Below, piece after piece: positions 1 to 64,000 of a DNA stretch of 64,000 bases. The position numbers were made by a program, and so were the translations under genes. The notes beneath the pieces were generated by a model that had not been told where the DNA came from, made no database searches, and was given only the letters and a program-made list of their open reading frames with translations. This DNA is from Podarcis pityusensis (lineage: Eukaryota). How positions within the stretch are numbered: the stretch's first letter is position 1; each line of letters starts with the position of its first letter. Location of the stretch: NCBI GenBank assembly GCA_964106645.2, contig CAXKZF020000028.1. One strand, given 5' to 3'.

Positions 1-236
1 GTCTCGGCGTCCGAGGACGTCGACCGGTCCGCCGTCGCGGACGTGGCGGCACGCCGGGGCCTGAACTTGGCGGCGGTTCATGCTGCAGCCTCCGCCCTAT
101 ACCAAGCCGAGGAACATCGCCGCGGCATCGGCGGTCAGGTCGCACGCGGCATTAGCTATCGCCACTACCAAGACGCGGTCGACGCGCTCGCTGCGGCAGC
201 CAACGTCAACGCGCCCGGTGGGATCGGGGGTCAGCG

Positions 237-410
237 GTGACGGGCCCGCGCCGTAGCCGTGCGCCGCGCCCCGAGCGCGGGCCGGGTGTCCCCGCCCGGT
301 GGGCGCAGGACTGCACCGTGTGCGGTGAACCCATCACGCTCGGGCAACTGGTCGTCGCGAACACGGGCCGTCTCGGAGCCGCGCACATCGCCTGCAAGGC
401 ACGCGAGTGA
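237..410 (+). CDS. Small Zn-binding hypothetical protein (not in ORF track)
   Basis: 57-aa ORF with CTVC...HIAC; GTGA overlap with the upstream stop. Confidence 0.55.
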   Translation: MTGPRRSRAPRPERGPGVPARWAQDCTVCGEPITLGQLVVANTGRLGAAHIACKARE

Positions 411-442
411 ACCCCACCGACGAACATGAGGGAGACACGCCC

Positions 443-685
443 ATGACCGAACAACCTGTGGTGCCGTCGGGCGTGATCCGCGGCACCGTCGACCTCGTCG
501 ACACACCCACGGCGCGCGCCATTCTCGGGCTGCCGCGGTCGTCGTTCCACTACTGGACGGCGCGGGGTTACCTGAAGCCAGCGGCGTGCGTGAACTCGGC
601 GTTCGTGTGGCATCGCGCGGACGTGGTCGCGTTCCGTCCGGTCTTGGACGGGTTGCAGCTCCCCCGGAAGAAGGACGCGTCGTGA
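443..685 (+). CDS. MerR/excisionase-like HTH DNA-binding protein
   Basis: LVDTPTARAILGLPRSSFHYWTARGYLKP..VWHRADV; RBS GAGGGAGA. Confidence 0.65.
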   Translation: MTEQPVVPSGVIRGTVDLVDTPTARAILGLPRSSFHYWTARGYLKPAACVNSAFVWHRADVVAFRPVLDGLQLPRKKDAS

Positions 686-710
686 CCGGCGCGCCGGAGG
701 TGATGCCGTC

Positions 711-905
711 GTGACGGACAAGGTCACGTCCCGCGCGCGGGACCTCGCGGCGTCCGCTCAACGGTGGGCGGACATGGCGGAGTCCCGCGCGAACATCGCC
801 TACGACGACGGCGACCTCACCGGCGTCCCTGCCGTCCTGGTCGCCGCTGCCGTGTCCCTCACGTACACGGCCGCCAGCATCGCCTACATGTTCACCCACG
901 ACTAA
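711..905 (+). CDS. Hypothetical protein
   Basis: GGAGGTGA RBS upstream, co-oriented. Confidence 0.55.
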   Translation: MTDKVTSRARDLAASAQRWADMAESRANIAYDDGDLTGVPAVLVAAAVSLTYTAASIAYMFTHD

Positions 906-975
906 CCACCCACCCCTCATCGCGCCCCGCCACCCACCTCGGGTGGCGGGGCGCACCCAACGCCTGGGAGGTCAC

Positions 976-1563
976 GTGCCGTCTCGTCCCGCCCGCCCTA
1001 CGCTCGCCGCAGTTCTCGTCGCGGCGGCGTCCCTCACTGCCCGTGGAGGTTCCATGCCCACTCCCGATGATGCTCGGACCGTGGCCGAAGCCCGCCTCGC
1101 TGGGCTTGCCGCGTCAACGCTCGCGGAGTCCCCGTCAACCGTCGATGTCGCCCGGTCCATGCTGCGGGCCGCGCAATACCTACGCGCCACCGGCGGCGGC
1201 GTCACTTATCCAGCCGTCGTCGAGTCCGTCCACGATGGTGACTCGTTGAAGGTGATCGGTCTGGTCCGGGAAGGTCTCGCTGACGACGCTGAATCCGCGC
1301 GTCTGGTCCGGGTCACGGTCCGGTTGGCCGGGATCAACACGCCTGAACTGAACGACTCTGACCCGGCGGTCAGGGAGAGGGCGAAAGCGGCGCGTGACCG
1401 GCTTCGTGCCCTGCTACCGGCCGGGACGCTTGTCACCGTCACCGACCAAGGCCGGGAGAAGTACGGCCGCACCCTCGCCGTCATCACGACCCACGGTGGC
1501 GCGGTTGCTGACACCCTCATCGCCGAAGGCCACGGCAACCCCTACAACGGTGGGCCTCGATGA
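976..1563 (+). CDS. Thermonuclease (staphylococcal nuclease-like); start uncertain (976 or 1054)
   Basis: VHDGDSL, VRLAGINTPEL, EKYGRTLA, LIAEGHG motifs. Confidence 0.85.
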   Translation: MPSRPARPTLAAVLVAAASLTARGGSMPTPDDARTVAEARLAGLAASTLAESPSTVDVARSMLRAAQYLRATGGGVTYPAVVESVHDGDSLKVIGLVREGLADDAESARLVRVTVRLAGINTPELNDSDPAVRERAKAARDRLRALLPAGTLVTVTDQGREKYGRTLAVITTHGGAVADTLIAEGHGNPYNGGPR

Positions 1564-1589
1564 CCCGCCCCGACCCGAAAGGGAACCCC

Positions 1590-2060
1590 ATGACCGACCC
1601 GACACCCACCCCCGCCGAAAGCCTGCCCCGGTTTACGGAACCCCCGCCCCGACCCACCGACAGCAACCTCGCCCAGCACGCCTGGGACGAGCTGAACCGT
1701 GCAGGCCTGTTCACAACCGACGGCGACTTCGACGGCGGCATGACCGGCCGCGCGCTCCTGGAACTTGTGGAGACATTTGCCGCGCAGGACTACTCCGAGA
1801 GTCAGTTCGTGGAGACATTCGCTGCGCAGGGCCACTCCGGCATCTCGGCCCTGAGAGTCGCGCTCATTTTCGAGCGGCTGTGTCGGTTTGAGGTGCTGTC
1901 ACCGCTCACCGACAACCCCGACGAGTGGAGTGACGTCGGCGGCGGGCTGTGGCAGTCACGGCGCAACTCAAAGGCGTTCAGCAACGACGGGGGGCGCACG
2001 TACCGCCTGAACAGCTCCCGCGACGTCCTGCACCAGTCCGAACCGGCGGTGACGTCATGA
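1590..2060 (+). CDS. Phage hypothetical protein
   Basis: RBS GAAAGGGA; FAAQGHSG..LSPLTDNPDEW..WQSRR..FSNDGG. Confidence 0.7.
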   Translation: MTDPTPTPAESLPRFTEPPPRPTDSNLAQHAWDELNRAGLFTTDGDFDGGMTGRALLELVETFAAQDYSESQFVETFAAQGHSGISALRVALIFERLCRFEVLSPLTDNPDEWSDVGGGLWQSRRNSKAFSNDGGRTYRLNSSRDVLHQSEPAVTS

Positions 2061-2227
2061 ACGGCGACGACGCGGTCGCGCTGCTTCGCGCCGCGCTGGC
2101 GTCCCGGTGCGGGCACTGGCAGACGACCACCAGCCCCGGCAGGTCCGAGGAAACATGCACCGACTGCGGGCGGGTCCTGCCCCGCGGCTGGCACGATATG
2201 GACGAGGCGGAGAAGGAACAGTGGTGA
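2057..2227 (+). CDS. Small Cys/His hypothetical protein
   Basis: ATGA overlap; CGH..CTDCG. Confidence 0.5.
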   Translation: MNGDDAVALLRAALASRCGHWQTTTSPGRSEETCTDCGRVLPRGWHDMDEAEKEQW

Positions 2228-2229
2228 CC

Positions 2230-2454
2230 ATGAACGACAACTGGCGAGCCTCGGCACGGTACGCCGGAGCTGACCGCGACCCCTCGCACCTGGACGTCGT
2301 CTTCAACGCCGATGGCCGCGTCGCTATCACCGTCCACGACGGGGAAGACTTGATGAACGGGGCACGCCGCGCGCGGGTAGTTCTGAACGTGCGGCAGCGG
2401 CAGGCGCTTGCCAGGCGGCTACTGGACAACCTGCCGACGAAGGAAGGACGGTGA
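2230..2454 (+). CDS. Hypothetical protein
   Basis: Tightly packed ORF in + operon. Confidence 0.55.
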   Translation: MNDNWRASARYAGADRDPSHLDVVFNADGRVAITVHDGEDLMNGARRARVVLNVRQRQALARRLLDNLPTKEGR

Positions 2455-2765
2455 ACCGGCGTCCGACGATCACGGCCGAACATGTGGAGGCCGCCTCGAC
2501 GGTGCAGGCGATGGCGGGTTACGCCGTGTCATACCCCGGTGTTGAGGTTCGGGTTGAGTACAGGCACGGTAACCATGTGTCTGCGCTCAGCGCGCTCGAT
2601 CGCGCGGTCGAGGACGTCCGTCAACAGATCGCCGCCACCATCAACGGTGGCGCCGTAATCGTGGGCGGACCCGACGTGCAAGACGAAAGGACGGAGGGCG
2701 GCCGGGTCCATCCGTCAGCAGATCGCCGCAGCCGGTTCACCACGACTAAGGGAGACACCCCATGA
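2451..2765 (+). CDS. Hypothetical protein
   Basis: GTGA/ATGA overlaps, RBS AAGGAAGG. Confidence 0.55.
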   Translation: MNRRPTITAEHVEAASTVQAMAGYAVSYPGVEVRVEYRHGNHVSALSALDRAVEDVRQQIAATINGGAVIVGGPDVQDERTEGGRVHPSADRRSRFTTTKGDTP

Positions 2766-3394
2766 CCGACCCGGAATCCACCCCCGCCGACGGGTGGAAC
2801 TCCCGCTTGTGGCTCGAAGCCGTTGCCACCGCCACCGACATCACCGCGCAGCAGAAAGTCGTCCTGTTCCTGCTCGAAACCAAGTTCAGCGACCGGGAGA
2901 CAGGCGCCGGGGCATGGCCCTCTGCGGAGACCATCGGACGGCATCTCAGCATGAGCCGACAAGCCGCGCACGGGCACATGAAGGCGCTGCGCGCCGCAGG
3001 GTGGCTTGTCATGGTCGAACCCGCCAACAACCGGGGCGGCGCCGTGTACCGGCTCGGCTTCGGAGGGCGACCCATGCCCGTTCCGGAGCCCAGGGAAACA
3101 CCGGCTGTCGAGTCCTCCACACCTGAGTCCCCCGACATGCAGGCCCCGAAACCCGCCGCCGGAAACGGTGTCGCTCTCACACCCTCCGCCGCCGCCGACT
3201 ATCTCGGATGCTGCGAAGCGACGGTTCGTCGCCGCGTCCGGGATGGAACCCTGCCCGCCGTGAGGTTCGGGCCACGGATGATCCGGCTACGCGTAGAAGA
3301 CCTCGACGCGTTCCTTCAGTCCGGGCCTGCAGTAGCACCCCCGAGCGTGGTGCGTGAGCTGCCCGTCAGTGCGCGGCCGGTGATCTTGGAGTGA
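2762..3394 (+). CDS. Two-domain DNA-binding protein: N-terminal winged HTH plus C-terminal excisionase-type HTH
   Basis: AWPSAETIGRHLSMSRQAAHGHMKALRAAGWL and LTPSAAADYLGCCEATVRRRVRDGTLPAVRFGPRMIR. Confidence 0.75.
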   Translation: MTDPESTPADGWNSRLWLEAVATATDITAQQKVVLFLLETKFSDRETGAGAWPSAETIGRHLSMSRQAAHGHMKALRAAGWLVMVEPANNRGGAVYRLGFGGRPMPVPEPRETPAVESSTPESPDMQAPKPAAGNGVALTPSAAADYLGCCEATVRRRVRDGTLPAVRFGPRMIRLRVEDLDAFLQSGPAVAPPSVVRELPVSARPVILE

Positions 3395-3571
3395 GTATGG
3401 GGGCGCCCGCCGCGAGTAAGCGGTGCGCCACCCACTGAACCGGTCGTGACCTGCGATCATTACATCAGGTACCCCACAACTGAATACGCCCCTCACACCC
3501 ACGACGCCGCACACGCCCTGACCTCACCGGGGTGTGTGCGGCGTCGCACACGCCAGGGAGAACGCCGCGAC

Positions 3572-4459
3572 ATGGACCAAGCCGCCCAGACCTGCATCTG
3601 CTCCCGACCCACACCAGACGGCTACCTCTGCCACGTCTGCACCATCAACATGCGCGGAAACCTCCACGGCGTCGCCTACCTCGCCCGCGGCCTCGACGAG
3701 AAACGCGCCCGATACTCCGCGATCACCTACAGCCACGGCCGGTCACGCAGCGCCGACACCCCCATCCCCTACGACCCCCGCGTCACCACCATCACCGCCG
3801 CCGCGTTGAACGCGTTACGGCCCGCCGCCGCGCTCGTGTGGGACCGCCGCCGACCCGCAGTCCACGTCAACCCTCACAGCCTCGGAGCCGTCGCGACCTG
3901 GCTGACCTCACACACCACGTGGATACGCACCCAACCCGAAGCGCCCAACATCGCCGCCGCGATCGAACGCGCCCACGACCAACTCACCCGCCTTTTCGAC
4001 AAACCACCCGACCGGCTTTACCTCGGCGTGTGCGGCGCCACCCGCGACGCCGGCGCCACCTGCGACGAAGCGTTGTACGTCGAAGCGCGCACCATCACCG
4101 GGCACCGCGACCGCGTCGAAGCTGGCACCGCCGCGACGACCTGCGTGTGCGGGTACACCCACGACGTCAAAGCGCGCCGCGACGACATCGCCTACCAGCT
4201 CGGCCGGTACCAAGCGACCATGACCGAGCTCGTCCGGCTCTCGCCTATCCTCGTCGCAGGCGGTGTCACTCACGCGAAACTGAAACGGTTGTCCGTGGAC
4301 CGTCGATTCGTTAGCGTCGGAGCCCGGAAAGTGTCGAATACGCGCGGGCAATGGGTGGAAGTCCCGACCTACCGGATCGCTGACGTGCAACACGCCATCG
4401 AAGCAGCCGCCGGGAACACTCGCCCCCGAACCGGCGAGAATGCTACGCTAAGCGCGTAG
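3572..4459 (+). CDS. Zn-finger phage protein, possible late transcriptional regulator
   Basis: CIC..LCHVC, LGVCG..CDEALY..CVCG, C-terminal YRIADV; position upstream of the packaging module. Confidence 0.6.
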   Translation: MDQAAQTCICSRPTPDGYLCHVCTINMRGNLHGVAYLARGLDEKRARYSAITYSHGRSRSADTPIPYDPRVTTITAAALNALRPAAALVWDRRRPAVHVNPHSLGAVATWLTSHTTWIRTQPEAPNIAAAIERAHDQLTRLFDKPPDRLYLGVCGATRDAGATCDEALYVEARTITGHRDRVEAGTAATTCVCGYTHDVKARRDDIAYQLGRYQATMTELVRLSPILVAGGVTHAKLKRLSVDRRFVSVGARKVSNTRGQWVEVPTYRIADVQHAIEAAAGNTRPRTGENATLSA

Positions 4460-4508
4460 CGGCACGCGTACACGCTGACGCCCCCGCCCACCAACTACAT
4501 TTCATCGG

Positions 4509-4542
4509 AAGGAAGCCACCCCGACACGGGGTGGCTTTCCTT
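4509..4542 (+). terminator. Intrinsic terminator-like hairpin
   Basis: AAGGAAGCCACCCC-gacac-GGGGTGGCTTTCCTT. Confidence 0.7.
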
Positions 4543-4638
4543 ATGCCCCCACCACCTTCGTCGGGGCGTCAACGCGACGGCCGCACCCCGTGACCCCGAC
4601 GCTCCCTCTCTCGGGCGTGACAGCGGGAACAGGGTTCA

Positions 4639-5115
4639 ATGAATCGCGAAGGCGCACTGGACCCCACAGGGCGGCCATTCCTGGGGTCTGCAGCGGGCGA
4701 CCTGCGCCCCGACGAACCAAGAGCAGAGAAGGCGGGTGTTCCGCGAGTGAACAAGTACCGGGCAGACTCCATCATGAGGGCACTGGATGCCGGTCTGCGG
4801 GTCGCGTACGTTGCGGACGGGCGGGCGGGGGAGGCCGCGTTCGACGCGTTCATCACCAGCGGGCTGGTGCCGGCGGGATGGTCCACCCGTCGGGCGCGCG
4901 GGGAGCAGCGTGTTGAATCGCCGAATGGTGGGTCGTTGCGGTTCTACCGGTCTGCGACGTCGATGCGCGGGGCGACCGTGGACATCGTCTACCTGGAAAC
5001 GGTGAAAGCGGGTTCGGCTATAGACCAGCTCGCAGACGTGGCGCCGGCGTTGATGCTGAGCACGGTGGGTGAGCTGGTCCTATGCCCATACCGACCCACC
5101 GTCGACGTCCACTGA
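4639..5115 (+). CDS. Hypothetical protein
   Basis: 158-aa ORF; GGSLRFYRS..MRGATVDIVYLE weakly recalls a terminase/helicase Walker-B segment. Confidence 0.5.
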   Translation: MNREGALDPTGRPFLGSAAGDLRPDEPRAEKAGVPRVNKYRADSIMRALDAGLRVAYVADGRAGEAAFDAFITSGLVPAGWSTRRARGEQRVESPNGGSLRFYRSATSMRGATVDIVYLETVKAGSAIDQLADVAPALMLSTVGELVLCPYRPTVDVH

Positions 5116-5286
5116 CTCTCCCCACAACAGAGCCTCACCCTTGATGAAGCACCACCCCCTACACGGAGCAGCGCCCACCGCGCTGCTCGCTCAACCCCCT
5201 CCCCACGGTTGAGTGTCCGCGGGACACACGCGCCCCCACGCGAATGTCCGCGGCGGACCCACTACGAGCAAGCGCGGAGAACACCA

Positions 5287-5553
5287 ATGCCCACCCCACG
5301 CAACGGCTCAACCCGACAAGGACGCACCGAAAACCAACGCATCCTCGCCGCATCCACCATCTGCCACATCTGCGGCGAACCCGGAGCCGACGCCGTCGAC
5401 CACGTCTACCCCCTCGCGCGAGGCGGAACCGACGACCCAACCAACAAGAAACCCGCACACCACAACACCCCCAACTCCCGCGGCATCAAATGCAACCGCG
5501 CCAAGTCCGACCGCGTCCCCGACGCCCACCTCACCACCTCCCGCCGCTGGTGA
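5287..5553 (+). CDS. HNH endonuclease (terminase-associated)
   Basis: CHICG..VDHVYPLARGG..N..AH..CNRAKSD, directly before the small terminase. Confidence 0.9.
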   Translation: MPTPRNGSTRQGRTENQRILAASTICHICGEPGADAVDHVYPLARGGTDDPTNKKPAHHNTPNSRGIKCNRAKSDRVPDAHLTTSRRW

Positions 5554-5657
5554 CCCCCAGGGGGGGACCCCCCCACCCGCCAACACCGGACCGTTCTCGG
5601 CGTAGGGCCAATATCCCCCCGCACTTCTCGATTGGCCCGAAGGTGGGGTGAGCTCGG
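5554..5657. other. Probable cos/genome-end region
   Basis: Non-coding gap between HNH and terS with an abrupt switch from C/A-rich to G/T-rich strand composition. Confidence 0.55.
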
Positions 5658-6095
5658 GTGGCTGGTGAGTTGGACGGTTTGAGTGAGCGTGGGCGCGCGC
5701 TGTGGGTGTCGCTGGGCCGTGAGGTTGGGACCGCTGACGGGGTGTTGGCGTTGGAGGCGTGCCGTGCCGTTGACCGTCTGGATGAGTTGGACCGGGTCAT
5801 CCACGGGCGGGGTGTCGTGGAGTTGATGCAGTTCCGGGTGCCGCATGCGCTCGACGGTGACGGTGTGGTGACGGTGGAAGTGAAGTTCGACAACGTCCTC
5901 GCGGAGGCGAGACAGCAGCAAGGCGTGTTACGGCAACTGGTCGTGTCACTGATGGCGATGACGGTCCCGGCCGATGATGGCGTGGCCGAACGGATTGTGA
6001 GGACACCACTTGACGAACTCACTGACCGTCGAGCTGCGCGGGGTGCAGGTTCCTCGCCTGCGGGTCATGCCAAGGTGGCGCGAAAGCGCCGGTGA
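5658..6095 (+). CDS. terS: Terminase small subunit
   Basis: GRALW..LEACRAVDRLDEL..LAEARQQ..LDELTDRR; position before terL. Confidence 0.85.
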   Translation: MAGELDGLSERGRALWVSLGREVGTADGVLALEACRAVDRLDELDRVIHGRGVVELMQFRVPHALDGDGVVTVEVKFDNVLAEARQQQGVLRQLVVSLMAMTVPADDGVAERIVRTPLDELTDRRAARGAGSSPAGHAKVARKRR

Positions 6096-7503
6096 GGATG
6101 CAGCGTTCTTGTCGCAGGCGTATGGGTTAGCGCCGGATGAGTGGCAGTCCCTCGTCGTGGATGACGTCCTCTCGGTTCGAGCTGACGATCGGTGGGTGTG
6201 TTCCCGTGTCGGGTTGTCATGTCCTCGACAGAACGGGAAGAACGGCATCATCGAGGTCGTCGAGTTGTTCAAGATGGTCGTGTTGGGTCGGAAGATTCTG
6301 CATACGGCGCACGAGGTGAAGACGGCGCGCAAGGCGTTTCTGAGGTTGACGTCGTTCTTCGAGAACGAACGTAGGCATCCTGAGTTGGCGGCGATGGTCC
6401 GCGAGATTCGACGGACGAACGGGCAAGAGGCGATCTTCTTGCACGGCCGTGAGTGCGGTCGGGAACCGAAGTGCGGGTGCACGGACGGCGCGTCCTGTGA
6501 GTTCATCGCCCGGTCCAAGGGGTCGGGTCGTGGGTTCACCGTCGATGACCTCGTGTTCGATGAGGCGCAAGAGTTGGACGACTTCTCCTATGCGGCGCTG
6601 CTCCCGACGATCTCGTCTGCACCGTCGGGTAACCCGCAGCAGTTGATCTGCGGGACGCCACCGGGCCCGCGTGACAACGGTGAGGTGTTCACGCGGTTAC
6701 GTAAGTCAGCGTTGACTGGTGACGCGCCTCGCACGGGCTGGTTGGAGTGGTCGTTCGGTCCTGGCTCGGACTATGACGACCGTCATCAGTGGGCCGCCGC
6801 GAATCCTGCGCTGGGTGGCCGGCTGGGTGTGCGTGAGGTCGAGGATGAGCGGGTCGCGATGGACGACGCGACGTTCGCGCGTGAACGCGGCGGGGTGTGG
6901 GCGTCAGAGTCGGGTAGCCGTGCAGTGATCCCAGCTTCGACGTGGGACGCGCTGCTCGACGTCGACTCGGAACCAATTGACCAGTTGGCGTTGAGCGTGG
7001 ACATGGCACCGGAGGGTGCGACCACCTCGATTGGTGTCGCGGGTCGACGCGCTGATGACAGGTGGCATGTCGAACTGATCGAGCAGCGGTCCGGGTCGGC
7101 GTGGGTTCCTGCGCGGGTCGCTGAGGTTGTGCGGCGCAACGGGATCGGGCCGGTCGTTATTGATGGGGTGTCACCGGCGATGGCATTGGTGGAGCCGCTG
7201 CGCGCGGTTGGGGTGACGGTGACGGTGACTGGTGCCCGGGATGCGGGGCAGGCGTGCGGGTCGTTCTACCGGTTGGCGATGGAGGACGGTTTACGGCATG
7301 TCGGGCAGCCGCAGGCTGCGACGTCGATGTCGTTGGCGCGGAAACGCGCGATCGGTCGTGAGGGGTTGTGGGGGTGGGGTCGAGCTTTGTCGGGTGCGGA
7401 CATCTCCCCCACTGTGACGATGACGCTCGCCCTGTGGGGTGCGATGTCGTCGACTGCGAAGAGGCAACCGAAGACGCGCGGCCGCGCAGTGTTCAGGGGG
7501 TGA
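6010..7503 (+). CDS. terL: Terminase large subunit (start may be 6043 or 6067)
   Basis: PRQNGKNG Walker A, LVFDEAQ Walker B, GTPP, ANPALG, C-terminal DISP. Confidence 0.95.
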   Translation: MTNSLTVELRGVQVPRLRVMPRWRESAGEDAAFLSQAYGLAPDEWQSLVVDDVLSVRADDRWVCSRVGLSCPRQNGKNGIIEVVELFKMVVLGRKILHTAHEVKTARKAFLRLTSFFENERRHPELAAMVREIRRTNGQEAIFLHGRECGREPKCGCTDGASCEFIARSKGSGRGFTVDDLVFDEAQELDDFSYAALLPTISSAPSGNPQQLICGTPPGPRDNGEVFTRLRKSALTGDAPRTGWLEWSFGPGSDYDDRHQWAAANPALGGRLGVREVEDERVAMDDATFARERGGVWASESGSRAVIPASTWDALLDVDSEPIDQLALSVDMAPEGATTSIGVAGRRADDRWHVELIEQRSGSAWVPARVAEVVRRNGIGPVVIDGVSPAMALVEPLRAVGVTVTVTGARDAGQACGSFYRLAMEDGLRHVGQPQAATSMSLARKRAIGREGLWGWGRALSGADISPTVTMTLALWGAMSSTAKRQPKTRGRAVFRG

Positions 7504-7510
7504 CGTTGTC

Positions 7511-8965
7511 ATGTTGAGTCAACGGAACGCCTTGGAGTTGGCGTTGCAGGTGTGGAACGGGCCGCGGCGCGCTGAGCTGCCGCGCTTGGACCGGATCGAC
7601 GCGGCGATGCGTGTCCCCGCGCCGGTGTCGCGTGCCGGTCAGGGCCGAGCTGACGGGTTGCGGGCTCCGTTCGCGGAAGGGTTCTCGACGTCGGTGTCGA
7701 TCCCTGACGACGCGCCGCCGGTGGTGTTCGAGTTGGCGCGGAAGTCGGAGACGAACTATCTGCCGTTGCTGGTGCGGGTGTTCCGGCAGTCGTTGCGGGT
7801 CGAGGGGTATTTGACGTCGGTCCCTGCGGAGGAATCGCCGTGGCGGTGGTGGCAGCGGAACCGGTTCGACGCCCGCCAGGTCGGGTTGCATGATGCGGCG
7901 TTGAAGTATGGCGGCGCGTACACGCGGGTGTTGCCGGGCAATTCCGGTCCGTACGCTCGAGCGTACAGCCCACGGGTGATGACCGCCGTCTACGGCGACC
8001 CAGAGTTCGATGAGTGGCCGATCTGCACTGTCCACGTGGATGGGTCCTACGCGAACGGCGCCCATCTCGTGCTGACGGATGAGGAAGCCGAGTACCGGTT
8101 CGGGATCGAGGCGGGCGGCGCAGGCCAGCGTGTCGTTGGTGGCGTGCCGGCGGCGTCAGCGGCGATGGGCCCGAACCGGTTGACGTTCATCGAGTACAAC
8201 GTGCACGGGGTCGGGTTCTGCCCGACCGTCCGATACCGGGACGAATGCCTGCTGGACGGGGAGGAACAGTACGGCATCGTCGAACCCCTCATCGTCATCC
8301 AGGAACGGATCGACGAGACGAACTTCGGGCAGATGGTCGCGCAGTACTTCGGCGCGTTCAAGCAGCGCGCTGTCCTCGGTTGGGTGCCGGAATCCGAAGC
8401 GGAAGAGTTGAAGGCCGGCGCGTCGAGGATCTGGTATCTGGACGTCGACAAAGACCAGGTCGACATCAAGGAACTGTCCGAAACTGACTTGACCCGGTAC
8501 ATCGAATCCGGGAAGTCCGCGCGGCGTGACTTCGCGGCCATCGGTCAAATCCCCGCCGGGAACCTCGGGGTCGACTCGATCAGCAACATCAGCGACGCGA
8601 CGTTGGCTGGCTTGGACAAGTCCAGGAACGAACGATCCGGTGAGATCGCGTTGAGTTTCGGTGAGTCGCACGAGCAGACGTTGCGGCTGATGGCGTTAAT
8701 CGCCGGCGACGAGGCGGCGGCGCAGGACTGGGACAGCGAGGCCCGCTGGGCGGAACGTGAGGCGCGGACGTGGGCCGGTCAAATCGACGGTTTGGTGAAG
8801 CTCGTCCAGTCCAGCATCCTGACGGCTGACACTGCGGTCGACATGGTCCCAGGCCTCACCGATCAGCAGGTCGAGTTAGCGCGTGCGGATGCACGTAAGG
8901 CGCGCTCGGCGGCGACGGTGTCCGCGTTGAGAGGTAACCGTGGCGCTGTCCCCGACTCTGTCTGA
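7511..8965 (+). CDS. Portal protein
   Basis: Follows terL; TNYLPLLV, WQRNRFDARQ, GIVEPLIVIQERID, FGESHEQ. Confidence 0.9.
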   Translation: MLSQRNALELALQVWNGPRRAELPRLDRIDAAMRVPAPVSRAGQGRADGLRAPFAEGFSTSVSIPDDAPPVVFELARKSETNYLPLLVRVFRQSLRVEGYLTSVPAEESPWRWWQRNRFDARQVGLHDAALKYGGAYTRVLPGNSGPYARAYSPRVMTAVYGDPEFDEWPICTVHVDGSYANGAHLVLTDEEAEYRFGIEAGGAGQRVVGGVPAASAAMGPNRLTFIEYNVHGVGFCPTVRYRDECLLDGEEQYGIVEPLIVIQERIDETNFGQMVAQYFGAFKQRAVLGWVPESEAEELKAGASRIWYLDVDKDQVDIKELSETDLTRYIESGKSARRDFAAIGQIPAGNLGVDSISNISDATLAGLDKSRNERSGEIALSFGESHEQTLRLMALIAGDEAAAQDWDSEARWAEREARTWAGQIDGLVKLVQSSILTADTAVDMVPGLTDQQVELARADARKARSAATVSALRGNRGAVPDSV

Positions 8966-9635
8966 CGTCCTGGGCTGGCGGGCCGTGATGGCGTCGCTGG
9001 CGGGTGAAGTGACCGACGACGTCGACGCGTTAGCTCAGTCGTGGCGGTGGGGGTCCGCTGACGCTGTCCGCGACGACGCGTTGGCGTCGATGCCGGATGT
9101 AGTGATGGCGTGGGCTGACACGGCTGCAGGGTTAGCGGCGGACCAGTACGACGTGTGGCGTGATGACGCCGACGTACGTGGACGGTTCACGGCGACACCA
9201 GCGCAGACGGCCAGCGAGGACCAGGTCGCGGCGGGTATCCGTAACGCGTTGGGGTCTCTGTACGGTCCGTCACCGGATGACGTGGCGGTGCGGTCGCTGC
9301 TGTCGGGGTTAGCGACCCGGCATGTCGTGGCCGGCGCGGGCGACACGATCGTCGCTGCGACTGCCGCGGACCCGACCGCTGTCGGGTGGTCGCGGCACAC
9401 GAAAGGCGCGGGCGCGTGCAAGTTCTGCCGGATGCTCGCTGGGCGGGGCGCGGTGTACCGGTCGGAGGATTCCGTCCGGTTCAAGTCTCACGACAACTGC
9501 ATGTGCTCAGTCGCGCCGTCGTGGGACCCGCAGGCGCAGCAGCCGACGGCGCTGCAGTACGTCGCGTCACGGCGGGCGTCGACCCCGTCTGATCGTGCCC
9601 GTGTCCGAGCGTTCCTCGCTGACATGCCCGACTGA
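8940..9635 (+). CDS. MuF-like head morphogenesis protein
   Basis: ACKFCRMLAGRGAVY..HDNCMC after the portal. Confidence 0.8.
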   Translation: MALSPTLSDVLGWRAVMASLAGEVTDDVDALAQSWRWGSADAVRDDALASMPDVVMAWADTAAGLAADQYDVWRDDADVRGRFTATPAQTASEDQVAAGIRNALGSLYGPSPDDVAVRSLLSGLATRHVVAGAGDTIVAATAADPTAVGWSRHTKGAGACKFCRMLAGRGAVYRSEDSVRFKSHDNCMCSVAPSWDPQAQQPTALQYVASRRASTPSDRARVRAFLADMPD

Positions 9636-9695
9636 CGCCCCTCAAATTTCCGCCGCCGCAACGGAGGCGACCGATCCCGAAACGGGAGACCCGCA

Positions 9696-10289
9696 ATGAA
9701 CACGAACATCGACACACCTGACGACGGCGGCGGCGCAACGCCGCCCCCCGACGGCAGCAACGATGACGAAACGCGGACCGAACCAGCCAAGCCTGCCGAC
9801 CCGAAGCCGACCGAAACGGTCGCTTTCTGGAAAGACAAGGCGCGCCAGAACGAAGCCCGAGCGAAAGCGAACGCGGACGCTGCACGCAAACTCGCGGACA
9901 TCGAGGACCGCGACAAGTCCGAGCAGCAACGCCAAGCCGACGCGCTCGCGAAAGCGCAACAGGACGCACGCGCCGCGGTCGCGGACGCCATCCGATACCG
10001 CGCGGCGGCCGCGCATGGGATCGACGCCGACAACTTCGACTTGATCCCAGACGGCGACGAGGAAGCCGTGATGGCTCGCGCTGAACGGATCGGGCAGTTG
10101 CTCGCACAGTCCCGAGAACTCACCGCTCTGCGTGAACAGCAGCCGGCGCGCCCGGTAGCGACGGGACGCCCGCAGCCAGCGCTACGGCCCGGTGTCACAC
10201 CGGTTGAGCCTGGGCTGCAGCCCTCCGCGAAAGACACCGTCTCGGCCCTGATCGAGGGTCGCGGCTGGAAGTTGCCTACCACCGAGTAA
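9696..10289 (+). CDS. Scaffolding protein
   Basis: WKDKARQNEARAKAN..IEDRDKSEQQR coiled coil. Confidence 0.85.
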   Translation: MNTNIDTPDDGGGATPPPDGSNDDETRTEPAKPADPKPTETVAFWKDKARQNEARAKANADAARKLADIEDRDKSEQQRQADALAKAQQDARAAVADAIRYRAAAAHGIDADNFDLIPDGDEEAVMARAERIGQLLAQSRELTALREQQPARPVATGRPQPALRPGVTPVEPGLQPSAKDTVSALIEGRGWKLPTTE

Positions 10290-10351
10290 CAAACCGACCG
10301 GGCCGTCTCGTGCCGGGTCGATCCGACCCTCCCTTGGAAGGAGAACCCCAC

Positions 10352-10762
10352 ATGGTCACCGACATTTCGGTGCACACCGTCGGGTCCTATGTCGCGGACG
10401 ACCGCGGATGGATCATCGGCGAGCACGGCACGGACGCAAGCGACAACGCGATCCTGGACTTCGCGGCGTTCACGCACGCGAACTTCACCACGACCGGGAC
10501 GATCAAGGCGGGCTGCGTGCTCGGCAAGATCACCGCTACCGGGAAGTACGGCCCGTACGAGCCCGGCGCGTCCGACGGCCGCCAGACCGCGTCGCTGCAC
10601 CTGTTCAACACGGTGAAGATCCCGGCGAACACCGCGGTCGTCGCCTCTGACGCTGGCCTGTGGCACTTCATGTGCCGTGAGGCGCGTCTCCCGTACACCT
10701 CCGGTCCTGGCGCTGTCGACGCAGCCGCCAAGACTGCCCTGTCCAACGTCCGCTACCTCTGA
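10352..10762 (+). CDS. Capsid decoration protein
   Basis: GCVLGKITATGKYGPY..ASDGRQTA..LF. Confidence 0.85.
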   Translation: MVTDISVHTVGSYVADDRGWIIGEHGTDASDNAILDFAAFTHANFTTTGTIKAGCVLGKITATGKYGPYEPGASDGRQTASLHLFNTVKIPANTAVVASDAGLWHFMCREARLPYTSGPGAVDAAAKTALSNVRYL

Positions 10763-10779
10763 GAAAGGGGGCATAACCA

Positions 10780-11823
10780 ATGGCTGAAATCGTCTTCGAC
10801 GCTGCCCTGTCTCCGGATCAGATCACGTGGGCGACGCGGTCCGTCCCAACGCCTGCGAACCTGGTCCTGTCCAATCTGGTCCCGACCCGCACGGTGCAGT
10901 CCGACAAGGTCCGTTGGGGCGAGATCACCCGCCGTAACCGGATGGCGAAGTACCGCGCCTACGACGGCGCTATCGCCCGCGCTGGCCGTGACAGCGCCGC
11001 CGACCAGTACGTGTCGTTGGCGCCGTTCTCGAACTCGCTGATGGCCGGTGAGTACGAAACGCTGCAGAAGCAGTACGCGCTGCTGCAGGGCGGTAACTCT
11101 GCTGTCCTGGTGAACGCGATCCTGGATGACATCGGCATCCTGACTGCGTCGATGAACAACCGGGTCGAGAAGGGTCTCGGGACGCTCCTGTCGACCGGTA
11201 AGTTCAGCGTCAACGAGAACCGGACCGCGTTCGAAGCGGACTACGGCGTCCCGGCCTCGAACATGTTCGCGGCGGCGACGGTGTGGAGCGACCCGAACTC
11301 GAAGGCCGCGGACGACCTGCGGGCGATGCGTGACCGGTTCGTCGCTTCTGCTGGTGTCGCACCTGGCCGGATCGTCACGTCCCAGGCTGTGGTCAACGCG
11401 ATGATGCGGAACACGCAGATCGTCGCGGAAGCGATCGGTACCCTCGCCGGCCGCACCTACATCACTCAGGCTGAGTTCACGGCATGGTTGGGGACGTCGG
11501 GTCTCCCGCAGGTCGTCACCCAGGTTGAGACGTCGATGTACAACGACGAGACCGACGCTGATGAGCGGGTCATCCCAGCGAACAAGCTGATCATGACTCC
11601 TGAGTCAATGAACGGGTTCGTCGAGTTCGTGTACGGCCTGTCCGCGACCGCGCTGGAACTGATCAACAGCAACCGCAGCGAGCTGAGCTTCGGCGACGCA
11701 TCCGGTGTGGTCGGGATGATCGTGAAGGACGGCCCGCCGTTCCGGCAGTTCACGTACGTCGACGCGGTCGGTATGCCGATCCTGTACGGCGCCCGTCAGA
11801 TCGTGATCGGGACGGTCCTGTGA
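10780..11823 (+). CDS. Major capsid protein (gpE-like)
   Basis: 347 aa after the decoration gene; NRMAKYRAYD, DYGVP, DAVGMP. Confidence 0.9.
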   Translation: MAEIVFDAALSPDQITWATRSVPTPANLVLSNLVPTRTVQSDKVRWGEITRRNRMAKYRAYDGAIARAGRDSAADQYVSLAPFSNSLMAGEYETLQKQYALLQGGNSAVLVNAILDDIGILTASMNNRVEKGLGTLLSTGKFSVNENRTAFEADYGVPASNMFAAATVWSDPNSKAADDLRAMRDRFVASAGVAPGRIVTSQAVVNAMMRNTQIVAEAIGTLAGRTYITQAEFTAWLGTSGLPQVVTQVETSMYNDETDADERVIPANKLIMTPESMNGFVEFVYGLSATALELINSNRSELSFGDASGVVGMIVKDGPPFRQFTYVDAVGMPILYGARQIVIGTVL

Positions 11824-12215
11824 TGGGGCGCCGCGTAGCGGCGTCGGTGCGGGTGCAGGACAAGAACGGCGCGAACATCACCTTGAACCCTGGTGAGGAG
11901 GTCCCGGAATGGGCGATGCAGCAGGTATCGAACCCGGCCGTGTTCGCGGACGACGGCGACGAGGCACGCGCCGCGGACGCTGACGTGTCCGGGGTCGTCA
12001 CTGACGGTGACGGTGAAATCACGCACGTGGTCACCGGCGACCCGTCCAGCGACGCCACAGAAGCTGATGCCAGCGTCGACTATGCGTCGTTGACGGTCCT
12101 GGAGTTGCGCGCCGAGATCAAGCGCCGCAACGACACCCGCGGCGGCGACGACCGTATCCCCGAGGGGAACAAGGCGGCCATGATCGACGCGCTCGAACGC
12201 GACGACGATCGCTGA
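11823..12215 (+). CDS. Head-associated protein with C-terminal HeH/SAP-like motif
   Basis: PGEEVPEWA..VSNP; DYASLTVLELRAEIKRRN..GNKAAMIDAL. Confidence 0.7.
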   Translation: MGRRVAASVRVQDKNGANITLNPGEEVPEWAMQQVSNPAVFADDGDEARAADADVSGVVTDGDGEITHVVTGDPSSDATEADASVDYASLTVLELRAEIKRRNDTRGGDDRIPEGNKAAMIDALERDDDR

Positions 12216-12231
12216 CGGCGGGGGTGGCGCG

Positions 12232-12588
12232 GTGTTCCTAAAAATCGAGGATCTGCCGGCGTCAACCCGCGGTGGTGTCGTCTCGGACGCAGACTTGCGG
12301 ATCATGCTGGAGGATGCGCAGGCGCGGGCGGTCTTGGCTGCGCCGTGCCTGTCCGGGAAGTTGACGGACGCGCAGCGGGCGCAGGTCGTCGCGGTCATCC
12401 GCGGCGCCCTGGCCCGCAGCGTGGAACGCGCGAGCCGGGATGACCGGCAGATGAGCGCGGGCCCGTTCGCGATCGGGGCAGCGCCGGGGTCGGGTGAACC
12501 GAGGGCGTTGTTCTGGCCGTCGGAGCTCGACGATCTGCGGTCCGTGTGCGGGCGTCGTGGACGCGCCTACGTCGGGTGGCTCGCGTGA
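12232..12588 (+). CDS. Head-to-tail adaptor
   Basis: LEDAQARAVLAAPCL..AGPF..LFWPSELDDLRSVC. Confidence 0.8.
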   Translation: MFLKIEDLPASTRGGVVSDADLRIMLEDAQARAVLAAPCLSGKLTDAQRAQVVAVIRGALARSVERASRDDRQMSAGPFAIGAAPGSGEPRALFWPSELDDLRSVCGRRGRAYVGWLA

Positions 12589-12941
12589 TCCCGGTCCCGT
12601 TCACGATCGGGGTCCACGCGTGGGCGCCTACCGGTGTCCGCGACGCTCACGGCAACAACGTCCCCGCATGGGCGCCGCCCGTCCCGGTACCGGTTCACGG
12701 GATCGCGCCGACACCACGCGGACCCGGTGAACCATTCGAACCCAACCGGTCGGTGATCGTCGAAGGGTTAACGGTGTACGCGCCGGCTGGGACCGTGGTC
12801 GGTCGGCACGACCGCATCGAGTGGCCCTTCCCCGGCGGGATCATCTACGAAGTCGACGGTGACGTCGCGGACTGGACGAACGGGCCGTGGGTGAACCCTG
12901 CAGCAGGTGTCGTCATCAACATGAACAGAGTGGAGGGATGA
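12585..12941 (+). CDS. Head-to-tail stopper
   Basis: DAHGN..DRIE..YEVDGDVADW..RVEG. Confidence 0.8.
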   Translation: MIPVPFTIGVHAWAPTGVRDAHGNNVPAWAPPVPVPVHGIAPTPRGPGEPFEPNRSVIVEGLTVYAPAGTVVGRHDRIEWPFPGGIIYEVDGDVADWTNGPWVNPAAGVVINMNRVEG

Positions 12942-12944
12942 CCG

Positions 12945-13187
12945 GTGGCTGTACGGATGAAATGGAAGCTCGCAGCATTCGGGCAACTCCGCCGTTCGGG
13001 CACGGTCGCCGCGGACCTTCGGCGGCGCGCTGACGCGGTAGCTGCGGCGTGCGGTGACGGGTTCGACGCCAACTCCGGTCAGGGCAGTACCCGCGCCCGC
13101 GCCGCCGTCGTCACAACGACCGGGGCAGCGATCCGGCAGAACGCCAGCGACAACACGATCCTGCGTAACTTGGACGCCGGCCGCTGA
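12945..13187 (+). CDS. Neck/minor virion protein
   Basis: RARAAVVTTT..NASDNTILRNL; position. Confidence 0.7.
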   Translation: MAVRMKWKLAAFGQLRRSGTVAADLRRRADAVAAACGDGFDANSGQGSTRARAAVVTTTGAAIRQNASDNTILRNLDAGR

Positions 13188-13603
13188 TGGCCCGTGTCGT
13201 CTCCGCGGCGTCCATAGACGTGGAAGCCGCGAACATCGCCTACCTGTCCGGGGCGCTCGATGACGACGTCGTTGTCGCCACTCGGATACCGAAGACGATC
13301 CGGGGTGAGCTCGCGTTCCCCGACCGGATGGTCCGGGTGACGCGGACCGGTGGGACGCGATGGTCTGTCGCTCATGACGGCCCGACCGTCCTCATCGAGT
13401 GCTGGGCGGCAACGTCAACGGCAGCGTGGGAGTTAGCGGGCCAGTCCCGTGACGCGCTCCTGGCGTTGAACAACACGCTGATCGGTGACGTGTGGCTGTC
13501 TCATCGCGGGGAAGGGTCAGGGCCAGTGAACTACCCGGACCCGCGCACCAACCACCCCCGCTACCAGTTCTTGCACGAGCAAACTGCTCGCGTCGCGGGC
13601 TGA
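13187..13603 (+). CDS. Tail terminator
   Basis: VRVTRTGG..IECWA..PVNYPDP..RYQF. Confidence 0.85.
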   Translation: MARVVSAASIDVEAANIAYLSGALDDDVVVATRIPKTIRGELAFPDRMVRVTRTGGTRWSVAHDGPTVLIECWAATSTAAWELAGQSRDALLALNNTLIGDVWLSHRGEGSGPVNYPDPRTNHPRYQFLHEQTARVAG

Positions 13604-13621
13604 CACGTGGAGGTATGGGTC

Positions 13622-13855
13622 ATGGCGGAAGCGAAGACACCGAAGACGCAGGTGTTCGCGCACCCGACGATGCCGGACGTCACCTACGAGGTGGCAGAGG
13701 CGGACGCGGCTGACTGGCGGGAGAAGGGATGGAAGCGGGTCGCGAAGGACCGCGCGCCGTCTCCCGTGCAGCAGCCGACGACCACCGTCGCGGGGAACGG
13801 GAACGTCGCGTCCAACACGGACCCGATCGTCGTGGACGACCCCATCAAGCCGTGA
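13622..13855 (+). CDS. Small hypothetical protein
   Basis: GGAGGT RBS; WREKGWK. Confidence 0.6.
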   Translation: MAEAKTPKTQVFAHPTMPDVTYEVAEADAADWREKGWKRVAKDRAPSPVQQPTTTVAGNGNVASNTDPIVVDDPIKP

Positions 13856-14091
13856 CACGCAACGGGTGGCCGTTCGCCGAGGCGGTCACGCAGCAGCAAC
13901 CGCGGCGCAGCTCCCCCGACGACATCTCGACCGCTGCCGCGCTCGCGTGGTTCCGTGACGAGCTCGCGTCGGCCGGGTTCGACGAAGACACCGTCCGTGC
14001 GCTGGTGTTGACGGCTGCCGGCGCGGAGATCCGCCGAAGCGGTCTATCCGTGTCGCAACCAGGCCACGTAGCGGCGCCTGCCGCGCAGTAG
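13852..14091 (+). CDS. Small hypothetical protein
   Basis: GTGA overlap; FRDELASAGFDEDTVRALV. Confidence 0.5.
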   Translation: MTRNGWPFAEAVTQQQPRRSSPDDISTAAALAWFRDELASAGFDEDTVRALVLTAAGAEIRRSGLSVSQPGHVAAPAAQ

Positions 14092-14167
14092 TTCAGACTC
14101 CCCGTTCGGCAACGACGGGACAGCAACACCACCTTCAACAGGGCCGGGAATCCCATTTGGAGGCACA

Positions 14168-14746
14168 ATGCCGAATCTCGTGCAGAACGTCGTTGCCGGT
14201 AAGCCGTTGGCGACCGGCGGGGTCTTGTCAGGACCGATCGGGTCGGCGCTGCCGACTGACGTCAGCACGGAGGTCATCGCGACGGTCAAGGCCGTCGGGT
14301 ACATCTCCGATGACGGTGTCTCGGAGACCATGAACCGCGACACCGACAAGATCAAGGCGTGGGGCGGTGACGTCGTCAAGATCGTTCAGACCGAGCACGC
14401 CGTCACCTACCAGTACACGATGATCGAATACCTGTCGGCGCTCGTGAACCAGGAAGTTTACGGCGAACCGAACGTGACGGCCACGGCCGCTTCGACTGAA
14501 CACGGGAACCTGCTGGCGGTCAAGGTGACCGCCGATCAGCTCCCCCACCGTGTCCGCGTCCTGGAAATCAAGGACGGTGACGCCCGCGTACGGATCGTGC
14601 TGCCTGACTCGCAGATCACCGAAGTCGGTGACATCACCTACCAGGACGGGTCGATCATCGCCTACCCGGTCACCGTCGAGGCTTTCCCCGACGCCAACGG
14701 TGTGAAGGCGTACAAGTACAGCGACGACGGCAAGCTCGCCGCGTAG
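14168..14746 (+). CDS. Major tail protein
   Basis: GYISDDGVS..IKAWGGDVV..DGDARVRIV..YPVTVEAFPD. Confidence 0.92.
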   Translation: MPNLVQNVVAGKPLATGGVLSGPIGSALPTDVSTEVIATVKAVGYISDDGVSETMNRDTDKIKAWGGDVVKIVQTEHAVTYQYTMIEYLSALVNQEVYGEPNVTATAASTEHGNLLAVKVTADQLPHRVRVLEIKDGDARVRIVLPDSQITEVGDITYQDGSIIAYPVTVEAFPDANGVKAYKYSDDGKLAA

Positions 14747-14755
14747 CAACAGATG

Positions 14756-14818
14756 GCCCCCGCAGGCTTTCCATCCCGGCCCAGCCTGCGGGGGTCTGAC
14801 ACGTCCCGGGCCGGGATG
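14756..14818 (+). other. Predicted H-type RNA pseudoknot between the major tail and chaperone genes
   Basis: Stem 1 14756-68/14783-95 (13 bp); stem 2 14772-82/14808-18 (11 bp). Confidence 0.6.
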
Positions 14819-14846
14819 AACCACCGACGATAAGGGAGGGGTCGGG

Positions 14847-15173
14847 ATGCCCACGACCACTACACGCAAGCAGCCCACGGACCGACGCCCCCCGGCGAGT
14901 AAGGCCGAGAACTCGTACACGTTCACCCATGAAGGGCAGGTGTTCGAGTCTCGCCCGCTCACGGACGTCATCACCCCAGGGTGGGTCCGTAAGAACCGGC
15001 GTCTCGAAGAGATTGACCTGTATATGACGTTGTTCGAGGACGTCTACGCCGGCGTGCCCGGCGCGCTGGATGCGTACGACCAGATGACGTGGGAGCAATC
15101 TCAGGACATCGTTGGTGGGCTCGCGCAGATGTTGGAGTCCACGGTGGGGGAATCTTTGCGCTCGTCGACCTGA
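14847..15173 (+). CDS. Tail assembly chaperone (gpG-like)
   Basis: Between MTP and TMP; ends ..TVGES over the slippery site. Confidence 0.85.
   Translation: MPTTTTRKQPTDRRPPASKAENSYTFTHEGQVFESRPLTDVITPGWVRKNRRLEEIDLYMTLFEDVYAGVPGALDAYDQMTWEQSQDIVGGLAQMLESTVGESLRSST
15146..15152 (+). promoter_or_regulatory. Programmed -1 ribosomal frameshift site G GGG GAA
   Basis: Heptamer in the chaperone reading frame; the -1 frame stays open to 15583. Confidence 0.85.
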
Positions 15174-15583
15174 TCGACGAGCACCCCCACGAAGTCGGGT
15201 TCGAGCTGATCCGTCACGGCGAACGGCTCCGCCACTTCCCCCACGCCGGGTTTACGTGGCGTGACCTGTATTTGGTGTTGCGGTTCGCGCCCGATGACTC
15301 CCCGTTCGGTCGTGTCCTCACTGACTGCGGGCACTCCACTATTGAGCACCTGACGGTGCTGTCTCACCACCTGTTGTCGGTCGGGAACTGGCAGCGCGCC
15401 GGTGACCGCAAGGTCAAAGCGCCCACGGTGCCTGACTGTCTCCTGCCACCTGAGCTTCGTGCCACGCAGAAGTTCGGGACCGCGTCCATGCCGATCGAGG
15501 ACATGAACGCGTGGCTGGGGTGGGCGCCGCAGCAACCCACACCTACGGATGCGACTCCAACTGATGCTGTGAACAGGGGGTGA
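15152..15583 (+). CDS. Frameshift extension of tail assembly chaperone (gpGT C-terminal part)
   Basis: -1 frame ORF with FTWRDL..NWQRAG. Confidence 0.8.
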   Translation: MFALVDLIDEHPHEVGFELIRHGERLRHFPHAGFTWRDLYLVLRFAPDDSPFGRVLTDCGHSTIEHLTVLSHHLLSVGNWQRAGDRKVKAPTVPDCLLPPELRATQKFGTASMPIEDMNAWLGWAPQQPTPTDATPTDAVNRG

Positions 15584-15589
15584 CAGTTC

Positions 15590-18500
15590 GTGCCTGGTGC
15601 GGTTGAACTTGCCGTCGCATACGTGTCCATCATCCCGGACACATCGAAGATCGCGCCGGGAGTGTCGAAAGCACTCGGCGAAACCGACCGTGAAGCGGAG
15701 AAGGCGGGCAAGCGGTCAGGCGGCAAGTTCGGTGCCGGCATGGGTGGTTCCATCGTCGGGCTCGGCAAGTCGTTGTTCGCGCCGTTGGCTGCGGCGGCGG
15801 CTGGTGTCGGGCTTGCGCAGTTCTTCGGTGACGCAGTCAAGGGCGCGTCTGAGCTGCAGCAGTCCGTGGGCGGCGTCGAGGCGGTGTTCAAGGGTCAGGC
15901 TGGCGCGATCAAGAACGCTGCGGCGGAGGCAGCGCAGAACCTGGGGCTGTCGAAGAACGCCTACAACGAGTTGGCGACGGTCCTGGGCGCCGGGTTGAAG
16001 AACCAGGGCATCAAGGACTTCGCCGGGGAAACGCAGAACCTGATCGGTATCGGCGGTGACCTCGCCGCCCAATACGGCGGGTCGACCAAAGAAGCCGTCG
16101 AGGCGTTGGCGTCAGCGATGCGCGGCGAGTCTGACCCGATCGAGCGGTACGGGATCAGCTTGAACGAGACGGCCGTAAACGCCGAGCTGGCGTCGAAGGG
16201 CCAGGACAAGCTCAAAGGGGCGGCTCTCGCGCAGGCGAAGGCTATGGCGCGTATCGCGATCATCCAGCGGCAGTCTGCTGACGCGCAGGGCGCGTTCGCG
16301 CGCGAGTCAGACACGCTGGCCGGTAAGCAGGCGCGACTATCCGCGGCGTGGGAGAACGCGAAAGCGACCCTCGGGGGCGTGTTGCTGCCGGTGGTCTCGA
16401 AGGCGTTGGACGTCGTGTCTGGGCTGTCCGGTGGTGTCGCTTCGTTATGGGCATCGTTCACGTCCGGGGGCGCGGCAACGTCTGGTTTGGCGTCGGCGTT
16501 CGCGCGAGTCGCGTCGTCACCGGTAGGCCAGTGGGTTCAGCAGATGGGCCGTGATCTCGGGTCGATACTGCTACCGGCACTGCGCAGCATCGGTTCCGCG
16601 ATCACCGGGGAACTGGTGCCGGCGTTCATGTCGTTCCTGAACGCTGTCGTGAATTCGCCGTTGACGAAGGCGTTGATGTTGGTACTCGGGCCTACCCTGA
16701 CGGGCTTGGTCCGTGGCCTCATCATGCTCGTCAAGGGCGCAGCCACCATCCTCGGGGCTGTCCTGATGGGGATGATCCGTGGCGTCATCGACGTCGTCAA
16801 GGGCGCAGTCAACATCCTGGGTGGCCTGTTCAAGACGCTCGGGGCTGTCCTGATGGGTGACTGGTCTCAAGCGTGGGAGGGCATCAAGCAGGTCGCGGCA
16901 GGCGCGGTGCAGGCGTTGTGGGGTCTGCTGCAGACGGGCCTGCTGGGTCGAGTCCTCGGGGTGTTCCGCGCTGCGGGCGCCGCGATCGCAGGGCTGTGGG
17001 GTAAGACGGGCGTCATCGGCAGCGTGCTGGGCGCGTTCGGACAGTTCGTCGCCGGCATCTTCGGGGGCATCGGCGCTGAGTTGGCGTTGCTGTTCCCGAA
17101 GTTCGGGGCGTTCGGTTCGGCCGTCAAGACAGTGCTTGGTGCTGTCGGTGCGGCGTTCTCGAAGCTCGCGTCGATGGTGGGTGCCGCGTGGGTCTTGATC
17201 ACGACGGCGATCACGACGGCGTGGAACGCGATCGTCGGGAACGTGTTCGCGGCGATCAAGACGTGGGCGACGCAGACGCTCCCCGCGATGTGGCGGGCGC
17301 TGCCTGCCATCATCGGTGCGGCGTGGACAGCGGTCGGGTCAGCGATCGCCACGGCGTGGAACGCGATCGTGTCTGGCGTGTTCACGCCCTTGCGGACGTG
17401 GGCGACGCAGACGCTGCCCGCCGCGTGGAACGGGTTCAAGGCGTCAGTCAGCACGGCATGGAACGCTGTCTCCGCGATCCTGACGGCCGCATGGTCGACC
17501 ATCTTGAACGCGGTGTTCACGCCCTTGCGGACGTGGGCGACGCAGACGCTGCCCGCCGCGTGGAACGGGTTCAAAGCCGCTGTCGCGGTCGTGTGGTCTG
17601 CGGTCACATCGACGGTGCAGGCCGCATGGACGACGCTCCTGGCCGTGTTCACGACGCTGCGCACCTGGGTGACAGCGACGCTCGTCGCGGCGTTCTCGAC
17701 GTACCGGGCGGCTGTGCTGACCGTGTGGGCCGCCATCACCACAGCGATCCAGGCAGCATGGTCCGCGGTCCTAGCCGTGTTCACGACGCTGCGGACATGG
17801 GTCGCTTCGACGCTCACAGCGATGTGGGGCACCTTCCGTGCGCTCGTCGCGGCCACCTGGACAGCGATCCTGACCAGTGTCCGCACGGCATGGACGTCGA
17901 TCCTCGGGATCTTCACGACGCTGCGCACTTGGGTGTCGTCCACGTTAACGGGCATGTGGAACACCTTCCGGTCGCTGGTCGCGGCCGTCTGGACGGCGAT
18001 CGCGTCCAGTGTCCGCAGCTCGTGGACTGCGGTCCTGTCGGTGTTCACGACGCTGCGCACATGGGTGTCCGCGACGTTGACAGCAATGTGGAACAGCTTC
18101 CGTGCGCTCGTCGCGTCTACGTGGGCGGCGATCACCAGCACGATTTCGTCCGCGTGGGCGCGGGTCCTGTCCGTGTTTACGACGTTGCGGACGTGGGTGA
18201 CGTCCACCCTCACGTCGGCGTGGTCCACGCTGCGCAACGCCACCGCTACCGCATGGTCCGCGGTCGCCGGCGCGATTTCGTCCGCATGGTCCAGGATCAG
18301 CGGCTACTTCACGAACTTGAAGAACGGCGTCAACCAGGTGTGGTCGTTCTTTCAGTCGGCGGTGCGCGGCATCAGTAGTGTCTGGTCCGGGTTGACGGGT
18401 GCGATATCTCGCCCGATCAACGCGGCCCGGTCATGGATCAACTCGAACCTGACCGGACGGATGAACTCCGTCCTGTCCTCGGTCGGGGTGTCGTTCCGTG

Positions 18501-19702
18501 TGCCGGCGATGGCTGATGGTGGCGTCGTGCAGTTCGCTCGCGGGGGCGTGTTCGGCGCTGGCGGCGCGGACAGGCGCGCCGCGTCGGGTGCGGTCCTGCC
18601 GGGTTACACGCCGGGCCGGGACCCGCACATGTTCTATTCACAGACCGGTGGCGCGCTCGCGCTGTCCGGTGGTGAAGCGGTGATGGTGCCCGAGTGGACT
18701 CGGGCGATCGGGCCTGGCCTGGTGAAGATGATGAACTCCATCGCCCGCCGCGGCGGTGTGGCTGCCATCCGCAAGTTCCTGTTCGGCGCGAACGTGCGAC
18801 CGTCAGCGAACCACCGCGGGTACTCCAGCGAACCACGCCACGAATACGCCGCCGGTGGTGTCATCGGCAAACCGCAACGGTTCGCGGGTGGCGGTGTCCT
18901 CGATGCGCTGTTGGACCCTGTCGGCGCCATCCGCAACCTCGCGTCGAGCGCGTTGAACGGTATCCCTGGTGGTTCGTTCGGGTGGGAGGCCGTCAAGGGG
19001 TTCGGTGGGAAACTGATCAGCGGGGTCGCTGACAAGGTGAAGTCGGTGTGGTCGTCGTTGATGGGCGGCGCGGTCGGTGGCGGCGGGTCCGGTTCAGTGA
19101 TGGGTTGGCAGCGTCAATGGGCGTGGGCTAAAGCGAACCTGCCCGGCGTCCAGTTGCATTCGGGGTACCGTCCCGGCGCCGTGACCCGTGGCAGCGGCAG
19201 CCGGTCGTATCACGCGCTCGGGCGCGCCATCGACATCAGCCCGTCCATGTCGATGTTCAACAAGATCAAGGCGACGTTCTTCAAGAACATCCGTGAGCTG
19301 ATCTTCTCGCCGGCGAACAACGCGCAGGTGTACAACGGCGCGAACCACTACTTCGCGAACCCGATCACGCGGGCGGACCACTTCAACCACGTGCACTGGG
19401 CGATGCGGGACGGCGGTGTGTTCGGGGGCGGCGCCGTCAAACTCTTCGACGGTGGCGGCCTGTTGAAGCGCGGCGACATCGGTGTCCATGCTGCGCAGAA
19501 ACCAGACCGGGTGTTGACAGCGGACCAGTGGAAGGCCGTCATGCAGCATCTGCCGTTGCCCTCAGTGGGCGGCGCTGGCCGGTCCCTCGACGGTGGCGTC
19601 CATATCCACGGCGATGTGTACGGCGACCCGGCCCGGTTCGCGGCGAAGGTGACCACCCGGATGCGCGACGAACTCGCGCTCGTGACCCTGCAGGGGGTGT
19701 GA
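15590..19702 (+). CDS. Tape measure protein with C-terminal M15-like peptidase domain
   Basis: 1370 aa; ELAVAYVSIIP start, periodic W/F repeats, SYHALGRAIDI..DHFNHVHWA. Confidence 0.95.
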   Translation: MPGAVELAVAYVSIIPDTSKIAPGVSKALGETDREAEKAGKRSGGKFGAGMGGSIVGLGKSLFAPLAAAAAGVGLAQFFGDAVKGASELQQSVGGVEAVFKGQAGAIKNAAAEAAQNLGLSKNAYNELATVLGAGLKNQGIKDFAGETQNLIGIGGDLAAQYGGSTKEAVEALASAMRGESDPIERYGISLNETAVNAELASKGQDKLKGAALAQAKAMARIAIIQRQSADAQGAFARESDTLAGKQARLSAAWENAKATLGGVLLPVVSKALDVVSGLSGGVASLWASFTSGGAATSGLASAFARVASSPVGQWVQQMGRDLGSILLPALRSIGSAITGELVPAFMSFLNAVVNSPLTKALMLVLGPTLTGLVRGLIMLVKGAATILGAVLMGMIRGVIDVVKGAVNILGGLFKTLGAVLMGDWSQAWEGIKQVAAGAVQALWGLLQTGLLGRVLGVFRAAGAAIAGLWGKTGVIGSVLGAFGQFVAGIFGGIGAELALLFPKFGAFGSAVKTVLGAVGAAFSKLASMVGAAWVLITTAITTAWNAIVGNVFAAIKTWATQTLPAMWRALPAIIGAAWTAVGSAIATAWNAIVSGVFTPLRTWATQTLPAAWNGFKASVSTAWNAVSAILTAAWSTILNAVFTPLRTWATQTLPAAWNGFKAAVAVVWSAVTSTVQAAWTTLLAVFTTLRTWVTATLVAAFSTYRAAVLTVWAAITTAIQAAWSAVLAVFTTLRTWVASTLTAMWGTFRALVAATWTAILTSVRTAWTSILGIFTTLRTWVSSTLTGMWNTFRSLVAAVWTAIASSVRSSWTAVLSVFTTLRTWVSATLTAMWNSFRALVASTWAAITSTISSAWARVLSVFTTLRTWVTSTLTSAWSTLRNATATAWSAVAGAISSAWSRISGYFTNLKNGVNQVWSFFQSAVRGISSVWSGLTGAISRPINAARSWINSNLTGRMNSVLSSVGVSFRVPAMADGGVVQFARGGVFGAGGADRRAASGAVLPGYTPGRDPHMFYSQTGGALALSGGEAVMVPEWTRAIGPGLVKMMNSIARRGGVAAIRKFLFGANVRPSANHRGYSSEPRHEYAAGGVIGKPQRFAGGGVLDALLDPVGAIRNLASSALNGIPGGSFGWEAVKGFGGKLISGVADKVKSVWSSLMGGAVGGGGSGSVMGWQRQWAWAKANLPGVQLHSGYRPGAVTRGSGSRSYHALGRAIDISPSMSMFNKIKATFFKNIRELIFSPANNAQVYNGANHYFANPITRADHFNHVHWAMRDGGVFGGGAVKLFDGGGLLKRGDIGVHAAQKPDRVLTADQWKAVMQHLPLPSVGGAGRSLDGGVHIHGDVYGDPARFAAKVTTRMRDELALVTLQGV
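17378..17574 (+). repeat. Exact ~62-bp direct repeat within TMP (135-bp spacing)
   Basis: GTGTTCACGCCCTTGCGGACGTGGGCG..GGGTTCAA at 17378 and 17513. Confidence 0.85.
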
Positions 19703-19705
19703 CAG

Positions 19706-20701
19706 GTGGGTGTCGTTGTCGCCTCTGCAGCGCCGCTGCCACCGCCGCCGGCGCCGGTGCCGTGGCCTGGGGTCGCGGCGATGACGTGGACAGGTTGGGA
19801 CGGGTCAGAGTTCGACCTGCTCGACCCGACCATGTCCGGGGTGATGCTCGTGCAGGACGGTCTGCGTGGGTTGAACATGCCCGCTTTCACGAGGTACACA
19901 TCGAAGGCTCCCGGTGTCGCTGGGGCCAGGTGGCGCGGGTTCAGCACCGACGAGCGTGACGTGTTCTGGCCGACGCTGATGTGGTCCAAGGACGGCACTG
20001 AGGATTGGCTGGTCAAGGATTCCGCGTTCTGGCGGACCATGCGCCCCGACATGGTCGGCGCGTGGACGATCTCGACGGTGACGGGGTCCCGGTCCCTGAT
20101 GCTGCGGTTCGCGGACGACGGGGACCACTCGTTCCCCGCGGACCCGCTGCGGCGCGGCTGGTCGGTGTACGGGATTCGGTTGGTCGCTGAGCAACCGTAC
20201 TGGGAGGGTTCGACGGTCAGCTACCAGTGGGCTGACGGGGAGCAGCGACCGTTCCTGCCTGGGCCGCCGTTCTACATCGGAGGGTCTGTCGCGCTCGCGT
20301 CAGCGACGATGACGAACGACGGTGACGTCGACGCGTACCCGGTGTGGCAGCTGTTCGGGCCGTCGACCACGGCCGTGTTGGGGTTCGACGGTGACCTGAT
20401 CGAGGTGCCGTTCGACATCGAGGACGGGGACGTCCTGACGATCGATACCCGACCCGACCAGCAGACAGCGATCCTGTCGGACGGGACCGACAGGACAGGT
20501 GACCTCGGCGCGGTGTCCTTCGCGCCGATCCCTGCCGGGGGACGTAAAGAGTTGAGCTTGTCGATGACGGGCGGAGGGACCGCGGCCGCGTCGTTGACTC
20601 CCCTGTTTTTCCGGGCGTGGGGCACGACCGGCCCTGCCGAATGGACCGGTGAACCGGCCGTGCCGGACTGGTGGGTCGCCGACGGGCTAGGCAATGGCTG
20701 A
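19706..20701 (+). CDS. Distal tail protein
   Basis: First gene after TMP; WTGWDGSEFDL, NDGDVDAYPVW, LTIDTRP. Confidence 0.85.
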   Translation: MGVVVASAAPLPPPPAPVPWPGVAAMTWTGWDGSEFDLLDPTMSGVMLVQDGLRGLNMPAFTRYTSKAPGVAGARWRGFSTDERDVFWPTLMWSKDGTEDWLVKDSAFWRTMRPDMVGAWTISTVTGSRSLMLRFADDGDHSFPADPLRRGWSVYGIRLVAEQPYWEGSTVSYQWADGEQRPFLPGPPFYIGGSVALASATMTNDGDVDAYPVWQLFGPSTTAVLGFDGDLIEVPFDIEDGDVLTIDTRPDQQTAILSDGTDRTGDLGAVSFAPIPAGGRKELSLSMTGGGTAAASLTPLFFRAWGTTGPAEWTGEPAVPDWWVADGLGNG

Positions 20702-21854
20702 CCTGAAATGCCCGTTCCAGTTGACGGTGTACAGCTCAGAGATGCGACGCCGCGGATGGATCGGTGCACCGTTGAAGGTGGACGCGCACCCGCGGCACAA
20801 CTCGGCCGGGTACGTCGTCGTCGACGTCGACGCTGACCACCCCCGCGTCCCAGACCTGGTCGCGGCGGGCGCGCGGATGCGCATCGACTACGACGGGCAG
20901 TTCCTCATGTCGGGGCGGGTCGGTCGGATCACCGGAAAGGGCCCAGCAGCGCAAGCGACCGTGTCGGTGACGGTGGAGGACGACTTCCGGTTACTGCAGC
21001 GACTGTTGGGATGGCCGAACCCGACCGGTTCGATCGCGCAGCAGGGCGCGGCGACCGCGTACGACACGAAGACCGGGCCGGCTGAAACGGTGTTGAAGTG
21101 GTTCGTTTCCCGCAACGCGGGCCGGTCACGCCCGCCCGTGCAGGTCGCCGCGGACGCGGGACGTGGCGCGGCGATCACGGTGTCGATGCGGATGCACCCG
21201 CTCGCGGACCGATTGTTCCCCGCGGTCGACCAGGCCGGGATCGGTGTGCAGGTACGGCAGGAGGGTGCCGTGCTGGTCGTGGATTGTTACCAGCCGGTCC
21301 ACCGCCGCCAACTGTTGACCGAACGGTCTGGGATTGTCGTGGACTGGGCGTGGTCATCGTCCGCGCCGACCGCGACCGACGTCATCGTCGCCGGCGCCGG
21401 TGAGGGCACGGCCCGTGAGTTCCTGGCCGTGTCAGACCCGACGCGCCGCGACCAGTGGGGTGAATCCGTGGAGGTCTCACGGGACGCCCGCGACGTCGGC
21501 GGTGAACCCGCTGAAGGTGAACCCGCCGTCGACCCTGTCCCTGTCCTGACCGAACGAGGCCGGGAAACCCTCACCGACGGCGCGCCGACGACGGGTATCA
21601 CGTTGACGTTGGCGGAGTCGAAGGGGTGGCGGTACGGCAAATCGGTCCGTGTCGGTGACCTCGTCACCACCCAGATCGCGCCGGGCACCGCGATCACGGA
21701 CGTGCTGCGGGAAGCGTCGATCCAATGGACCCGCGACGGCGGCCTCGAAGTGACCCCGATCGTCGGTGAACGCACCGACGACCCGTCGGTGACGCTACGC
21801 CAAACCATCAACGCCATCACGAGGTCGATACGTGACCTCCGAGTAGGGAGGTGA
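20694..21854 (+). CDS. Minor tail (baseplate hub-like) protein
   Basis: GPAETVLKWFV, VAGAGEGTAR, VGDLVT; position. Confidence 0.85.
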   Translation: MADLKCPFQLTVYSSEMRRRGWIGAPLKVDAHPRHNSAGYVVVDVDADHPRVPDLVAAGARMRIDYDGQFLMSGRVGRITGKGPAAQATVSVTVEDDFRLLQRLLGWPNPTGSIAQQGAATAYDTKTGPAETVLKWFVSRNAGRSRPPVQVAADAGRGAAITVSMRMHPLADRLFPAVDQAGIGVQVRQEGAVLVVDCYQPVHRRQLLTERSGIVVDWAWSSSAPTATDVIVAGAGEGTAREFLAVSDPTRRDQWGESVEVSRDARDVGGEPAEGEPAVDPVPVLTERGRETLTDGAPTTGITLTLAESKGWRYGKSVRVGDLVTTQIAPGTAITDVLREASIQWTRDGGLEVTPIVGERTDDPSVTLRQTINAITRSIRDLRVGR

Positions 21855-21858
21855 CCTG

Positions 21859-22743
21859 TTGTCGATCAGCTCACGCGGTTACGGGAACGACGAAGTCGCA
21901 GAGGCCGAATGGGCGCAGTTAGCTGGGAACATCGGGTGCCCGTACACGTACTCCAGCGCGGAAGCGTTACGGCCGTATCCGGCTGCGGGCGTGGACCGGG
22001 GTGTCGCGTTCATGTCGGGAACCACGTACGGGTGGGGTGTCATGGACGCGTTCTCGAACGAGAGCATGCAACTGCCGACGGTGTCGTCGGGGTCGCAACA
22101 GTTCATGTGTGTCGCGCGGCGCCGTTGGGGTGCCGGGCAGCGAACCACCACCTTGGAGTCGCTGCTCATGTCGGGCGCGAGCCCGGTTGGGCGGTCAACG
22201 TCACCAGGCGCGGTCGATGACCAGCCGTTGTGTCTGGCGTCGGTGACGGCGGGTTCGTCGGCGGTGACGAACATCGTGGACTTGCGGACGTTCGCGGCGA
22301 AGGCGTACTACGTCCCGAACTTGAACGCGGCGCTACTTGACCCGCAGCTCGGCGCCCGGTACGTGCTGCCGACCGGGGACCGGTACATAGCGATGCTGTC
22401 CGGTGCGGGGACAGTGCAGGTCGTCCCGGAGAAGCAACCGGACGCGCCGGTAATCCCGACAATCCCCAGGGTCAGGACAGGGGTCGCGACGAACGTGAAG
22501 TTCTCAACGACGGGGTGGGCGACGATCGACCACAACTTGGGGTACACGCCGTCATTTTTCTCCGTGCACTACCGGAACTTGACGTCCTCGACGCTGGTCC
22601 TGTTGAACGTCGGGTCGGACTCGGCGAGTGTCACGAACACGCAAGCCACGATCATCGCGAAACGCGCTGAACGGGGCGCAGTGGATACGTGGGTGCCCTA
22701 CGCGAGCGGGTTAGCGCACATCGACTGGTTGGCGGTGGGTTGA
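21859..22743 (+). CDS. Minor tail protein
   Basis: SRGY..EAEWAQL..DDQPL..IVDLR. Confidence 0.75.
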   Translation: MSISSRGYGNDEVAEAEWAQLAGNIGCPYTYSSAEALRPYPAAGVDRGVAFMSGTTYGWGVMDAFSNESMQLPTVSSGSQQFMCVARRRWGAGQRTTTLESLLMSGASPVGRSTSPGAVDDQPLCLASVTAGSSAVTNIVDLRTFAAKAYYVPNLNAALLDPQLGARYVLPTGDRYIAMLSGAGTVQVVPEKQPDAPVIPTIPRVRTGVATNVKFSTTGWATIDHNLGYTPSFFSVHYRNLTSSTLVLLNVGSDSASVTNTQATIIAKRAERGAVDTWVPYASGLAHIDWLAVG

Positions 22744-22744
22744 C

Positions 22745-23215
22745 ATGGCCGAGTTCGCATACAACCACTACTTCGTCGTCTACGACTGGCAGACCGGCAC
22801 GCTGCAGTCGAACCGGTCGGACGGGAAACTCGTCGACGACCTCGGCGTCGAACACCCAGTGTTCGACATCAACGGGTTGCAGGTGCCGTTACGGACCGGG
22901 CCGGCTGGGGTCATCGAGAACTTCACCAGCGACATCAGTCATGGCGCGGCCGTGTTCGGGCAGGTCCGCACGTCGGTGTCGTCAGACGCGGCGATGGACG
23001 GCGCGGACGCCGCGAAGAAAGCGCAAGCGGCCGTCGAGTCCGTCGCAGCGTCCGTGGCGTACATCGCGGAAAACGCGACCGAAGTGTCTTACGTGTACCG
23101 CGGCGCGGACGGTGACGTGTACGTGTCGGACACCCCGATCCCGGTCGACCTGGGCGGCGGGAAACTCCGCATCGACGAAATCACTGGTGACGTGTACGTC
23201 GACTTCACGCTCTGA
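22745..23215 (+). CDS. Minor tail protein
   Basis: Position; repeated DGDVYV motif. Confidence 0.65.
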   Translation: MAEFAYNHYFVVYDWQTGTLQSNRSDGKLVDDLGVEHPVFDINGLQVPLRTGPAGVIENFTSDISHGAAVFGQVRTSVSSDAAMDGADAAKKAQAAVESVAASVAYIAENATEVSYVYRGADGDVYVSDTPIPVDLGGGKLRIDEITGDVYVDFTL

Positions 23216-23274
23216 CCCGTTGCTGTTCGGCCGCGTCGGACGCGGCCTGTCTACTCCCCGGGAAGGGGCCCCTG

Positions 23275-26154
23275 ATGGTTGAGAAGCTGGTGCTTGCGTC
23301 GCAGGTTGACGCGTTGATGGCGTCGTTGGCTACGCAAGGATCGACGGCGTTCCGTAAAGCGTTGGATGCGCTGCTCCCCCAGGCGGGCACGGTCCCGGCT
23401 GGCGTGATGACGGGGGTGAAGCAACGCGTCGACGGGTCGTGGGCGAACCCGCCTCGGGACCCGACGTCCGCGTTCCGCCTGTTCCAGTCCAGTGGCGCCC
23501 GAACCGACGCCCCCACCTACGCGGACGGGTTGCGCCCGGACGACCTGTGGCTATCCAGTCTGGGGCTGAAGCGTGCGACGGTGGTGCCGCAGTCGACGTC
23601 TGCGTCGGTGACGTGGGAAACGGTCGGGACCGGCGCCGGCACCAGCGGGGGTGGTGGTGGGACGACGAACCCGCCGACGCCGACGGGTGACACGTCAGTG
23701 CCGTCGCCGACGTCTCGGCCGTACGCGCTGCTCGGGACCGTCGGGACGTGGACGACCTCCGCCGGTAAAACACTCATGCAAACGTTGACTGATCAGGCGC
23801 CGTCCGCGGCGACCGGTCAACCTGACTCCGCGTCGACGGGGGTCGCGCTCGTCCTGGACATGGGTAACTTCGCGCACACCCTCGGGAACGACCTGACCGT
23901 CACGTTGTGGGCGGCCAGCGCGCTGATGGCTGGTGACGTGTCGGTGTCGTTGGGTTACCAGGGGTCGTCGTATGTCGCGCCGTCGGTAAAGCAGGTCGGG
24001 GGCTCGCCGGCAACGTTGGCTTTCACGTGGCCCGCTGACGCGCAGCTCGTCCTGCCGACGTCGACGTGGCGGGACGTGGAGTTGACGGTGTCCCGGTCTC
24101 GGGGTGACTTGACGGTCGGGGACGTGACGTTGCAGTCGTTGCCTGCCGCGGTCGTGGTGCCGCCTGGTAGCGGCACCACGGACCCGGCGACCGCGCAGTG
24201 GCAGACCGGGTCGGTCTGGTATTCGGTGGTGTCGGCAGCTCCTGCCGCGAAGGCGTCCGCGGCGGTCGTCGCGTACGTGCGGGGGCAGGCCGTCAACGGG
24301 TTGCGGTTGGACTGCTACAGCGACGCCGCGCCGATCTGGACGGCGGAGGCCACGACGGGCCGCGTCAACGTCACCCCGCTGGCGTCGAACCGTGGCGCGG
24401 CAACGTTGATGCACACCAGCGACGGCAAGGGCGCCCTAGACGCGGTCCCGGTCCCAGCGTCGATGACGGCACCGACGAACCTGTTCAAAACTGCGGTGAT
24501 CTACTCGTTGGCGACTCGGGAGATGTGGGAGTTCCTGGGGTTGACGAAGACGGGCACGACGTGGGCGGCGGAGTGGGGCGGGAAAATCGCTGACACGGCC
24601 GCGTCGACGGGTGCGTTCCCGGCCGGGACCGGGTACACCGGGTCCGGGTTGGCGTGGTCCGCGGCGGCCGTGAAGGTGTCCGAAGCTCGCGCCGCAGCGA
24701 ACGGGAACGTCACCGCGATCCCTCACGCTGTCGGGTTGAACCTGCAGTATGACTCGGCGTCGCCGTCGTTCTGCTGGCCCGCGACCCGCTCCGATGGGAC
24801 GTCCTCAGATGCGGGCGCCCCGCGGATGGGGCAACGCCTACGGTTGAAGGCATCGTTTGATGTCGCGGCGTCGTCGTTGACCCCGGTCGGTAAAGCGGTC
24901 GCGAAGGCGATGCAGACGTACGGCGCGGTCGTGATGGGTGGCGCGGACAAACTGTCGATCCTCGCTGAGTCCGGCGCACCCGAACAGGTCAAGACGGGCG
25001 TCGACCCGTGGGGTTCGATCCTCGCCGGGAAAACCGTAGACACCGTCCTCGCCGGTCTGCCGTTGGACCAGTTGGAGGCTGTGTCACCTGGGTGGGGTGG
25101 GCCGAACTGGCGGGTCGAGGACGCCACCACACCGACGACGCCGACGACGCCGACGACGCCGCAGGGCTCGAACCGTCGAGCGATCTACATCGACGCCGGC
25201 CAGACATGGTTGTCGGGTGCGTCGTGCCGCGGCATCGAGAAGTCATCGGAAGGGATGGGGTCGGCGTACGCGCAATGGCGCGGGGAACCCTGCTACATGG
25301 GCCGCACGTGGGCGGACAGGGGCGGACCTGGCGACGGCAACGACCCTGACATCGCGTCGCTGTTCATCGGGTGGGGGAACTGGCACGCATCCATCGACGT
25401 CGGGATGGGGTTCATCGGGCGCGGTGAGTCGATGTCGTCCGCGGCGTCCGGCGCGTACGACGCCCGCTGGAAAGCGACCCTGTTGAAGTACCGGTCGTGG
25501 TGGACGACGCGCCGCGACCCCTCGAAGGTGAACCCGTTCCTGTCACCGGCGCACGAGATGAACGGGAACTGGTATCCGTGGTCGGTGAACTCGGGGAACG
25601 TCTCGAACTTCATCACGGCGTGGAAGAGGCTGCGGTCGTTACAGCTCACCCATTTCCCGGAAGCGTTGCTGTGCTTCAACGCCAACCGGGACACGGCCGG
25701 GTCCGACATGGACTGGCGCAAAATGGTTCCCGGTTACACGGAGGGCGGCGCGGCCGCGATCAAACAGTGGGTCGACGTCGGCGGCGTCGACTACTACAAC
25801 ATGGACCCGAACGCGCGAACCGCCAGCGACTTCGCGTCGCACATCATGCAGAACGACGGGTGGGGCGCACCGAAGGGCCTGGAACGGCACCGCCAGTTCT
25901 GGGCCGCGGCGGGCCTGCCCATGCAGATCCCGGAATGGTCGAACAACAAGAGCCAGGGCGATTCGGCTGCGTTCGCGGTCGGCATGAACGACTTCATGCG
26001 CGCCAACGCTGGGACCGGCGCAGGGAAGGTCGTCGCGGACGCCTTGTTCAACTTGTCCACCGGGTACGACAACGGCCAATACGCCGTGATGGGTGACACC
26101 GTCGGGTCCCCTCAGTTCGCCGCGAAGTACCAACAGCTCGTGTGGGGGCGGTGA
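23275..26154 (+). CDS. Multidomain tail appendage: unknown central domain plus C-terminal GH26-like glycoside hydrolase
   Basis: HEMNGNWYPW, VDVGGVDYY, IPEW motifs; Thr/Pro linkers. Confidence 0.8.
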   Translation: MVEKLVLASQVDALMASLATQGSTAFRKALDALLPQAGTVPAGVMTGVKQRVDGSWANPPRDPTSAFRLFQSSGARTDAPTYADGLRPDDLWLSSLGLKRATVVPQSTSASVTWETVGTGAGTSGGGGGTTNPPTPTGDTSVPSPTSRPYALLGTVGTWTTSAGKTLMQTLTDQAPSAATGQPDSASTGVALVLDMGNFAHTLGNDLTVTLWAASALMAGDVSVSLGYQGSSYVAPSVKQVGGSPATLAFTWPADAQLVLPTSTWRDVELTVSRSRGDLTVGDVTLQSLPAAVVVPPGSGTTDPATAQWQTGSVWYSVVSAAPAAKASAAVVAYVRGQAVNGLRLDCYSDAAPIWTAEATTGRVNVTPLASNRGAATLMHTSDGKGALDAVPVPASMTAPTNLFKTAVIYSLATREMWEFLGLTKTGTTWAAEWGGKIADTAASTGAFPAGTGYTGSGLAWSAAAVKVSEARAAANGNVTAIPHAVGLNLQYDSASPSFCWPATRSDGTSSDAGAPRMGQRLRLKASFDVAASSLTPVGKAVAKAMQTYGAVVMGGADKLSILAESGAPEQVKTGVDPWGSILAGKTVDTVLAGLPLDQLEAVSPGWGGPNWRVEDATTPTTPTTPTTPQGSNRRAIYIDAGQTWLSGASCRGIEKSSEGMGSAYAQWRGEPCYMGRTWADRGGPGDGNDPDIASLFIGWGNWHASIDVGMGFIGRGESMSSAASGAYDARWKATLLKYRSWWTTRRDPSKVNPFLSPAHEMNGNWYPWSVNSGNVSNFITAWKRLRSLQLTHFPEALLCFNANRDTAGSDMDWRKMVPGYTEGGAAAIKQWVDVGGVDYYNMDPNARTASDFASHIMQNDGWGAPKGLERHRQFWAAAGLPMQIPEWSNNKSQGDSAAFAVGMNDFMRANAGTGAGKVVADALFNLSTGYDNGQYAVMGDTVGSPQFAAKYQQLVWGR

Positions 26155-27119
26155 TGGCGACGAAACGCACTGAACGGCTCATCACGTGGACCACGTTCGA
26201 CGTCGCGTTGCAGCAGGTGTTGCTGATTCCGGGTGGTCTCGCTCGGCGCGTGGTCGAGTCGATGATCGCCGTGTCGGGCGGGACCGGTGGCGTGTCTGCT
26301 GCGGACAAGTCGGCCTTGGTCGCTGTTCGGCGACGCACCACCACGGACGAAGCAGCGCCGACAGACGCGAACTGGTCGGCCCGCCCGGCCGGGTTCGGCC
26401 TGGTCATGGCTGTCGGCGCGGCTCCCGCGCCGGTAGACGCGCTCCCTGGGGACCTGCACATCCTCCCCCCGCCCGGCGCCGGGTTCACCGCGACGACGTC
26501 GTTCGCGTTGGCGGACGGTTCAGCGTGGCCGTCGCCGTGGGTGTTGGAACGCGTCGCCGCCGGCGGCAGCGCCACCGTGCAGGACGGGATGGGTGTCCTC
26601 ACGTCAGGCGCGCTGGGAGGGTACGCGGGCGCTGACATCGTCGCTGAACGTTTCGGTGAAGCAATCGCGGACAGTGACGTCTTGTTGTCGTTCCGTCTAC
26701 TCACCGACGAACCTCGGGTGTCGCTGGTGTTCCGGTCGAACAACGCGTCACTGGACCCCGCTCAGGGTGTCGTCGTGTCGTTGACCCCGTCTGGGGTATC
26801 CGCGGCGACGGTGTCGTCGTTCACGTACTCAACGGTAGGGAGCGTCACCCGACCTCACACGGTAGGCGCGGACTACCGGTGCCGGGTGTCCTTGATCGGT
26901 GGTGCGTTGCAGGTGCGGACGTGGAAGCTCGCCGACCCGGAACCCGAAACGTGGGACGTCACCGGGACCGTCCCGACCGGCGTCACCGGCTACCAGGGCA
27001 TCACTATCGGGTCTGGTGCTGCCGCGGCCGCGCAATCAGCGGCGTTCGATGACATCGCGTTCACCATCGGCGGCACCGGGTACGGCACCGCCTACGGCGT
27101 CGCCTACGGAATCAGCTAA
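26154..27119 (+). CDS. Minor tail protein with lectin-like beta-sandwich domain
   Basis: FALADGSAWPSPW..VRTW..EPETWDV; paralogous to the C-terminus of the next gene. Confidence 0.65.
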   Translation: MATKRTERLITWTTFDVALQQVLLIPGGLARRVVESMIAVSGGTGGVSAADKSALVAVRRRTTTDEAAPTDANWSARPAGFGLVMAVGAAPAPVDALPGDLHILPPPGAGFTATTSFALADGSAWPSPWVLERVAAGGSATVQDGMGVLTSGALGGYAGADIVAERFGEAIADSDVLLSFRLLTDEPRVSLVFRSNNASLDPAQGVVVSLTPSGVSAATVSSFTYSTVGSVTRPHTVGADYRCRVSLIGGALQVRTWKLADPEPETWDVTGTVPTGVTGYQGITIGSGAAAAAQSAAFDDIAFTIGGTGYGTAYGVAYGIS

Positions 27120-27128
27120 GGAGACCCG

Positions 27129-28376
27129 ATGGCTTACAAGCCTTTGCCGGCGACGAACCCGCCGTACCGGTCGGAGTGGGTAGGGACCGCGAACGACCTA
27201 CTCGACAATGTGCGGTCCCTGATCGTTGATGTTCCCGTTGTCCGAGCAGATTTGACGCAGGTGACGACGAGGGTGTCGTTGACGGAGAACACGGCGGCGG
27301 AGAACACGGCCGCTGTTGACGCGGTCAAGTCAGATGTGCGGTCCCTGTCGGGGCAGATCGCTGCCGCGTCGCAGTCCGCGTCGCAGGCGTCCACGTCAGC
27401 GGCGTCTGCGCAGACCGCAGCGCAAGGCGCGGCGACGTCGGCGAGCCAGTCCGCGTCGCAAGTCGCGGGCATGTCCTCCGCGGTGACGAACGCTACCGCC
27501 GACATTGCCGCGTTGAAGGCGGGTAAGGCGGACCGGTCAGGGTTGTCGACGGTCGCGTTCACGGGGAAGTGGGCGGACCTGATCGGTGCGCCCACGGGCG
27601 GGACAGGCGGCGGCGTCACCGTCGACACCCTCCCCCCAGGAACGAACGTGTTCACGACGTCCACGACGACCCGCCCCACTACCCGCACCGACATTCGGGT
27701 GACGTGGTTGACGCCGACCCCGCCGGTCGCGTTGATGCTGCCGGTGGACGTGTGGGAACCGACGGCCGTGTCACCCGGCACCGCGCCCGACGCGCCAGGG
27801 ATGACGTTCACCGCCGCGGACGGGTCCGCGTGGCCCCAACCGTGGGCGCCAGCACAAACCCCAGCAGGTGGCGGCGCGACCGTGCAAGGTGGCCGCGGCC
27901 GTCTCGTCACCGGCGCGACAGGCGGATACTCCGGCGGCGACACGGTCGCGATGCGGTACGGCGTCGCCGCGAACATCGAAGCAACGTTCACGTTCCAACT
28001 CGTCACGAATGACGTGTTCCCCCGGTTCGTGATGCGCTCCGACCAAGCGTCCCTAGACCCCGGTACGGGCGTCGTCATCGGCTGGTCAAAAACGAGCGTC
28101 GACGTCACTAACGTCGCCGGGTACGCGTACTCGACCGCAGCGACCCAACCGAAAACGCACACCGCCGGCCTCGACTACCGGATGCGGGTGTCCGCGCAAG
28201 CCGGGGCAGTCAAAGCACGGACCTGGCCCACGAGCGGGACAGAACCATCGACGTGGGACGTCACCGCCACCACGCCAACCACCGCCGCCGGGTACCTCGG
28301 GTTCGCGGTCGGGTCCGGGAACGCCGCGACCTCCCAAACCATGACCGTCGACGACGTCACCCTCACCACGAGCTGA
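27129..28376 (+). CDS. Tail fibre-like protein (Ala/Ser coiled coil plus lectin-like domain)
   Basis: LSTVAFTGKWADL fibre motif; FTAADGSAWPQPW..ARTW..EPSTWDV. Confidence 0.7.
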   Translation: MAYKPLPATNPPYRSEWVGTANDLLDNVRSLIVDVPVVRADLTQVTTRVSLTENTAAENTAAVDAVKSDVRSLSGQIAAASQSASQASTSAASAQTAAQGAATSASQSASQVAGMSSAVTNATADIAALKAGKADRSGLSTVAFTGKWADLIGAPTGGTGGGVTVDTLPPGTNVFTTSTTTRPTTRTDIRVTWLTPTPPVALMLPVDVWEPTAVSPGTAPDAPGMTFTAADGSAWPQPWAPAQTPAGGGATVQGGRGRLVTGATGGYSGGDTVAMRYGVAANIEATFTFQLVTNDVFPRFVMRSDQASLDPGTGVVIGWSKTSVDVTNVAGYAYSTAATQPKTHTAGLDYRMRVSAQAGAVKARTWPTSGTEPSTWDVTATTPTTAAGYLGFAVGSGNAATSQTMTVDDVTLTTS

Positions 28377-28390
28377 ACAGGACCGACGTC

Positions 28391-29347
28391 ATGCCCTACA
28401 TTCAGATTCCGACGAAGCCGATCTACCGTTCGCCGCGCTGGGACACGTGGGGCGACGCGATCGACGCCGCTGTGCGGCAACTCATCACCGACGTTCCCGC
28501 CCTCACCTCGCAGGTCGGCGAGCTCGAAGCGGGCGGCGGTCCCGCGAACGGGCGGGGCGTGTTCGTGAAACCTGATTCGGCGTTGACGTGGCCGACGCAG
28601 AACCGCGCAGCAGGTGACACGCTGATGTGGTTGCGGGCATGGACAGACACTGTCCTCGCGCCGATCCCGACCGCCGCTGACGGGTACCTTCCCGGTGACC
28701 TCGTGTACCCGGTGTCGTCGTCGGAGACGCTACCGGGCGGGTCCGGGTCGGTGGGGACGTTGTTCTCCGACACCCTGAACGTGACCGCCGTGGCCCCGCT
28801 GGATGGGCGGGTCGGTGACGCCGCGCTCGGTGGTTCCGCGCCGACGTGGCGCGGCGACGTCACCGGCAACGCCTCCGCCGGCCGGGTGCAGGTGCGTCCC
28901 TCTACCGGGTTGGAGATGTACTCCAACGCCTACGCGGCGGTCACGTCACCGATGGTCCCAGCAGCCGCGAACATGCGGTTCACGTTCACCGTCACCGACC
29001 TACCCGAAGGCCACATCGGTGGGGTCGTGGTCCGCGGCACCACCTACAACTCGGCCGACACGGTCCGCATCAACATCAAGTCCGTGTCAGGCGCGCTCGC
29101 GGGGAGCATCATCGACCGCTCGACCGGGTCGACGGTGACGACGCAGCTCGGGTCGGCGCCGATCACGGCGGGCGGGACAACGGTCACGATCTCTGTGGTT
29201 GACGGGGTCGTCGCCGTGAACGTGGGCGGCGCGAACGCGTTGCCGTACACGATCCCTGCCGCCGCGATCCGGCTACCGACGTTCGCGCTGTTCGCGGACT
29301 GGTATTCGACGTTGTCGGTGCGGGACGTGAAAGTGGAGGTGATCTGA
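28391..29347 (+). CDS. Minor tail/receptor-binding protein
   Basis: N-terminus similar to the 27129 gene; beta-rich C-terminus. Confidence 0.6.
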   Translation: MPYIQIPTKPIYRSPRWDTWGDAIDAAVRQLITDVPALTSQVGELEAGGGPANGRGVFVKPDSALTWPTQNRAAGDTLMWLRAWTDTVLAPIPTAADGYLPGDLVYPVSSSETLPGGSGSVGTLFSDTLNVTAVAPLDGRVGDAALGGSAPTWRGDVTGNASAGRVQVRPSTGLEMYSNAYAAVTSPMVPAAANMRFTFTVTDLPEGHIGGVVVRGTTYNSADTVRINIKSVSGALAGSIIDRSTGSTVTTQLGSAPITAGGTTVTISVVDGVVAVNVGGANALPYTIPAAAIRLPTFALFADWYSTLSVRDVKVEVI

Positions 29348-29348
29348 C

Positions 29349-32300
29349 GTGGCCGGGTTCGACCCGACGTTGTGCGCGTACGTCGCTCCGGGTGGGCAGA
29401 CCGTCCGGCTCGCCGCGCAGGCCGCGTCCACCGCGAACGTCGCGCCGGTCGTGGCGTTGTCGTCAGTGACGGTCGGGCGGGTCACGACGGTCACAGCGAC
29501 CGTCACCGGGAACACGGCCGCAGCGGACCTGTCCCGCGCCACCTGGACCGTCACCCCCACCCCCGCCCCGTATGCAGGGCAGACGTTCACGGGCCCGACC
29601 GCGGTGTTCTCCCACGGGACCGCCGCGGCCGGCGCGTCGACAGTGACCGTGCAGGTCCCCCGCGTCGACGGCGGCGCTGACGTCACCGTCGCCGCGTCGA
29701 TCACGTACGCGACGGTAGCGGTCGCGCCGACCACGACCCGGACATGGACTCGAGGCGGGGAAGTAGTCCCGGTCGCGGCGTCGTTCGGGTTCGCGGCTCC
29801 ACGTCCCGGCACCGACGTCCGCCTAGTGCGGACCGCGTCCCCGGCCGCCCCGACCGAAGCGACGCTCATCGAGGCGCGGCACGTCAACTTCACTGCGGGG
29901 ACCGCTCAAACGTTCACCGCGAACGTGGCCTTCCCGACTGTGCCCGGCGTGGGCGGCGGGTACGAGTACCGGTGGGAAACGGACATGGGCGGCGGGCACA
30001 CCATCCGGTCCGGGCCGTTGCCGGTGTGGGTGATCGGCACGGACCCGACATGCGCGCCCACGGACATCGCCGCAGCGCCCGCGACGCTGCCCTACCCGAG
30101 CGTGTACGTGCGCGCCGCGACCGACTCCGGGACCGTCACCCCGGTGTCCGGGAAAACGTACGCGCAGCACGCCGCGAAAGTCGCCGCGGACTGGAAAGCG
30201 ACGAACCTGGCGACCCCGCTCGGCGGCGCCTGGATCGGGTACGACGACAACCCCGCCAACCTGTACTGGGTGAACCTCGACGACACGTCGATCCCCCGCT
30301 ACACCATCACCTACGACGACACCAGCCAGGCCGGGCCCGCACCTGCAGGCTGGTACGGCACCGCCACAGCGACACCGTTCACCCGGACCCGAGTCGCGGC
30401 CGACGTCCCGATCCCGAACAACGCGACCCCCACCCCGGGCCGGGCGTTAACGATCGTCGGGATGCGTGCAGGCGCGGTCGAGACGATCTGGGAACTTAGC
30501 GGCGCGGTGAAACGCGCGACGGGGGCGTGGCAGGCCGACACGGTCGCAGCGACCACACCAGCGGATGAGTGGCGACACTCCCGCGGGTACACGCCCACCC
30601 CGTCCGGGCTGTCCCCGGTCGCGTACACGCTGCGTGTCGCTGAAGCGAAAGCCGCGGTCGAGTATGTTCGGGCGCGCCGCGCCGCCGGGCAGGCCGTCGT
30701 TGACTCCGAGCTCATCGCGCGGGTGCCGCACGCGCTGGGCGTGTCGATGCCCGCCCCGGCCGCTGGGTCCATCTCCTACCCTGCGACCGGAACCGACGGG
30801 ACCGGCCCGGTTGACGCGGTCTGGGAAGGGCAACTGTTCTACCTACGCCAAGACGCCGACATCACCGCCCGGAACCTATCGCCGCTGCAGCATGTCATCG
30901 CGGTCGTCGGGAAGTACCGCGGGTTCCGGTGCGTCGCCCGGTCCGGGAACTCCACTATCCTGTCGGTCGAGTCCGACCAGGCGTACGGCGGGAACGTGTG
31001 GGCCACGATCCGGGAACCGGGCGAAACGTGGAAAGTGACCTACCCAGACGACTGGTTCATCCCCGCCCGCCAATACCCGTCGAAGGCAGCGTTCGACGCG
31101 GACACCGACACCGGTATCCCGTCCTCGACGTTCGTCGACGCTGAGAACGTCACGTTCACGAACGGGTCGTTGAGCAGCCGCTACCACGTGTACGCCGCCG
31201 CCCGGTCGCCGGCGTCCGGGTTGCTGTTCTGGTTGCACGGCGACGCCGCGTACGAGTTCAACAACCCGAACTCGACGTACGTGATGGGCGGCACCAACGG
31301 TGTCAAGGCCGTCGGGAAGAACCGCGGCTACATCGTCGTGAACGTCCTCGCGCCCGACACGTCCGGGACGGTCACATGGTGGGAGAACGGGCAAGCGAAC
31401 GCGGTATGGTTCGCGGCGCTCCTAGACGCACTCGTCGTCAAGTACGGGGTGTCCCGTTCCAAGGTCGTCCTGTGTGGGTTCTCCGGCGGCGCGCAGTTCA
31501 TCACCCAAACGTTCCTGCCGTCCTACTCGAACAAGCTCGCCGGCGGCGGGTCCATCGTGTTCGGTGGCGGCGGGAGACCGATCAACCCGTCGAACCCGTC
31601 GTTCTCGGCCGCGTTCAAACAGGCATGGTGGGCGTACTGGGCGACCGGCGCCCTCGACGACGCCGCGCACTCCGACGAGGGTTACGACGCGCTCGGGTAC
31701 GCCAAGGCCGGCTCGGCCTGGTACCGCAACGCCGGGTTCGTGACCGGCACGAACTGGATTCCCGGCGCGACCCACGAACTCGACGGGACGTTCGGTGGGC
31801 TCGTCGCTGGTGTCTTGGACAACCCCCCGAAGTCGGCGTCGCCGCCGGGGGCCGCGCAGCCGGGGGAGCAGGCGACAGCACCCCCGGCTGCAGCTATCTA
31901 TGTCGCCACGACCGGCAGCGACACCGCAGCCGGGACACTGCAAGCCCCGTACGCCACCCTCGGGAAAGCGTTCGCGGTCGTCCCGGACGGCGGGACCATC
32001 GTCCTGCGGGGCGGGAACCACCACGCCGGGAAACAGGTCCCCGCGTCCGGGTACACCACCGGCCTGGTGTGGCCGGGCGTCACCGGCGACGCCGCCGACG
32101 TCACCTTGATGGGTTACCCCGGCGAACCGGCGTGGCTTGACGGGTCCACGACCCACACGGGTTGGGCGCAGAACGGCGCCGTGTGGGAGAAACCCGTCGT
32201 GACGGTGACGGACCGTTCCCCTACCGGGACATACGGCGCCGACGACAACACCGCGGCAGGGTGGGCGTACATCAACGCGGCGCACCCGCGGGCGCACTGG

Positions 32301-33611
32301 CCGGAACGAGTGTGGATCGACGGCGTAGAACAGACACAGGTCCCGGACCGGGCGTCCGTCACGGCAGGCACGTTCGCTGTCGAGGGTTCGAGCTCCGGTG
32401 CGGGCGGGAAACTGTTCACGTCCACCCGGTACGTGCTCGGCACCGACCCGAGCGGCCGGGAAGTCAGGGTCGCTGACCTCGCCGTGTGCCTGTCCTCACC
32501 TGGGCCACGGTTCACGATGCGCGGCGTCGGCGTCCGCCGGTACGCGACGTCCGTCCCGCAGCGCGGCGCAGTGAAGCTACGGCACCCAGCCTGCCTGATG
32601 CGTGACGTCACCATCGAAGACGTCTCCACCATCGGCCTGACCCTGTACCAAGCGCCAGGAACGACGTTGCAGAACTGCACGATCCGCCGCGTCGGGATGC
32701 TCGGCATCGACGGTTTCCAGAACGACGACACCACCATCACCCGCTGCGAGTTCTCGGACTGCAACCGTCAACGGTTCAACCGTTCCCCCGAGTCAGGGTG
32801 CGTCAAGGTCACGTCGTCGCGGCGGGTCAACGTCATCGGCAACACGCTCCGTGACTCGGCGTGCACCGCCGTGTGGATGGACGAATCAGTAGCGAAGTCC
32901 GTGATCGCCCGGAACCTGATCACAGGCGTCGCCGGGGTCGGCGTCCACGTCGAAATCTCCGGGACGTCCGTCATCACCGGGAACGTCGTGGACCGCGCCG
33001 GCGCAGACGGCATCCTCATCCAGAACGTGTCAGGCGCGGTCCGGGTCTGGAACAACACAGTGACGCGGTACGCGCAGGCCGGGAAGGGGTACGGCGTGTC
33101 CATTTGCGGGGACGCCCGGGCACCCTTGAACGCGGGCTCTGTCGGATTGGATAGCCGGTTCGGGTTCCCCCACCCAGACGGGATCACTGGCCTCACCGTC
33201 GATGTCGAGGTCCGTAACAACGTCGTCGGTCCCGTAACCGGGTCCGGTAACGCGTTCTGGTCGGTGCAGGACTACACGTCCTCGAGTAAACGCGCGTGGA
33301 CGCAGTTCGGGTTGAAGTCGGGCAGCAACCTGTACGGGCGGAAAGCGTCCGCGCCGTCGTGGCCGTGGATTCTGGAACGGTCCGGGACCGCTGACCCTGA
33401 GATCGTGTTCGACCTGTCCGGGCTCACCGCGAAAGGCCTGGACGGCGGGTCCGCCGTGAAAACCGACGACGACATGGCTGACGCGTCAGGTGACCTCACT
33501 CCTGGCGCGGTCGCCGCGCTCCCCGCCGGCGCGGCGCTACCTACCGATATCGCGGCGCTTCTCGGCGCCGCCGCTGGCGCGACCGACGTGGTCGGCGCGC
33601 CCACCCCGTAA
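29349..33611 (+). CDS. 1420-aa tailspike-like protein: unknown domain, alpha/beta-hydrolase esterase, right-handed beta-helix
   Basis: WLHGD..GFSGG; IYVATTGSD..PYATLGKA..LRGG followed by parallel beta-helix repeats. Confidence 0.8.
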   Translation: MAGFDPTLCAYVAPGGQTVRLAAQAASTANVAPVVALSSVTVGRVTTVTATVTGNTAAADLSRATWTVTPTPAPYAGQTFTGPTAVFSHGTAAAGASTVTVQVPRVDGGADVTVAASITYATVAVAPTTTRTWTRGGEVVPVAASFGFAAPRPGTDVRLVRTASPAAPTEATLIEARHVNFTAGTAQTFTANVAFPTVPGVGGGYEYRWETDMGGGHTIRSGPLPVWVIGTDPTCAPTDIAAAPATLPYPSVYVRAATDSGTVTPVSGKTYAQHAAKVAADWKATNLATPLGGAWIGYDDNPANLYWVNLDDTSIPRYTITYDDTSQAGPAPAGWYGTATATPFTRTRVAADVPIPNNATPTPGRALTIVGMRAGAVETIWELSGAVKRATGAWQADTVAATTPADEWRHSRGYTPTPSGLSPVAYTLRVAEAKAAVEYVRARRAAGQAVVDSELIARVPHALGVSMPAPAAGSISYPATGTDGTGPVDAVWEGQLFYLRQDADITARNLSPLQHVIAVVGKYRGFRCVARSGNSTILSVESDQAYGGNVWATIREPGETWKVTYPDDWFIPARQYPSKAAFDADTDTGIPSSTFVDAENVTFTNGSLSSRYHVYAAARSPASGLLFWLHGDAAYEFNNPNSTYVMGGTNGVKAVGKNRGYIVVNVLAPDTSGTVTWWENGQANAVWFAALLDALVVKYGVSRSKVVLCGFSGGAQFITQTFLPSYSNKLAGGGSIVFGGGGRPINPSNPSFSAAFKQAWWAYWATGALDDAAHSDEGYDALGYAKAGSAWYRNAGFVTGTNWIPGATHELDGTFGGLVAGVLDNPPKSASPPGAAQPGEQATAPPAAAIYVATTGSDTAAGTLQAPYATLGKAFAVVPDGGTIVLRGGNHHAGKQVPASGYTTGLVWPGVTGDAADVTLMGYPGEPAWLDGSTTHTGWAQNGAVWEKPVVTVTDRSPTGTYGADDNTAAGWAYINAAHPRAHWPERVWIDGVEQTQVPDRASVTAGTFAVEGSSSGAGGKLFTSTRYVLGTDPSGREVRVADLAVCLSSPGPRFTMRGVGVRRYATSVPQRGAVKLRHPACLMRDVTIEDVSTIGLTLYQAPGTTLQNCTIRRVGMLGIDGFQNDDTTITRCEFSDCNRQRFNRSPESGCVKVTSSRRVNVIGNTLRDSACTAVWMDESVAKSVIARNLITGVAGVGVHVEISGTSVITGNVVDRAGADGILIQNVSGAVRVWNNTVTRYAQAGKGYGVSICGDARAPLNAGSVGLDSRFGFPHPDGITGLTVDVEVRNNVVGPVTGSGNAFWSVQDYTSSSKRAWTQFGLKSGSNLYGRKASAPSWPWILERSGTADPEIVFDLSGLTAKGLDGGSAVKTDDDMADASGDLTPGAVAALPAGAALPTDIAALLGAAAGATDVVGAPTP

Positions 33612-33674
33612 ACCCTGAGTTCTCGTCCCTCCCCTGGTTCATTCGACCTTCCCTAAGCTGAACGGAGATGGGTT

Positions 33675-36083
33675 ATGCCCTCACCCTTGCGGTTCATGAA
33701 GATCCCCGGCGAATACTGGAAGGCGTTGGGTCCGGCGTTCGAGTCGCTGTCCCTGGACCTGTCCAGCGTCGAAGCAGCGGTCGCATCCGGGACCGGCGGC
33801 GGCAGCAGCGACCCAGGGTTAGCGGCCGCACCGAACGGGACCGACGACACCGACACCATCCGCGACGCCGTCGCCAACCGGAAGCGCCTCCGAGCGGGGA
33901 CGTACACGTGGCGCGGCACCACCGGCATCGACACTCCCGCACCGTTCCTCGTGGGTGTCCCCGGCCAAGGAACCACCATCCTCATCCCCGACGGGCAATA
34001 CCTCATCGACTCCGACCAGTTGTGGGAGTCGACGTGGCTGGAAGACGTGTTCTTCTACGGCGGCGCTGGCGCCGTCCGGAACCGGTTCACCGGGTCGAAC
34101 GTGTCCGGCCTGCACGTCGTCCGCGGGTGCCGGTTCCAAGACTTTACCGCCACCGCGATCAGCCACAACGCCTCCGACATGCCGTACTGGATGATCGACA
34201 AGTCGGTGTTCTGGGCACGGAACGAGACCGCGTCGATGGGGATCGCGCTGTCCGGGTTGACCGACTCATCCAGCATCATCGGGTGCGCGTTCTACAACTA
34301 CCGGGTTGCGGTGAAGCTGCGCGCAGGGTTCGCGAACATACGGATCCGGGACTGCGACTTCGTGCACTACGACGCGGCCGGCGCTGAGTCCCGCGCCTGC
34401 ATTTGGTTGGTCCCGAAGGGCACCGACTGGCAAGGCAACGTCAACGCTGGGAACGGCACCCTCATCGAGGGCAACAAGTTCGGGCCGGAAAATCTGGGCG
34501 TGAACGACTCCCGAATCCTCATCGCTGACGAAGGCGCCGGGGCGTTGAACGGGGTCAGGTTGCCGTCGGTTGCCGTGTCGGGTGGGTACGTGAACGGGGT
34601 CCGCGCCGCAGCGAACCTCGTCGGCGGCATGACCGAGAACCCGCCGCCGCTGATCCGGTCCTACACCCCCCACTTCATTTCCTCCCAGATCGTCGACAAC
34701 CAGATCGCTGGGACGATGCCGACCTACCTGCTCACGTACGAGGCGGGCGTCACCCCCGACGAGAAACCAGAAGTGACGATCGGGCCGATCACGCGGCAGT
34801 GGGCGGGCGCACCGCTCGGTACGGGCGGGCAGTCCGTGAAGGCCGTGAACCGGGCACCCGGCGAGTTCTGGATCGTCACCCGCAACACCACCGACCCGAA
34901 CGAACTGCTACCCGACTACGGCGAGCCCGGGTCGGTGGGCGCGAGCCCGGCAGCGACGGTCGGTTTCCCGCCGGAACCGGTCTCCGCGAACCCGGCGCCG
35001 GTGACGACAGTGCAGGTCGCCGGTGACGTCGCCGCGCTCCCAGCGCCGGTCGCGTCAGGGACGATGCTGGCGTTGGGTGACTCACCCGACCTGAACCGGT
35101 ACGTTTCCGGCGCTGGTAAACCGGTTAAGAACACCGACAGCGGCGTGTTCTTCGGTAACGGCGTCATCTCCAGCGCGCCGCAACGCGCCGGGTCAGCGTC
35201 ACAGACCGTGACACGGGTCGTCACGAACGCGCCGTGGCTGTGCCTCACCGGCTATTCCGCGCCGTCCGGGCAGTTCGACGGGCGCGTGTTCCTCCGCGTC
35301 AACGGCGTCCCCGTCTGGTCCCAACCCCGCGCGTTCACCGGGAACTACGACGGCCACGAATCCGGGGTGTACCTCGAGTTCGCGGACGCCACCACCAAGC
35401 TCGTCGAGATCACGACCGGTTGGATGCAGAACCGGCTCGCCGTCCCCACCGGGTCGACGCTGACCCCACCACCCGTCGACCCGTCACGTCACCGCCTCTA
35501 CATCATCGGTGATTCCTGGACCGACGGGACCGCGCAAGGCGGGCCGTGGCGGTCCTGGGCTCGCTACCTGCAGTCCGTGTCCGGGTGGGACATCGCCGTC
35601 CAAGGCCTCGGCGGGACCGGGTACGTCGCGGGGAACCCCGCGAACGCGTGGACGTCCCCGTTCGGTGTCGCCGCCCGCGTCAACGCCGCCATCGAGTCGA
35701 CACCCGACGTGCTCCTGATCGTTGGGTCCATCAACGACGGCGGCCAAACCGGCGTCCAATCCGCCGCTGAATCCATCATCACCCAGGTCGCGTCCGGGTC
35801 CGCAGCCACGAAGATCGCGATCATCGGCCCGCAAATCAAATCCGCCGAGCAGGCCGCAAACATGGACGCGCTCAACGCCGCCGCCGCAGGCAAGGCCAAC
35901 GTGATCGGGGTCCTGGACCCCGTCGCCGCTGGATGGGACGTCACCGGTGTCCGCGGGACACCCGGCGCGCCCACCCTGAACGACCCCGCCCACCCCACCC
36001 CCGCCGGCGTTGAATGGTGGGGACGGCGCGTCGAGGAATGGGTCCGCACCGTCACCGCCGGCGCTGGTGACCCGACGTGGTGA
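33675..36083 (+). CDS. Tailspike-like protein: beta-helix plus SGNH/GDSL esterase
   Basis: TDDTDTIRDAV; IGDSWT..GLGGTGY..GSIND..DPAHP. Confidence 0.82.
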   Translation: MPSPLRFMKIPGEYWKALGPAFESLSLDLSSVEAAVASGTGGGSSDPGLAAAPNGTDDTDTIRDAVANRKRLRAGTYTWRGTTGIDTPAPFLVGVPGQGTTILIPDGQYLIDSDQLWESTWLEDVFFYGGAGAVRNRFTGSNVSGLHVVRGCRFQDFTATAISHNASDMPYWMIDKSVFWARNETASMGIALSGLTDSSSIIGCAFYNYRVAVKLRAGFANIRIRDCDFVHYDAAGAESRACIWLVPKGTDWQGNVNAGNGTLIEGNKFGPENLGVNDSRILIADEGAGALNGVRLPSVAVSGGYVNGVRAAANLVGGMTENPPPLIRSYTPHFISSQIVDNQIAGTMPTYLLTYEAGVTPDEKPEVTIGPITRQWAGAPLGTGGQSVKAVNRAPGEFWIVTRNTTDPNELLPDYGEPGSVGASPAATVGFPPEPVSANPAPVTTVQVAGDVAALPAPVASGTMLALGDSPDLNRYVSGAGKPVKNTDSGVFFGNGVISSAPQRAGSASQTVTRVVTNAPWLCLTGYSAPSGQFDGRVFLRVNGVPVWSQPRAFTGNYDGHESGVYLEFADATTKLVEITTGWMQNRLAVPTGSTLTPPPVDPSRHRLYIIGDSWTDGTAQGGPWRSWARYLQSVSGWDIAVQGLGGTGYVAGNPANAWTSPFGVAARVNAAIESTPDVLLIVGSINDGGQTGVQSAAESIITQVASGSAATKIAIIGPQIKSAEQAANMDALNAAAAGKANVIGVLDPVAAGWDVTGVRGTPGAPTLNDPAHPTPAGVEWWGRRVEEWVRTVTAGAGDPTW

Positions 36084-36105
36084 ACCCGAGCGAGAGGAAC
36101 CACCA

Positions 36106-36783
36106 GTGTCTGCTCACGCAATGACCGCGCCGAACCGGCCGCAATGTTTCATGTCGCGGTGGCAGCCCGCGTCGCTGGTCACCTCCGACATCATCATCCT
36201 GAAGCTGATCCTCGGGGTGACCGCCCTCGTCCGCGCCGACGACTACGCCCACGGTGTCGCCGACTCCTACGGCGTCCTCGAGTCCGCGTTCCCGCTGTGG
36301 GTGTGGGCGGGTGTGTCCTACCTCGTCGGCGCGTGCATCCTCGCTGGGATCGCGTGGCAACGACACGGGCTGGTGTGGCTCGGCCACGCCGCCGGCGCCG
36401 GACTGTACGGCGTCCTCGCGCTCGCGTCGGCCGCGTCAGCGTTCAGCGAGTGGCCGCCCCGAGCAGGGGCGGCGGCGTCGACGGTGCCGCCGCAACTGTG
36501 GGTGGTCGTCGCGGCCGCGCTGGCCGTGACAGTGGTTGCGGGCGCGTTCACCGCGCGCGGGTATCTGCGGACGGCGTCACGGTTCGCGGCGGCACTCGGT
36601 GTCGGGGCCGTCGCTGTCGGTGTCGTCCTGGCGAACGCGCCCGCTGACGGGTTACGCGGCGCCGGTCCCCTCGCGGTCGTCGCCGCACTGCACACGCTGC
36701 TGATGTTGCGGTCTGGGCCGCGGCCCATGTCCGCCGACGAAGGCGCCGTCGTCGAAGAAACCACCGCGCCGGAGGGTGACTGA
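36106..36783 (+). CDS. Multi-pass membrane protein
   Basis: About six hydrophobic segments; RBS GAGAGGA. Confidence 0.7.
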   Translation: MSAHAMTAPNRPQCFMSRWQPASLVTSDIIILKLILGVTALVRADDYAHGVADSYGVLESAFPLWVWAGVSYLVGACILAGIAWQRHGLVWLGHAAGAGLYGVLALASAASAFSEWPPRAGAAASTVPPQLWVVVAAALAVTVVAGAFTARGYLRTASRFAAALGVGAVAVGVVLANAPADGLRGAGPLAVVAALHTLLMLRSGPRPMSADEGAVVEETTAPEGD

Positions 36784-37247
36784 TGGACATCCCACCTGGC
36801 GCGCTCACCACCGTGTTGTCGTTGCCGTGGGTGATCCAAGTCCTCGCTGTGATCGTCGTGATCGGGATCGTGATGCAGGCTGCGCCGCAAATGTCGGGAC
36901 GGTTCCAATCCACGATCGAGTCGTGGACGAACGGGCGACGCCGCACGAAGACCGCGTCGAAAGACGCTGACGTGTCCGCCCTGTCCAAGCAGGTCGACAA
37001 CATGCAAACCGTCCTCGCGGACACCCGCGCCGAACTGGCGTTGTCCCGCAAGGAACTACGCGACTTCCGCAACGAATCCCGCAAGTACCAGCAGGCGCAC
37101 GACGAAGTCCTCGGCACGCACGCCCTATGGGATCAGGCGATGATCGAGCGGCTCATCGAGCTCGGCGGGACACCGATCCCGAAACCGGCGCTGTGGCCGG
37201 ACCGTGACACCGCCCAGTCGGCGTCGCTGCCGATGACGAACACCTGA
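36783..37247 (+). CDS. Membrane-anchored coiled-coil protein (lysis-associated type)
   Basis: N-terminal TM segment, heptad region, Pro-rich tail. Confidence 0.65.
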   Translation: MDIPPGALTTVLSLPWVIQVLAVIVVIGIVMQAAPQMSGRFQSTIESWTNGRRRTKTASKDADVSALSKQVDNMQTVLADTRAELALSRKELRDFRNESRKYQQAHDEVLGTHALWDQAMIERLIELGGTPIPKPALWPDRDTAQSASLPMTNT

Positions 37248-37314
37248 CCGGAAGGCGGCACCGGTCATCGTCCTGTGCATTTCGTGCCGACCCCGCACAC
37301 TCGGAGGTAACTAG

Positions 37315-38607
37315 ATGGCTACCCGTTTCGACGTGGTCGCGGCAGAGTATTGGCGTAGTCTGCCTGCCCCGATCGCTGCCCTGTCCGCTGACCTCGCTGA
37401 GCTCGAAGCGAGCAGCGTCACCGGCGGCGGGTCCGGGGTCGCGTCATGGACGCCGTACGCGGCGTACACGGCCGGGCAGGTCGTGTCCCAAGCGAACGGC
37501 CTGTACCGCGCGAAAACCGCGTTGACCTCTGGCGCGTCATTCGACCCGGCCTTGTGGGACGCGCTCGTCGTGCCTGGCGCGTCCGGGTCCGCCGTGAACG
37601 TGCAACGAGCGGACGGGTCATGGACGTTGAACAAAGCCGCCGTCGACGCCGCGCACGCCACCGGTAGTTCCGTGCTGTGGTACACCCGCGCCAGCCAGCC
37701 CGCGCCGACCGCCGTGAACGGCCTCGCTGTCGGTGACGTCCTCGACGGCGTCATCAACACCACCGAAACCCTCACCTTCACAACCGTCGGGACCGCGCCG
37801 ACCGCGCAAGACGCGTCAGGCGTCGCGAACGACACCGTCACCCTCACCCGCGCCGCCGGCGTCACCTACACCGTCGACGGCGTCGACCACGCCTACGCGT
37901 CCTTCCCCGGCTCGACGAAGGTCGTGCCGTACACGAAGGGCACCAACACGACCGTCACCGCGAAACCCGAGACGGGGTACACGTTGACAGGTACGACGTC
38001 GTGGGCGTTGCTGTTCTCTAACGTCACCGTCACCACTGGCACCGTCATCACCACGGACACGTTCTCTGGTGGCGCCCGAACCGTCCCCGCCGGGACCAGC
38101 ACCACCACGGACGCCGTCAACGGTGGCACCCCGAAGACCGTCACCATCACCGGGACCGCTGAAATCACCGCGTCGGGCACGTTGAAACTGACCACGGCCG
38201 GCGCGAAATACCGCCTCGACAACACGCTGACGTCCTCGACCGCTGAGGCGCGGATCGTGAAGCTGCCCACGACCGGGCAACTCGACTTCTACCCCGCCGC
38301 GTCCGGGGAAGGAGTCATCAAGATCGCGATCCTGCCGACGGGGTCGTCCCGGATCTGGTTCACGACGAAGACCGGGTCGCAACGCGACTCCGGCACAGAC
38401 ATTTACGTCCAGGCCGGGGACGTCGTGCGCGGCACCAAGAACGGGCCCGCGATCAAGTACGAAGTGTTCCGCGGCGGCAGCTCGGTCGGATCCACAACAA
38501 TGACGGCGACCGCGGCGGAAGACTTCACCCCGACCGCGTACCAGTTCATCGCGACCGCGGCCGGGTCCGCCGCCGAAATCGACGACGTCAAGCTGACGGC
38601 CGGGTGA
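37315..38607 (+). CDS. Tail appendage protein with CBM5/12-like module
   Basis: WTPYAAYTAGQVVSQANGLYRAK; N-terminus similar to the 33675 gene. Confidence 0.7.
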   Translation: MATRFDVVAAEYWRSLPAPIAALSADLAELEASSVTGGGSGVASWTPYAAYTAGQVVSQANGLYRAKTALTSGASFDPALWDALVVPGASGSAVNVQRADGSWTLNKAAVDAAHATGSSVLWYTRASQPAPTAVNGLAVGDVLDGVINTTETLTFTTVGTAPTAQDASGVANDTVTLTRAAGVTYTVDGVDHAYASFPGSTKVVPYTKGTNTTVTAKPETGYTLTGTTSWALLFSNVTVTTGTVITTDTFSGGARTVPAGTSTTTDAVNGGTPKTVTITGTAEITASGTLKLTTAGAKYRLDNTLTSSTAEARIVKLPTTGQLDFYPAASGEGVIKIAILPTGSSRIWFTTKTGSQRDSGTDIYVQAGDVVRGTKNGPAIKYEVFRGGSSVGSTTMTATAAEDFTPTAYQFIATAAGSAAEIDDVKLTAG

Positions 38608-38611
38608 CCTG

Positions 38612-39886
38612 ATGCGCGCAATCTATGACGGGAACGGCGTCTGGGTCGACGTCACCGACGCGTCCCTCACGTTCCAGCCCGGCAGCAGGTACAAACCGCC
38701 GGCGTCGTCTGCGGTGAAGAAGGTCCCGGCGTCGATGACTGGCCCGAACGGGGAGAAGGTCGCGTCGATCGGGCCGTGGGTGTCCGCCGCTGGGGAACCA
38801 TACCGGCTCGCGCAACGCGCCGCCTTGGACCCGGCGTCCTCGACGAAAGCCGCGAAGTTCGTGCAAGGCATCCGCAACGGCGGCTACGGCAACGCCGCCG
38901 ACCTGCAGATGTACCAGTACGGGTACTCCATCTACGAATGCCACCCCGCCTCCACCCGGTACCGGATGAACAAGAACAGCAGCGGCGGGAAAAACGAGAA
39001 CCTGCTGGGCGGGTACGGGTTCTACGACGACCTGCAGACGTCGTATTCGACGTTCGAGAAGCGGGGCGTGTTCATGTCCGTGCCGATGGAGAAAGATTTC
39101 GTCGCCGCGTCCGGCACCGACGGCGGGATCATCATGTGGGACCCCGACGGCGACGAAGAGAGCGACTTCTGGCAGTTCCGTTGGCAGAAACGCACCCCAG
39201 GCCAGCTCGACGGGACCCCGCTGGCGGTAGCGGGCGGCCGCCTTAACCGGATGTCCACGAACACGTCGACGCAGTTCCCGCAATACAACGGGCAATGGTT
39301 CCACGGCCTGTCCGCGTCCCGCCTCGCCGCGGGCCCGTACGTCGTGAAGATCGCCGAGCTGGACCGGGCGATCGGGTCGGACGGGACGATCCCCGCCACG
39401 ATCGACGTGACCCGCCCCGACGGGACAGTGGACACGATCGACGCGCTCGACTCGATCGAACACGTGATGCTGTGCGCGATCGGGACAGGGTTCTCCGCGA
39501 AGTCACCGGCGCTGTCCTACCCCGCGAAGTACAACGACAACTACAACGGTTCCGCGCCCACCCAATCCGGGGGAGTGTCCTACGGGCAGACAACCCGGAT
39601 GCCCGCCGGTATTGACTTCCGGACGTGGAAACCGTCTGGGTGGAGCGGCGACGAAGCGCCCCTGTCGATCATGCGTCTGGTCGGGCGGGCCTGGCAGAAA
39701 CACGGCGTGATGCTCGCCGACATGGGTGGTTCGTTCGGGATCGCCGCGCAAACCAACGACCAAGCCCGCCGTAACGCGATGGTGAACAGGATCCCGAACC
39801 AGTCGAAGCTGCCGGGCGGGTACATCCAGAACTTGACGTTGCTGCCCGTCGAGCAGATCGAGGTGTGCGCGCTGCGCACCGCCTAA
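38612..39886 (+). CDS. Protein with the unknown domain also found in the 23275 and 29349 genes
   Basis: DFWQF..GLSASRL..IEHVM..SYPA..YGQ..RAWQKHGVMLAD. Confidence 0.65.
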   Translation: MRAIYDGNGVWVDVTDASLTFQPGSRYKPPASSAVKKVPASMTGPNGEKVASIGPWVSAAGEPYRLAQRAALDPASSTKAAKFVQGIRNGGYGNAADLQMYQYGYSIYECHPASTRYRMNKNSSGGKNENLLGGYGFYDDLQTSYSTFEKRGVFMSVPMEKDFVAASGTDGGIIMWDPDGDEESDFWQFRWQKRTPGQLDGTPLAVAGGRLNRMSTNTSTQFPQYNGQWFHGLSASRLAAGPYVVKIAELDRAIGSDGTIPATIDVTRPDGTVDTIDALDSIEHVMLCAIGTGFSAKSPALSYPAKYNDNYNGSAPTQSGGVSYGQTTRMPAGIDFRTWKPSGWSGDEAPLSIMRLVGRAWQKHGVMLADMGGSFGIAAQTNDQARRNAMVNRIPNQSKLPGGYIQNLTLLPVEQIEVCALRTA

Positions 39887-39969
39887 CCCCACACGTCCAC
39901 CCGTACAACCCCCAGCCCCGGCGACCGTCGTCGGGGCTCGCTCATGCCCCCTTGATGGAAGGACGCACC

Positions 39970-40149
39970 ATGACCGACCCAACCAACTGCACCGACACCG
40001 ACGCCGAGACCGACACCGAGCCTGCTGTGCCCGGCGTCCCGGTCCTCGCCTCCCCCCTACCCGGCGAAGACGTCTTCGACATCGACGGCCCCGATCAAGA
40101 CGTCGACCAAACCCCCGGCGTCGACACCACCGAAGGAGACCTTCCGTGA
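39970..40149 (+). CDS. Small acidic protein upstream of the lysin
   Basis: RBS GGAAGGA; GTGA overlap with the lysin. Confidence 0.55.
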   Translation: MTDPTNCTDTDAETDTEPAVPGVPVLASPLPGEDVFDIDGPDQDVDQTPGVDTTEGDLP

Positions 40150-40958
40150 CGACCCGTAACCAAGTCCTGACCACAGCAGCGTCATACCTCGGGTACGTCG
40201 AGAAACGCACCAGGGCGCACCCGGAAGGGAACGTGACGATCTTCTGGGACGCGCTCCGCCCCGACTACCAAGGCGGCGCATGGTGCGCGGCGTTCGTGAA
40301 TTACTGCCTGAAAACCCAAGGGATCACCGTTATCCTCGACGAGGTCGACCACCCGTTCTACACCCCGTCGATGGAGGCGTGGGCGAAACGGACAGGGCGA
40401 TGGAAACAGTCGAAGGACTGCACCCCCGGCGACGTCCTCATCTTCACCGAGAAATCGACCGTGCACACCGGGTTCCTGGAACGGCAACGCGGCGGGTCCG
40501 TGCAAACCCTCGAGGGGAACACCTCCCCCGGTAACCGCGGCAGTCAAGCCAACGGTGGCGGCGTCTACCGGCGGGTCCGCGCCCGGTCCTGGGTCCGCGG
40601 CTGCATCGACATGTCCGACTTCTACAGCACCGCCCGGACGACACCGTCCGGGATGCCAGCGCCGCTAGTGCTTGACGGCGAGATGGGCACCAAAACCCTC
40701 GACGCGCTCCTGTGGTACGTCGCCGGCGCTGACCGGTCAACCGGGTGGACCCGCGACAACGTCCGCGACGTCCAGCAGTGGGTTGGTCGGCCCCGCACCG
40801 GGGTCCTGAACGGAGACGACGTCAAAGCGATCCAACGCAAGGTCGGGTCCGCGCCGGACGGGGACTGGCCCCGCCGCGTCGGCCAGAAATCCGACACCAC
40901 CCGCAGCGTCCAACGGTTCCTGAACGCCCGTATCCGCGAAGCATCCACCAAGAAGTAA
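40146..40958 (+). CDS. Endolysin (CHAP domain plus peptidoglycan-binding repeats)
   Basis: WCAAFV..HTGF..EGNT..NGGGVYRRVR; LDGEMGTKT, PDGDW. Confidence 0.9.
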   Translation: MTTRNQVLTTAASYLGYVEKRTRAHPEGNVTIFWDALRPDYQGGAWCAAFVNYCLKTQGITVILDEVDHPFYTPSMEAWAKRTGRWKQSKDCTPGDVLIFTEKSTVHTGFLERQRGGSVQTLEGNTSPGNRGSQANGGGVYRRVRARSWVRGCIDMSDFYSTARTTPSGMPAPLVLDGEMGTKTLDALLWYVAGADRSTGWTRDNVRDVQQWVGRPRTGVLNGDDVKAIQRKVGSAPDGDWPRRVGQKSDTTRSVQRFLNARIREASTKK

Positions 40959-40971
40959 GGGGAAACCTGCC

Positions 40972-41238
40972 ATGTCGATCATCCGCACCCAACCCGCGCT
41001 GGTCACCTCGACGGTGACCGCTGTCATCGTGCTGCTCGTCGCGTTCGGTGTCCCGATCAGCGACGACCAGCGCGCCGCCGTCGTCGCTGCTGTCGCCGCT
41101 GTCCTCGCGCTCCTCGCCGGGGTGACCACGCACGCGCTCGCGACACCGACCGCTGACCCGAAAGCCGCTGACGGGACGCCACTGGTGCCCGTCACCGACG
41201 CGCCACCGGCAGCGGGCACCGACCCGGCCGTCATGTAA
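40972..41238 (+). CDS. Holin
   Basis: Two TM segments, VAFGVPISDDQRAA, directly after the lysin. Confidence 0.85.
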   Translation: MSIIRTQPALVTSTVTAVIVLLVAFGVPISDDQRAAVVAAVAAVLALLAGVTTHALATPTADPKAADGTPLVPVTDAPPAAGTDPAVM

Positions 41239-41252
41239 CGCGGCGGCTGGGC

Positions 41253-42047
41253 ATGGACGCCATCGAACGAATCTGCATCGACTACGCGAACGTCCCCCGC
41301 ATCGTCGCCGACCAAGTCACGCAGCTGTTGCCGCCGTCGGTGAACCGCGACGACGTCGAACCCGCCGCGTGGGAGGGCCTGTTCATGGCCGCCCGGACGT
41401 GGCGGCCCGACGGCGGCGCCCCCTTGAAACAGTGGGTGTTCTGGCGCGTGAGGTACGCCGTCATTAGCGAGGTTCGCCGCACGTCACGGTTGACGCGCCC
41501 GAAAATCCGGCAGGCGCAAATCGTGGACGCAGCCGTCGCCGACCTCACAAACAGGATGCGGCGTGCGCCGACCCCTGCGGAGGTCGCCGCTGAGACCGGC
41601 CTCACCGTCGACGAACTCGACGTGTTGGCGTACGCCCGCTATCAGGCGCGCCGGCCCGTCTACATCGACGAGACGGAGGAACCGTTAGCGATCGCGGCGG
41701 CGCCGATGCTGGACCCCGACCGAGCAGACCCCTATCTGCTCGGATGGGTCCGCGCGGCAGTCGCCGCGCTCGATGACCGCAACCGGTACGTCATCACCGA
41801 GCTTTACTGGAACGACGCGTCAACAGGGCAGCTCGGCGACGAGCTCGGCGTGACCGCGTCGCGGGTGTCGCAGATCAAGTCGGAAACGACCACGGCGATC
41901 GGTGACGCGATCTGGTTCAACGTCCGCGGCGATCCGGGCGCCGACGTCGGCACCGGGATCGTCTCGCGGCGACGCGACGCCTACCGAGCCGCCGTCGCTG
42001 ACCAGTACCGGCACATGCAAGAAGACCGGGCCGCGACCGCGGCCTGA
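41253..42047 (+). CDS. Sigma-70 family factor, FliA/WhiG-like
   Basis: Region 2 DDVEPAAWEGLFMAARTWRPDGG, region 3 RAPTPAEVAAETG, region 4 LGVTASRVSQIK. Confidence 0.88.
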   Translation: MDAIERICIDYANVPRIVADQVTQLLPPSVNRDDVEPAAWEGLFMAARTWRPDGGAPLKQWVFWRVRYAVISEVRRTSRLTRPKIRQAQIVDAAVADLTNRMRRAPTPAEVAAETGLTVDELDVLAYARYQARRPVYIDETEEPLAIAAAPMLDPDRADPYLLGWVRAAVAALDDRNRYVITELYWNDASTGQLGDELGVTASRVSQIKSETTTAIGDAIWFNVRGDPGADVGTGIVSRRRDAYRAAVADQYRHMQEDRAATAA

Positions 42048-42055
42048 AACCGTTG

Positions 42056-42089
42056 ACGGCCCTCACCTCTCTGCGAGGTGGGGGCCGTT
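42056..42089 (+). terminator. Terminator-like hairpin after the sigma gene
   Basis: ACGGCCCTCACCTC-tctgc-GAGGTGGGGGCCGT. Confidence 0.65.
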
Positions 42090-42184
42090 CCGTCGTCTCT
42101 GCGGTCAGGCGCGGGTCGCTTACTGCTCGCCGTCCTGCCCGTGCGTCGACCCGCGCGGGAAGCGGTGACGCATCAGTGACGCAC

Positions 42185-42218
42185 GAGGCCCCCGAACGGT
42201 GTCCGTCCGGGGGCCTTT
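42185..42218. terminator. Hairpin downstream of the tRNA 3' end and of int
   Basis: GAGGCCCCCG-AACGG-tgt-CCGTC-CGGGGGCCTT. Confidence 0.65.
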
Positions 42219-42223
42219 ATTGC

Positions 42224-42273
42224 TGGTGGGCGATACAGGACTTGAACCTGTGACCTCTTCCGTGTCAAGGAAG
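42224..42273 (-). other. attP common core = 3' half of tRNA-Val(GAC)
   Basis: Reverse complement CTTCC-TTGACAC-GGAAG-AGGTC-ACAGG-TTCAAGT-CCTGT-ATCGCCC-ACCA; D-arm and 5' acceptor strand missing; adjacent to int. Confidence 0.92.
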
Positions 42274-42409
42274 GTAAGGCCGCAGATCAGGGGTTCGACG
42301 CGACAGCAAGCGTCGCCATGATGTCTCGCGACGTCTCATACCGGGTCACCCCCGAGCATGGTCCTGACGCTGGAATGACGCATACCGCACCATCACGACG
42401 CATCACGTC

Positions 42410-43450
42410 TCACACGGGAACGGTGGCCCGTTGACCCAACGCCGCCCGGGCCCGCGCCAACCGGCCGTCACCGGCGTGCAGATATCGCTCCGTCGCACGC
42501 AACGACGAATGCCCCATCAACGCTGCAATCTCATGCGGCGGAACCCCATTCTCCGCCAACCACGACCCGTACGTGTGTCGAAGATCATGCGGCGTCGGAT
42601 ACGGCAACGCCAGACCCGCCGCCTTCACGGCCGGCACGAACACGCGCCGCCGCCAGTTCGTGTAAGCCACGCCCGGGAACAGCATCCCCGATGACACGAA
42701 CGGCCGGAGCGCGTCCGCGACCCGATCCACCATCGGCACGACCCGTTGCCCCGCCGCGGACTTCGGCAACGGCTTCACAGACCCGTCCCGCAACGTCACC
42801 TCTACCACCATGAGTTGCCCACGACCGAAGTCCACCCGGTGCGCGTGCAAACCTGACGCCTCACCCCACCGCAGACCGCAATACGTCATCAACAGGATCA
42901 ACGCCTGATCCTGGGGCTGTGACACGTGAGCGAAGAGGGCGTCGAACTCGTCGACCGTGAGGAACCGGTCGACGTGCTTCGGCGCGCGAGGCAGCGGCAC
43001 ACCCGCGGTCGGGTCCACGCGGATCCGCTTGTGCCGGGTCGCGTCAGCCAGCATGTGCCGCAGCAACCGCACGGACTGTTGCGCCGCGACCGCGCCGACC
43101 TCGCGGCGGCGCATGTCACTGATCCACTGCTCAACGTCCAGAGGCGTGATGGCGCGTAGTTTCATCGCACCCCACCGAGGCTGTACGTGGTTGCGCCAGT
43201 GGGACCGGTCGCGCGCCAGCGTGTTGGCTTCGACGCTGCGCGCCGCTGACCATTCCGTCCACCACTGCTCGACGGTGACGTTTCCGTCTTGGGGGTCGGC
43301 CCACGACCCGCGGCGCATGTCCGCTTCCTGGTCCCGAGCCCATGTCTCCACGACACGTTTCAGGGGGTCGGTGCGGGTGCGGCGTGACCCGTCCGGGGTG
43401 CGGACGGTCGCCTGCCACTTCTGCGATGGGAGCTTACGAACGTAGGGCAC
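42410..43450 (-). CDS. int: Tyrosine integrase
   Basis: GLRWGE, PKS, HDLRHTY, MGHS..TERYLH catalytic residues; N-terminal arm-binding domain. Confidence 0.95.
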   Translation of the reverse strand: MPYVRKLPSQKWQATVRTPDGSRRTRTDPLKRVVETWARDQEADMRRGSWADPQDGNVTVEQWWTEWSAARSVEANTLARDRSHWRNHVQPRWGAMKLRAITPLDVEQWISDMRRREVGAVAAQQSVRLLRHMLADATRHKRIRVDPTAGVPLPRAPKHVDRFLTVDEFDALFAHVSQPQDQALILLMTYCGLRWGEASGLHAHRVDFGRGQLMVVEVTLRDGSVKPLPKSAAGQRVVPMVDRVADALRPFVSSGMLFPGVAYTNWRRRVFVPAVKAAGLALPYPTPHDLRHTYGSWLAENGVPPHEIAALMGHSSLRATERYLHAGDGRLARARAALGQRATVPV

Positions 43451-43721
43451 TGTCGCGCCGCCCTTCTTTGTCGCGCACGACGACGAGGCCTCGTCGACGG
43501 CCGGCGCGGTATCCGATGTCGTAGCCGACTTCGTACGCCTCATCTAATGATGCCGGGGTTCGTAGCAGGACCGCGGTTAGGGCGATCGCGCACCCCAGGA
43601 GTGACACGGTCAAGCCGATGTAGAAGTGCGGGCTGTTGGTGGCGAAGTTGAGTGCGGCGGTTGTGGCTCCTGCAATGACGGTCAGGCATCCGATGCCTGC
43701 GATGTATGTCGTCCTTGGCAT
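43434..43721 (-). CDS. Two-TM membrane protein between repressor and int
   Basis: Two hydrophobic helices, AYEVGYDIGY. Confidence 0.7.
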   Translation of the reverse strand: MPRTTYIAGIGCLTVIAGATTAALNFATNSPHFYIGLTVSLLGCAIALTAVLLRTPASLDEAYEVGYDIGYRAGRRRGLVVVRDKEGRRDSALRS

Positions 43722-43778
43722 ACGTCCCCCTTGGTGCGTGGTTTCCCCTGGCCGGGTGGTGCGGGGTGGGTGCCTGCC

Positions 43779-44099
43779 CTACTGGGCGCGGCGGTCCTGG
43801 TCGGCGGCGCTGACGCGGCGCTTGGCCCAGGCGATGGTTTCGGCCCGGACGCCGATCTCGGTGGCCGCGTCGAAGTCGTGGGCGGCGAGGGCGAAGAGCC
43901 CGTCGGCGGGTAGCCCGAGGCCTTGTTCGAGCCGCTTGAACGTGGAGTGTTTGACGTTGGGTTCGGCGTCGCGGATGCGGTAAAGGCTGGCGCGGCTGAT
44001 CCGTGTTCGTCGTTCGGCGTCGGGCCAGCTGTCGAAGGTGCGTCCGACTTCCATGTCGATGAGGTCGGCGATGAGTTGGCGGTCGAAGTGGGCTGACAT
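43779..44099 (-). CDS. Immunity repressor (XRE-type HTH)
   Basis: AERRTRISRASLYRIRD..TFKRLEQGLGL; RBS AGGAGG; divergent from the Cro/Xis gene. Confidence 0.8.
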   Translation of the reverse strand: MSAHFDRQLIADLIDMEVGRTFDSWPDAERRTRISRASLYRIRDAEPNVKHSTFKRLEQGLGLPADGLFALAAHDFDAATEIGVRAETIAWAKRRVSAADQDRRAQ

Positions 44100-44127
44100 G
44101 CGGGGGGCCTCCTGAGTAGGCGCATGT

Positions 44128-44276
44128 TGTCTCATAACGTCCCATACTGTCGCGCATCGGGTGCCCTGACGCCAACACTCTGGACGACCGTTCAACATCA
44201 CGGTTTGATCACAGCCCCAAATTCGTTGCCGCCGTGGGTTGCTCAAACTGTCTCATGCTGTCTAATGTCGTCTCAT
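44128..44276. promoter_or_regulatory. Divergent switch region: 10-bp phased YGTCTCAT repeats and a rightward promoter (TTGCTC-18-TAATGT), probably leaderless
   Basis: Repeats at 44128, 44138, 44249, 44259, 44269; -35 at 44239, -10 at 44263, ATG at 44275 with no RBS. Confidence 0.65.
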
Positions 44277-44481
44277 GACGCAGAGCGCACCCACCGAAAC
44301 GGGACTGCTGAGGCCCGCGGAGGCGGGCGACAAGCTTCGACTGTCCCGGTCCACCATCTACCGGCTCATCGAAAGCGGAGAGCTGGACACCGTCCACGTC
44401 GGCAACCGACAGGCCACCCGCATCACCCAGTCAACGATCAACGACTACATCGCGCGCCACAGCATCAAGCGCAGCGCCTGA
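44275..44481 (+). CDS. Cro/excisionase-type HTH protein
   Basis: LLRPAEAGDKLRLSRSTIYRLIESGEL..RITQSTINDYI. Confidence 0.88.
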   Translation: MTQSAPTETGLLRPAEAGDKLRLSRSTIYRLIESGELDTVHVGNRQATRITQSTINDYIARHSIKRSA

Positions 44482-45175
44482 CACCACCAGCACTCCGCCC
44501 GGTCGCCGTGACGACAGCGACCGGCGACCGGGCCGGAGAGCACCAATCCCACCTGAGACACCGCCGTAAGGCGATGCCGTCATGCCCTCACACGGCGAGG
44601 TGGGAGCGCACGAACCGCCCGGCCCGAACCATCCCCGGTTCACCAACGGCCGCGAGCACCCGCACCTTGCCAACTCCACAGCGAAGATCAGCTCACCCAC
44701 CCCAGGAGGAACCAACCCTGGGCCGGGTCTACAACGCGGTGAAGCCAGCCACACGCAAGCAGTGGTGGGCCGCATGAAGCTGACGCCCCGGAGCACGGGG
44801 CGACGTCCCACCGAGAGCCCGGACCACCGGGCCTGGGACACCAAGAACACGCCGCGCTCGGGTCTCCCTTGCAAGCGCGGCGACCTCGACCAGTAGAACG
44901 CCGGCACCAGCCGAGCGCGCCCCCGCCATCACCGGCGGGCCGGTGACGCGATGACAGCACCCCGGCCGCACCCCAGGTGCGCCTACACACCGTCGAGGTA
45001 GAAGCACACGACACCCGGCCCGTGAGACCGGTTACCTCTCGCAGTCCCGCGCCTGATCGCGTCAGCCGCCGCCACCCCTGGGCGGCGCATCGAAACAAAA
45101 GGCCACCGCCCGGCTCAACACCGGGGCGGGACACCAACACCCCCTCCCCTTCACCAGGCTCAGTTAGGAGCTGCC
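44482..45175 (+). ncRNA. Candidate structured RNA tract (hairpin array, several stems followed by ACCA)
   Basis: About ten GC-rich inverted repeats with A/C-rich linkers; no convincing ORF. Confidence 0.55.
45044..45136 (+). tRNA. Non-canonical or degenerate tRNA-like cloverleaf
   Basis: Acceptor GTCCCGC/GCGGGAC plus ACCA, D-stem CTGA/TCAG, 7-bp anticodon-position stem, T-arm CCCGG-CTCAACA-CCGGG. Confidence 0.55.
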
Positions 45176-45499
45176 ATGACCCACACCGACGACGCACTCG
45201 ACATGCGCGACCTGAACACCCACCAACGCTGGCACATAGCGGACGTCATCACCTACGCGATCGGGGCCGAGCTGTCCGACGTCGACGGCCTCACCGACCG
45301 CATCCGCGGCGGCGAATGGCTCGCCATCGACGAGGTCGCCGGCGGCGCCGACCAGATGGACGACCTCGCCAACCACCTCCGGCACGTGTGGCCGGACGCC
45401 GCCGCGTACCTCGAACAGCTCGCCGCGCAGACCCGCGCCGACCCCGACTGGGTGGGCGCAGACCGGGCCGTCGACGAATCCGTGTGGGCCGACGCATGA
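45176..45499 (+). CDS. Hypothetical protein
   Basis: RBS TAGGAG. Confidence 0.7.
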   Translation: MTHTDDALDMRDLNTHQRWHIADVITYAIGAELSDVDGLTDRIRGGEWLAIDEVAGGADQMDDLANHLRHVWPDAAAYLEQLAAQTRADPDWVGADRAVDESVWADA

Positions 45500-45687
45500 A
45501 GACCGCCGCGGCCCTGTACGTCGCCGCCACCGCGGTGATCGCGGGCGCTGTCGCTGAACGACTCACCGCGACCGGCGCACCCACCACAGCCGTATGGGTC
45601 GTTACCGCGGTCATCGTCGGCCTGTCCGGGCTCGGCGGGTACGTCCTCGCCGCCGCCACCTACCAGGTGCGGGGGCGGTCGTCGTGA
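45496..45687 (+). CDS. Small two-TM membrane protein
   Basis: ATGA overlap; hydrophobic. Confidence 0.6.
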   Translation: MKTAAALYVAATAVIAGAVAERLTATGAPTTAVWVVTAVIVGLSGLGGYVLAAATYQVRGRSS

Positions 45688-45878
45688 CGGTCATGCTCAC
45701 CTTCCTGGCGTGCACCGTGTACGTCGCCGCGCTGATCTGGTTCATCGCGTGGTGGTCACGGCAACACGCCCAGACCGGACGCCGCGAATGCGCGCAATGC
45801 GGTGCCCGGCTCGCACCGACCCCGCCAGGACTCCCCCGCACCGACTTCTGCCCCGCCCACGCATGGCGGGGACAGTGA
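45684..45878 (+). CDS. Small membrane-anchored Zn-ribbon protein
   Basis: TM segment then CAQCG..FCPAH. Confidence 0.6.
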   Translation: MTVMLTFLACTVYVAALIWFIAWWSRQHAQTGRRECAQCGARLAPTPPGLPRTDFCPAHAWRGQ

Positions 45879-46090
45879 CCGCGAACCGGGAACGGTGGTC
45901 CGAGCGGGAACACCGATACGTCACCGACGACGAACTCGACTACACCAACCCCGCGAACTGCTACGGCCACAACCACCCGACCCGGCACGTACCGGAACCG
46001 GCGCCGAACCCGCTGACCGGTCCCGAGTTGATCGCCGCGCTCCAAGCCGCCGTGAACCGTCGCCGCGCCGAACGCAAGGAGAACCCGTGA
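45875..46090 (+). CDS. Hypothetical protein
   Basis: GTGA overlaps at both ends. Confidence 0.5.
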   Translation: MTANRERWSEREHRYVTDDELDYTNPANCYGHNHPTRHVPEPAPNPLTGPELIAALQAAVNRRRAERKENP

Positions 46091-46275
46091 ACCCCGCAAC
46101 GTTGCAGGCAGCGCACCGCGCCGCCGCCCGAGCGATCGCCGCCATCCTCAACGACCCGGCCATCTACGAAGGCGTCCCCGAAGAGAACGTCGAAGCGGTC
46201 TGCGAACTCCTGACCGACTGGTATTCGCGGCACGACGACGAATCCGCTGCCGTCACCCCCCGGAAACCGTGGTGA
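46087..46275 (+). CDS. Hypothetical protein
   Basis: RBS AAGGAG, GTGA overlap. Confidence 0.55.
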   Translation: MNPATLQAAHRAAARAIAAILNDPAIYEGVPEENVEAVCELLTDWYSRHDDESAAVTPRKPW

Positions 46276-46429
46276 CCGGCTTTGCCTCGTGGTGGCGGAC
46301 GCGAGTGGCGCGCCGCGCCGCCCGGACCAGCACCCGCCACAACGAATCACGGTGCGGACACCCCAACGCCAGCTACTTCACGCCGGAGGTTTGCCCGTCC
46401 CCGGTCACACCCCAAAGGAGGGATCGCGG

Positions 46430-47422
46430 ATGACTGACTCCGGCTCGAGCGAACCCACAGGCGCCGGTCCCGACAGTGACGACGTGCTCCCCGCCGACGC
46501 CGACCGACCCGACTGGCTCGCGGCTCGATTGAGCGGGATTGGCGGGTCCGACGCATCCACCATCGCAGGCGTCAACCCGTACTCAAGCCTGTATGAGCTG
46601 TGGCTCGACAAGACCGGGCAGGCCATCGAGAAGCCAGTGACGTCCGCGATGCGTTTCGGGCACCTCATCGAGGGCCCCGCCCGTCAAGTGTTCACCGAGG
46701 ACACCGGGATCGGGGTCCGTCTCTCCGGTCTGCAACGGTCGAAGGCGCGGCCGTGGCAGCTCTGCACCCCCGACGGGATCACCGACGACGGGGGCCTGTT
46801 CGAGTGCAAGTCCGTCGGGTGGCGCCTCGCGGACGACTGGGGTGACGACCAGATCGGCGACCACGCCGAGGTGCAGGTGCAGCACGGGATGGACGTGACC
46901 GGGCTCCGGCACGCGTGGGTGATCGCCTGCATCGACCGCGAGTTCGTCATCCGACGCGTCGACTACGACCCCGAACTCGCCGCGACGATCCGCGGCATGG
47001 CCGATGAGTTCTGGCACCGGAACGTCCTCGACGGCGTCGAGCCGGCGATTGTCGCCCGAGATCTTGGCGCGGCCCGCCGCCGGTGGGCGATCGCGTCGCA
47101 GGACGTGAAGCTGTCCTCGACGCCGTGGCTACCTGAGCAGCTCGCTGAGCTCGCGCACGTGAAGCGCGCCGCGGCCGACCTCGCTGATCGCCGGGCACGG
47201 CTGGAAGCCGAGTTGATCGACTACATCGGCGACGCCGAAGGCGCTGGCGTCATTGACGAAAACGGCGACGGTTTCGTCACCGTCACCCGCAAATCCCACA
47301 CCCGTGCCGGGTTCGACAAAGCGTCGTTCGGCGCGGACCACCCGGACCTGCTTGAGCAGTACACCACCACCACCTATTACCGGCAGCTCAACGTGCTGTC
47401 GAAACCGAAGAAGGTGAGCTGA
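46430..47422 (+). CDS. YqaJ/RecE-type exonuclease
   Basis: WLAARLSGIGGSDA..ELWLDKTG..TPDG..FECKS..QVQHGM. Confidence 0.92.
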   Translation: MTDSGSSEPTGAGPDSDDVLPADADRPDWLAARLSGIGGSDASTIAGVNPYSSLYELWLDKTGQAIEKPVTSAMRFGHLIEGPARQVFTEDTGIGVRLSGLQRSKARPWQLCTPDGITDDGGLFECKSVGWRLADDWGDDQIGDHAEVQVQHGMDVTGLRHAWVIACIDREFVIRRVDYDPELAATIRGMADEFWHRNVLDGVEPAIVARDLGAARRRWAIASQDVKLSSTPWLPEQLAELAHVKRAAADLADRRARLEAELIDYIGDAEGAGVIDENGDGFVTVTRKSHTRAGFDKASFGADHPDLLEQYTTTTYYRQLNVLSKPKKVS

Positions 47423-47423
47423 A

Positions 47424-48362
47424 ATGGCACGTGACCTCGCTCAGCGAGTCAGCAACAACCAGGCCGCCCGGTCAGGCGCCGGGCCGTCCCTCGTCGATGA
47501 CATCCGCAACATGGAGTCGTCGTTCTCGATGGCGATGCCCCGCGGGAACGAAGCGGCGCAGCTCGTGCGTGACGCGCTCACGTGTCTGCGGACGACGCCG
47601 AAGCTCGCCGAATGCGACCACGCGTCGGTGCTCGGCGGGTTGATGACGTGCGCGCAGCTCGGTTTACGGCCAGGTGTCGCGGCGCTCGGTCACGCGTGGT
47701 TGCTGCCGTTCTGGAACAAGAAGCGAACCATCCTGACGACCGAGAAAACGCAGGTGCCGTCACCGGGCCTGTCCGCGCAGCTCATCATCGGCTATCAGGG
47801 GTACGCGGACCTCGCTAACCGGTCCGGGAAGATCGCGTCGATGTCCGCGCGGACCGTGTACTCCAATGACGTGTTCGACATCGATTACGGCCTCAATGAG
47901 CGGCTCGTCCACATTCCCGCCCGCGGTGGGCGCGGCGACCCGATCGGTTACTACTCGATCGTGAAGACCGCGACCGGTGGCGCAATGTTCGAGAACATGT
48001 GGCGCGAGGAAGCCGAGGAGTGGCGAGACAGGTTCGCGATGGCCCGGTTCAAGGACCGGGCGTCGGGGACCGAGAAGATCGTCGGCCCGTGGGCCGATCA
48101 CTTCGACCGGATGGCTGAGAAGACCTGTTTCTTGCGGATGCGTCGGTGGATCCCGAAGTCGACAGAGCTGGTGCAGGCGTTCCAGGCCGACGGGGCGCTG
48201 CGCGTGGACATGTCGCCGCAGTCCGACCCGGGTGATGTGTCCGTCCCGGTCGGGGAGCTGTCCGACGTCGGCGTCATCTCCGACGATGAACCGCCGACGG
48301 GCGCTCCCTCTGCGGAGGGCGAGGACCTGTGGGCGAAGGAAGCTGCGGAGGCTGGCCGATGA
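47424..48362 (+). CDS. recT: RecT single-strand annealing protein
   Basis: TPKLAEC..CAQLGLRPG..LIIGYQG..PWADHFDRMAEKT..PKS. Confidence 0.93.
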   Translation: MARDLAQRVSNNQAARSGAGPSLVDDIRNMESSFSMAMPRGNEAAQLVRDALTCLRTTPKLAECDHASVLGGLMTCAQLGLRPGVAALGHAWLLPFWNKKRTILTTEKTQVPSPGLSAQLIIGYQGYADLANRSGKIASMSARTVYSNDVFDIDYGLNERLVHIPARGGRGDPIGYYSIVKTATGGAMFENMWREEAEEWRDRFAMARFKDRASGTEKIVGPWADHFDRMAEKTCFLRMRRWIPKSTELVQAFQADGALRVDMSPQSDPGDVSVPVGELSDVGVISDDEPPTGAPSAEGEDLWAKEAAEAGR

Positions 48363-48531
48363 CCGCCCACGACGAAAGGATCGAACGCGGTGTTCGGCGC
48401 GGCACCGACTCCGGGAGGCGTCATGTGTCTGTGAACGTGCACCACTCGATCAACCTTGATATTGACCTCCGGGAAGTGCTCACCCGCCTCGAATTAGCCG
48501 ATGTCGCATGGGGTGAACGGCGCTCGTTCCC

Positions 48532-48675
48532 CGTAAACAGGTCTGCCGGTCCTGCCCCGTCCAACGCGAATGCCTCACCTACGCCCTCACCACCGGCGTC
48601 GCCCACGGCGTGTACGGCGGACACACCTACAGCGAACGCCTCCAACTCCAACACGCCATGAGAGGAACACCATGA
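48532..48675 (+). pseudogene. whiB: whiB-family remnant (N-terminus missing)
   Basis: KQVCRSCPVQRECLTYAL..GVYGGHTYSER; in-frame stop at 48514 and no start codon; ATGA overlap with the next gene. Confidence 0.8.
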
Positions 48676-49469
48676 CCAGCTATTTGAAACCCCTTGACGT
48701 CCTGACGGAGGGCCGGACCCTGCCCGCCGGGTATGACCGGTGGGCGATCGAGGCGACCCGCTCGGACGGGACGACCAGGCGCGCATACGTATGGCCGAAC
48801 CCTGGTGTGATCGCAGAGGCACCCGGGCCCATCAACGCCGACAACAGCACTGTCTACCGGGCCGCGGTCGGCGACGGCATCTTCGTCGGTTACACGTGGC
48901 GGGGTATGGCGACTGGTGGCATCCCGGCTTCGACTCTGCTTCTCGTCGCGGTTAAGGACAGCGACGTCCTCGGCGACAGCCCGCACACGGCGCGGGTGCG
49001 GTCGGCGCTCGTCGTGGACCGAATTGACGGGGAACGGTTCGTCCGTGAGCACGGGGCACACCTCGACCTAGCCTGCGCGTACCTGCCCGGCGCGAACCTG
49101 CCCGGCGCACACCTGCCCGGTGCGAACCTGACCGAAGCGAACATGGCCGACGTATACCTGCCCGACGCGAACCTGACCGGCGCGTACGCGCCCAGAGTGT
49201 GCATGGCCGCCGCGGACGTGCGCGGCGCGTACCTGGACGGCGCGTACCTGCCCGACGCTGATGTGCGCGGCGCTGACTTCGCGGACGCGTACGTCACCGG
49301 CGCGGACTTCACGGACGCGGACTTCACGGACGCGGACATGCCCAACGCAGATGTACGCGGCGCGAATTTCACGGGTGCGTGGATGACGCGGGACACCTTC
49401 GACCGCAGCGCCCTCGCCGACCACGGGTGGACGCTCAACGACCGTGGACGCATCGAGCGCGTCGCATGA
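48672..49469 (+). CDS. Pentapeptide repeat protein
   Basis: Tandem A(D/N/Y)Lxx repeats in the C-terminal half. Confidence 0.9.
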   Translation: MTSYLKPLDVLTEGRTLPAGYDRWAIEATRSDGTTRRAYVWPNPGVIAEAPGPINADNSTVYRAAVGDGIFVGYTWRGMATGGIPASTLLLVAVKDSDVLGDSPHTARVRSALVVDRIDGERFVREHGAHLDLACAYLPGANLPGAHLPGANLTEANMADVYLPDANLTGAYAPRVCMAAADVRGAYLDGAYLPDADVRGADFADAYVTGADFTDADFTDADMPNADVRGANFTGAWMTRDTFDRSALADHGWTLNDRGRIERVA

Positions 49470-49536
49470 AACCGCGCCCGCAGCTCACACACCTGCACGA
49501 CGCACGCCGCAACGACACGGCACGGAGGGCCACCAC

Positions 49537-49692
49537 ATGCTGACCATGACCGACTTCTTCTGCGGCGGCGGCGGGTCCTCCACCGGCGCGGCCCAGGTCC
49601 CCGGCGTCGAAGTGAGGGTCGCCGCGAACCACTGGGAACTAGCCGTAGAAGTGCACAACGCCAACCACCAGAACGCGTTACACGTGCAATGA
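49537..49692 (+). pseudogene. N-terminal fragment of a C5-cytosine DNA methyltransferase
   Basis: TDFFCGGGGSSTGA..AANHWELAVEVHNANH (motif I), then a stop at 51 aa. Confidence 0.85.
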
Positions 49693-49931
49693 CCCGCCTC
49701 TGCCCCGCCCACGCCGATCAGCACGTGAAGTGGCTGCACGCCCGGCCAAGCATCCCGCCCTGCCTGGTGCAGATCGGCGGTCTCAGCTCGGCGGCCGTGC
49801 ACCGACAGGCCCTCGAGTCCCGCCGCATGCGCGCCGAGGCTCACGCCACCCTCGTCCGCCGCCAGCTCGCCGACATCGAGCGCTGGTGCGCAGACGGCCG
49901 CGGTTGCGCGACCCCCGACCCCACCGACTGA
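49689..49931 (+). CDS. Hypothetical protein
   Basis: ATGA overlap. Confidence 0.5.
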   Translation: MTRLCPAHADQHVKWLHARPSIPPCLVQIGGLSSAAVHRQALESRRMRAEAHATLVRRQLADIERWCADGRGCATPDPTD

Positions 49932-49942
49932 AGGAGCACCCC

Positions 49943-50308
49943 ATGACCACACCCGCATTCGAGCCCCGCACCGTCACCGACGTCGACGGAGACTCCATCT
50001 ACGTCAACGTCTTCACCCGCTCCGGCGCCATCACGCCGGGCGTCCGGGTCGAACTCGACCAGGCCGTCTACCTCGACAGCACCGGCGCCCGGCGTCTCGG
50101 GCTCGCTCTCCTCGACGCGGCCGACACGCTGCCGCTCGAGGACGGGTGGTACGTGACGTACACCAACGGTGCCCCCACGGGCCCGTGGCGAGTCTACAAG
50201 GGGTGCCCGATCGGGCCCCTGGCAACGTCGATGAGTCACCGGGCACACACGGTCCGCATCGGGCCCCTCACCCCGGCCGACCTCGACCAGCTCGGGTCCT
50301 CGCAGTGA
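49943..50308 (+). CDS. Hypothetical protein
   Basis: RBS GAAGGAG; ARRLGLALLDAAD. Confidence 0.65.
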   Translation: MTTPAFEPRTVTDVDGDSIYVNVFTRSGAITPGVRVELDQAVYLDSTGARRLGLALLDAADTLPLEDGWYVTYTNGAPTGPWRVYKGCPIGPLATSMSHRAHTVRIGPLTPADLDQLGSSQ

Positions 50309-50721
50309 CCGCCCAGCCCGCCGAGTTCGACTGGCCCCGCTTCCACGCCGAGCAGGCCGTCAAGAGCCGCCTCGGGGAGGAGCGGCACACGCCGTGGCGT
50401 TGGATCGACGACGGCCGCGCCACCCAGTACCTCGATCAGGACGTGCTCGCCGCCTACAAGGCCGCGCTCATCGAGGCCTACCGCAAGCTCGAGCAGGTCA
50501 ACGAGAAGTACCGCCGCGACCACGAGCTGGGCGAGAAGTGGAGGCGGGAGCGGGACGCCAAGGCGACCCAGGCGATGCGCTACCGGGAGGGTCTGCTCAT
50601 CGAGCGGTACGACGCCGCCGCGAAGGCTGTCGCCGTCGTGCGGGCCGCTCAGCGGGCCGGTCGGAAGACCGTACGGGTCGACGACGTGCTTGCGGCGCTG
50701 GGGAGCGGTGAGGTCTCGTGA
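50305..50721 (+). CDS. Hypothetical coiled-coil protein
   Basis: GTGA overlaps; GRKTVRVDDV. Confidence 0.6.
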   Translation: MTAQPAEFDWPRFHAEQAVKSRLGEERHTPWRWIDDGRATQYLDQDVLAAYKAALIEAYRKLEQVNEKYRRDHELGEKWRRERDAKATQAMRYREGLLIERYDAAAKAVAVVRAAQRAGRKTVRVDDVLAALGSGEVS

Positions 50722-51374
50722 CCACATCTAGTCTCCGACTCGCGATCGCCGATCCGCCCTACCTGGGGCGCGCCGCCCTCTGGTACGGAGGTAGGGGCCG
50801 AGCCAAGCAGGGCACCGCCGGTCGCGCCGCCGGACGCGGGGATCTTGCCGCGGAGTTTCACCCCAATGCCGCGGAGATCACCCCGCAGCCGTTCGTCGCG
50901 GAGCTGCGCGGAGGCGGATCGACCGCACGTCGAGTCACCGACCCGCTCGCCACCGTCACTGCATCCGGGAACCATCACGGTCTGGTGACCCCCTACTACG
51001 GGGCGTCCACGACAGCACGAAGCAGCGACGAACCGATGGGCACCCTCACGACCCGCGACCGTTACGCACTCATCATGCGCAACAACACTGGCGGCGCCGA
51101 GATGACCACCCCAGCCGGTGAGGTAATGCGGACCGTCACCGCGTCGGGACACCAATCGGTGATCACGCCGGGCGACGTCGACGCGGCAAAGGCGCGCGTG
51201 GACGACTGCTACTTCCGGATGCTTGAGCCCTCGGAGGCTGCCGCAGCGATGGCGTTCCCCCGCGACTACATATGGCGCGGCACCCGCCGTGAGGTCACGA
51301 GGTTGTCAGGCAACGCCGTCACCCCACCCGCCGCCCGCGACATCATCGGCGCCGTCGCAGCCGCGCTCACCTAA
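50718..51374 (+). pseudogene. Chimeric methyltransferase remnant: DPPY-type N-terminus fused to a C5-MTase C-terminus
   Basis: LAIADPPYLG.. then DPLATVTASGNHHGL..FRMLEPSE..GNAVTPP. Confidence 0.7.
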
Positions 51375-51396
51375 CAACCTGCACTCCCGCCTAAGC

Positions 51397-51430
51397 GCGC
51401 CCCGCCCAACCACTGGTTGAGCGGGGCGTT
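51397..51430 (+). terminator. Terminator-like hairpin
   Basis: GCGCCCCGCCCAACC-act-GGTTGAGCGGGGCGTT. Confidence 0.6.
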
Positions 51431-51747
51431 CCCGTACCCCACAGGAGACGACATGACCGACAACGACACCACCACCCACCCCACCGACCGCGACGGGTGG
51501 CCCGACCCCGACGAACCGCTGTACCCCCACCACACCACCGCGGACTGGCTCACCGGGAAGAAGGACTGACACCGATGAACAAGGACCGCGGTGAACGGCC
51601 AGGCGAATCAGTCACCGACCTAGATGCCATGACAGGTGAGCAGACACCAGACCCCCGTCAACGAGCAAAGGCAGCGCAACGCCCCGCGCCCGACGTCCCG
51701 GCTCAGCTCCCAGGGCAGAGGAAGCTGCCGTTGCGGATGAGCCACTG

Positions 51748-51939
51748 ATGCCGCACCTCGTCTGCCGTGCCTGCACACCGCCGGTTCGGATGCAGGTACC
51801 CGATGACGACGCCGGCGAGACCCGCGCGTGGGTCGCGCACTGCCGGGCCAACCACCCCGAGATGGGCGGCCCCGCAAACCGGTATCCACGCCGCCAACCC
51901 GACGGCGACCCGACCCCACCCACCAACCGTCACGCGTGA
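51748..51939 (+). CDS. Small Zn-binding protein
   Basis: CRAC..HCRANH. Confidence 0.45.
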   Translation: MPHLVCRACTPPVRMQVPDDDAGETRAWVAHCRANHPEMGGPANRYPRRQPDGDPTPPTNRHA

Positions 51940-51993
51940 GTCACGGTGATTGTCACGCGTGACTCACGCGTGACGTCACGCGGTTGTCACGCG
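51929..51993. repeat. Iteron-like GTCACGCGTGA array 1
   Basis: Palindromic 11-12-bp units directly upstream of the initiator RBS. Confidence 0.85.
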
Positions 51994-52013
51994 CAGAAAG
52001 GAGGTGACGTCAC

Positions 52014-52397
52014 GTGTGGTTCAAGGTTGACGACCAATTGCACTCCCACCCGAAGGCCCGCAAGGCCGGTCTAGAAGCGATGGGGCTGTGGGCCATCTCG
52101 GGGTCCTGGTCCATGTGTTACAAGACCGACGGCTTCATCCCGGGATGGTTCGTCGCAGGACAACGCGGCGGTGACACCCTCGCTGCCGCGCTTGTCTCGG
52201 CAGGCCTATGGCATGCCGCTTCGGTGGACGGTGAGGGCGGGTGGCGTTTCCGCGATTGGGATGACTACCAACCACTTTCGGACGAAATCGAGCGGGTGCG
52301 TGAGCAGTCACGGACCCGTCAGAGAGCAAGTCGTGAGCGGCGTTCGACGGGTAAACCGAAGGCTGTTCCTGGCGTTGAAGAGGGCGGCGCGGCGTGA
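52014..52397 (+). CDS. Replication initiator-like protein (N-terminal domain)
   Basis: WFKVDDQLHSHPK..AMGLW..TDGFIP..LVSAGLW..FRDWDDYQP; RBS AGAAAGGAGG. Confidence 0.75.
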   Translation: MWFKVDDQLHSHPKARKAGLEAMGLWAISGSWSMCYKTDGFIPGWFVAGQRGGDTLAAALVSAGLWHAASVDGEGGWRFRDWDDYQPLSDEIERVREQSRTRQRASRERRSTGKPKAVPGVEEGGAA

Positions 52398-52610
52398 CAT
52401 GCGGCGTGAGTCACGCGGTTGTCACGGTGATTGTCACGCGTGACTCACGCGTGACGTCACGCGTGACGTCACGCGTGACGTCACGCGTGAGTCACAGCAC
52501 CCCGACCCGACCCGACCCGACCCGACTAAGTACTTGTGGTCACCGTCTGTTTTCGGGGCTTGGGTTGTTTGTTCTTACCCCTTGTGATTGAGAATCAAAA
52601 TCAACTTACG
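52392..52610. repeat. Iteron-like array 2, (CCCGA)5 and AT-rich tract: putative replication origin
   Basis: (GTCACGCGTGAC)n 52392-52495, CCCGA x5 52501-52525, then lower-GC DNA. Confidence 0.7.
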
Positions 52611-52652
52611 GTCTGTAACGCGCGAGACCGCGACTTGGATTTGGGAGCACCA

Positions 52653-53027
52653 ATGGAACGACACGAAGCCGACGTCATCGCCAGGGCAGTGAATGTTCTC
52701 CGCCCCGATTGGGTCGTGGAATCACTGGCAACCCTCATCTGGAAGCACTGCAGCCACCACCGCCGCGAGGTCGTCACGATCGCCTGCACCCTCATCGCGT
52801 TGGACCTGTCCCAAAAGACGCCGGGAGCGATCGGACGGGCGGGGTCGTGGTGGGCCAACGCGAACATCGCGCTCGGCGGATCCACGACCGCCGCCACCGT
52901 CGGCACGAAGTGCGCGATGCACCCCGACGCGTACGAACCCTGCAAGAGCTGTGCCGCCGAAACCCGGCCCGCGGCCCCCGGTGAGCTCGTTACCGCGTTG
53001 CGGGCGCAACTCGCAGCGAAACAGTAA
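52653..53027 (+). CDS. Replication-associated hypothetical protein
   Basis: LRPDW..KTPGAI..CAMH..CKSC. Confidence 0.6.
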   Translation: MERHEADVIARAVNVLRPDWVVESLATLIWKHCSHHRREVVTIACTLIALDLSQKTPGAIGRAGSWWANANIALGGSTTAATVGTKCAMHPDAYEPCKSCAAETRPAAPGELVTALRAQLAAKQ

Positions 53028-53077
53028 CCGCAAACCCTCAACCCTTACGTGAAGCTTCGGAAGGAGCTGATCCAGTC

Positions 53078-53269
53078 ATGCCCGAAAACATGCCCGCGGA
53101 ACGGCAGAAATTGATCCGCGAACTCGCCGCTGCACTCACCAGCGGCGCACCCGCCAGCGACGCTGCGGTGACGTCGCTGCGGACCCGCTGCGAAGAAGCA
53201 CTCGCCCCGCCAGCATGGTGGGCCGAGCTCACCGCGGAACGCTTCGGCGGGAAACCGGTGTGGTCGTGA
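53078..53269 (+). CDS. Hypothetical protein
   Basis: RBS GAAGGAG. Confidence 0.55.
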   Translation: MPENMPAERQKLIRELAAALTSGAPASDAAVTSLRTRCEEALAPPAWWAELTAERFGGKPVWS

Positions 53270-53631
53270 TCCGCCACTGGACAGCACTCATCGAGGACAC
53301 CACCACCGCCGTCGGTGACTTGTTCACCCAAGCCCGCGAGGACGTCACCGCCGAGCTGGCGCGGACCGGGCACCGCCCGAACCGTCCCCCGCATGTCGGC
53401 TTGGATCGTGGCGGGCTGCAGGTGTTGATCCGCGTCGACGTGGCTGAGGGCCGGTCTGAGTTCGAGCGTGACCGGGCGTTCACTGACGCCGTCATCGGCG
53501 GCGCCGACGCGGTCCAGGCGGCGGAACGGTTCGGGTTGACGGCGGAGGCGGCGCGGCGGGTGTGCGCTCGCCGGAGGCTACCGGACGCGCAACGCGCCCT
53601 CGCTGCCGCGGTGAAGGGGGTGGCGGCGTGA
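53266..53631 (+). CDS. Hypothetical protein with possible C-terminal HTH
   Basis: QAAERFGLTAEAARRVC. Confidence 0.55.
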   Translation: MIRHWTALIEDTTTAVGDLFTQAREDVTAELARTGHRPNRPPHVGLDRGGLQVLIRVDVAEGRSEFERDRAFTDAVIGGADAVQAAERFGLTAEAARRVCARRRLPDAQRALAAAVKGVAA

Positions 53632-54188
53632 TCGTGGCCGGGCTTGACACGTCATTGACCAAGACCGGGGTTGCGCTCATCGACACCCAGGACCGGTTGC
53701 ACGTCGAAACCGCCACCGTCGGCGTGAGAGGCCACCAAGACGCGACGTTGCGTGAACGGAACGACCGGCTCCAAGAGTCCCAAGATCAGGTCATCAACCG
53801 GCTCGTGCCGTGGTGCGGGCTCGTCGTGATCGAGGCGCCCGCGTTCGCGTCACGTAGCGGGCACATGCACGACCGGTCCGGGTTGTGGTGGCTGATCGTG
53901 CAACGGCTGCACCAGCGCAGCATCCCAGTGGTCTCGGTCGCTCCGACGGTCCGGGCGAAGTACGCCACCGGGAAAGGCAACTCGGCTAAAGGCGCCGTTG
54001 TCGACGCGGTCGCCCGCCGGTATCCGCACGTCGTGACCGGTGGTGACGACAACGTGTGTGACGCGGTGGTGCTCGCTGCGATCGGGGCGCGCCTGTTGGG
54101 GGAGCCGGTCGAGGATTCGTTGCCGAAGACGCACACGGACGCGCTCACGTCACTCGTTTTGCCGCCGGGAGCGGGGGTGGACCGGTGA
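53628..54188 (+). CDS. ruvC: RuvC-like Holliday junction resolvase
   Basis: AGLDTSLTKTGVA, VVIE, KYATGKGNSAK, DDNVCDA. Confidence 0.9.
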   Translation: MIVAGLDTSLTKTGVALIDTQDRLHVETATVGVRGHQDATLRERNDRLQESQDQVINRLVPWCGLVVIEAPAFASRSGHMHDRSGLWWLIVQRLHQRSIPVVSVAPTVRAKYATGKGNSAKGAVVDAVARRYPHVVTGGDDNVCDAVVLAAIGARLLGEPVEDSLPKTHTDALTSLVLPPGAGVDR

Positions 54189-54517
54189 GCGAAACCGACA
54201 GCACCCCCGTGAAGCCTGAACAATCGTTGTCAGAGCGGCGAACGCCCCACATCGCAGGTACGCACTCATGTGGTGCCCGTTGGAGCCGTCAGGGCGCGGT
54301 CCATTGCGGGTCGTGCCATGTCACGTTCACGAGCGTGTCCGGGTTCGACGCTCACCGCCGCGACTTCACCTGCTCGGACCCCGCGACGTTGACGAACAGC
54401 AAAGGCACCCGCGTCGAACTCGTCCAACGGGTCGACGCTGCCGGGTGCGTCATGTGGGGGTTTCCCGGCCCGGCCGACGCCAACGTCTTCAAACCCACCG
54501 ATCCGGGGCAGCCGTGA
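54185..54517 (+). CDS. FDxHR-type phage Zn-binding protein
   Basis: CGARW..HCGSCHVTF..FDAHR..CSDP. Confidence 0.75.
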   Translation: MSETDSTPVKPEQSLSERRTPHIAGTHSCGARWSRQGAVHCGSCHVTFTSVSGFDAHRRDFTCSDPATLTNSKGTRVELVQRVDAAGCVMWGFPGPADANVFKPTDPGQP

Positions 54518-54650
54518 CCGCTGACAACCCCAGGAAGCGGCCTGCGCGTCCACGTGAGCGCCGAACACGCCGGAAACGCCTAACTACCCAGACCGGACCG
54601 TCAACGCCTCCCACATGCGCTGACAGCGACCCCACTCAGGAGCCCCACCA

Positions 54651-54920
54651 ATGACCGACCCGACCCCACCCACCCTGAACCGGCCGTGGGTCGACCTCAT
54701 CACCCACGCCGCGACCCACGATTGGGCGATCCAGTCCGTCGCCGAAGGTGACGTCCACACCGTCCACATCGAACGCGTCAACAACGCCAACGTGAAAGTG
54801 GCCGCCGACACCCAATGGGTCGGCGACGTCATGCAAGGCCGTCCGCGCTGGCACGACGGGTTCGTGGCCGACTACATCAGCCTCGACGGCCTGTACCAGC
54901 AGATCCGGGACGTGACGTGA
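54651..54920 (+). CDS. Hypothetical protein
   Basis: RBS AGGAG. Confidence 0.55.
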   Translation: MTDPTPPTLNRPWVDLITHAATHDWAIQSVAEGDVHTVHIERVNNANVKVAADTQWVGDVMQGRPRWHDGFVADYISLDGLYQQIRDVT

Positions 54921-55186
54921 TCCCGGCCGTGGAACGCGCCGCCCACGCATGGTGGGACCGGCACGGTAAACGCCACCCGGACGGGCTCAGGTTCGACGAC
55001 CTGCTCCCTGTCATGCAGGACATTATCCGGGCTGACATGGAACCCCTCGTGGCCGCCGCGCTCACCACCGACGGGCCCGGCGAATCCGTCCTCGGCGAAC
55101 TCATCGCCGAGCTCGCTGCCCTGCAACGCGAAAACGCGGACCTGCGACGCCAACACGACGCCCACATCGGGAAGAAGAAGCCATGA
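54917..55186 (+). CDS. Hypothetical protein
   Basis: GTGA/ATGA overlaps. Confidence 0.55.
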   Translation: MIPAVERAAHAWWDRHGKRHPDGLRFDDLLPVMQDIIRADMEPLVAAALTTDGPGESVLGELIAELAALQRENADLRRQHDAHIGKKKP

Positions 55187-55551
55187 ACAAGCAGCAGCTC
55201 ACTGACGCCGTCCTGGACCGTTCCGGTGGCGCGTTCACCGCCGAGCAAGCCGCCCTCGCAGTCGAACTCGTGTTGGACGTGTTCGCGCGGGAGGTCGCAG
55301 CCGGACGCAAGGTCAGCGTGACCGGGTTCGGGACGCTGCAACCGCACCATGCGGCGGCGCGGGTCGGGCGGAACCCTCACACGGGTGCTCGGGTCACGAT
55401 CCCCGCGAAACGTCACGTCCGGTTCGAGCCGGGCCTGAACTTCAAGGCGCTCCTTGAAGACGAGGCGGCGTTGGGTTCGCGTCTGGTGACGTCGCGGCAG
55501 TCCCCGACGAAACCGGGCCGGTCCGTGACCGACGGACACCAGCGCGGCTAA
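55183..55551 (+). CDS. HU/IHF-family DNA-binding protein
   Basis: MNKQQL..VSVTGFGT..ARVGRNPHTG..IPA..F. Confidence 0.92.
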   Translation: MNKQQLTDAVLDRSGGAFTAEQAALAVELVLDVFAREVAAGRKVSVTGFGTLQPHHAAARVGRNPHTGARVTIPAKRHVRFEPGLNFKALLEDEAALGSRLVTSRQSPTKPGRSVTDGHQRG

Positions 55552-55573
55552 CCCCGCCCCCCTGCACCTGCAT

Positions 55574-55603
55574 GGCCCGCGCCCCGACCTGGGTGCGGGC
55601 CTT
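55574..55603 (+). terminator. Terminator-like hairpin before the conjugation-like module
   Basis: GGCCCGCGCCC-cgacct-GGGTGCGGGCCTT. Confidence 0.6.
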
Positions 55604-55630
55604 CACTCATCCCCGAAAAGGAAACCCACC

Positions 55631-55903
55631 ATGTGGCACTCATTGACACCGGTCGTCGCGGCAGGCGCCGACCAGAACATGCTGTTCAACAACCCGAAAG
55701 TTCTGTTCGTCATCACCCTCGTCATCGGCGCGATCCTCATCCTCAAGGGGTTCACGATCGCGAAGAGCAAGAACACGACGTTGACGAAGGCGTTAGAGGA
55801 CGGCGGCGTGTCCCTGTTCGGGGCGTTCCTCGTCGTCCTGGGCTTGTCCGTGCCGGTGGTCGTGGGCTTGATGACCGGGGTCGTCAACTGGGTCGGGGCA
55901 TGA
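55631..55903 (+). CDS. Small two-TM protein, pilin/VirB2-position candidate
   Basis: Leader plus two hydrophobic helices with a basic loop; first gene of the module. Confidence 0.6.
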   Translation: MWHSLTPVVAAGADQNMLFNNPKVLFVITLVIGAILILKGFTIAKSKNTTLTKALEDGGVSLFGAFLVVLGLSVPVVVGLMTGVVNWVGA

Positions 55904-55904
55904 C

Positions 55905-56564
55905 ATGACCCGCGTCCACTCAGACAACCCCGTCCGGTACGTGGAGGCGTACTGGCTGGGTGGCCGCGGGTGGCAGTGGTGGTTCACGGCGCGAGCTAAA
56001 GCGTTCGCTTTGTGCCTGTTCCTGTTCGCGACGTTCGTTGGTCCGGCCGCGGCCGGGATCGCCGCGTTGGCGTGGTGGGCGGAACCGAACGTGCTCGTTG
56101 CTGGTGTCGGCGGCGTCGTCGGCGCCGCGGTCGCGTTGGAGTCCGCGGCCACCGTCACCCGTTGGTTGTCGCCGCGGCTGACGCCTGCAACGCCGGTCCG
56201 GTACTGGATTGAGCAGGCCGTGCATGTCGCACGCGCGCCGCGCCCGCCCGCCCCACCCACCCCGCACGTCCTGCCCTCGCCAGCCCGCGCGCACACCCCG
56301 ACTGACCGCACGGTCAATGTCGGTCCCGACTGGAGGAATCATGACTGCACCACTTGCCGAGAAAGTGACGTCGCGGCTCGCGAACGTCGCCGCGTGGATG
56401 CGGCCCGCGCCGCAAGAACTCGCGACCCGCTACATCCTGCAGAACTTGGCCGTCACCCGCTCCGAGACGTGGGCGTATTTCGTGCTGGCCGACGTCGACT
56501 GGCACTCCAAGTCCGACACGGATCGCGGGTCGCTGTACCTGCAGCAGGCGGCGAGGGTCGCTGA
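55905..56564 (+). CDS. TcpE/VirB3-like membrane protein
   Basis: Two TM segments directly upstream of the VirB4-like ATPase; 3' end overlaps it. Confidence 0.55.
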   Translation: MTRVHSDNPVRYVEAYWLGGRGWQWWFTARAKAFALCLFLFATFVGPAAAGIAALAWWAEPNVLVAGVGGVVGAAVALESAATVTRWLSPRLTPATPVRYWIEQAVHVARAPRPPAPPTPHVLPSPARAHTPTDRTVNVGPDWRNHDCTTCRESDVAARERRRVDAARAARTRDPLHPAELGRHPLRDVGVFRAGRRRLALQVRHGSRVAVPAAGGEGR

Positions 56565-58878
56565 GCTCGCCGGTAGCCCGGTCTGGTTGCGGGGGGTGAG
56601 GATGCCGTACCCGGCGGCCGCGTACCGGGCCGCGCTCGAGCAGGAGTACCCGGACGCGGGGCCGATGTTCGCGGACGTCGCGGACCGGGCGGCGGCGTAC
56701 CCGGTCGCGGTGGGCACGTCGTCGGGTGCGGTCGTGTTGGGGGTCCGTGTCGCGGCCCGACCCATCCCGAAGGACATGCTCCGGCACGTCCTCGCTGACG
56801 AGATGACGATCCACCAGATCGAGGACGTCCGCGTCCGATACCGCAGGGTCGCGGCGTCCGTCGCGGGCGGGGGGTGGGAGGCGTCCCCGATCAGTGAGGA
56901 CGGCCTGGATTGGGTGTACGCCGCGGGCCGCGCCCTCGGCCATGACGTCCCTGCCGGTGGTGGCTTGACCCGGTCCAGGGATTGGGCTGCGCCTGACGTG
57001 ACGGTCACCGCGACCCAGGACGACGCCGCGCCGACGGTGCGGGTCGCTGCGACCGTGAACGGGCGGACCACGACCCGGCACACGCACGTGATGCGCGCCG
57101 AAGTCCAGCAGCGCGACGTGGAGGCTCAAGCGAAGCCGTGGCTTGCGTGGGCCGCGGACCAGGAAACCCACGTGGAGTGGGTCGCCCGCCTCGACGTCAT
57201 CCACGGGAAAGAGTTGAACGGCGCCGCGATCGTCAAGGCGCGCCGTAACCGTGACGTCGGGGACCACCTCGCCGAGCACAACACCCACATCAGCGACGCC
57301 TACGTCGAGGGCATCGCCCGCGCCGCTGACGTCGCGTCCGAGACCGGGTCGGCTGACCCTGTCGTCGCGACCCGCGTCCGCGGGCAAGTCCTGTTCGCGG
57401 TGTCCGCGGACACTGAACAAGACACCCTCGACGCCGCGGACATCATCCGTGCCGCCGCCGACGCTGCCGCTGTCAACGGCGGCCCTGGTATCCGGTTCGC
57501 GTCCGCTCCCGCGCAGTGGGCTGACTACCGCAAGTTCATCCCCGGCGAACCGTGGTCGGGGAACTCGGGGCATTCGACGCAGATGCCCGCCCGGATGGTC
57601 GCTGCGGGCGTCCCGAACGCGTCGATGCGGGCCGGGGACACCATCGGTGTCCCCCTCGGCGTGATCCGCGGGTCGAACGAGCTCGCCGTGTTCGACGCGT
57701 TCGGTGGTATCCGCGCCGACCGGGACCGGCCGGGGGTGTGGGCCGTCATCGGTGAGCAGGGCAGCGGGAAAACGACGATGCTGTCACTGGTCGCGTGGTG
57801 GTTGACATTGGCGGGTATCCCCGGCACGTTGTACGACCCGACCGGCGCGATGACACGCATCCTCGCGACTGTCGGTGACGCCGGCCGGGAGTTCCGTCTC
57901 ACGGCCGGTAACCCAGGCTTGTTGTCCCCGCATTTCTTGATCCCGGAACCGGCGCGGGTCAACTACGACACCGACCGCGACTATGCGGGTGCGGTCGCGG
58001 AAGCGGCGGGCGCGAGGATGGACACCGCGTACGACGCGGCGTTGCTGTCGTTGGAGCCGGACACGTTGGCCGCGTACCCCGAAGCCCGGGCCGCGCTGCG
58101 TGAAGCGATCACCGACGTCGGCGGCGTGTACGGCACCCACCCCCGCGACGTCATCACCGCGATCAGGAAGCAAGGCACGGTCGGTGCTGTCCTGGCGAAG
58201 CAGATCGAAGCGCGGGCGATGTTCGCGGACGGCCAGTTGATGTGGCCCCAGCACGGCACGGACGACGAGATCCACGCGACGTTCGCGCGTGACGCCCAAC
58301 TGACGTTGGTGACGACGCCAGGAGCGGTGAAACCACCACCGTCGGGGACACCGCTCGCGCAGTGGAGCGCGGACCAGATCAGGTCCCGCCCGATCCACAT
58401 GTTGGGGGCATTGTTCGCGTCCAGGGCGATCTGGGCGAACCGTGACCGGAAGTTCTACCTCAGCGACGAGGTGTCGTTGCAGGCGGGCGCGGATTCGGCG
58501 TCGTCGGCGTGGATGATGCGGATCGCGCACGACTCCCGCAAGTACGGGTGCTCGGCTGGGTTCGCGATGCAGACGTCGTCGACGGTCGATCTGATCGGGC
58601 AGCGGGCGGCGTCGCTGTTCGCGGCCGCGTTCGTGGGCCGCACGAAACAGGACAACGCGGCGGGCGCGCTCGGGGTCCTCGGCGTCGACGACGGCGAAGG
58701 GTGGGAAGACGTCCCGCCCACGCTGCAGTCGGGGTCGTTCCTGTCCTCGTCGTGGGATGACAAGACCCGCGTCGTCGACGTCGACAAGTCGTGGTGGCCT
58801 CGCGGGTTGGTGGAGGCGACGAACACGACGCCGGTGCGGTCTGCGCCGCGGTTGGCGTCGCCGCTCGGGGTCCGGTGA
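56341..58878 (+). CDS. VirB4-like conjugation ATPase
   Basis: 845 aa; C-terminal Walker A GEQGSGKT, LYDPTG, Walker B FYLSDE, DSRKYG..AMQ, AFVGR; RBS GGAGGA. Confidence 0.85.
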   Translation: MTAPLAEKVTSRLANVAAWMRPAPQELATRYILQNLAVTRSETWAYFVLADVDWHSKSDTDRGSLYLQQAARVAELAGSPVWLRGVRMPYPAAAYRAALEQEYPDAGPMFADVADRAAAYPVAVGTSSGAVVLGVRVAARPIPKDMLRHVLADEMTIHQIEDVRVRYRRVAASVAGGGWEASPISEDGLDWVYAAGRALGHDVPAGGGLTRSRDWAAPDVTVTATQDDAAPTVRVAATVNGRTTTRHTHVMRAEVQQRDVEAQAKPWLAWAADQETHVEWVARLDVIHGKELNGAAIVKARRNRDVGDHLAEHNTHISDAYVEGIARAADVASETGSADPVVATRVRGQVLFAVSADTEQDTLDAADIIRAAADAAAVNGGPGIRFASAPAQWADYRKFIPGEPWSGNSGHSTQMPARMVAAGVPNASMRAGDTIGVPLGVIRGSNELAVFDAFGGIRADRDRPGVWAVIGEQGSGKTTMLSLVAWWLTLAGIPGTLYDPTGAMTRILATVGDAGREFRLTAGNPGLLSPHFLIPEPARVNYDTDRDYAGAVAEAAGARMDTAYDAALLSLEPDTLAAYPEARAALREAITDVGGVYGTHPRDVITAIRKQGTVGAVLAKQIEARAMFADGQLMWPQHGTDDEIHATFARDAQLTLVTTPGAVKPPPSGTPLAQWSADQIRSRPIHMLGALFASRAIWANRDRKFYLSDEVSLQAGADSASSAWMMRIAHDSRKYGCSAGFAMQTSSTVDLIGQRAASLFAAAFVGRTKQDNAAGALGVLGVDDGEGWEDVPPTLQSGSFLSSSWDDKTRVVDVDKSWWPRGLVEATNTTPVRSAPRLASPLGVR

Positions 58879-60707
58879 TGTGGCGGCGCGTCGGCGCCGC
58901 CGCCGTGATGGTTGTCGCTGCTGCCGTCACCGGTAGCGGCGCGGCCGCCGCGGCAGCCGCACCTACTCTGCAGCCCGCCGTGCAGATCGAGTTCTGCCGG
59001 GAACCGCCGCCCGTGCAGATGGGCTCACAGATGCTCGTCACGAAAATCGACCCTGGACCATCGAAGCCGATGAACGGCCCGTACGGCCAGTACGGGTACG
59101 CCGGGTATCAGCAAGTGGTCTACGACCCAGGATGCACGTCCGCGATCATGAACAACCTCAAGCGTTCGCTGCCGCCTGCGTTGCAGGCAGGGGTTGACGT
59201 CGCCCGTCCCGGCGCCGGGTCATCGACCGTCGCCGGTAAGTGGATGACGGGGGCACTGTTCGTGACGGCGTGCACGGTCGGGTTGGTGCGGTTGGCGTTC
59301 GGGGAACACCCGATCTGGCGGGTGTTGGACCCTGCGACCGAGTCGATCCGGGGCATGTTCGGGATCGACTTGTTCTCGATGTGGCTGTGCGTGTCGATCG
59401 TCGCGATGGGTTTGTTCATCGCCGCGAAGCGGGCGTTGGCGTTGACGGCGGCGCTGGAATACGTCGCCCGCGCCGCCGCGATCGTCGCGGTCGCGGTCGG
59501 GTTCCTCGCGTGGACCGGGCAAGCCGGCCCGGCCCTGGACCGGGGGATCGCGGCGGCGTACACGTACGCGACGCAACTACCCGGCGAGGAAGCACCCCCG
59601 GACGCGGGTTCAGCGGTCGGTGACGCGCTCGTGTCGCATGTCATCGCGCCGATCTGGGCGGAACAGCACCTCGGGTTCAACCCGGACACGAACAAGGTGT
59701 ACCAGCCCGCGTTCCAAGCGACGATGGCTTTCGACCGGGACACCGACCGGTCGGTCACCGACCCTGGTGAGCGGGCCGATCGGGTGAAGTACATGCAGGG
59801 CGCGTTCCGGGCCGTCGCGACCCGCTTAAAGCAGGACCACCCGGACACGTACCCGCGGCTCGCGTCGTCGGAAGATTCCGACCGGGGGATGCTCGGGTTC
59901 GTCGCGTTCCTGGGCGCGTTGAACGTCGCTGTCGTCGTCGTGGTCTTGACGGCGGTCGTGGCCGGGTTCCGGCTCGCGGTGCGTGTCTTGACGAACCTGT
60001 CAGCGGCGATCGCGTTGGTCACGATGTACCCGACCTTGCAGGGCGCCGCGTTCGGTTTGGCGCGGTTCCTGGGCCGGTGGGCGTTCGCGTCGGTCGTCGC
60101 GACAGCCGGTTTCGTCGTGTACGTGCAGGCGTTCGTGCAGGGCGTCGCCGCTAACTCGGGTGTCAGTGTCGGTACGAGGGTCACGGCGATGTCGTGCGTG
60201 ACCGCGGTCCTGGTCGCCGCGTTCAAGTTCCGGAAAACGATCCTGGGTTGGTTGCGGATCGGGCGTGACATCGACGCCACCAAGGGCGCCGCAAAGAAGG
60301 CACGTGAACGGTTCGAGAAGCGGTACGGGTATCCCGAACCGGTCTCTCGCGAGCGGGCGGGCGGGGAAAGCACGTTGCGTCCTGATCCGTTGGTTCGTGA
60401 GCAGATCGCGGCCCGGAAAACCGCCGGTGACGCCGCGGTACGTGCCGTCGTGGAACGGCAACGGCAGCAGGCCGCCCAGGCCGTCGAGGTGCGGCGGAGG
60501 GCGACGCAACTCACACCAGCGTCGGCGTCAACGAACCCGCCGTTCCGGGTCGCTGCAGGTGTCGCCGCGGAGTCCGCGGCGATGGCGCGTGCCGCGGCGT
60601 CGCGTCCCGTCAAGCGAGCGTCTGGGACCGTCGCGGTCGCTGCGGCGCGTACAGCCGCGTCCGCCATGAAAGTCCCAGTCCCAGTGAGAGTGAAGGTGAT
60701 GAAGTGA
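58878..60707 (+). CDS. VirB6/TcpH-like polytopic membrane protein
   Basis: Signal-like N-terminus, many TM segments, basic C-tail; directly after the VirB4-like gene. Confidence 0.7.
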   Translation: MWRRVGAAAVMVVAAAVTGSGAAAAAAAPTLQPAVQIEFCREPPPVQMGSQMLVTKIDPGPSKPMNGPYGQYGYAGYQQVVYDPGCTSAIMNNLKRSLPPALQAGVDVARPGAGSSTVAGKWMTGALFVTACTVGLVRLAFGEHPIWRVLDPATESIRGMFGIDLFSMWLCVSIVAMGLFIAAKRALALTAALEYVARAAAIVAVAVGFLAWTGQAGPALDRGIAAAYTYATQLPGEEAPPDAGSAVGDALVSHVIAPIWAEQHLGFNPDTNKVYQPAFQATMAFDRDTDRSVTDPGERADRVKYMQGAFRAVATRLKQDHPDTYPRLASSEDSDRGMLGFVAFLGALNVAVVVVVLTAVVAGFRLAVRVLTNLSAAIALVTMYPTLQGAAFGLARFLGRWAFASVVATAGFVVYVQAFVQGVAANSGVSVGTRVTAMSCVTAVLVAAFKFRKTILGWLRIGRDIDATKGAAKKARERFEKRYGYPEPVSRERAGGESTLRPDPLVREQIAARKTAGDAAVRAVVERQRQQAAQAVEVRRRATQLTPASASTNPPFRVAAGVAAESAAMARAAASRPVKRASGTVAVAAARTAASAMKVPVPVRVKVMK

Positions 60708-61153
60708 TGGGCCGGTTCTTGTTGCGTTCAGTCCGGCGGCTCGTCGCCGCGGCCGTCGTGGTTGTCGCGGTCGGTGCGGCGGTGACGGTAACGGCGGTGT
60801 CGTGGTTGTCGTCGTCGCTGACCCCTGACCGCGCCGCCACAGCACCCGCTACGGCGGCGGCGGCGGTCGAGGGTGGGTGCGCTGCAGCTGCTGCCCGGTT
60901 CGCGGACGTCGTCGCCGGCCACGGCCCAGGCTGGGTGGCGGAGGCGACACCGTTGGTGACGTCACGGCTCGCGACGGTCCTACCGTCCGTCGGCGCCGCC
61001 GACCTGCCTTCGGGGCGGGTCGGTGTCGTCTCGACCGTCGCGGAACCTGCGGTGTGTGACGCGACCGTCACGATCGGGGGTGCGCCGTGGCGGATCGAGT
61101 TGGAAGCGGCGTCCGGTGCGTGGTTGGTGTCGGCGTGGGATGACGGGTCGTGA
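60707..61153 (+). CDS. Bitopic membrane protein (VirB8/TcpC-position candidate)
   Basis: One TM segment plus a small alpha/beta domain ending WLVSAW. Confidence 0.5.
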   Translation: MGRFLLRSVRRLVAAAVVVVAVGAAVTVTAVSWLSSSLTPDRAATAPATAAAAVEGGCAAAAARFADVVAGHGPGWVAEATPLVTSRLATVLPSVGAADLPSGRVGVVSTVAEPAVCDATVTIGGAPWRIELEAASGAWLVSAWDDGS

Positions 61154-62145
61154 AAGCGGCACTATCAGCCGTCGCGGGTGGCCTCGTCGTCGCGGGTGTC
61201 TTGTCGGTGACGGCGACGTCACCGCCGTCGGACGCCGTCACCCTCACCGGCGACGCCGCACCAGCGGCCGCGACGGTCGGCGCGCCACCGACCGTCGCGG
61301 GGTGCGTGACCACGGCAGGCGGGGAGCTCGCCGGGTTGAGCGTGGAGCAGCGCGGCATCGCGAAAGTCGGTGTTGACGCCGCGAACCGGGCGAAGCTCGG
61401 GGAACCCGCCGCCCGGATCATCGTCGCGGCAGGGATCGTCGAGTCTGGGTTGCGGAACCTGTCGCACGGGGACCGTGACTCCCTCGGGTGGTTGCAGCAG
61501 CGCCCGTCGCAAGGGTGGAAGCATGCGACGGACCCGGCCCGCGCCGCGGACGACTTCTTGGCTGCGTTGAAGCGTGTCCCCGGCTGGGCGTCGATGGAGC
61601 CGGGGGACGCCGCGCAAGCCGTCCAACGTTCCGGGTTCCCCGACCGGTACACGCAGGTGATGCCGCGGGCCACGCAGATCGTCGCCGGGATCACCGGGCA
61701 AGGTTGCGCCGACCCGGCCCCGTCCGCGGGGCGGGTGTCGGGTCGGGCGGGGACCGTGTTGGCGTGGGCGCGCGGTCAAGTCGGGAAGGCGTACGTGATG
61801 GGAGCGAACGGCCCGAACGCGTGGGACTGTTCGTCGTTCTCCCGGACCGCGATGCAACAGGCGGGCGTGACCGGGATGCCACGGACCGCGCAAGCGCAAC
61901 GGGATTGGTGCGCGTCCGGGCGGTGCAAACGCATCCCTGACGGGCAGGAGCGACCTGGGGACCTCGTGTTCTGGGATTCCTACCTCGGGCCGTCCCAGGT
62001 CGGGCACGTCGCGATCATCCGTGACCCCGCGGCCCGCGGCACCACCGACGCTCGCGGGTCGAAACAGGGCGTCATCAACGGCACCTACCCGCTGGCCGCG
62101 TCCAAACACATTTTCGAGGTGTGGCGCCCGAATGGGCTCACCTAA
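61150..62145 (+). CDS. Exported peptidoglycan hydrolase: lysozyme-like domain plus NlpC/P60 (VirB1/TcpG role)
   Basis: VESGLRNL..GDRDSLG..QQRPSQGW..AQAVQRS; QVGKAYVMG..WDCSSF..PGDLVFW..HVAI. Confidence 0.9.
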   Translation: MKAALSAVAGGLVVAGVLSVTATSPPSDAVTLTGDAAPAAATVGAPPTVAGCVTTAGGELAGLSVEQRGIAKVGVDAANRAKLGEPAARIIVAAGIVESGLRNLSHGDRDSLGWLQQRPSQGWKHATDPARAADDFLAALKRVPGWASMEPGDAAQAVQRSGFPDRYTQVMPRATQIVAGITGQGCADPAPSAGRVSGRAGTVLAWARGQVGKAYVMGANGPNAWDCSSFSRTAMQQAGVTGMPRTAQAQRDWCASGRCKRIPDGQERPGDLVFWDSYLGPSQVGHVAIIRDPAARGTTDARGSKQGVINGTYPLAASKHIFEVWRPNGLT

Positions 62146-62167
62146 CAACCAGATTGGAGGCACATGT

Positions 62168-62860
62168 ATGACGATCACCCGCTACCCTGACCGCATGTCA
62201 CTGGTGAACGGTTGGGACGAGGTGTCCGCCGCGGCGGTACACGCGACGGTCGACGCGGCCACGTTGGCGTGGCACCCGAACTTGGGGGCCGACATCCACT
62301 ACGCGTTCGTCCACGTCACCCACGGATGGATTGAGCCGTGGTGGGAAGCGAACCTCGGTTACATCACCGACGCTGCTCACGCGCAGGTCGGTGGGCAACG
62401 ACACGTCACGGATTGGGCGTGCTTTGCGTCGTTGCAGGCCGCGCTGTGCATGGGGTTCCTGCCCGACCCGCCCGTCGACCTCATCGTCGGTCTCGCGGTC
62501 CCGGCGGCGAAGCACATGAACGCCACCGAGTACCCGCCCGTCACCGTCCCTGACCCGGTACAGGTTGAGCCCGCCGCGCGTGATGACGCCCGCGATGAGG
62601 CGGTGTATTGGGCGACGGTCGATGACCGCGCCAGCCGGATCCAGGTCGGTGAAACCGTCATGGCCCTCACCGATGTCACGGAAGGTTGGTTGTTCCCGCG
62701 GAGGGTCATTCAGGCTGGCGCTTCGGTGACGGTCACTGACGCGCCGCGCCGCGGTGACATCACTATTAGGTGCGGCGAAGACATTGCCACCGTCTCGCGG
62801 CGTCGTGTCGCCGCGTGGATGGTCGCGGCTCACGAAGCGGTGACGTCATGGGCGTATTGA
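62168..62860 (+). CDS. Hypothetical protein
   Basis: RBS GGAGG; 230 aa. Confidence 0.65.
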   Translation: MTITRYPDRMSLVNGWDEVSAAAVHATVDAATLAWHPNLGADIHYAFVHVTHGWIEPWWEANLGYITDAAHAQVGGQRHVTDWACFASLQAALCMGFLPDPPVDLIVGLAVPAAKHMNATEYPPVTVPDPVQVEPAARDDARDEAVYWATVDDRASRIQVGETVMALTDVTEGWLFPRRVIQAGASVTVTDAPRRGDITIRCGEDIATVSRRRVAAWMVAAHEAVTSWAY

Positions 62861-63771
62861 CAACACCCCGTGTCGTGGCGTTGACCGCCGCCCCCCTTAT
62901 CGGGTGGGCGGCGGTTTCTTTTATCCCCGCTGACCCTTTCTGGTGGCGCGCCGGCTTTCTGCTGTTGATGCCGTTCGTGGCGCTGGTCGGGGTCGCGGCG
63001 ACAAGCGGGCGGTATTCGGTCGCGGCTATTGCTGGGTTCGTGTTGTCGGGCGCGGCGGCCGCGGCGTGGTGGCCGTTCACGCCGGCGCCGTCTTCGACCA
63101 CGGTCGGGTGGGTGCTCGTTGTCGCGGCCGTGTTGTGGTGGGGTCCGTTCGTCCCGGACGCTGCGGCCGCTGCTCGGGAGTGGCGGATCGACCGGTACGA
63201 CGACAACTTCGACGACAGCGACCTCGTCTACGACGGCGACGACCCCGACAATGGTGACCGGCCGCACGACGTCGCCGCCGGCGGCGGTGACCGGGCGTGG
63301 TCGTTGACGGTGCGGGAGGCGCCACCCGACGGGATAGAAATCGGCGGCGGGGACGACGCGTTCGACTACGAACCCGACCCGCCCGTGATCCGGACCCCAC
63401 CGCCAGGGTGGGAACCGCGGTCACGAACCGTCGCCGGAGCACCCCTGTTCGTCGACCTGGTCACCGGCGACGACGACACGGGCGGCGACAACCCTGGGGT
63501 TTGGGAACAGCTCACCGAGGTTTGGCCGGGTGACGCGAAAGCGTTGCACCTAGATGAGGTCGCCGCGATCCTCGACGTCCCCGAAGGTGACGTCCGGGAC
63601 GTCCTCACCGACGCTGGCGTGCCCGTGACTGCGAGGGTCGGGAAGCGCCGGAACGGGCAGTCCATCAGCCGTGCAGGGGTACGCCGTAGCGACCTCGACG
63701 GTGCCGCGGCAGCCCCTTCTGGCGGTTCACAACACGACCCGCCGCTCACAACACCATCCACAACGGCCTGA
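62848..63771 (+). CDS. Four-TM membrane protein with acidic linker and C-terminal wHTH-like domain
   Basis: LHLDEVAAIL..VRDVLTDAGVPV..RAGVRRSDL. Confidence 0.65.
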   Translation: MGVLTTPRVVALTAAPLIGWAAVSFIPADPFWWRAGFLLLMPFVALVGVAATSGRYSVAAIAGFVLSGAAAAAWWPFTPAPSSTTVGWVLVVAAVLWWGPFVPDAAAAAREWRIDRYDDNFDDSDLVYDGDDPDNGDRPHDVAAGGGDRAWSLTVREAPPDGIEIGGGDDAFDYEPDPPVIRTPPPGWEPRSRTVAGAPLFVDLVTGDDDTGGDNPGVWEQLTEVWPGDAKALHLDEVAAILDVPEGDVRDVLTDAGVPVTARVGKRRNGQSISRAGVRRSDLDGAAAAPSGGSQHDPPLTTPSTTA

Positions 63772-63857
63772 CCTGCGCTTTCACAACGAAACAGGCCGTT
63801 TCACAACGCCACCGCCGCAGACACTGTTCCGTGCTCACGGCGGTGGTCGTTCACAAC
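63726..63857 (+). repeat. Six direct 8-bp TTCACAAC-type repeats
   Basis: Copies at 63726, 63745 (CTCACAAC), 63757 (TCCACAAC), 63780, 63800, 63850. Confidence 0.85.
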
Positions 63858-63941
63858 GCCCACGCCCCCGCCTTGGGAGGGGACACCCCGACACCGCGGG
63901 CGGCCCCTCCCATCTCTGCCCCTCTTGGAGGTTCAACGCTC

Positions 63942-64000
63942 ATGGATCAACGCCAGCAGTACGCGCTCACCCACCCTCTGTCCCGCGCCGACGACCCCGC
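63942..64000 (+). CDS. Partial ORF running off the window
   Basis: RBS GGAGG then MDQRQQYALTHPLSRADDP. Confidence 0.5.
   Translation, partial: MDQRQQYALTHPLSRADDP

Follow-up and report, generated by a model that had tools for sequence, protein, structure and literature searches.

The window considered here, the whole stretch of 64,000 nucleotides that was analysed, takes up positions 1-64000 of a contig that is 66,649 bases long and belongs to a eukaryote assembly of 1.5 Gb. The contig has a GC content of 68% and contains terminase, portal, head, tail and tape-measure genes, as well as genes for an endolysin, a tyrosine integrase, an excisionase, RecE and RecT. The nearest named relatives of RecE and RecT belong to Arthrobacter, Gordonia and Mycobacterium phages (up to 41-50% identity), and the integrase is 46-48% identical to integrases in Nocardioides prophages. 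The contig is an actinobacterial-type temperate phage, most likely co-assembled as contamination. After the minor tail genes there is an exceptionally long series of large ORFs (21859-39886, plus strand); none of the eight that were scanned has a PHROG match at E <= 1e-5, and among them there is one Pfam match each to a beta-helix, a GDSL hydrolase and, weakly, a carbohydrate-binding module. Palindromic repeats of GTCACGCGTGAC-type units, with a short tandem run, lie around a putative replication gene (51935-51985 and 52405-52530) and are possibly origin iterons. Inside what is a complete tailed phage we also observed a conjugation-like gene block (55631-63771, plus strand), which encodes a small two-helix pilin-like ORF, a large ATPase with a weak AAA_10 match below the cut-off (E 0.0013), a 638-aa protein whose hydrophobic stretches look membrane-like, and an NlpC/P60 hydrolase. 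We take the block to resemble VirB2/VirB4/VirB6/VirB1, and the phage may be a phage-conjugative hybrid. Beyond the window, at contig positions 65640-66344, there is a weakly RNA-ligase-like ORF (PF17720, 24.6 bits against a cut-off of 25) that is possibly involved in RNA repair.

The Xis/Cro-like gene is the first gene of the early rightward unit, and the tract that is the subject of this analysis lies directly 3' of it (Table 1). The divergent putative repressor gave no family match, homologue searches with the first ORF after the tract came up empty, and no sigma-70-type promoter was found in 41000-47000. The phage encodes a sigma-70 family factor of its own (41253-42047, plus strand) in the interval from the lysis genes to attP. 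At 46 of 50 positions the segment 42224-42273 (minus strand) is identical to the 3' part of a Nocardioides tRNA-Val(GAC), as expected of attP, and three related prophages (L080, L158 and L159) adjoin tRNA-Val(GAC). Of the 16 copies of the hexamer GTCTCA in the window, seven lie in the region from attP to the tract, two of them within the tract (42333, 42407, 44129, 44250 and 44270 on the plus strand; 44554 and 45023 on the minus strand). Similar repeats also occur upstream of xis in L038, L039 and L078; these sequences may be Xis or repressor sites.

Table 1. Features of the tract and of the genes beside it (positions in the window)
Feature	Position	Strand	Evidence
Tyrosine integrase	42410-43543	-	phrog_1, E 8e-69
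Putative repressor, divergent	43779-44099	-	position; syntenic homologues in four related phages
Xis/Cro-like HTH_17/excisionase gene	44275-44481	+	phrog_66, E 6e-7; PF12728
Structured non-coding tract, xis to first early gene	44482-45175	+	z -6.3; flat codon-position GC
E1, long hairpin then ACCA	44490-44545	+	z -6.1, 0/200 shuffles; pair probability 0.95
E2, 8-bp stem ending GCGCA, no CCA	44547-44605	+	z -2.1; pair probability 0.64
E3, weak 6-bp stem and ACCA	44612-44645	+	z -1.6 alone; pair probability 0.00 in context
Hairpin domains without CCA	44688-44783 and 44784-44802	+	local folding
E4, minihelix and ACCA	44805-44843	+	z -3.5; pair probability 0.68-1.00
9-bp hairpin then ACCU, no CCA	44850-44882	+	folding
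15-nt arm, 13/15 complementary to 45056-45070 of E6	44938-44952	+	possible alternative fold, within chance
E6, tRNA-like domain	45044-45136	+	geometry scan, fold probabilities
E6 acceptor, 7 bp, G1-C72	45044-45050/45126-45132	+	folding
E6 possible D-like arm, 4 bp	45053-45065	+	predicted unformed, probability 0.03; alternative helix 45051-45054/45100-45103
E6 7-bp arm with 7-nt loop	45067-45087	+	folding
E6 T-arm, 5 bp and CUCAACA loop	45109-45125	+	stacked on acceptor
Small hairpin covering Shine-Dalgarno AGGAG (45166-45170) of next gene	45157-45172	+	ribosome-binding site unpaired 0.41
First early ORF after tract, 107 aa	45176-45499	+	coding-type GC bias

The original prediction held that this 694-nt gap contains no convincing ORF, and its codon-position GC is indeed flat (0.74/0.70/0.67), while third-position GC reaches 0.82-0.92 in the four genes flanking it. 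The best ORF inside the tract (44582-44896) has codon-position GC values of 0.68/0.61/0.79 and is without a match in PHROG and Pfam scans. A coding function was ruled out by the absence of codon-position GC bias. When the tract was folded with RNA parameters, the plus strand was better than all of 20 dinucleotide shuffles (z -6.30), the control that had been proposed for it; with DNA parameters z is -5.10, and the minus strand folds more weakly (z -2.89). In a scan of the phage with 93 windows of 350 nt and 12 shuffles each, two other windows, at 42001 (z -7.0) and at 701 (z -5.9), folded better than those over the tract, for which we found z -4.7 at 44801, -4.4 at 44482 and only -1.6 at 44826. 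Local folding divides the tract into 12 exterior domains. No terminator-like site, that is a hairpin followed by a U tract, was found in it, as the U-rich tail is lacking. The tract is thus a real structured non-coding feature.

Every stem that the original prediction placed downstream of the Cro/Xis gene is present at its position. The further claim, that at least four stems are followed immediately by ACCA, stands for the tetranucleotides, which are found at 44542, 44642, 44840 and 45133, and for three robust stems; the fourth, at 44612-44641 (E3), is weak and does not form in context. E1 has a 7-bp acceptor-like base with one A.A mismatch and about 12 further base pairs, is closed by G-C, and resembles hairpin-type RNase P substrates; it could alternatively be a terminator or the 3' end of the xis mRNA. 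E2 is possibly a three-way junction with a GUAA-tetraloop arm. In E4 a 6-bp acceptor-like stem is stacked on a second 6-bp stem with a 4-nt loop, giving 12 base pairs in total, again closed by G-C. All four ACCA elements (E1, E3, E4 and E6) start with G and close with G-C. Each of them also contains one copy of the hexamer GCCCGG; these four copies are the only ones in the tract, where 0.6 would be expected, and they suggest a common origin by duplication or a common recognition feature.

How much weight the ACCA ends can bear depends on the control. By a strict count there are three stems followed by ACCA in the tract, matched by 2 of 1000 shuffles, and by a loose count five, one of them spurious, matched by 3 of 2000, in both cases with the caveat that shuffling destroys the hairpins too. 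The linkers of the tract consist of A or C at 66 of 75 letters (88%), and ACCA alone is for this reason only moderate evidence: it makes up 4 of the 38 non-first 4-mers of the linkers and also occurs before stems. Three of the 12 domains have a tail that begins with ACCA, for which p ranges from 0.008 (base composition) to 0.19 (empirical 4-mers). Among A/C-rich tails behind stable domains in 92 GC-rich control loci, a set that excludes duplicates and any locus retrieved with an ACCA pattern, ACCA comes first in 14 of 372 (3.8%); the binomial p for three of 12 against this frequency, calculated by hand, is about 0.009, and the tail-picking routine itself, applied to the tract, chose three domains, two of them with ACCA. 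The control tails begin with ACCC (23), ACAC (19), CACC (17) and ACCA (14 of 372), so that ACCA is not enriched behind actinophage hairpins, and among perfect hairpins with A/C tails in related loci it is initial in one of 18. The ACCA signal in the tract is moderate and not decisive, and much of it could stem from A/C-rich linkers, a common sequel to hairpins in actinophages.

These figures bear directly on a reading of the tract as an ordinary leader or attenuator, in which GC-rich hairpins act as U-less terminators or as pause or stabiliser stems, the linkers are of A and C, one element is a decayed tRNA remnant whose tRNA shape serves no function, and ACCA is a by-product of linker composition. 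The composition of the linkers and the presence of ACCA before stems and inside linkers are what such a leader would show. Single hairpins with A/C tails are common in the relatives and occur elsewhere in this phage as well (about 925-960), E3 is unformed, and E2 is without CCA. Against it, GCCCGG is confined to the four ACCA elements, and ACCA tails amount to only 3.8% in the controls.

A tRNA-shaped domain of 93 nt (E6), which had not been predicted, begins at 45044 and is closed by the ACCA at 45133. It has a spacing of 2 nt after the acceptor and 1 nt after the D-like arm, a 21-nt variable region, and A73 followed by CCA, and its end lies 39 nt before the next start codon. As read from the sequence, the T-loop keeps U55, C56, A57 and A58 (U55-C56-R57-A58) and the G53-C61 closure. 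E6 thus combines a 7-bp acceptor and a 5-bp T-stem with a 7-nt loop and NCCA, and it is the sole instance of this geometry on both strands of the window. The same test on 1,269,702 nt of GC-rich loci gave 14 matches, of which 13 have canonical TTCRA T-loops and the 14th is a chance match in a locus fetched by our own pattern. The top-half geometry arose in 11 of 20,000 dinucleotide shuffles and in 199 of 20,000 simulated hairpin-rich tracts, in both cases before the retained T-loop identities and loop closure are counted. E6 is one statistically solid, unannotated tRNA-like domain.

E6 shares with canonical phage class II tRNAs the 7-bp acceptor, the 2-nt and 1-nt spacers, 7-nt loops, a long variable region and A73-CCA, and its 3' half resembles phage tRNA-Arg/Leu found by pattern scan (L017, L020 and L027). 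It differs from them in G8, C33, U37, C54 and A60, in lacking A14 and G18-G19, and in being called by neither default ARAGORN nor Rfam. The invariants of decoding tRNAs (U8; A14, G18 and G19; U33 and purine 37; T54) are absent from E6, whose D loop reads UCGCG and whose 7-nt loop reads ACCCCUG. ARAGORN, which had been suggested as a check, reports no gene by default and calls E6 only at -ps80, a setting at which the window yields 189 calls, and the Rfam tRNA model has no match to E6 at E <= 10 (141 nt searched). Given G8, the lack of a D-loop G-G, C33, U37, C54, the unformed D arm and the failure of ARAGORN and Rfam to call it, E6 is not a decoding tRNA. The acceptor and T-arm have probabilities of 0.94-1.00 in transcripts that stop no later than 45180; once about 60 nt of the next gene are included (to 45235), the equilibrium values fall to 0.07-0.24 in one calculation and to 0.41-0.50 in another; the fold is accordingly favoured co-transcriptionally or during translation of the next gene, and uncertain at equilibrium.

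The prediction of tRNA mimicry is supported for 45044-45136, and is plausible for the 6+6-bp minihelix at 44805-44843. The alternative offered with it, a decayed tRNA cluster, fits one element only, as the other stems are without tRNA geometry. For an ordinary leader with a tRNA relic, a tRNA ancestor of E6 is easily imagined, since phage tRNAs with deviant T-loops exist, including one with NUCAACA (L249). Yet the perfect 7+5 helix and ACCA persist despite the lost D and anticodon identity, and random decay should presumably have eroded the stems too.

We searched widely for relatives of the tract. Against 50,697 phage records, blastn found no true homologue (best E 0.03, all matches short), and there was no true match in plasmids or in 24 loci of integrase relatives; 401 sampled genomes of one actinobacterial order gave only short matches at chance level. 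Rfam on the window found nothing at the gathering score and only chance-level hits (E 1.1-10), among them a Streptomyces-metK match that was rejected as weak (12.2 bits, E 2.5). Two pattern scans of viral contigs yielded 17 loci, of which three were real tRNAs and the rest chance or single hairpins, and five loci, all chance. A degenerate T-arm pattern matched six of 401 actinomycete genomes, on inspection none in a tRNA-like non-coding setting, and 30 xis-like loci (381 genomes) and 40 other loci showed no comparable tract except for a two-hairpin gap in L040. The tallies for the T-arm (401 genomes) and for the xis loci (381 genomes) include five genomes flagged as unpublished (G011, G034, G036, G040 and G047), of which no loci or sequences were used. 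Protein-anchored scans with the ORF after the tract, RecT or the single integrase found no relatives, those with RecE and xis found distant relatives only, and integrase-profile searches matched two of 301 and one of 301 genomes.

None of the six relatives that have the same integrase-repressor-xis module carries the tract after xis, as would be expected of an ordinary leader; two of the six have a single hairpin there, with an A/C tail in which ACCA follows a few bases on. A close relative in run X2, represented by one contig at a depth of 2.7 that leaves 44544-44811 uncovered and is uninformative there, shows 2 changes in the 181 letters of 44898-45078, a segment made up of the 5' half of E6 and the 146 nt before it; this is far below the 33 found over 45188-45423 and the 34 of 189 found in genes downstream. 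Pieces of the integrase and the repressor differ to a similar extent as the tract (3/151, 3/203, 8/151, 5/257 and 6/256), and the conservation of the tract may reflect linkage and not selection. Among the sequencing runs listed as containing the stretch there is none of RNA. Run X1 probably represents the source sample itself and does not count as independent. One of its contigs has a loose end at 44539, where the depth increases from 14.7 to 18.2; this single contig suggests a second phage variant, identical from the 3' end of E1 onward but with other DNA upstream, and with a swapped immunity module.

Analogues were sought with a T-arm pattern carrying a non-T at position 54, which retrieved 34 viral loci. 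Inspection showed many of these to be clustered tRNAs, one to be tmRNA-like and several to be chance matches. Seven near-identical loci (L232, L235, L238, L251, L252, L256 and L257; the L232 family) have a gene-free hairpin tract of about 350 nt (in L232 at 1991-2330, minus strand), and a tRNA-like element of 70 nt forms its end, immediately ahead of a ribosome-binding site. An alignment of six of these loci shows the tRNA-like element conserved next to downstream genes that differ, and a single change converts a G.U acceptor pair to A-U. ARAGORN calls a 97-nt tRNA-His with a different 5' end at this element, and Rfam gave no match on L232 and L256. This family is better suited to covariation analysis than the present window. 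L227 has a tRNA-like element between two genes, just before the ribosome-binding site, and L233 has one in a gene-free gap. Because the scan pattern fixed the T-arm, the likeness of these T-arms exists by construction, and the L232 family, L227 and L233 are analogues and not shown homologues. In L040, one of the two relatives with a single hairpin after xis, a 127-nt gap in the early operon (9096-9222), 1.2 kb downstream, contains two strong tandem hairpins, each followed by ACCA (z -4.2), directly before a pentapeptide-repeat gene. A plain hairpin in Variovorax phage V45iii shares its acceptor ends and its ACCA tail with E6 (blastn E 2). Separately, L236 (2001-2068, minus strand) contains a 68-nt mini-tmRNA consisting of the tRNA-like domain only, with the mRNA part missing (Rfam tmRNA, 59.6 bits).

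Non-tRNA substrates of RNase P have a helix that starts with G and ends in 3' RCCA, and acceptor minihelices are also substrates. E1, E4 and E6 have this form, and E3 has it in sequence only. Like the minihelix models of an acceptor and T-arm, E4 is a 12-bp coaxial helix with NCCA; it differs from them in a 6-nt bulge-like linker and in a 4-nt loop without T-loop sequence. Bacterial RNase P is reported to cut the hairpin-like phage RNAs CI of P4, C4 of P1/P7 and M3 of phi80 (PMC5499578). The tract resembles these in being a non-coding, structured early-phage RNA with hairpin or acceptor-like RNase P substrate shapes (PMC5499578, PMC4825925). It differs from them in that no Rfam match and no antisense targets were found, in having several elements within 694 nt, in belonging to an actinobacterial-type phage, and in that E6 has a true T-arm, a part described as missing from those substrates. 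A second likeness is to YrlA, a bacterial Y RNA with a non-decoding tRNA-like domain consisting, as in E6, of a T-arm and a 7-bp acceptor (PMC4201824). The same source describes the YrlA of M. smegmatis, an actinobacterial tRNA-like RNA, as cut by RNase P and as gaining CCA (PMC4201824). In E6, by contrast, CCA is encoded and stands at a normally oriented acceptor end, and there is no Rfam Y RNA or YrlA match; Ro60/TROVE found no match in the 36 ORFs that were Pfam-scanned, including all genes beside the tract.

E6 keeps the acceptor, T-arm and CCA and has lost the features of decoding, and the simplest account would thus involve enzymes that read the top half of tRNA. Since RNase P cuts both hairpin-like phage RNAs and an actinobacterial tRNA mimic, we favour processing or stabilising signals. 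We therefore hypothesize, tentatively and as the likeliest of the accounts considered here, that the tract forms a structured, untranslated part of the early rightward transcript and carries tRNA-derived signals of the RNase P type. Host RNase P would cut 5' of the first G of E6 and probably also of E4 and E1, so that the xis mRNA would be separated from the recombination and replication genes. The downstream message would keep a protective tRNA-like 5' end ahead of its start codon, and further trimming could yield small stable RNAs with CCA ends. The most likely job of such signals would be post-transcriptional tuning of the early operon, through punctuation and stability. Judged by its sequence in a single genome, the tract would be best classed among phage tRNA-like RNase P substrates.

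Some observations count against RNase P processing. Bacterial RNase P prefers a U directly 5' of the cleaved element; the bases 5' of the four ACCA elements are A, C, C and A. No homologue of the tract was found and none of the six module relatives carries it, the p value of the ACCA control rises to 0.19, and the D arm of E6 has a probability of 0.03 and is without the G18-G19 pair. An ordinary hairpin leader with one tRNA relic, possible but less probable, ranks close behind.

If E1, E4 and E6 were released with a free 3'-CCA, they could act as decoys that bind defence enzymes acting on the acceptor end, such as toxSAS pyrophosphokinases or MenT-type nucleotidyltransferases. Acceptor minihelices are substrates of the toxSAS enzyme FaRel2, which modifies them efficiently and reads only the first five pairs and CCA (10.1101/2024.07.05.602228), and the three elements present different acceptor sequences in the early transcript. 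The sub-threshold RNA-ligase-like gene of the phage would also fit. The determinants given for FaRel2 in that source are G1-C72, C2-G71, G4-C69 and Pu5-Py68, most of which are absent from E4 and E6 (G1-C72, U2-A71, C4-G69, C5/A5), although members of the toxSAS group differ in specificity (10.1101/2024.07.05.602228). Decoys would moreover need precise 3' processing, which is hypothetical here, the phage is temperate, and its relatives are without the tract. We consider decoys unlikely.

Still less likely is a cis-acting antitermination RNA, or a single-stranded DNA hairpin serving as an origin or transfer signal, with the tRNA likeness incidental. Lambdoid antitermination sites lie right after the cro/xis gene, as the tract does, and HK022 put is a cis-acting antitermination RNA. 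The tract also folds as DNA (z -5.1), in a phage that contains a conjugation-like gene block. Neither function predicts T-loop identity or CCA ends, however, and no match to a relaxase or rolling-circle Rep was found among the ORFs scanned, which are part of those of the phage.

We regard as the least probable reading an immunity or antisense RNA of the type of P4 CI and P1 C4, in which a processed RNA pairs upstream and downstream in the same transcript and causes termination. Like CI, whose pairing partners are seqA and seqC (PMC4825925), the tract stands at the front of the early operon and has a shape of the RNase P type, and E6 has a complement at 13 of 15 positions in the arm 103 nt upstream. 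But for ten loop segments the longest complements in 44181-46500 are of at most 9 nt, with none at a downstream ribosome-binding site, and the best pairing of E6 within its own operon (-93.6 kcal/mol) is surpassed by its pairing with each of 187 other sense stretches of the phage. In addition, the phage has a candidate protein repressor, and the tract has no Rfam match.

In the literature searched, which left most subscription papers outside, we found nothing on such an actinophage tract or on decoys of phages that mimic tRNA. One survey, of candidate RNAs from viruses, mentions tRNA-like structures in general and analyses neither CCA ends nor RNase P (PMC10690425). Should the RNAs be freed with a CCA end, the decoy idea can be tested against acceptor-end toxins with short synthetic RNAs. 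An early cassette of non-decoding tRNA mimics, freed by RNase P and 3' trimming, that soaks up toxSAS- or MenT-like toxins is in our estimate improbable; were it true, the tRNA-like ends before early genes (L232 family, L227, L233, L295 and L040) would amount to a widespread, unannotated RNA counter-defence. If neither processing nor release holds, the tract would be an ordinary hairpin leader with one tRNA relic. Because standard tRNA and Rfam searches miss such elements, and a single degenerate T-arm scan found analogues in unrelated phages, a hidden class of them may exist. Phage substrates of RNase P are named, in the literature consulted, only for the coliphages P4, P1/P7 and phi80. If RNase P does cut the elements described here, temperate actinobacterial phages would process their early transcript by tRNA-shaped punctuation.

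Follow-up and report, generated by a model that had tools for sequence, protein, structure and literature searches.

A VirB4-type channel operon built into a temperate actinobacterial phage and its possible role in relaxase-free DNA transfer

A six-gene operon with the layout of a mating-pair channel belongs integrally to a lineage of temperate actinophages, in which it is maintained. It was found in a 64-kb stretch of DNA (the window) on a 66.6-kb circular contig. This contig is a temperate actinobacterial siphophage whose virion gene set is full and whose attP is unsplit; the hosts of this virus are high-GC Gram-positive bacteria. We tentatively favour, at a little short of an even chance, the explanation that a captured plasmid transfer block provides double-stranded phage DNA with a mating channel, and that a borrowed motor, or VirB4 in its place, drives the DNA.

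The phage genome and the place of the operon

5658..21854, + strand: packaging, head and tail genes (TerS, TerL, portal, scaffold, MCP, connectors, tail tube, tape measure, Dit, gp37-like; Pfam, PHROGs)
42222..42275, − strand: attP core, unsplit, equal to the 3' half of a tRNA gene (anticodon GAC, Val), read from the sequence
42410-43543: tyrosine integrase beside the attP core (Pfam)
55183..55551, + strand: HU-like protein (PF00216), upstream of the module in this phage as well as in the G006 prophage
about 55574..55601, + strand: terminator-like 11-bp GC hairpin between HU and the operon, with a short T run
55631..55903, + strand: gene 1, 90 aa, 2 TM, in the position of a VirB2-like gene (position and hydropathy only)
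55905..56564, + strand: gene 2, 219 aa, 2 TM, in the position of a VirB3/TcpE-like gene (positional HMM E 1.7e-14)
56341..58878, + strand: gene 3, 845 aa, VirB4 ATPase (fold, profiles, motifs)
58878..60707, + strand: gene 4, 609 aa, polytopic membrane protein in the VirB6/TcpH position (positional HMM E 1.5e-59)
60704..61153, + strand: gene 5, 149 aa, bitopic (1 TM), in the VirB8/TcpC position (positional HMM E 3e-11)
61150..62145, + strand: gene 6, 331 aa, lysozyme-like and NlpC/P60 wall hydrolase, VirB1 role (PF00877; positional HMM E 5e-70)
62168..62860, + strand: gene 7, soluble, of no known family
62848..63771, + strand: gene 8, with 3-4 TM, an acidic linker and a C-terminal HTH-like domain
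63726..63857, + strand: clt-like putative cis site made up of six direct copies of CACAAC, four of them as TTCACAAC, on either side of the end of gene 8
65038-65730 of the contig: YdjM-like gene

The initial annotation described the virion genes as looking intact, and the head, tail, packaging and lysis genes are complete: those listed, together with the decoration, chaperone, lysin and holin genes (Pfam, PHROGs), are all open frames. With an integrase and attP in addition, the contig has the make-up of a temperate siphophage. An ORF runs in frame across its tail-to-head join. No whole tRNA gene was found on the contig and no host attB in the assembly, and Pfam scans of the contig ORFs returned no Par family, that is, no ParA/ParB maintenance as in a phage-plasmid. 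Two early genes, the replication initiator and a DNA methylase, are split, so this phage copy may be partly decayed.

The GC and GC3 contents of the module are the same as those of the phage genes. A second prophage (G006:C1 20940-95598; IMGVR_UViG_2681812969_000001), integrated at tRNA-Leu with 28-bp attL/attR and host flanks mapped, has the same order of HU, six genes, gene 8 and YdjM, with all six frames open, thereby providing the related phage with shared synteny that had been sought. The two phages are 75% identical in the tail tube, 48% in the tape measure and 27-29% in VirB4. An ICE beside the phage with its own integrase, att sites and relaxase, as in a phage-ICE tandem, was not found. 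An assembly chimera or a separate adjoining ICE is extremely improbable and already largely refuted: although the stretch is present in only one public run, possibly that of the source sample, a single 17,894-nt unitig spans 54000-64000 at depth 25 (16-28 over 44-64 kb) with both module junctions inside it at equal, phage-level depth, the circular contig has one integrase and one attP with phage genes on either side of the module, and the independent prophage holds the module in the same slot between attL and attR. Two low-depth joints in the run (59289-63267 and 59817-61229), resting on 21 letters, were set aside.

The VirB4 ATPase, its partner genes and the missing pump

The six ORFs lie on the + strand and are translationally coupled as initially annotated, and at the terminator proposed after HU lies the terminator-like hairpin listed above, with only a short T run. 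Gene 3 is a VirB4 ATPase of a TcpF-related family. Its Walker A (GEQGSGKT), Walker B (YLSDE) and DSRK motifs are intact, its AF2 model (pLDDT 90.6) matches TrwK/VirB4 over 860 columns (Foldseek E 6e-23), a full-length VirB4 fold, its profile matches 4AG5 (E 7e-10), and its relatives match NCBIfam TcpF with E down to 8e-23, at scores far under the TcpF cut-off. Gene 3 itself scores under the Pfam AAA_10 and NCBIfam cut-offs, as does its family, so standard screens would miss it. Since the VirB4 tree was rooted at its midpoint, with no clade test, we claim neither a donor nor an order of events.

Genes 2, 4, 5 and 6 each match the gene at the same position in actinobacterial plasmid operons (the HMM for gene 2 was built from 52 other loci), while the positional HMM for gene 1 is non-significant (E 3.7). 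Gene 4 has five hydrophobic segments at the threshold used and a weak match to NF046089 (E 0.009), and gene 6 combines the NlpC/P60 and lysozyme-like domains of a VirB1-type wall hydrolase. For the putative membrane subunits (VirB2-like, VirB3/TcpE, VirB6/TcpH, VirB8/TcpC), topology, order and positional HMMs fit, with all named Pfam and NCBIfam families under the cut-off. The earlier assignment of the operon to the Gram-positive mating-pair core is supported.

The initial annotation recognised no relaxase or VirD4/FtsK coupling ATPase in the window, and none was found there or in the other 2,649 bp of the contig. In the 45 + 137 ORFs scanned with Pfam there was no relaxase, and TrwC is absent here and in every one of the 5 records searched. 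The only two canonical Walker A matches on the contig are in VirB4 and a tail protein; neither a VirD4/TcpA coupling ATPase nor an FtsK/SpoIIIE-type TraB was detected on it (best E with the TraB profile 0.03). The whole contig lacks the relaxase and coupling ATPase of a self-transmissible T4SS element. The earlier proposal of spread by cell-to-cell transfer is partly supported, in that a channel core lies inside the phage, but not as conjugation on its own.

The G006 prophage likewise has no relaxase, VirD4 or FtsK. In contrast, in three unrelated phage records (G402, G800 and G801) the module is followed immediately by an FtsK/TraB gene, which makes three of the five module-bearing phages; loci were sorted for TraB by profile, as a strict Walker A pattern misses known TraB genes. 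The same operon also occurs in chromosomes between housekeeping flanks with no mobility gene (L005, L071, L083/L104, L204-L209 and L210), and such motorless copies are common; three of them share one conserved locus between ftsH/folE and folB. A metagenome scan gave 28 distant loci of 22-31% identity (tblastn). The ATPase had no tblastn match among 50,697 annotated phages, and pattern scans of IMG/VR (window ATPase, P0001, alignment A3), which detect close relatives only, returned nothing.

The block runs beyond 62145 into genes 7 and 8, the repeat array and the YdjM-like gene. Gene 7 matches, at 40%, the gene that follows the hydrolase in L005, and G006 has a similar-looking ORF there as judged by eye, so that gene 7 appears, from sequence, to travel with the module. 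Gene 8 occupies the slot in which other module-bearing phages carry FtsK/TraB and is 30% identical to its G006 counterpart. It had no Pfam, PHROG or NCBIfam match, no homologue at E 0.001 among proteins of 168-538 aa, and only unnamed clusters in the Atlas, where its C-terminal part had no match. Its link to a Streptomyces plasmid family is moderate (hhalign 88.5%, E 2.7e-6; first seen at E 0.9; plasmid-only HMM E 2-3). In seven small Streptomyces plasmids and pSSFR2, a gene-8-like gene is followed by CTACC repeats, and pSSFR2 has the VirB4 operon as well. We regard gene 8 as a candidate DNA-to-membrane adaptor. The idea that gene 8 is a TraB remnant has no support from its sequence, which shows no significant similarity to the TraB C-termini tested, and TraB is kept as a functional analogy only. 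The AF2 model of gene 8 is unusable (pLDDT 41), and a complex prediction of VirB4 with its C-terminal domain (score 0.00) counts neither for nor against.

The CACAAC array, which contains a TGACCTGC motif at 63769, is beyond chance, since none of 2000 shuffles reached six copies of any 6-mer. Short-repeat arrays at the end of gene 8 are significant in both motorless phages with different units, CACAAC here and GCGCTAC in G006, and share the layout of Streptomyces plasmid clt sites (PMC4447253, PMC3583192).

A possible transfer channel and its alternatives

The VirB4 identity, the gene-for-gene conservation and the place inside the phage support capture of the transfer region of an actinomycete plasmid by a temperate actinophage lineage. 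The likeliest product of the operon is a Gram-positive mating channel. By analogy with VirB4/Tcp systems, gene 6 would open the wall, genes 1, 2, 4 and 5 would form the membrane pore, and VirB4 would power channel assembly. We infer the substrate, the adaptor role and the motor as follows: in the phages that keep FtsK/TraB, double-stranded DNA would be moved without a relaxase as in Streptomyces plasmids; gene 8 may bind its own 3'-terminal repeat array and tether the excised phage circle to the membrane; and the motor could be host FtsK/SpoIIIE, TraB of a co-resident plasmid or AICE, or alternatively VirB4. The prophage would then spread from cell to cell without virions. The VirB4 fold and motifs, the same operon beside FtsK/TraB-like genes on Streptomyces linear plasmids, the three phages with a pump behind the module, the arrays in both motorless phages and the gene-8-like plasmid genes favour transfer; counting against it are the lack of FtsK/TraB, VirD4 and relaxase, the motorless chromosomal copies, the sporulation role of the cmd genes described below, the moderate gene 8-plasmid link, the absence of significant similarity between gene 8 and the TraB C-termini tested, the split early genes and the fact that we found no literature report of VirB4 alone pumping DNA.

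A bolder form of the transfer reading, which we consider fairly unlikely, holds that integrating tailed phages pass as double-stranded DNA between touching cells through their own T4SS-like channel without relaxase or coupling ATPase, gene 8 being the adaptor that reads the clt-like array and VirB4 the sole element-encoded motor. If this form were true, the widespread motorless copies in chromosomes would represent related channels for DNA transfer in Actinomycetes.

Because motorless chromosomal copies are common, a non-transfer role in the envelope or secretion is the main rival, and a serious one. As a lysogenic-conversion module, the channel would secrete proteins or remodel the envelope and no longer move phage DNA, and may act in contact-dependent competition, superinfection defence, cell division or wall functions. 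We regard this as possible but on the less likely side. The chromosomal copies have open frames, including the three at the ftsH/folE-folB locus, and the closest named VirB4 (43%) and the closest hydrolase (63%) to those of the window belong to them; T4SS exaptation is well known. The S. coelicolor cluster cmdA-F, which affects sporulation, not plasmid transfer (PMC2782261), sets a precedent. On the other hand, Pfam scans of 182 ORFs recognised no effector or immunity pair, the clt-like array is retained in both motorless phages, and in three other phages a DNA pump still adjoins the module. Protein-secreting T4SSs also usually need a VirD4-type ATPase.

It is unlikely that the operon is a relic, left from a block that formerly had both TraB and the channel, has since lost the pump and is now decaying as cargo. 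TraB is absent here, and the split initiator and methylase indicate that the genome tolerates broken genes. Yet two phages with VirB4 proteins as divergent as stated above both retain six open frames, Walker A, Walker B and the arginine motif, and 6.5 kb of useless DNA would be costly in a capsid-limited genome. That the channel serves or hinders co-resident plasmids and AICEs instead of moving the phage is very unlikely: gene-8-like genes in GntR-controlled operons on small plasmids without an FtsK-type Walker A suggest trans-acting networks, and 10 of the family's module loci that were retrieved have AICE-type TraB genes nearby, but the benefit to the phage is little evident.

Comparison with known phage and transfer systems

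Phages and conjugative elements are usually classed apart, and their known overlaps are tandems, megaplasmid passengers and TraB plasmid-phages. Here, a VirB4 channel is integral to at least five genomes of actinobacterial phages whose virion types differ, some having a DNA pump and some not. Should the channel move DNA, lysogeny could spread with no need for receptors or particles, and this would change the host range and resistance logic of temperate phages. The natural variants (TraB in G402, G800 and G801; gene 8 and repeats here and in G006) make the minimal motor of Gram-positive conjugation testable and bear on the role of the many motorless VirB4 operons in actinobacterial chromosomes.

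The initial likening to ICE modules holds for the mating-pair core, but the closest systems are relaxase-free, FtsK/TraB-driven actinomycete plasmid transfer regions. The Streptomyces linear plasmids pSSFR2 (NZ_CP009804) and that of NEAU-S7GS2 (NZ_CP029542) have the same six genes in order and size, annotated merely as hypothetical or ATP-binding, with VirB4 26-27% identical; unlike the phage, they carry an FtsK/TraB-like gene by the operon and no virion genes. Tcp (pCW3) and Tn916-type mating-pair systems, in which TcpF is VirB4, share the functional layout but possess the coupling ATPase and relaxase that the phage lacks. Streptomyces TraB/clt transfer (pSVH1, pWTY27) and the linear plasmids SLP2 and SAP1 use no relaxase, as in the phage, and the SLP2 transfer ATPase matches the VirB4 profile (E 2e-13). 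In TraB/clt systems, the gene for a membrane-anchored DNA-binding protein carries short direct repeats at its 3' end (PMC4447253, PMC3583192); TraB has its DNA-binding domain fused to an FtsK motor, whereas gene 8 has no motor domain.

The cmdABCDEF cluster (SCO4126-4131), as described in PMC2782261, comprises six co-transcribed chromosomal genes for five membrane proteins and a VirB4-like ATPase, without a relaxase, and is needed for normal sporulation; it resembles the phage operon by description. PMC13651849 and PMC12934698 report prophage DNA moved by conjugation in phage-ICE tandems and on Hodor megaplasmids, including mobilisation in trans by a helper T4SS, but these are separate side-by-side elements with their own integrase or replicon, whereas the early arm of the present phage itself contains the channel genes. 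The Streptomyces plasmid-phage pZL12 unites virion genes and conjugal transfer on one replicon, and is presented in PMC4487206 and PMC3583192 as a ParAB plasmid transferred by a principal tra gene together with two neighbours; the phage described here instead integrates and carries a VirB4 channel with no tra pump.

Genome of the phage

The window is the first 64,000 bp of a 66,649-bp contig which, within a 1.5-Gb assembly of 336 contigs, is therefore microbial bycatch; the phage host was not found in the assembly. At 68% GC, the window encodes siphophage packaging and head proteins (terminase subunits, SPP1-type portal, scaffold, capsid, connectors) and tail and lysis proteins (tail tube, chaperones, tape measure, Dit, gp37-like, lysin, holin), as identified with Pfam and PHROGs, and its capsid protein is ~40% identical to those of Gordonia and Arthrobacter phages. 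The one integrase is of the tyrosine type and adjoins an unsplit attP, the core of which, read from the sequence, is the 3' half of a tRNA-Val. The reading frame of the final ORF continues over the tail-to-head join, and its stop overlaps the start of the next gene, an outcome with a one-in-three chance by frame alone. One public sequencing run contains the stretch and may be the source sample. A single 17,894-nt contig of this run spans 54000-64000 with one difference and reaches 7.9 kb beyond 64000, an overhang known by its length only that exceeds the 2.6 kb remaining on the contig, as expected of a circle. We read the contig as a putative excised circular phage genome. Minor-variant clusters at depth 5-7 in the run (window 50591-50691, 53072-53138 and 53663-53723) hint that the sample also contains another, related phage variant; the six-gene operon described below is free of minor variants among those listed for the run.

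The replication initiator is in two pieces, a 127-aa N-terminal ORF at 52014-52397 (phrog_2447) followed by a coupled 65-aa repeat-rich frame, in this region:

51929-52591: replication-initiator region

Palindromic GTCACGCGTGAC arrays flank the initiator ORF (upstream at 51929-52010, and at 52410-52495) and are similar to CGTCACGTGACG, the sps palindrome found in Streptomyces plasmids (excerpts of PMC4170104). The C5 DNA methylase is fragmented at 49537-51374 into a 51-aa start, three small genes and a C-terminal part, and is intact in a related prophage, G006 (520 aa, 75-82% identical). Because both genes are split, the phage genome may be partly decayed. Elsewhere, the window encodes a Tad3-type Thoeris inhibitor (1560-2060; PF25185, E 4e-31), a sigma-70-type factor between holin and attP (41253-42047; same place in G006), and ~16 kb of large genes for accessory tail or carbohydrate-active products (23275-39886; beta-helix, GDSL, CBM), whose G006 counterpart (L124:4019-8440) encodes GH46 chitosanase, alginate lyase and GH16 domains.

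A VirB4-type operon in this and other phages

55631-62145, plus strand: six-gene operon (genes 1-6)
62848-63771: gene 8, a membrane and HTH-like protein

The six ORFs were borne out as first described, with gene 3 named as a VirB4 ATPase. Against Pfam, gene 3 gave a weak AAA_10 match alone (E 0.0013), and 342 relatives were found among 1.84 billion representatives searched. The VirB4 assignment was confirmed by a 60-relative profile, whose best match was the VirB4 structure 4AG5 (E 7e-10), and by an AF2 model (pLDDT 90.6) that matched full-length TrwK/VirB4 (E 6e-23, 860 columns) with HerA and TrwB far behind. TcpF was matched, below its cut-off, by six of 14 family proteins (13 recovered from databases and one encoded on a plasmid), which were scanned along with the window's own ATPase. 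Positional HMMs, built solely from VirB4 neighbours by position in other loci, recovered gene 2 (E 2e-14), gene 4 (E 2e-59), gene 5 (E 3e-11) and gene 6, the wall hydrolase (E 5e-70), and did not recover gene 1 (E 3.7). The names VirB2, B3, B6 and B8 are provisional, drawn from order and topology and not from matches to named families.

Of 401 genomes in the taxonomic family containing the closest named relative, a Kineosphaera MAG, 54 encode a member of the VirB4 family; at a stricter cut-off, so do 32 of 401 from the class. Gene contexts were examined for 52 of these 54 genomes (the other two loci lie on short contigs), and only G006 had phage genes in common with the window; scoring relied on resemblance to proteins of the window and on inspection by eye, and unrelated prophages among the 52 may be overlooked. 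The G006 prophage (74.7 kb, also present in IMG/VR) is bounded by 28-bp attL/attR repeats at a tRNA-Leu with host genes on both sides. It shares with the window the order HU, six genes, gene 8, YdjM, RNA-ligase-like gene and nuclease, at 75% identity for the tail tube, 48% for the tape measure and just 27-29% for VirB4. The initial annotation had called for a related phage of the same synteny, which G006 supplies, and had allowed for chimeric junctions or a separate ICE. The run contig crosses 54000-64000 at a depth of 25, matching the phage (16-28 across 44-64 kb), and G006, as independent support, bears the same operon between its attL and attR; both possibilities are thereby largely disposed of. 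These data show that the window phage and a distant relative each carry, as an integral component, an intact operon of the VirB4 mating-pair type.

In IMG/VR, two of 50 loci recovered with the hydrolase as query had VirB4 within 10 kb. One is the G006 record; the other, G402, is a provirus of 85 kb that has sheath and baseplate genes, with an FtsK/SpoIIIE gene 3' of the module. A scan with a second VirB4 clade gave three loci, G402 again and the phage records G800 (a linear record of 36.6 kb) and G801 (41.2 kb, with terminal repeats and a rating of complete). Both have portal genes, lysins adjoining the module and a TraB-like gene directly 3' of it (E 1e-23 and 2e-26) in the 16 and 13 kb examined; in G800, small phage-like genes are interspersed among the module genes. 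The carriers are five distinct phages, three with a pump and two without, and TrwC is absent from all five records searched. Annotated INPHARED phages gave no match. The G402 prophage also encodes an SsgA-like cell division protein (G402:C1:46832-47248; L197:8832-9245), and 28 metagenome loci (L006-L033) have a more distant VirB4-like gene with an NlpC/P60 gene ~5 kb downstream, another related family.

Gene 8, the repeats at its end and the missing motor

No relaxase, VirD4 or FtsK had been recognised in the window, and this held for the whole contig by Pfam on 45 + 137 ORFs, by a search of all six frames for Walker A and by a TraB profile; G006 likewise lacks all three. Gene 8, 3' of the hydrolase in both phages (30% identity), encodes 3-4 membrane segments, a linker rich in acidic residues and a terminal HTH-like region. 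Spanning the end of the gene are six copies of a short unit (CACAAC in the window, GCGCTAC in G006); a six-copy array of any k-mer arose in 0 of 2000 shuffles of this stretch, which was picked by eye. The layout is shared with clt, the cis transfer sites of Streptomyces plasmids, which are repeats of 7-9 bp that the DNA pump TraB binds where its gene ends (excerpts of PMC4447253 and PMC3583192).

A weak tblastn match (E 0.9) pointed to a gene-8-like family of the same architecture on small Streptomyces plasmids, which profile comparison related to gene 8 (88.5%, E 2.7e-6); a plasmid-only HMM was not significant against gene 8 (E 2-3). CTACC repeats (0-27 of 500 shuffles) lie 3' of all seven plasmid genes, around CGCAGGTCAG; the reverse complement of CGCAGGTCAG is present in the window's array, and the motif is also found elsewhere in these elements. 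The plasmid stretches examined contain no FtsK-type Walker A, and four of the plasmids have annotated relaxases. The linear plasmid pSSFR2 has both a family member and the six-gene operon. We infer that the phage acquired a plasmid transfer block.

On small Streptomyces plasmids without visible TraB (L222:1888-2800, L224-L229), the last gene of a GntR-controlled operon encodes a membrane HTH protein and precedes GGTAG, CGCAGGTCAG and CTACC repeats, a putative cis site that, like the protein family, has no name. A YdjM-like membrane protein gene (contig 65038-65730; L002:2038-2730) lies 3' of the module in the window phage, G006 and G402 and close to it on L066 and L093, two plasmid-like loci, and is likely an accessory of these transfer blocks.

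Possible function and comparison with known systems

The most likely reading, held tentatively, is that the operon products would form a channel for contact transfer of the double-stranded phage circle, with gene 8 as its tether and a motor supplied in trans or by VirB4. Phage mobilisation in trans by a helper T4SS has been measured in Streptococcus (excerpts of PMC13651849). Motorless copies with housekeeping flanks are common (L005, L071, L083/L104, L210 and a three-genome locus) and weigh against a transfer role; TraB-like genes lie near at least 10 family loci (20-kb fetches). The L005 copy sits between suf genes and an acyl-CoA ligase; in three genomes (G765, G621, G684; L204-L209) the operon occupies the same conserved site in the chromosome, flanked by ftsH/folE and folB, with no mobility genes, a putative domesticated VirB4 system. 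Motorless chromosomal copies supply the closest named match to the window's VirB4 (43%) and the closest match to its hydrolase (63%). A FastTree of 144 sequences, which took in the window and G006 VirB4s and left out G402, G800 and G801, grouped both phage proteins with chromosomal and plasmid-like copies in a single supported clade, not as sisters. The S. coelicolor chromosome has a VirB4-like cluster of six genes that affects sporulation and leaves plasmid transfer unchanged (excerpts of PMC2782261). An envelope or secretion function is accordingly the foremost rival, though a less likely one, three phages pairing the module with a pump. A relic, in line with the split early genes, is improbable, the operon being intact. 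Service to other elements, such as co-resident plasmids, is very improbable, and an artefact is scarcely credible; the operon is real, integral and recurrent in phages.

Precedents combining virions with conjugation are pZL12 (as cited in PMC4487206 and PMC3583192), phage-ICE tandems (excerpts of PMC13651849) and Hodor megaplasmids (PMC12934698). The literature searched, judged from listings and with few subscription papers, gave no report of a VirB4 operon inside actinobacterial phages. Minimal FtsK + VirB4 systems are described in PMC12857230, PMC12282955 and the pELF paper PMC13492992, the consulted portions of which contain no phage-borne case. Surveys of actinobacterial ICEs require a relaxase and coupling protein, or TraB (excerpts of PMC3218068 and PMC9513070). 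The operon fails as an ICE or self-transmissible T4SS element and would work much as a mating-pair channel does; it is a variant of known actinomycete transfer systems, carried by an unusual host element.

Follow-up and report, generated by a model that had tools for sequence, protein, structure and literature searches.

Why does a temperate phage carry a run of conjugation-like genes that closes with a membrane protein bearing a putative DNA-binding domain and a cluster of short direct repeats, and could these parts move double-stranded DNA without a relaxase? A first-pass annotation had likened the protein to a Streptomyces TraB translocase without its ATPase, and proposed that it tethers phage DNA, through the repeats, to a VirB4-type machine.

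The phage and its conjugation-like module

The window (the whole 64,000-nucleotide stretch that we analyzed) is bases 1-64000 of a 66,649-bp contig from a 1.5 Gb assembly, and its G+C content is about 68%. It contains the genes that mark a temperate tailed phage (terminase, portal, capsid, tail, endolysin, and tyrosine integrase), as well as RecET and HU genes. The nearest relatives of the phage's cell-wall hydrolase (61%) are in genomes labelled Dermatophilus, so its host probably belongs to the Dermatophilus family. The 2.6 kb past the window encode a YdjM-type membrane protein, an RNA-ligase-like protein, and small phage genes. Elsewhere in the window, we noticed a Tad3-type anti-Thoeris protein (1560-2060, + strand; PF25185, E = 4e-31); a phage-encoded sigma-70-family factor (41253-42047, + strand), with lysis genes on one side and the integrase on the other; an unusually long run of tail or receptor-binding genes (23275-39886; beta-helix, GDSL lipase, CBM5/12); and a DNA-methylase-like gene (49444-51374) that is apparently split, with an N-terminal motif near 49500, the C-terminal part at 50718-51374, and other ORFs between them.

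The conjugation-like module extends from 55631 to 62860 and is closed by the gene for the membrane protein, which we call P0001. The genes that precede it are:

55631-55903, + strand: small two-helix membrane protein, the first gene of the module; found in the same position in L004, L134, L171, and L212; no family match
55905-56564, + strand: membrane protein before the ATPase, in a TcpE/VirB3-like position (a positional label); no family match
56341-58878, + strand: VirB4-like ATPase with Walker A motif GEQGSGKT; AAA_10 E = 0.0013, below the cut-off
58791-60707, + strand: polytopic membrane protein, VirB6/TcpH-like by its position and a weak match to NF046089 (E = 0.01)
60704-61153, + strand: single-helix membrane protein with a conserved Cys pair, in what is probably the VirB8 position
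61150-62145, + strand: cell-wall hydrolase with an NlpC/P60 domain (PF00877, E = 2e-10)
62168-62860, + strand: gene X, which ends the channel module and overlaps the P0001 gene at its start

The labels TcpE, TcpH, VirB3, VirB8, and MPF_FA are presumptive and in part positional. A conjugative T4SS should include a VirB4 ATPase; the direct match here is weak, and relatives found with a profile of the VirB4-like protein pass the AAA_10 cut-off (E = 3e-23). For the VirB6/TcpH-like protein, the match of the L134 relative to NF046089 is also weak (E = 1e-4). The protein in the VirB8 position had no structure match, and gene X had tblastn matches in three (L212, L004, and L005) of 13 loci. The module has a VirB4-like ATPase, a polytopic membrane protein, and a wall hydrolase in common with the MPF_FA-type T4SS that use TcpA (pCW3 and the Tn916 family), but the window yielded neither a coupling ATPase nor a relaxase, and most of the family labels in the module are weak or positional.

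The proposal of relaxase-free coupling would suffer if a relaxase lay within or just beyond the window, and none turned up. We scanned 87 window ORFs (those of 126 that passed a codon filter and had at least 150 amino acids, two of them taken from a later start), the ORFs scanned in L002, and 58 ORFs of a second prophage (in genome G007, described below), and found no relaxase, coupling protein (VirD4/TcpA), or FtsK. Similarly, no relaxase or coupling ATPase was found in the 2.6 kb past the window. The two ends of the contig do not overlap, so a further gene may exist outside it. Also, the accessible part of PMC12857230 describes one system in which a tyrosine recombinase can act as a relaxase, and the window phage may have an unrecognised relaxase or a dual-use integrase. 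The gene set of an AICE is incomplete in the window, with an integrase present and no RepSA or Tra ATPase.

P0001 and the repeats at the end of its gene

The last gene of the module and its surroundings have these features:

62848-63771, + strand: ATPase-less Tra-type protein P0001 (307 amino acids), with four hydrophobic segments, an acidic linker, and, at the C-terminus, a winged helix-turn-helix (wHTH) domain
62872-63153, + strand: predicted membrane anchor, amino acids 9-102, from hydropathy only
63184-63492, + strand: acidic, Pro-rich linker, which occupies the place of the FtsK ATPase of fused relatives
63496-63711, + strand: predicted winged-helix domain (helix-strand-helix-helix-hairpin-helix; AlphaFold2 pLDDT 82, and fold matches)
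63726-63857, + strand: clt-like array of six co-oriented TCACAAC-type repeats that straddle the stop codon
63769-63776, + strand: TGACCTGC motif, whose TGA is the stop codon of the P0001 gene

The architecture in the first-pass annotation was borne out. A Kyte-Doolittle scan predicts four hydrophobic segments (amino acids 9-27, 35-53, 57-75, and 84-102), where four transmembrane helices had been claimed; the linker described as long and acidic (amino acids 113-215) has 27 D/E and 8 K/R; and the motif GVPV..RAGVRRSDL is present. P0001 has no match to PF01580 (FtsK/SpoIIIE ATPase), and its 307 amino acids leave no room for one. The C-terminal domain had been called HTH-like, and this agrees with the AlphaFold2 model, which was built from an 8-row alignment of the domain: its fold matches are wHTH proteins, at modest scores (best Z of 6.0, and no Foldseek E below 0.001). 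This modest-scoring list does not include FtsK-gamma or other structures specific to Tra. In a viral structure library, the model matched gp26 of Streptomyces phage VWB (TM of 0.64). No Pfam, PHROG, or NCBIfam model scores above threshold for the wHTH family, and a sequence search of the PDB found nothing significant for the domain either. A word-based search with all of P0001 gave no matches, and the ESM Atlas gave nothing usable.

Most of the matching folds belong to regulators, and the array separates the module from the genes that follow. P0001 might then be a membrane-bound transcription regulator, with the array as its operator, that controls the downstream genes upon a membrane signal. 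We consider this very unlikely. The downstream genes vary among loci, FtsK-type Tra genes have this domain and array too (see below), and we found no sigma-70-type promoter in the interval, although the sigma-70 model is weak for this host group.

The repeats begin at 63726, 63745, 63757, 63780, 63800, and 63850 on the + strand, so that three lie within the end of the gene and three past the stop codon. Their number, position, and shared orientation are as first described, but the unit is not: the shared core is 7 bp rather than 8 (TCACAAC in five repeats and CCACAAC in one), and the 8-mer TTCACAAC is exact in only four of the six. Across the window, CACAAC is not enriched (30 matches versus 39.9 expected), and 6 of the 30 matches are within 130 bp. 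We also compared 6-mers with at least three A/T and at least three different letters across the 66,649-bp contig; the densest cluster of any of them is TCACAA, with five copies in 140 bp, and none of 60 dinucleotide shuffles reached five. Short direct repeats at the 3' end of a tra gene are what characterize clt, and the window array has this form. For example, the clt of pWTY27 begins 16 bp inside tra and has four 7-bp repeats (accessible part of PMC3583192), and its anatomy is like that of the window array. A search of viral contigs for a triple-repeat pattern found 122 stretches, none with the domain or the module except for one 19-bit match in L078.

Relatives with an FtsK motor

Using the last 82-residue domain of P0001 as the query, phmmer found 12 matches, of which 8 are clear relatives: five proteins of 245-350 amino acids with a membrane region, linker, and domain; two fragments; and P0009. 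(P0005 and P0008 were rejected as unrelated after reading the sequences, and P0013 was rejected on its 25% identity over 36 residues. P0004, with 906 amino acids, has many tandem copies of a domain that resembles this wHTH.) P0009 has 503 amino acids and comprises a membrane region, FtsK_SpoIIIE (E = 3e-11), and a wHTH of the P0001 type. Within the first 125 amino acids, the fused P0009 and the ATPase-less P0002 are 46% identical over 109 amino acids. Because these N-termini are shared, it appears that the motor was lost from between two retained ends; the comparison, which has no rooted tree, points to loss rather than gain.

More broadly, the wHTH profile A2 matched 3 of 301 family-level genomes, and two of these matches are real. 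(Matches in G296, G489, G580, and G556 were rejected as unrelated after reading.) In genome G137, an integrative element (integrase, DUF3987, and FtsK) encodes a 673-amino-acid FtsK-type Tra that ends in the wHTH, with a profile-profile probability of 98.6%, and after this domain come TGACCTGC and short repeats. A profile of the FtsK-fused members only gave 25.7 bits for P0002 and 13.7 bits for P0001.

A wider profile of 9 rows had matches in 64 of 201 Streptomyces genomes and in 11 of 401 at the order level. We examined 51 loci, comprising the best 30 Streptomyces matches, all 14 order-level matches, and 7 seed loci, which are not independent. FtsK matched in the same frame at 33 of these loci, and at the other 18 (two of which have long frames) it did not. 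With a strict test for an array at the gene end (at least four exact 6-mers, P < 0.05), 24 of the 33 FtsK-fused loci and 8 of the 18 ATPase-less loci have one, while just 3 and 4, respectively, of the upstream stretches used as controls have four copies. The 10 ATPase-less loci that fail the strict test count against a role in transfer. The TGACCTGC motif, which has only three occurrences in the contig and was not reported in the first-pass annotation, recurs within or next to the array in most of the ATPase-less relatives, and lies in this region in 14 of 18 ATPase-less versus 7 of 33 FtsK-fused loci. It is retained among arrays with differing repeats, often as the stop codon (the window; L129, L166, L170, L171, and L240-L247), and a second, shared factor may act at it.

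Homologues had been expected to have adjacent repeats, and they do, at L004/L005, in G007, in phages VWB and Kromp, and at the ends of fused tra genes. It had also been suggested that the repeats and the wHTH would covary. The repeat types do sort with the type of wHTH, but this sorting was judged by eye, and descent confounds it. TCACAAC is common to the window and L005, whose wHTH domains are 33% identical; elsewhere, the repeats are GCGCTAC in the G007 prophage, TCTCCC or TCTACC in Streptomyces phages, and GCTAGC types after fused Tra.

How close is this to TraB? In Streptomyces TraB, helix 3 of the wHTH binds the 8-bp clt repeats and double-stranded DNA is moved (accessible parts of PMC3583192 and PMC12857230). 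Like the TraB/clt systems of pSVH1, pIJ101, pJV1, pWTY27, and AICEs, P0001 has a membrane anchor and a C-terminal wHTH, and the window has short co-oriented repeats at the gene end and no recognised relaxase. Unlike these systems, P0001 has no FtsK motor, and the window system is on a virion-encoding phage and paired with a VirB4-type module. The wHTH of P0001 has no sequence match to the C-termini of the Tra proteins of pIJ101, pJV1, pSG5, and pWTY27 (hhalign probability of at most 2.5%), which places it, by sequence, in a Tra-type subfamily apart from theirs. It is the uncharacterised FtsK-type Tra of integrative elements that end in this type of wHTH. Because a fused protein has its membrane region as well as its wHTH in common with ATPase-less relatives, the view of P0001 as a Tra/TraB-type translocase without the FtsK motor is largely supported; what the first-pass annotation judged by eye stands for FtsK-type Tra (33 of 51 loci), but not for the four characterised ones.

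P0001 might also work as an adaptor that co-assembles with a full-length Tra or FtsK of a co-resident element or of the host, and either makes it specific for the phage (mobilisation in trans) or acts as its poison. The conserved membrane region of P0009 and P0002 would fit such co-assembly, as would the self-interaction of TraB through both termini (accessible part of PMC4447253); furthermore, fused relatives are common in the same taxa, and the Streptomyces versions have no adjoining ATPase. On the other hand, the window phage and the G007 prophage retain the whole channel module with its own ATPase, and in G007 no FtsK-family gene lies close to the prophage, with only two in the rest of the genome. 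Overall, we think that such hijacking is improbable.

Other carriers and the proposed role in DNA transfer

Two metagenomic contigs, L004 and L005, have the same gene order as the window, a 246-amino-acid membrane-wHTH protein, and five TCACAAC repeats; L006 has the 3' part of such a locus, and the array is conserved in all three. Their VirB4-like proteins (L004:999-3542 and L005:845-3388) have a non-canonical Walker A motif, which counts against a role in transfer. Contigs with this protein are often 8.3-8.9 kb, which is about the size of the module, and L004 stops at its final repeat. Possibly, the module is a cassette whose flanks vary.

The G007 prophage (contig C1; portal, tail tube, RecT, and helicase) has the module in the same early-region position, with a divergent wHTH and six GCGCTAC repeats. 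Its gene order is the same as in L004 and L005, yet the ATPases are only about 30% identical. (Just before the portal gene of this prophage, a 695-amino-acid gene at L177:13399-15486 has a LAGLIDADG domain, which is probably an intein in the terminase.)

The VirB4-like ATPase profile matched 39 of 301 family-level genomes, and none of 20 loci around other VirB4 relatives has the wHTH gene. Five chromosomal modules (L133, L134, L210, L211, and L212, the last three being among the 20 loci) end before the wHTH gene and have no array. Both results count against a role in transfer. These bare modules have housekeeping neighbours, with no phage, relaxase, or coupling gene beside them, and are possibly domesticated. 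Among more distant copies of the module, all eight that we followed have FtsK, RepSA, and an integrase 11-17 kb downstream, so the module seems to serve DNA transfer and to have an FtsK-type partner already, in likeness to the FtsK-like TcpA of MPF_FA T4SS. The two of these FtsK proteins that we read end without a wHTH. The idea that the module is normally paired with TrwC or VirD4 was rejected, as neither family is near it in five genomes; TrwC and TraG-D_C are absent or distant from the module in the genomes tested. Judging by this linkage, the module's non-phage relatives look like AICE-T4SS hybrids (VirB4-type module with FtsK, RepSA, and integrase at L230-L237 with L217-L229, in G215, G117, G128, G252, G253, G265, and G267). 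Scans of viral contigs with the domain, A3, and P0009 gave no matches, and a scan with A4 gave two distant NlpC/P60 matches and no match to the module.

The whole locus might instead be a relic: a piece captured from an integrative element, which has stopped moving DNA. The motor is gone, Walker A is non-canonical in L004 and L005, and the chromosomal copies of the module are truncated. We consider decay of this kind quite unlikely: the frames are open and codon-biased, the gene order is fixed in phages with such divergent ATPases, and the repeat persists at 33% domain identity but differs where the domain has changed.

Outside of VirB4-type modules, too, the ATPase-less protein is found. VWB gp26, Kromp gp85, and a protein of the small rolling-circle plasmid pNKL share the build of P0001 and have TGACCTGC (on the reverse strand in pNKL), with array units of TCTCCC, TCTACC, and CTACC in VWB, Kromp, and pNKL. 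In VWB and Kromp, the wHTH gene comes directly after membrane genes that resemble spd genes (by eye), with no ATPase among the neighbours, which also counts against the proposed transfer. In another prophage (L238), a DUF2637 gene is three genes upstream of the wHTH gene, and pNKL has no FtsK match. SpdB2 homologues have been noted on actinophages (accessible part of PMC4447253), and that part of the account makes no mention of a wHTH gene or repeat array on phages. VWB and Kromp thus carry such spreading genes with the ATPase-less wHTH gene and array directly after, whereas the window phage has a VirB4 module instead. The link that the first-pass annotation drew to the VirB4 machine in particular does not hold for these Streptomyces phages.

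Could P0001 be a membrane-bound centromere-binding protein that tethers extrachromosomal phage DNA for partition or stabilisation, with no export role, while the channel module does something else or is linked by history? The occurrence of the protein without a VirB4 module in VWB, Kromp, and pNKL, and of the module without the wHTH protein in the five chromosomal copies, fits this idea. So does SpdA2 of pIJ101, whose binding site lies within its own gene and which influences stability but not transfer (accessible part of PMC4170104). However, P0001 appears to descend from Tra translocases, its repeats are co-oriented and non-palindromic as in clt, and wherever the neighbours are readable its gene is the last of a membrane or transfer cluster (the VirB4 module or SpdB2/DUF2637-like genes). 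We therefore regard partition as rather unlikely, but worth keeping in mind.

The explanation that we prefer, and to which we give about an even chance, is that P0001 is a membrane tether or adaptor that presents double-stranded phage DNA to a transfer channel without a relaxase. The N-terminal helices would hold P0001 in the membrane, and the wHTH would bind the repeat array beside its own gene. Because of the membrane helices and this presumed binding, circular double-stranded phage DNA would be held at the membrane. Transcribed together with P0001, the VirB4-type module (ATPase, membrane proteins, and wall hydrolase) may build a junction to a neighbouring cell or compartment, and the tethered DNA would move through it un-nicked, powered by the VirB4-like ATPase or by a borrowed FtsK-type motor. 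Direct action of VirB4 ATPases in moving substrates has not been demonstrated, according to the accessible part of PMC12857230, which counts against this explanation. A complex prediction for amino acids 420-845 of the VirB4-like protein with amino acids 105-295 of P0001 gave no answer (score of 0.00) and favours neither side.

The identity of the domain, the loss of the motor, the linkage of gene, array, and module, and the lack of a recognisable relaxase or coupling ATPase are what the computations show, and suggest that some phages may pass DNA from cell to cell without particles. The arrangement is real, conserved, built from known parts, and apparently undescribed. In the literature that we searched (including the accessible parts of PMC3218068 and PMC3429521), whose coverage leaves out most subscription journals, we found no description of an ATPase-less Tra with clt-like repeats or of a phage with a relaxase-free VirB4 module. 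Phage-ICE tandems (PMC13651849) likewise combine phage DNA with conjugation genes, but use a complete adjacent ICE, and tyroviruses (PMC9703825) have T4SS and replication-relaxation genes but, unlike the window phage, keep a relaxase-family gene. As far as the accessible parts of these two papers go, what differs here is that the module is inside the early region of two phages, with no adjacent ICE and no recognised relaxase-family gene.

If our explanation is correct, the VirB4 ATPase or a borrowed motor would be a DNA translocase, and TraB/clt conjugation of double-stranded DNA and T4SS/relaxase conjugation of single-stranded DNA, which are treated as separate in the accessible parts of the literature, would be joined in one phage. 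With this system, one could ask directly whether DNA can be moved by a VirB4-type machine that has no coupling ATPase or relaxase, and what role the Spd-like genes play in Streptomyces phages; for such work, VWB, Kromp, and pNKL are available in culture and harmless. Elements of this kind go unnoticed when a conjugation scan demands a relaxase. More tentatively, a class of actinobacterial temperate phages might spread in two ways, as virions and by relaxase-free transfer of double-stranded DNA, with a motor-less derivative of TraB as a stand-alone specificity adaptor that feeds a VirB4- or Spd-type channel.
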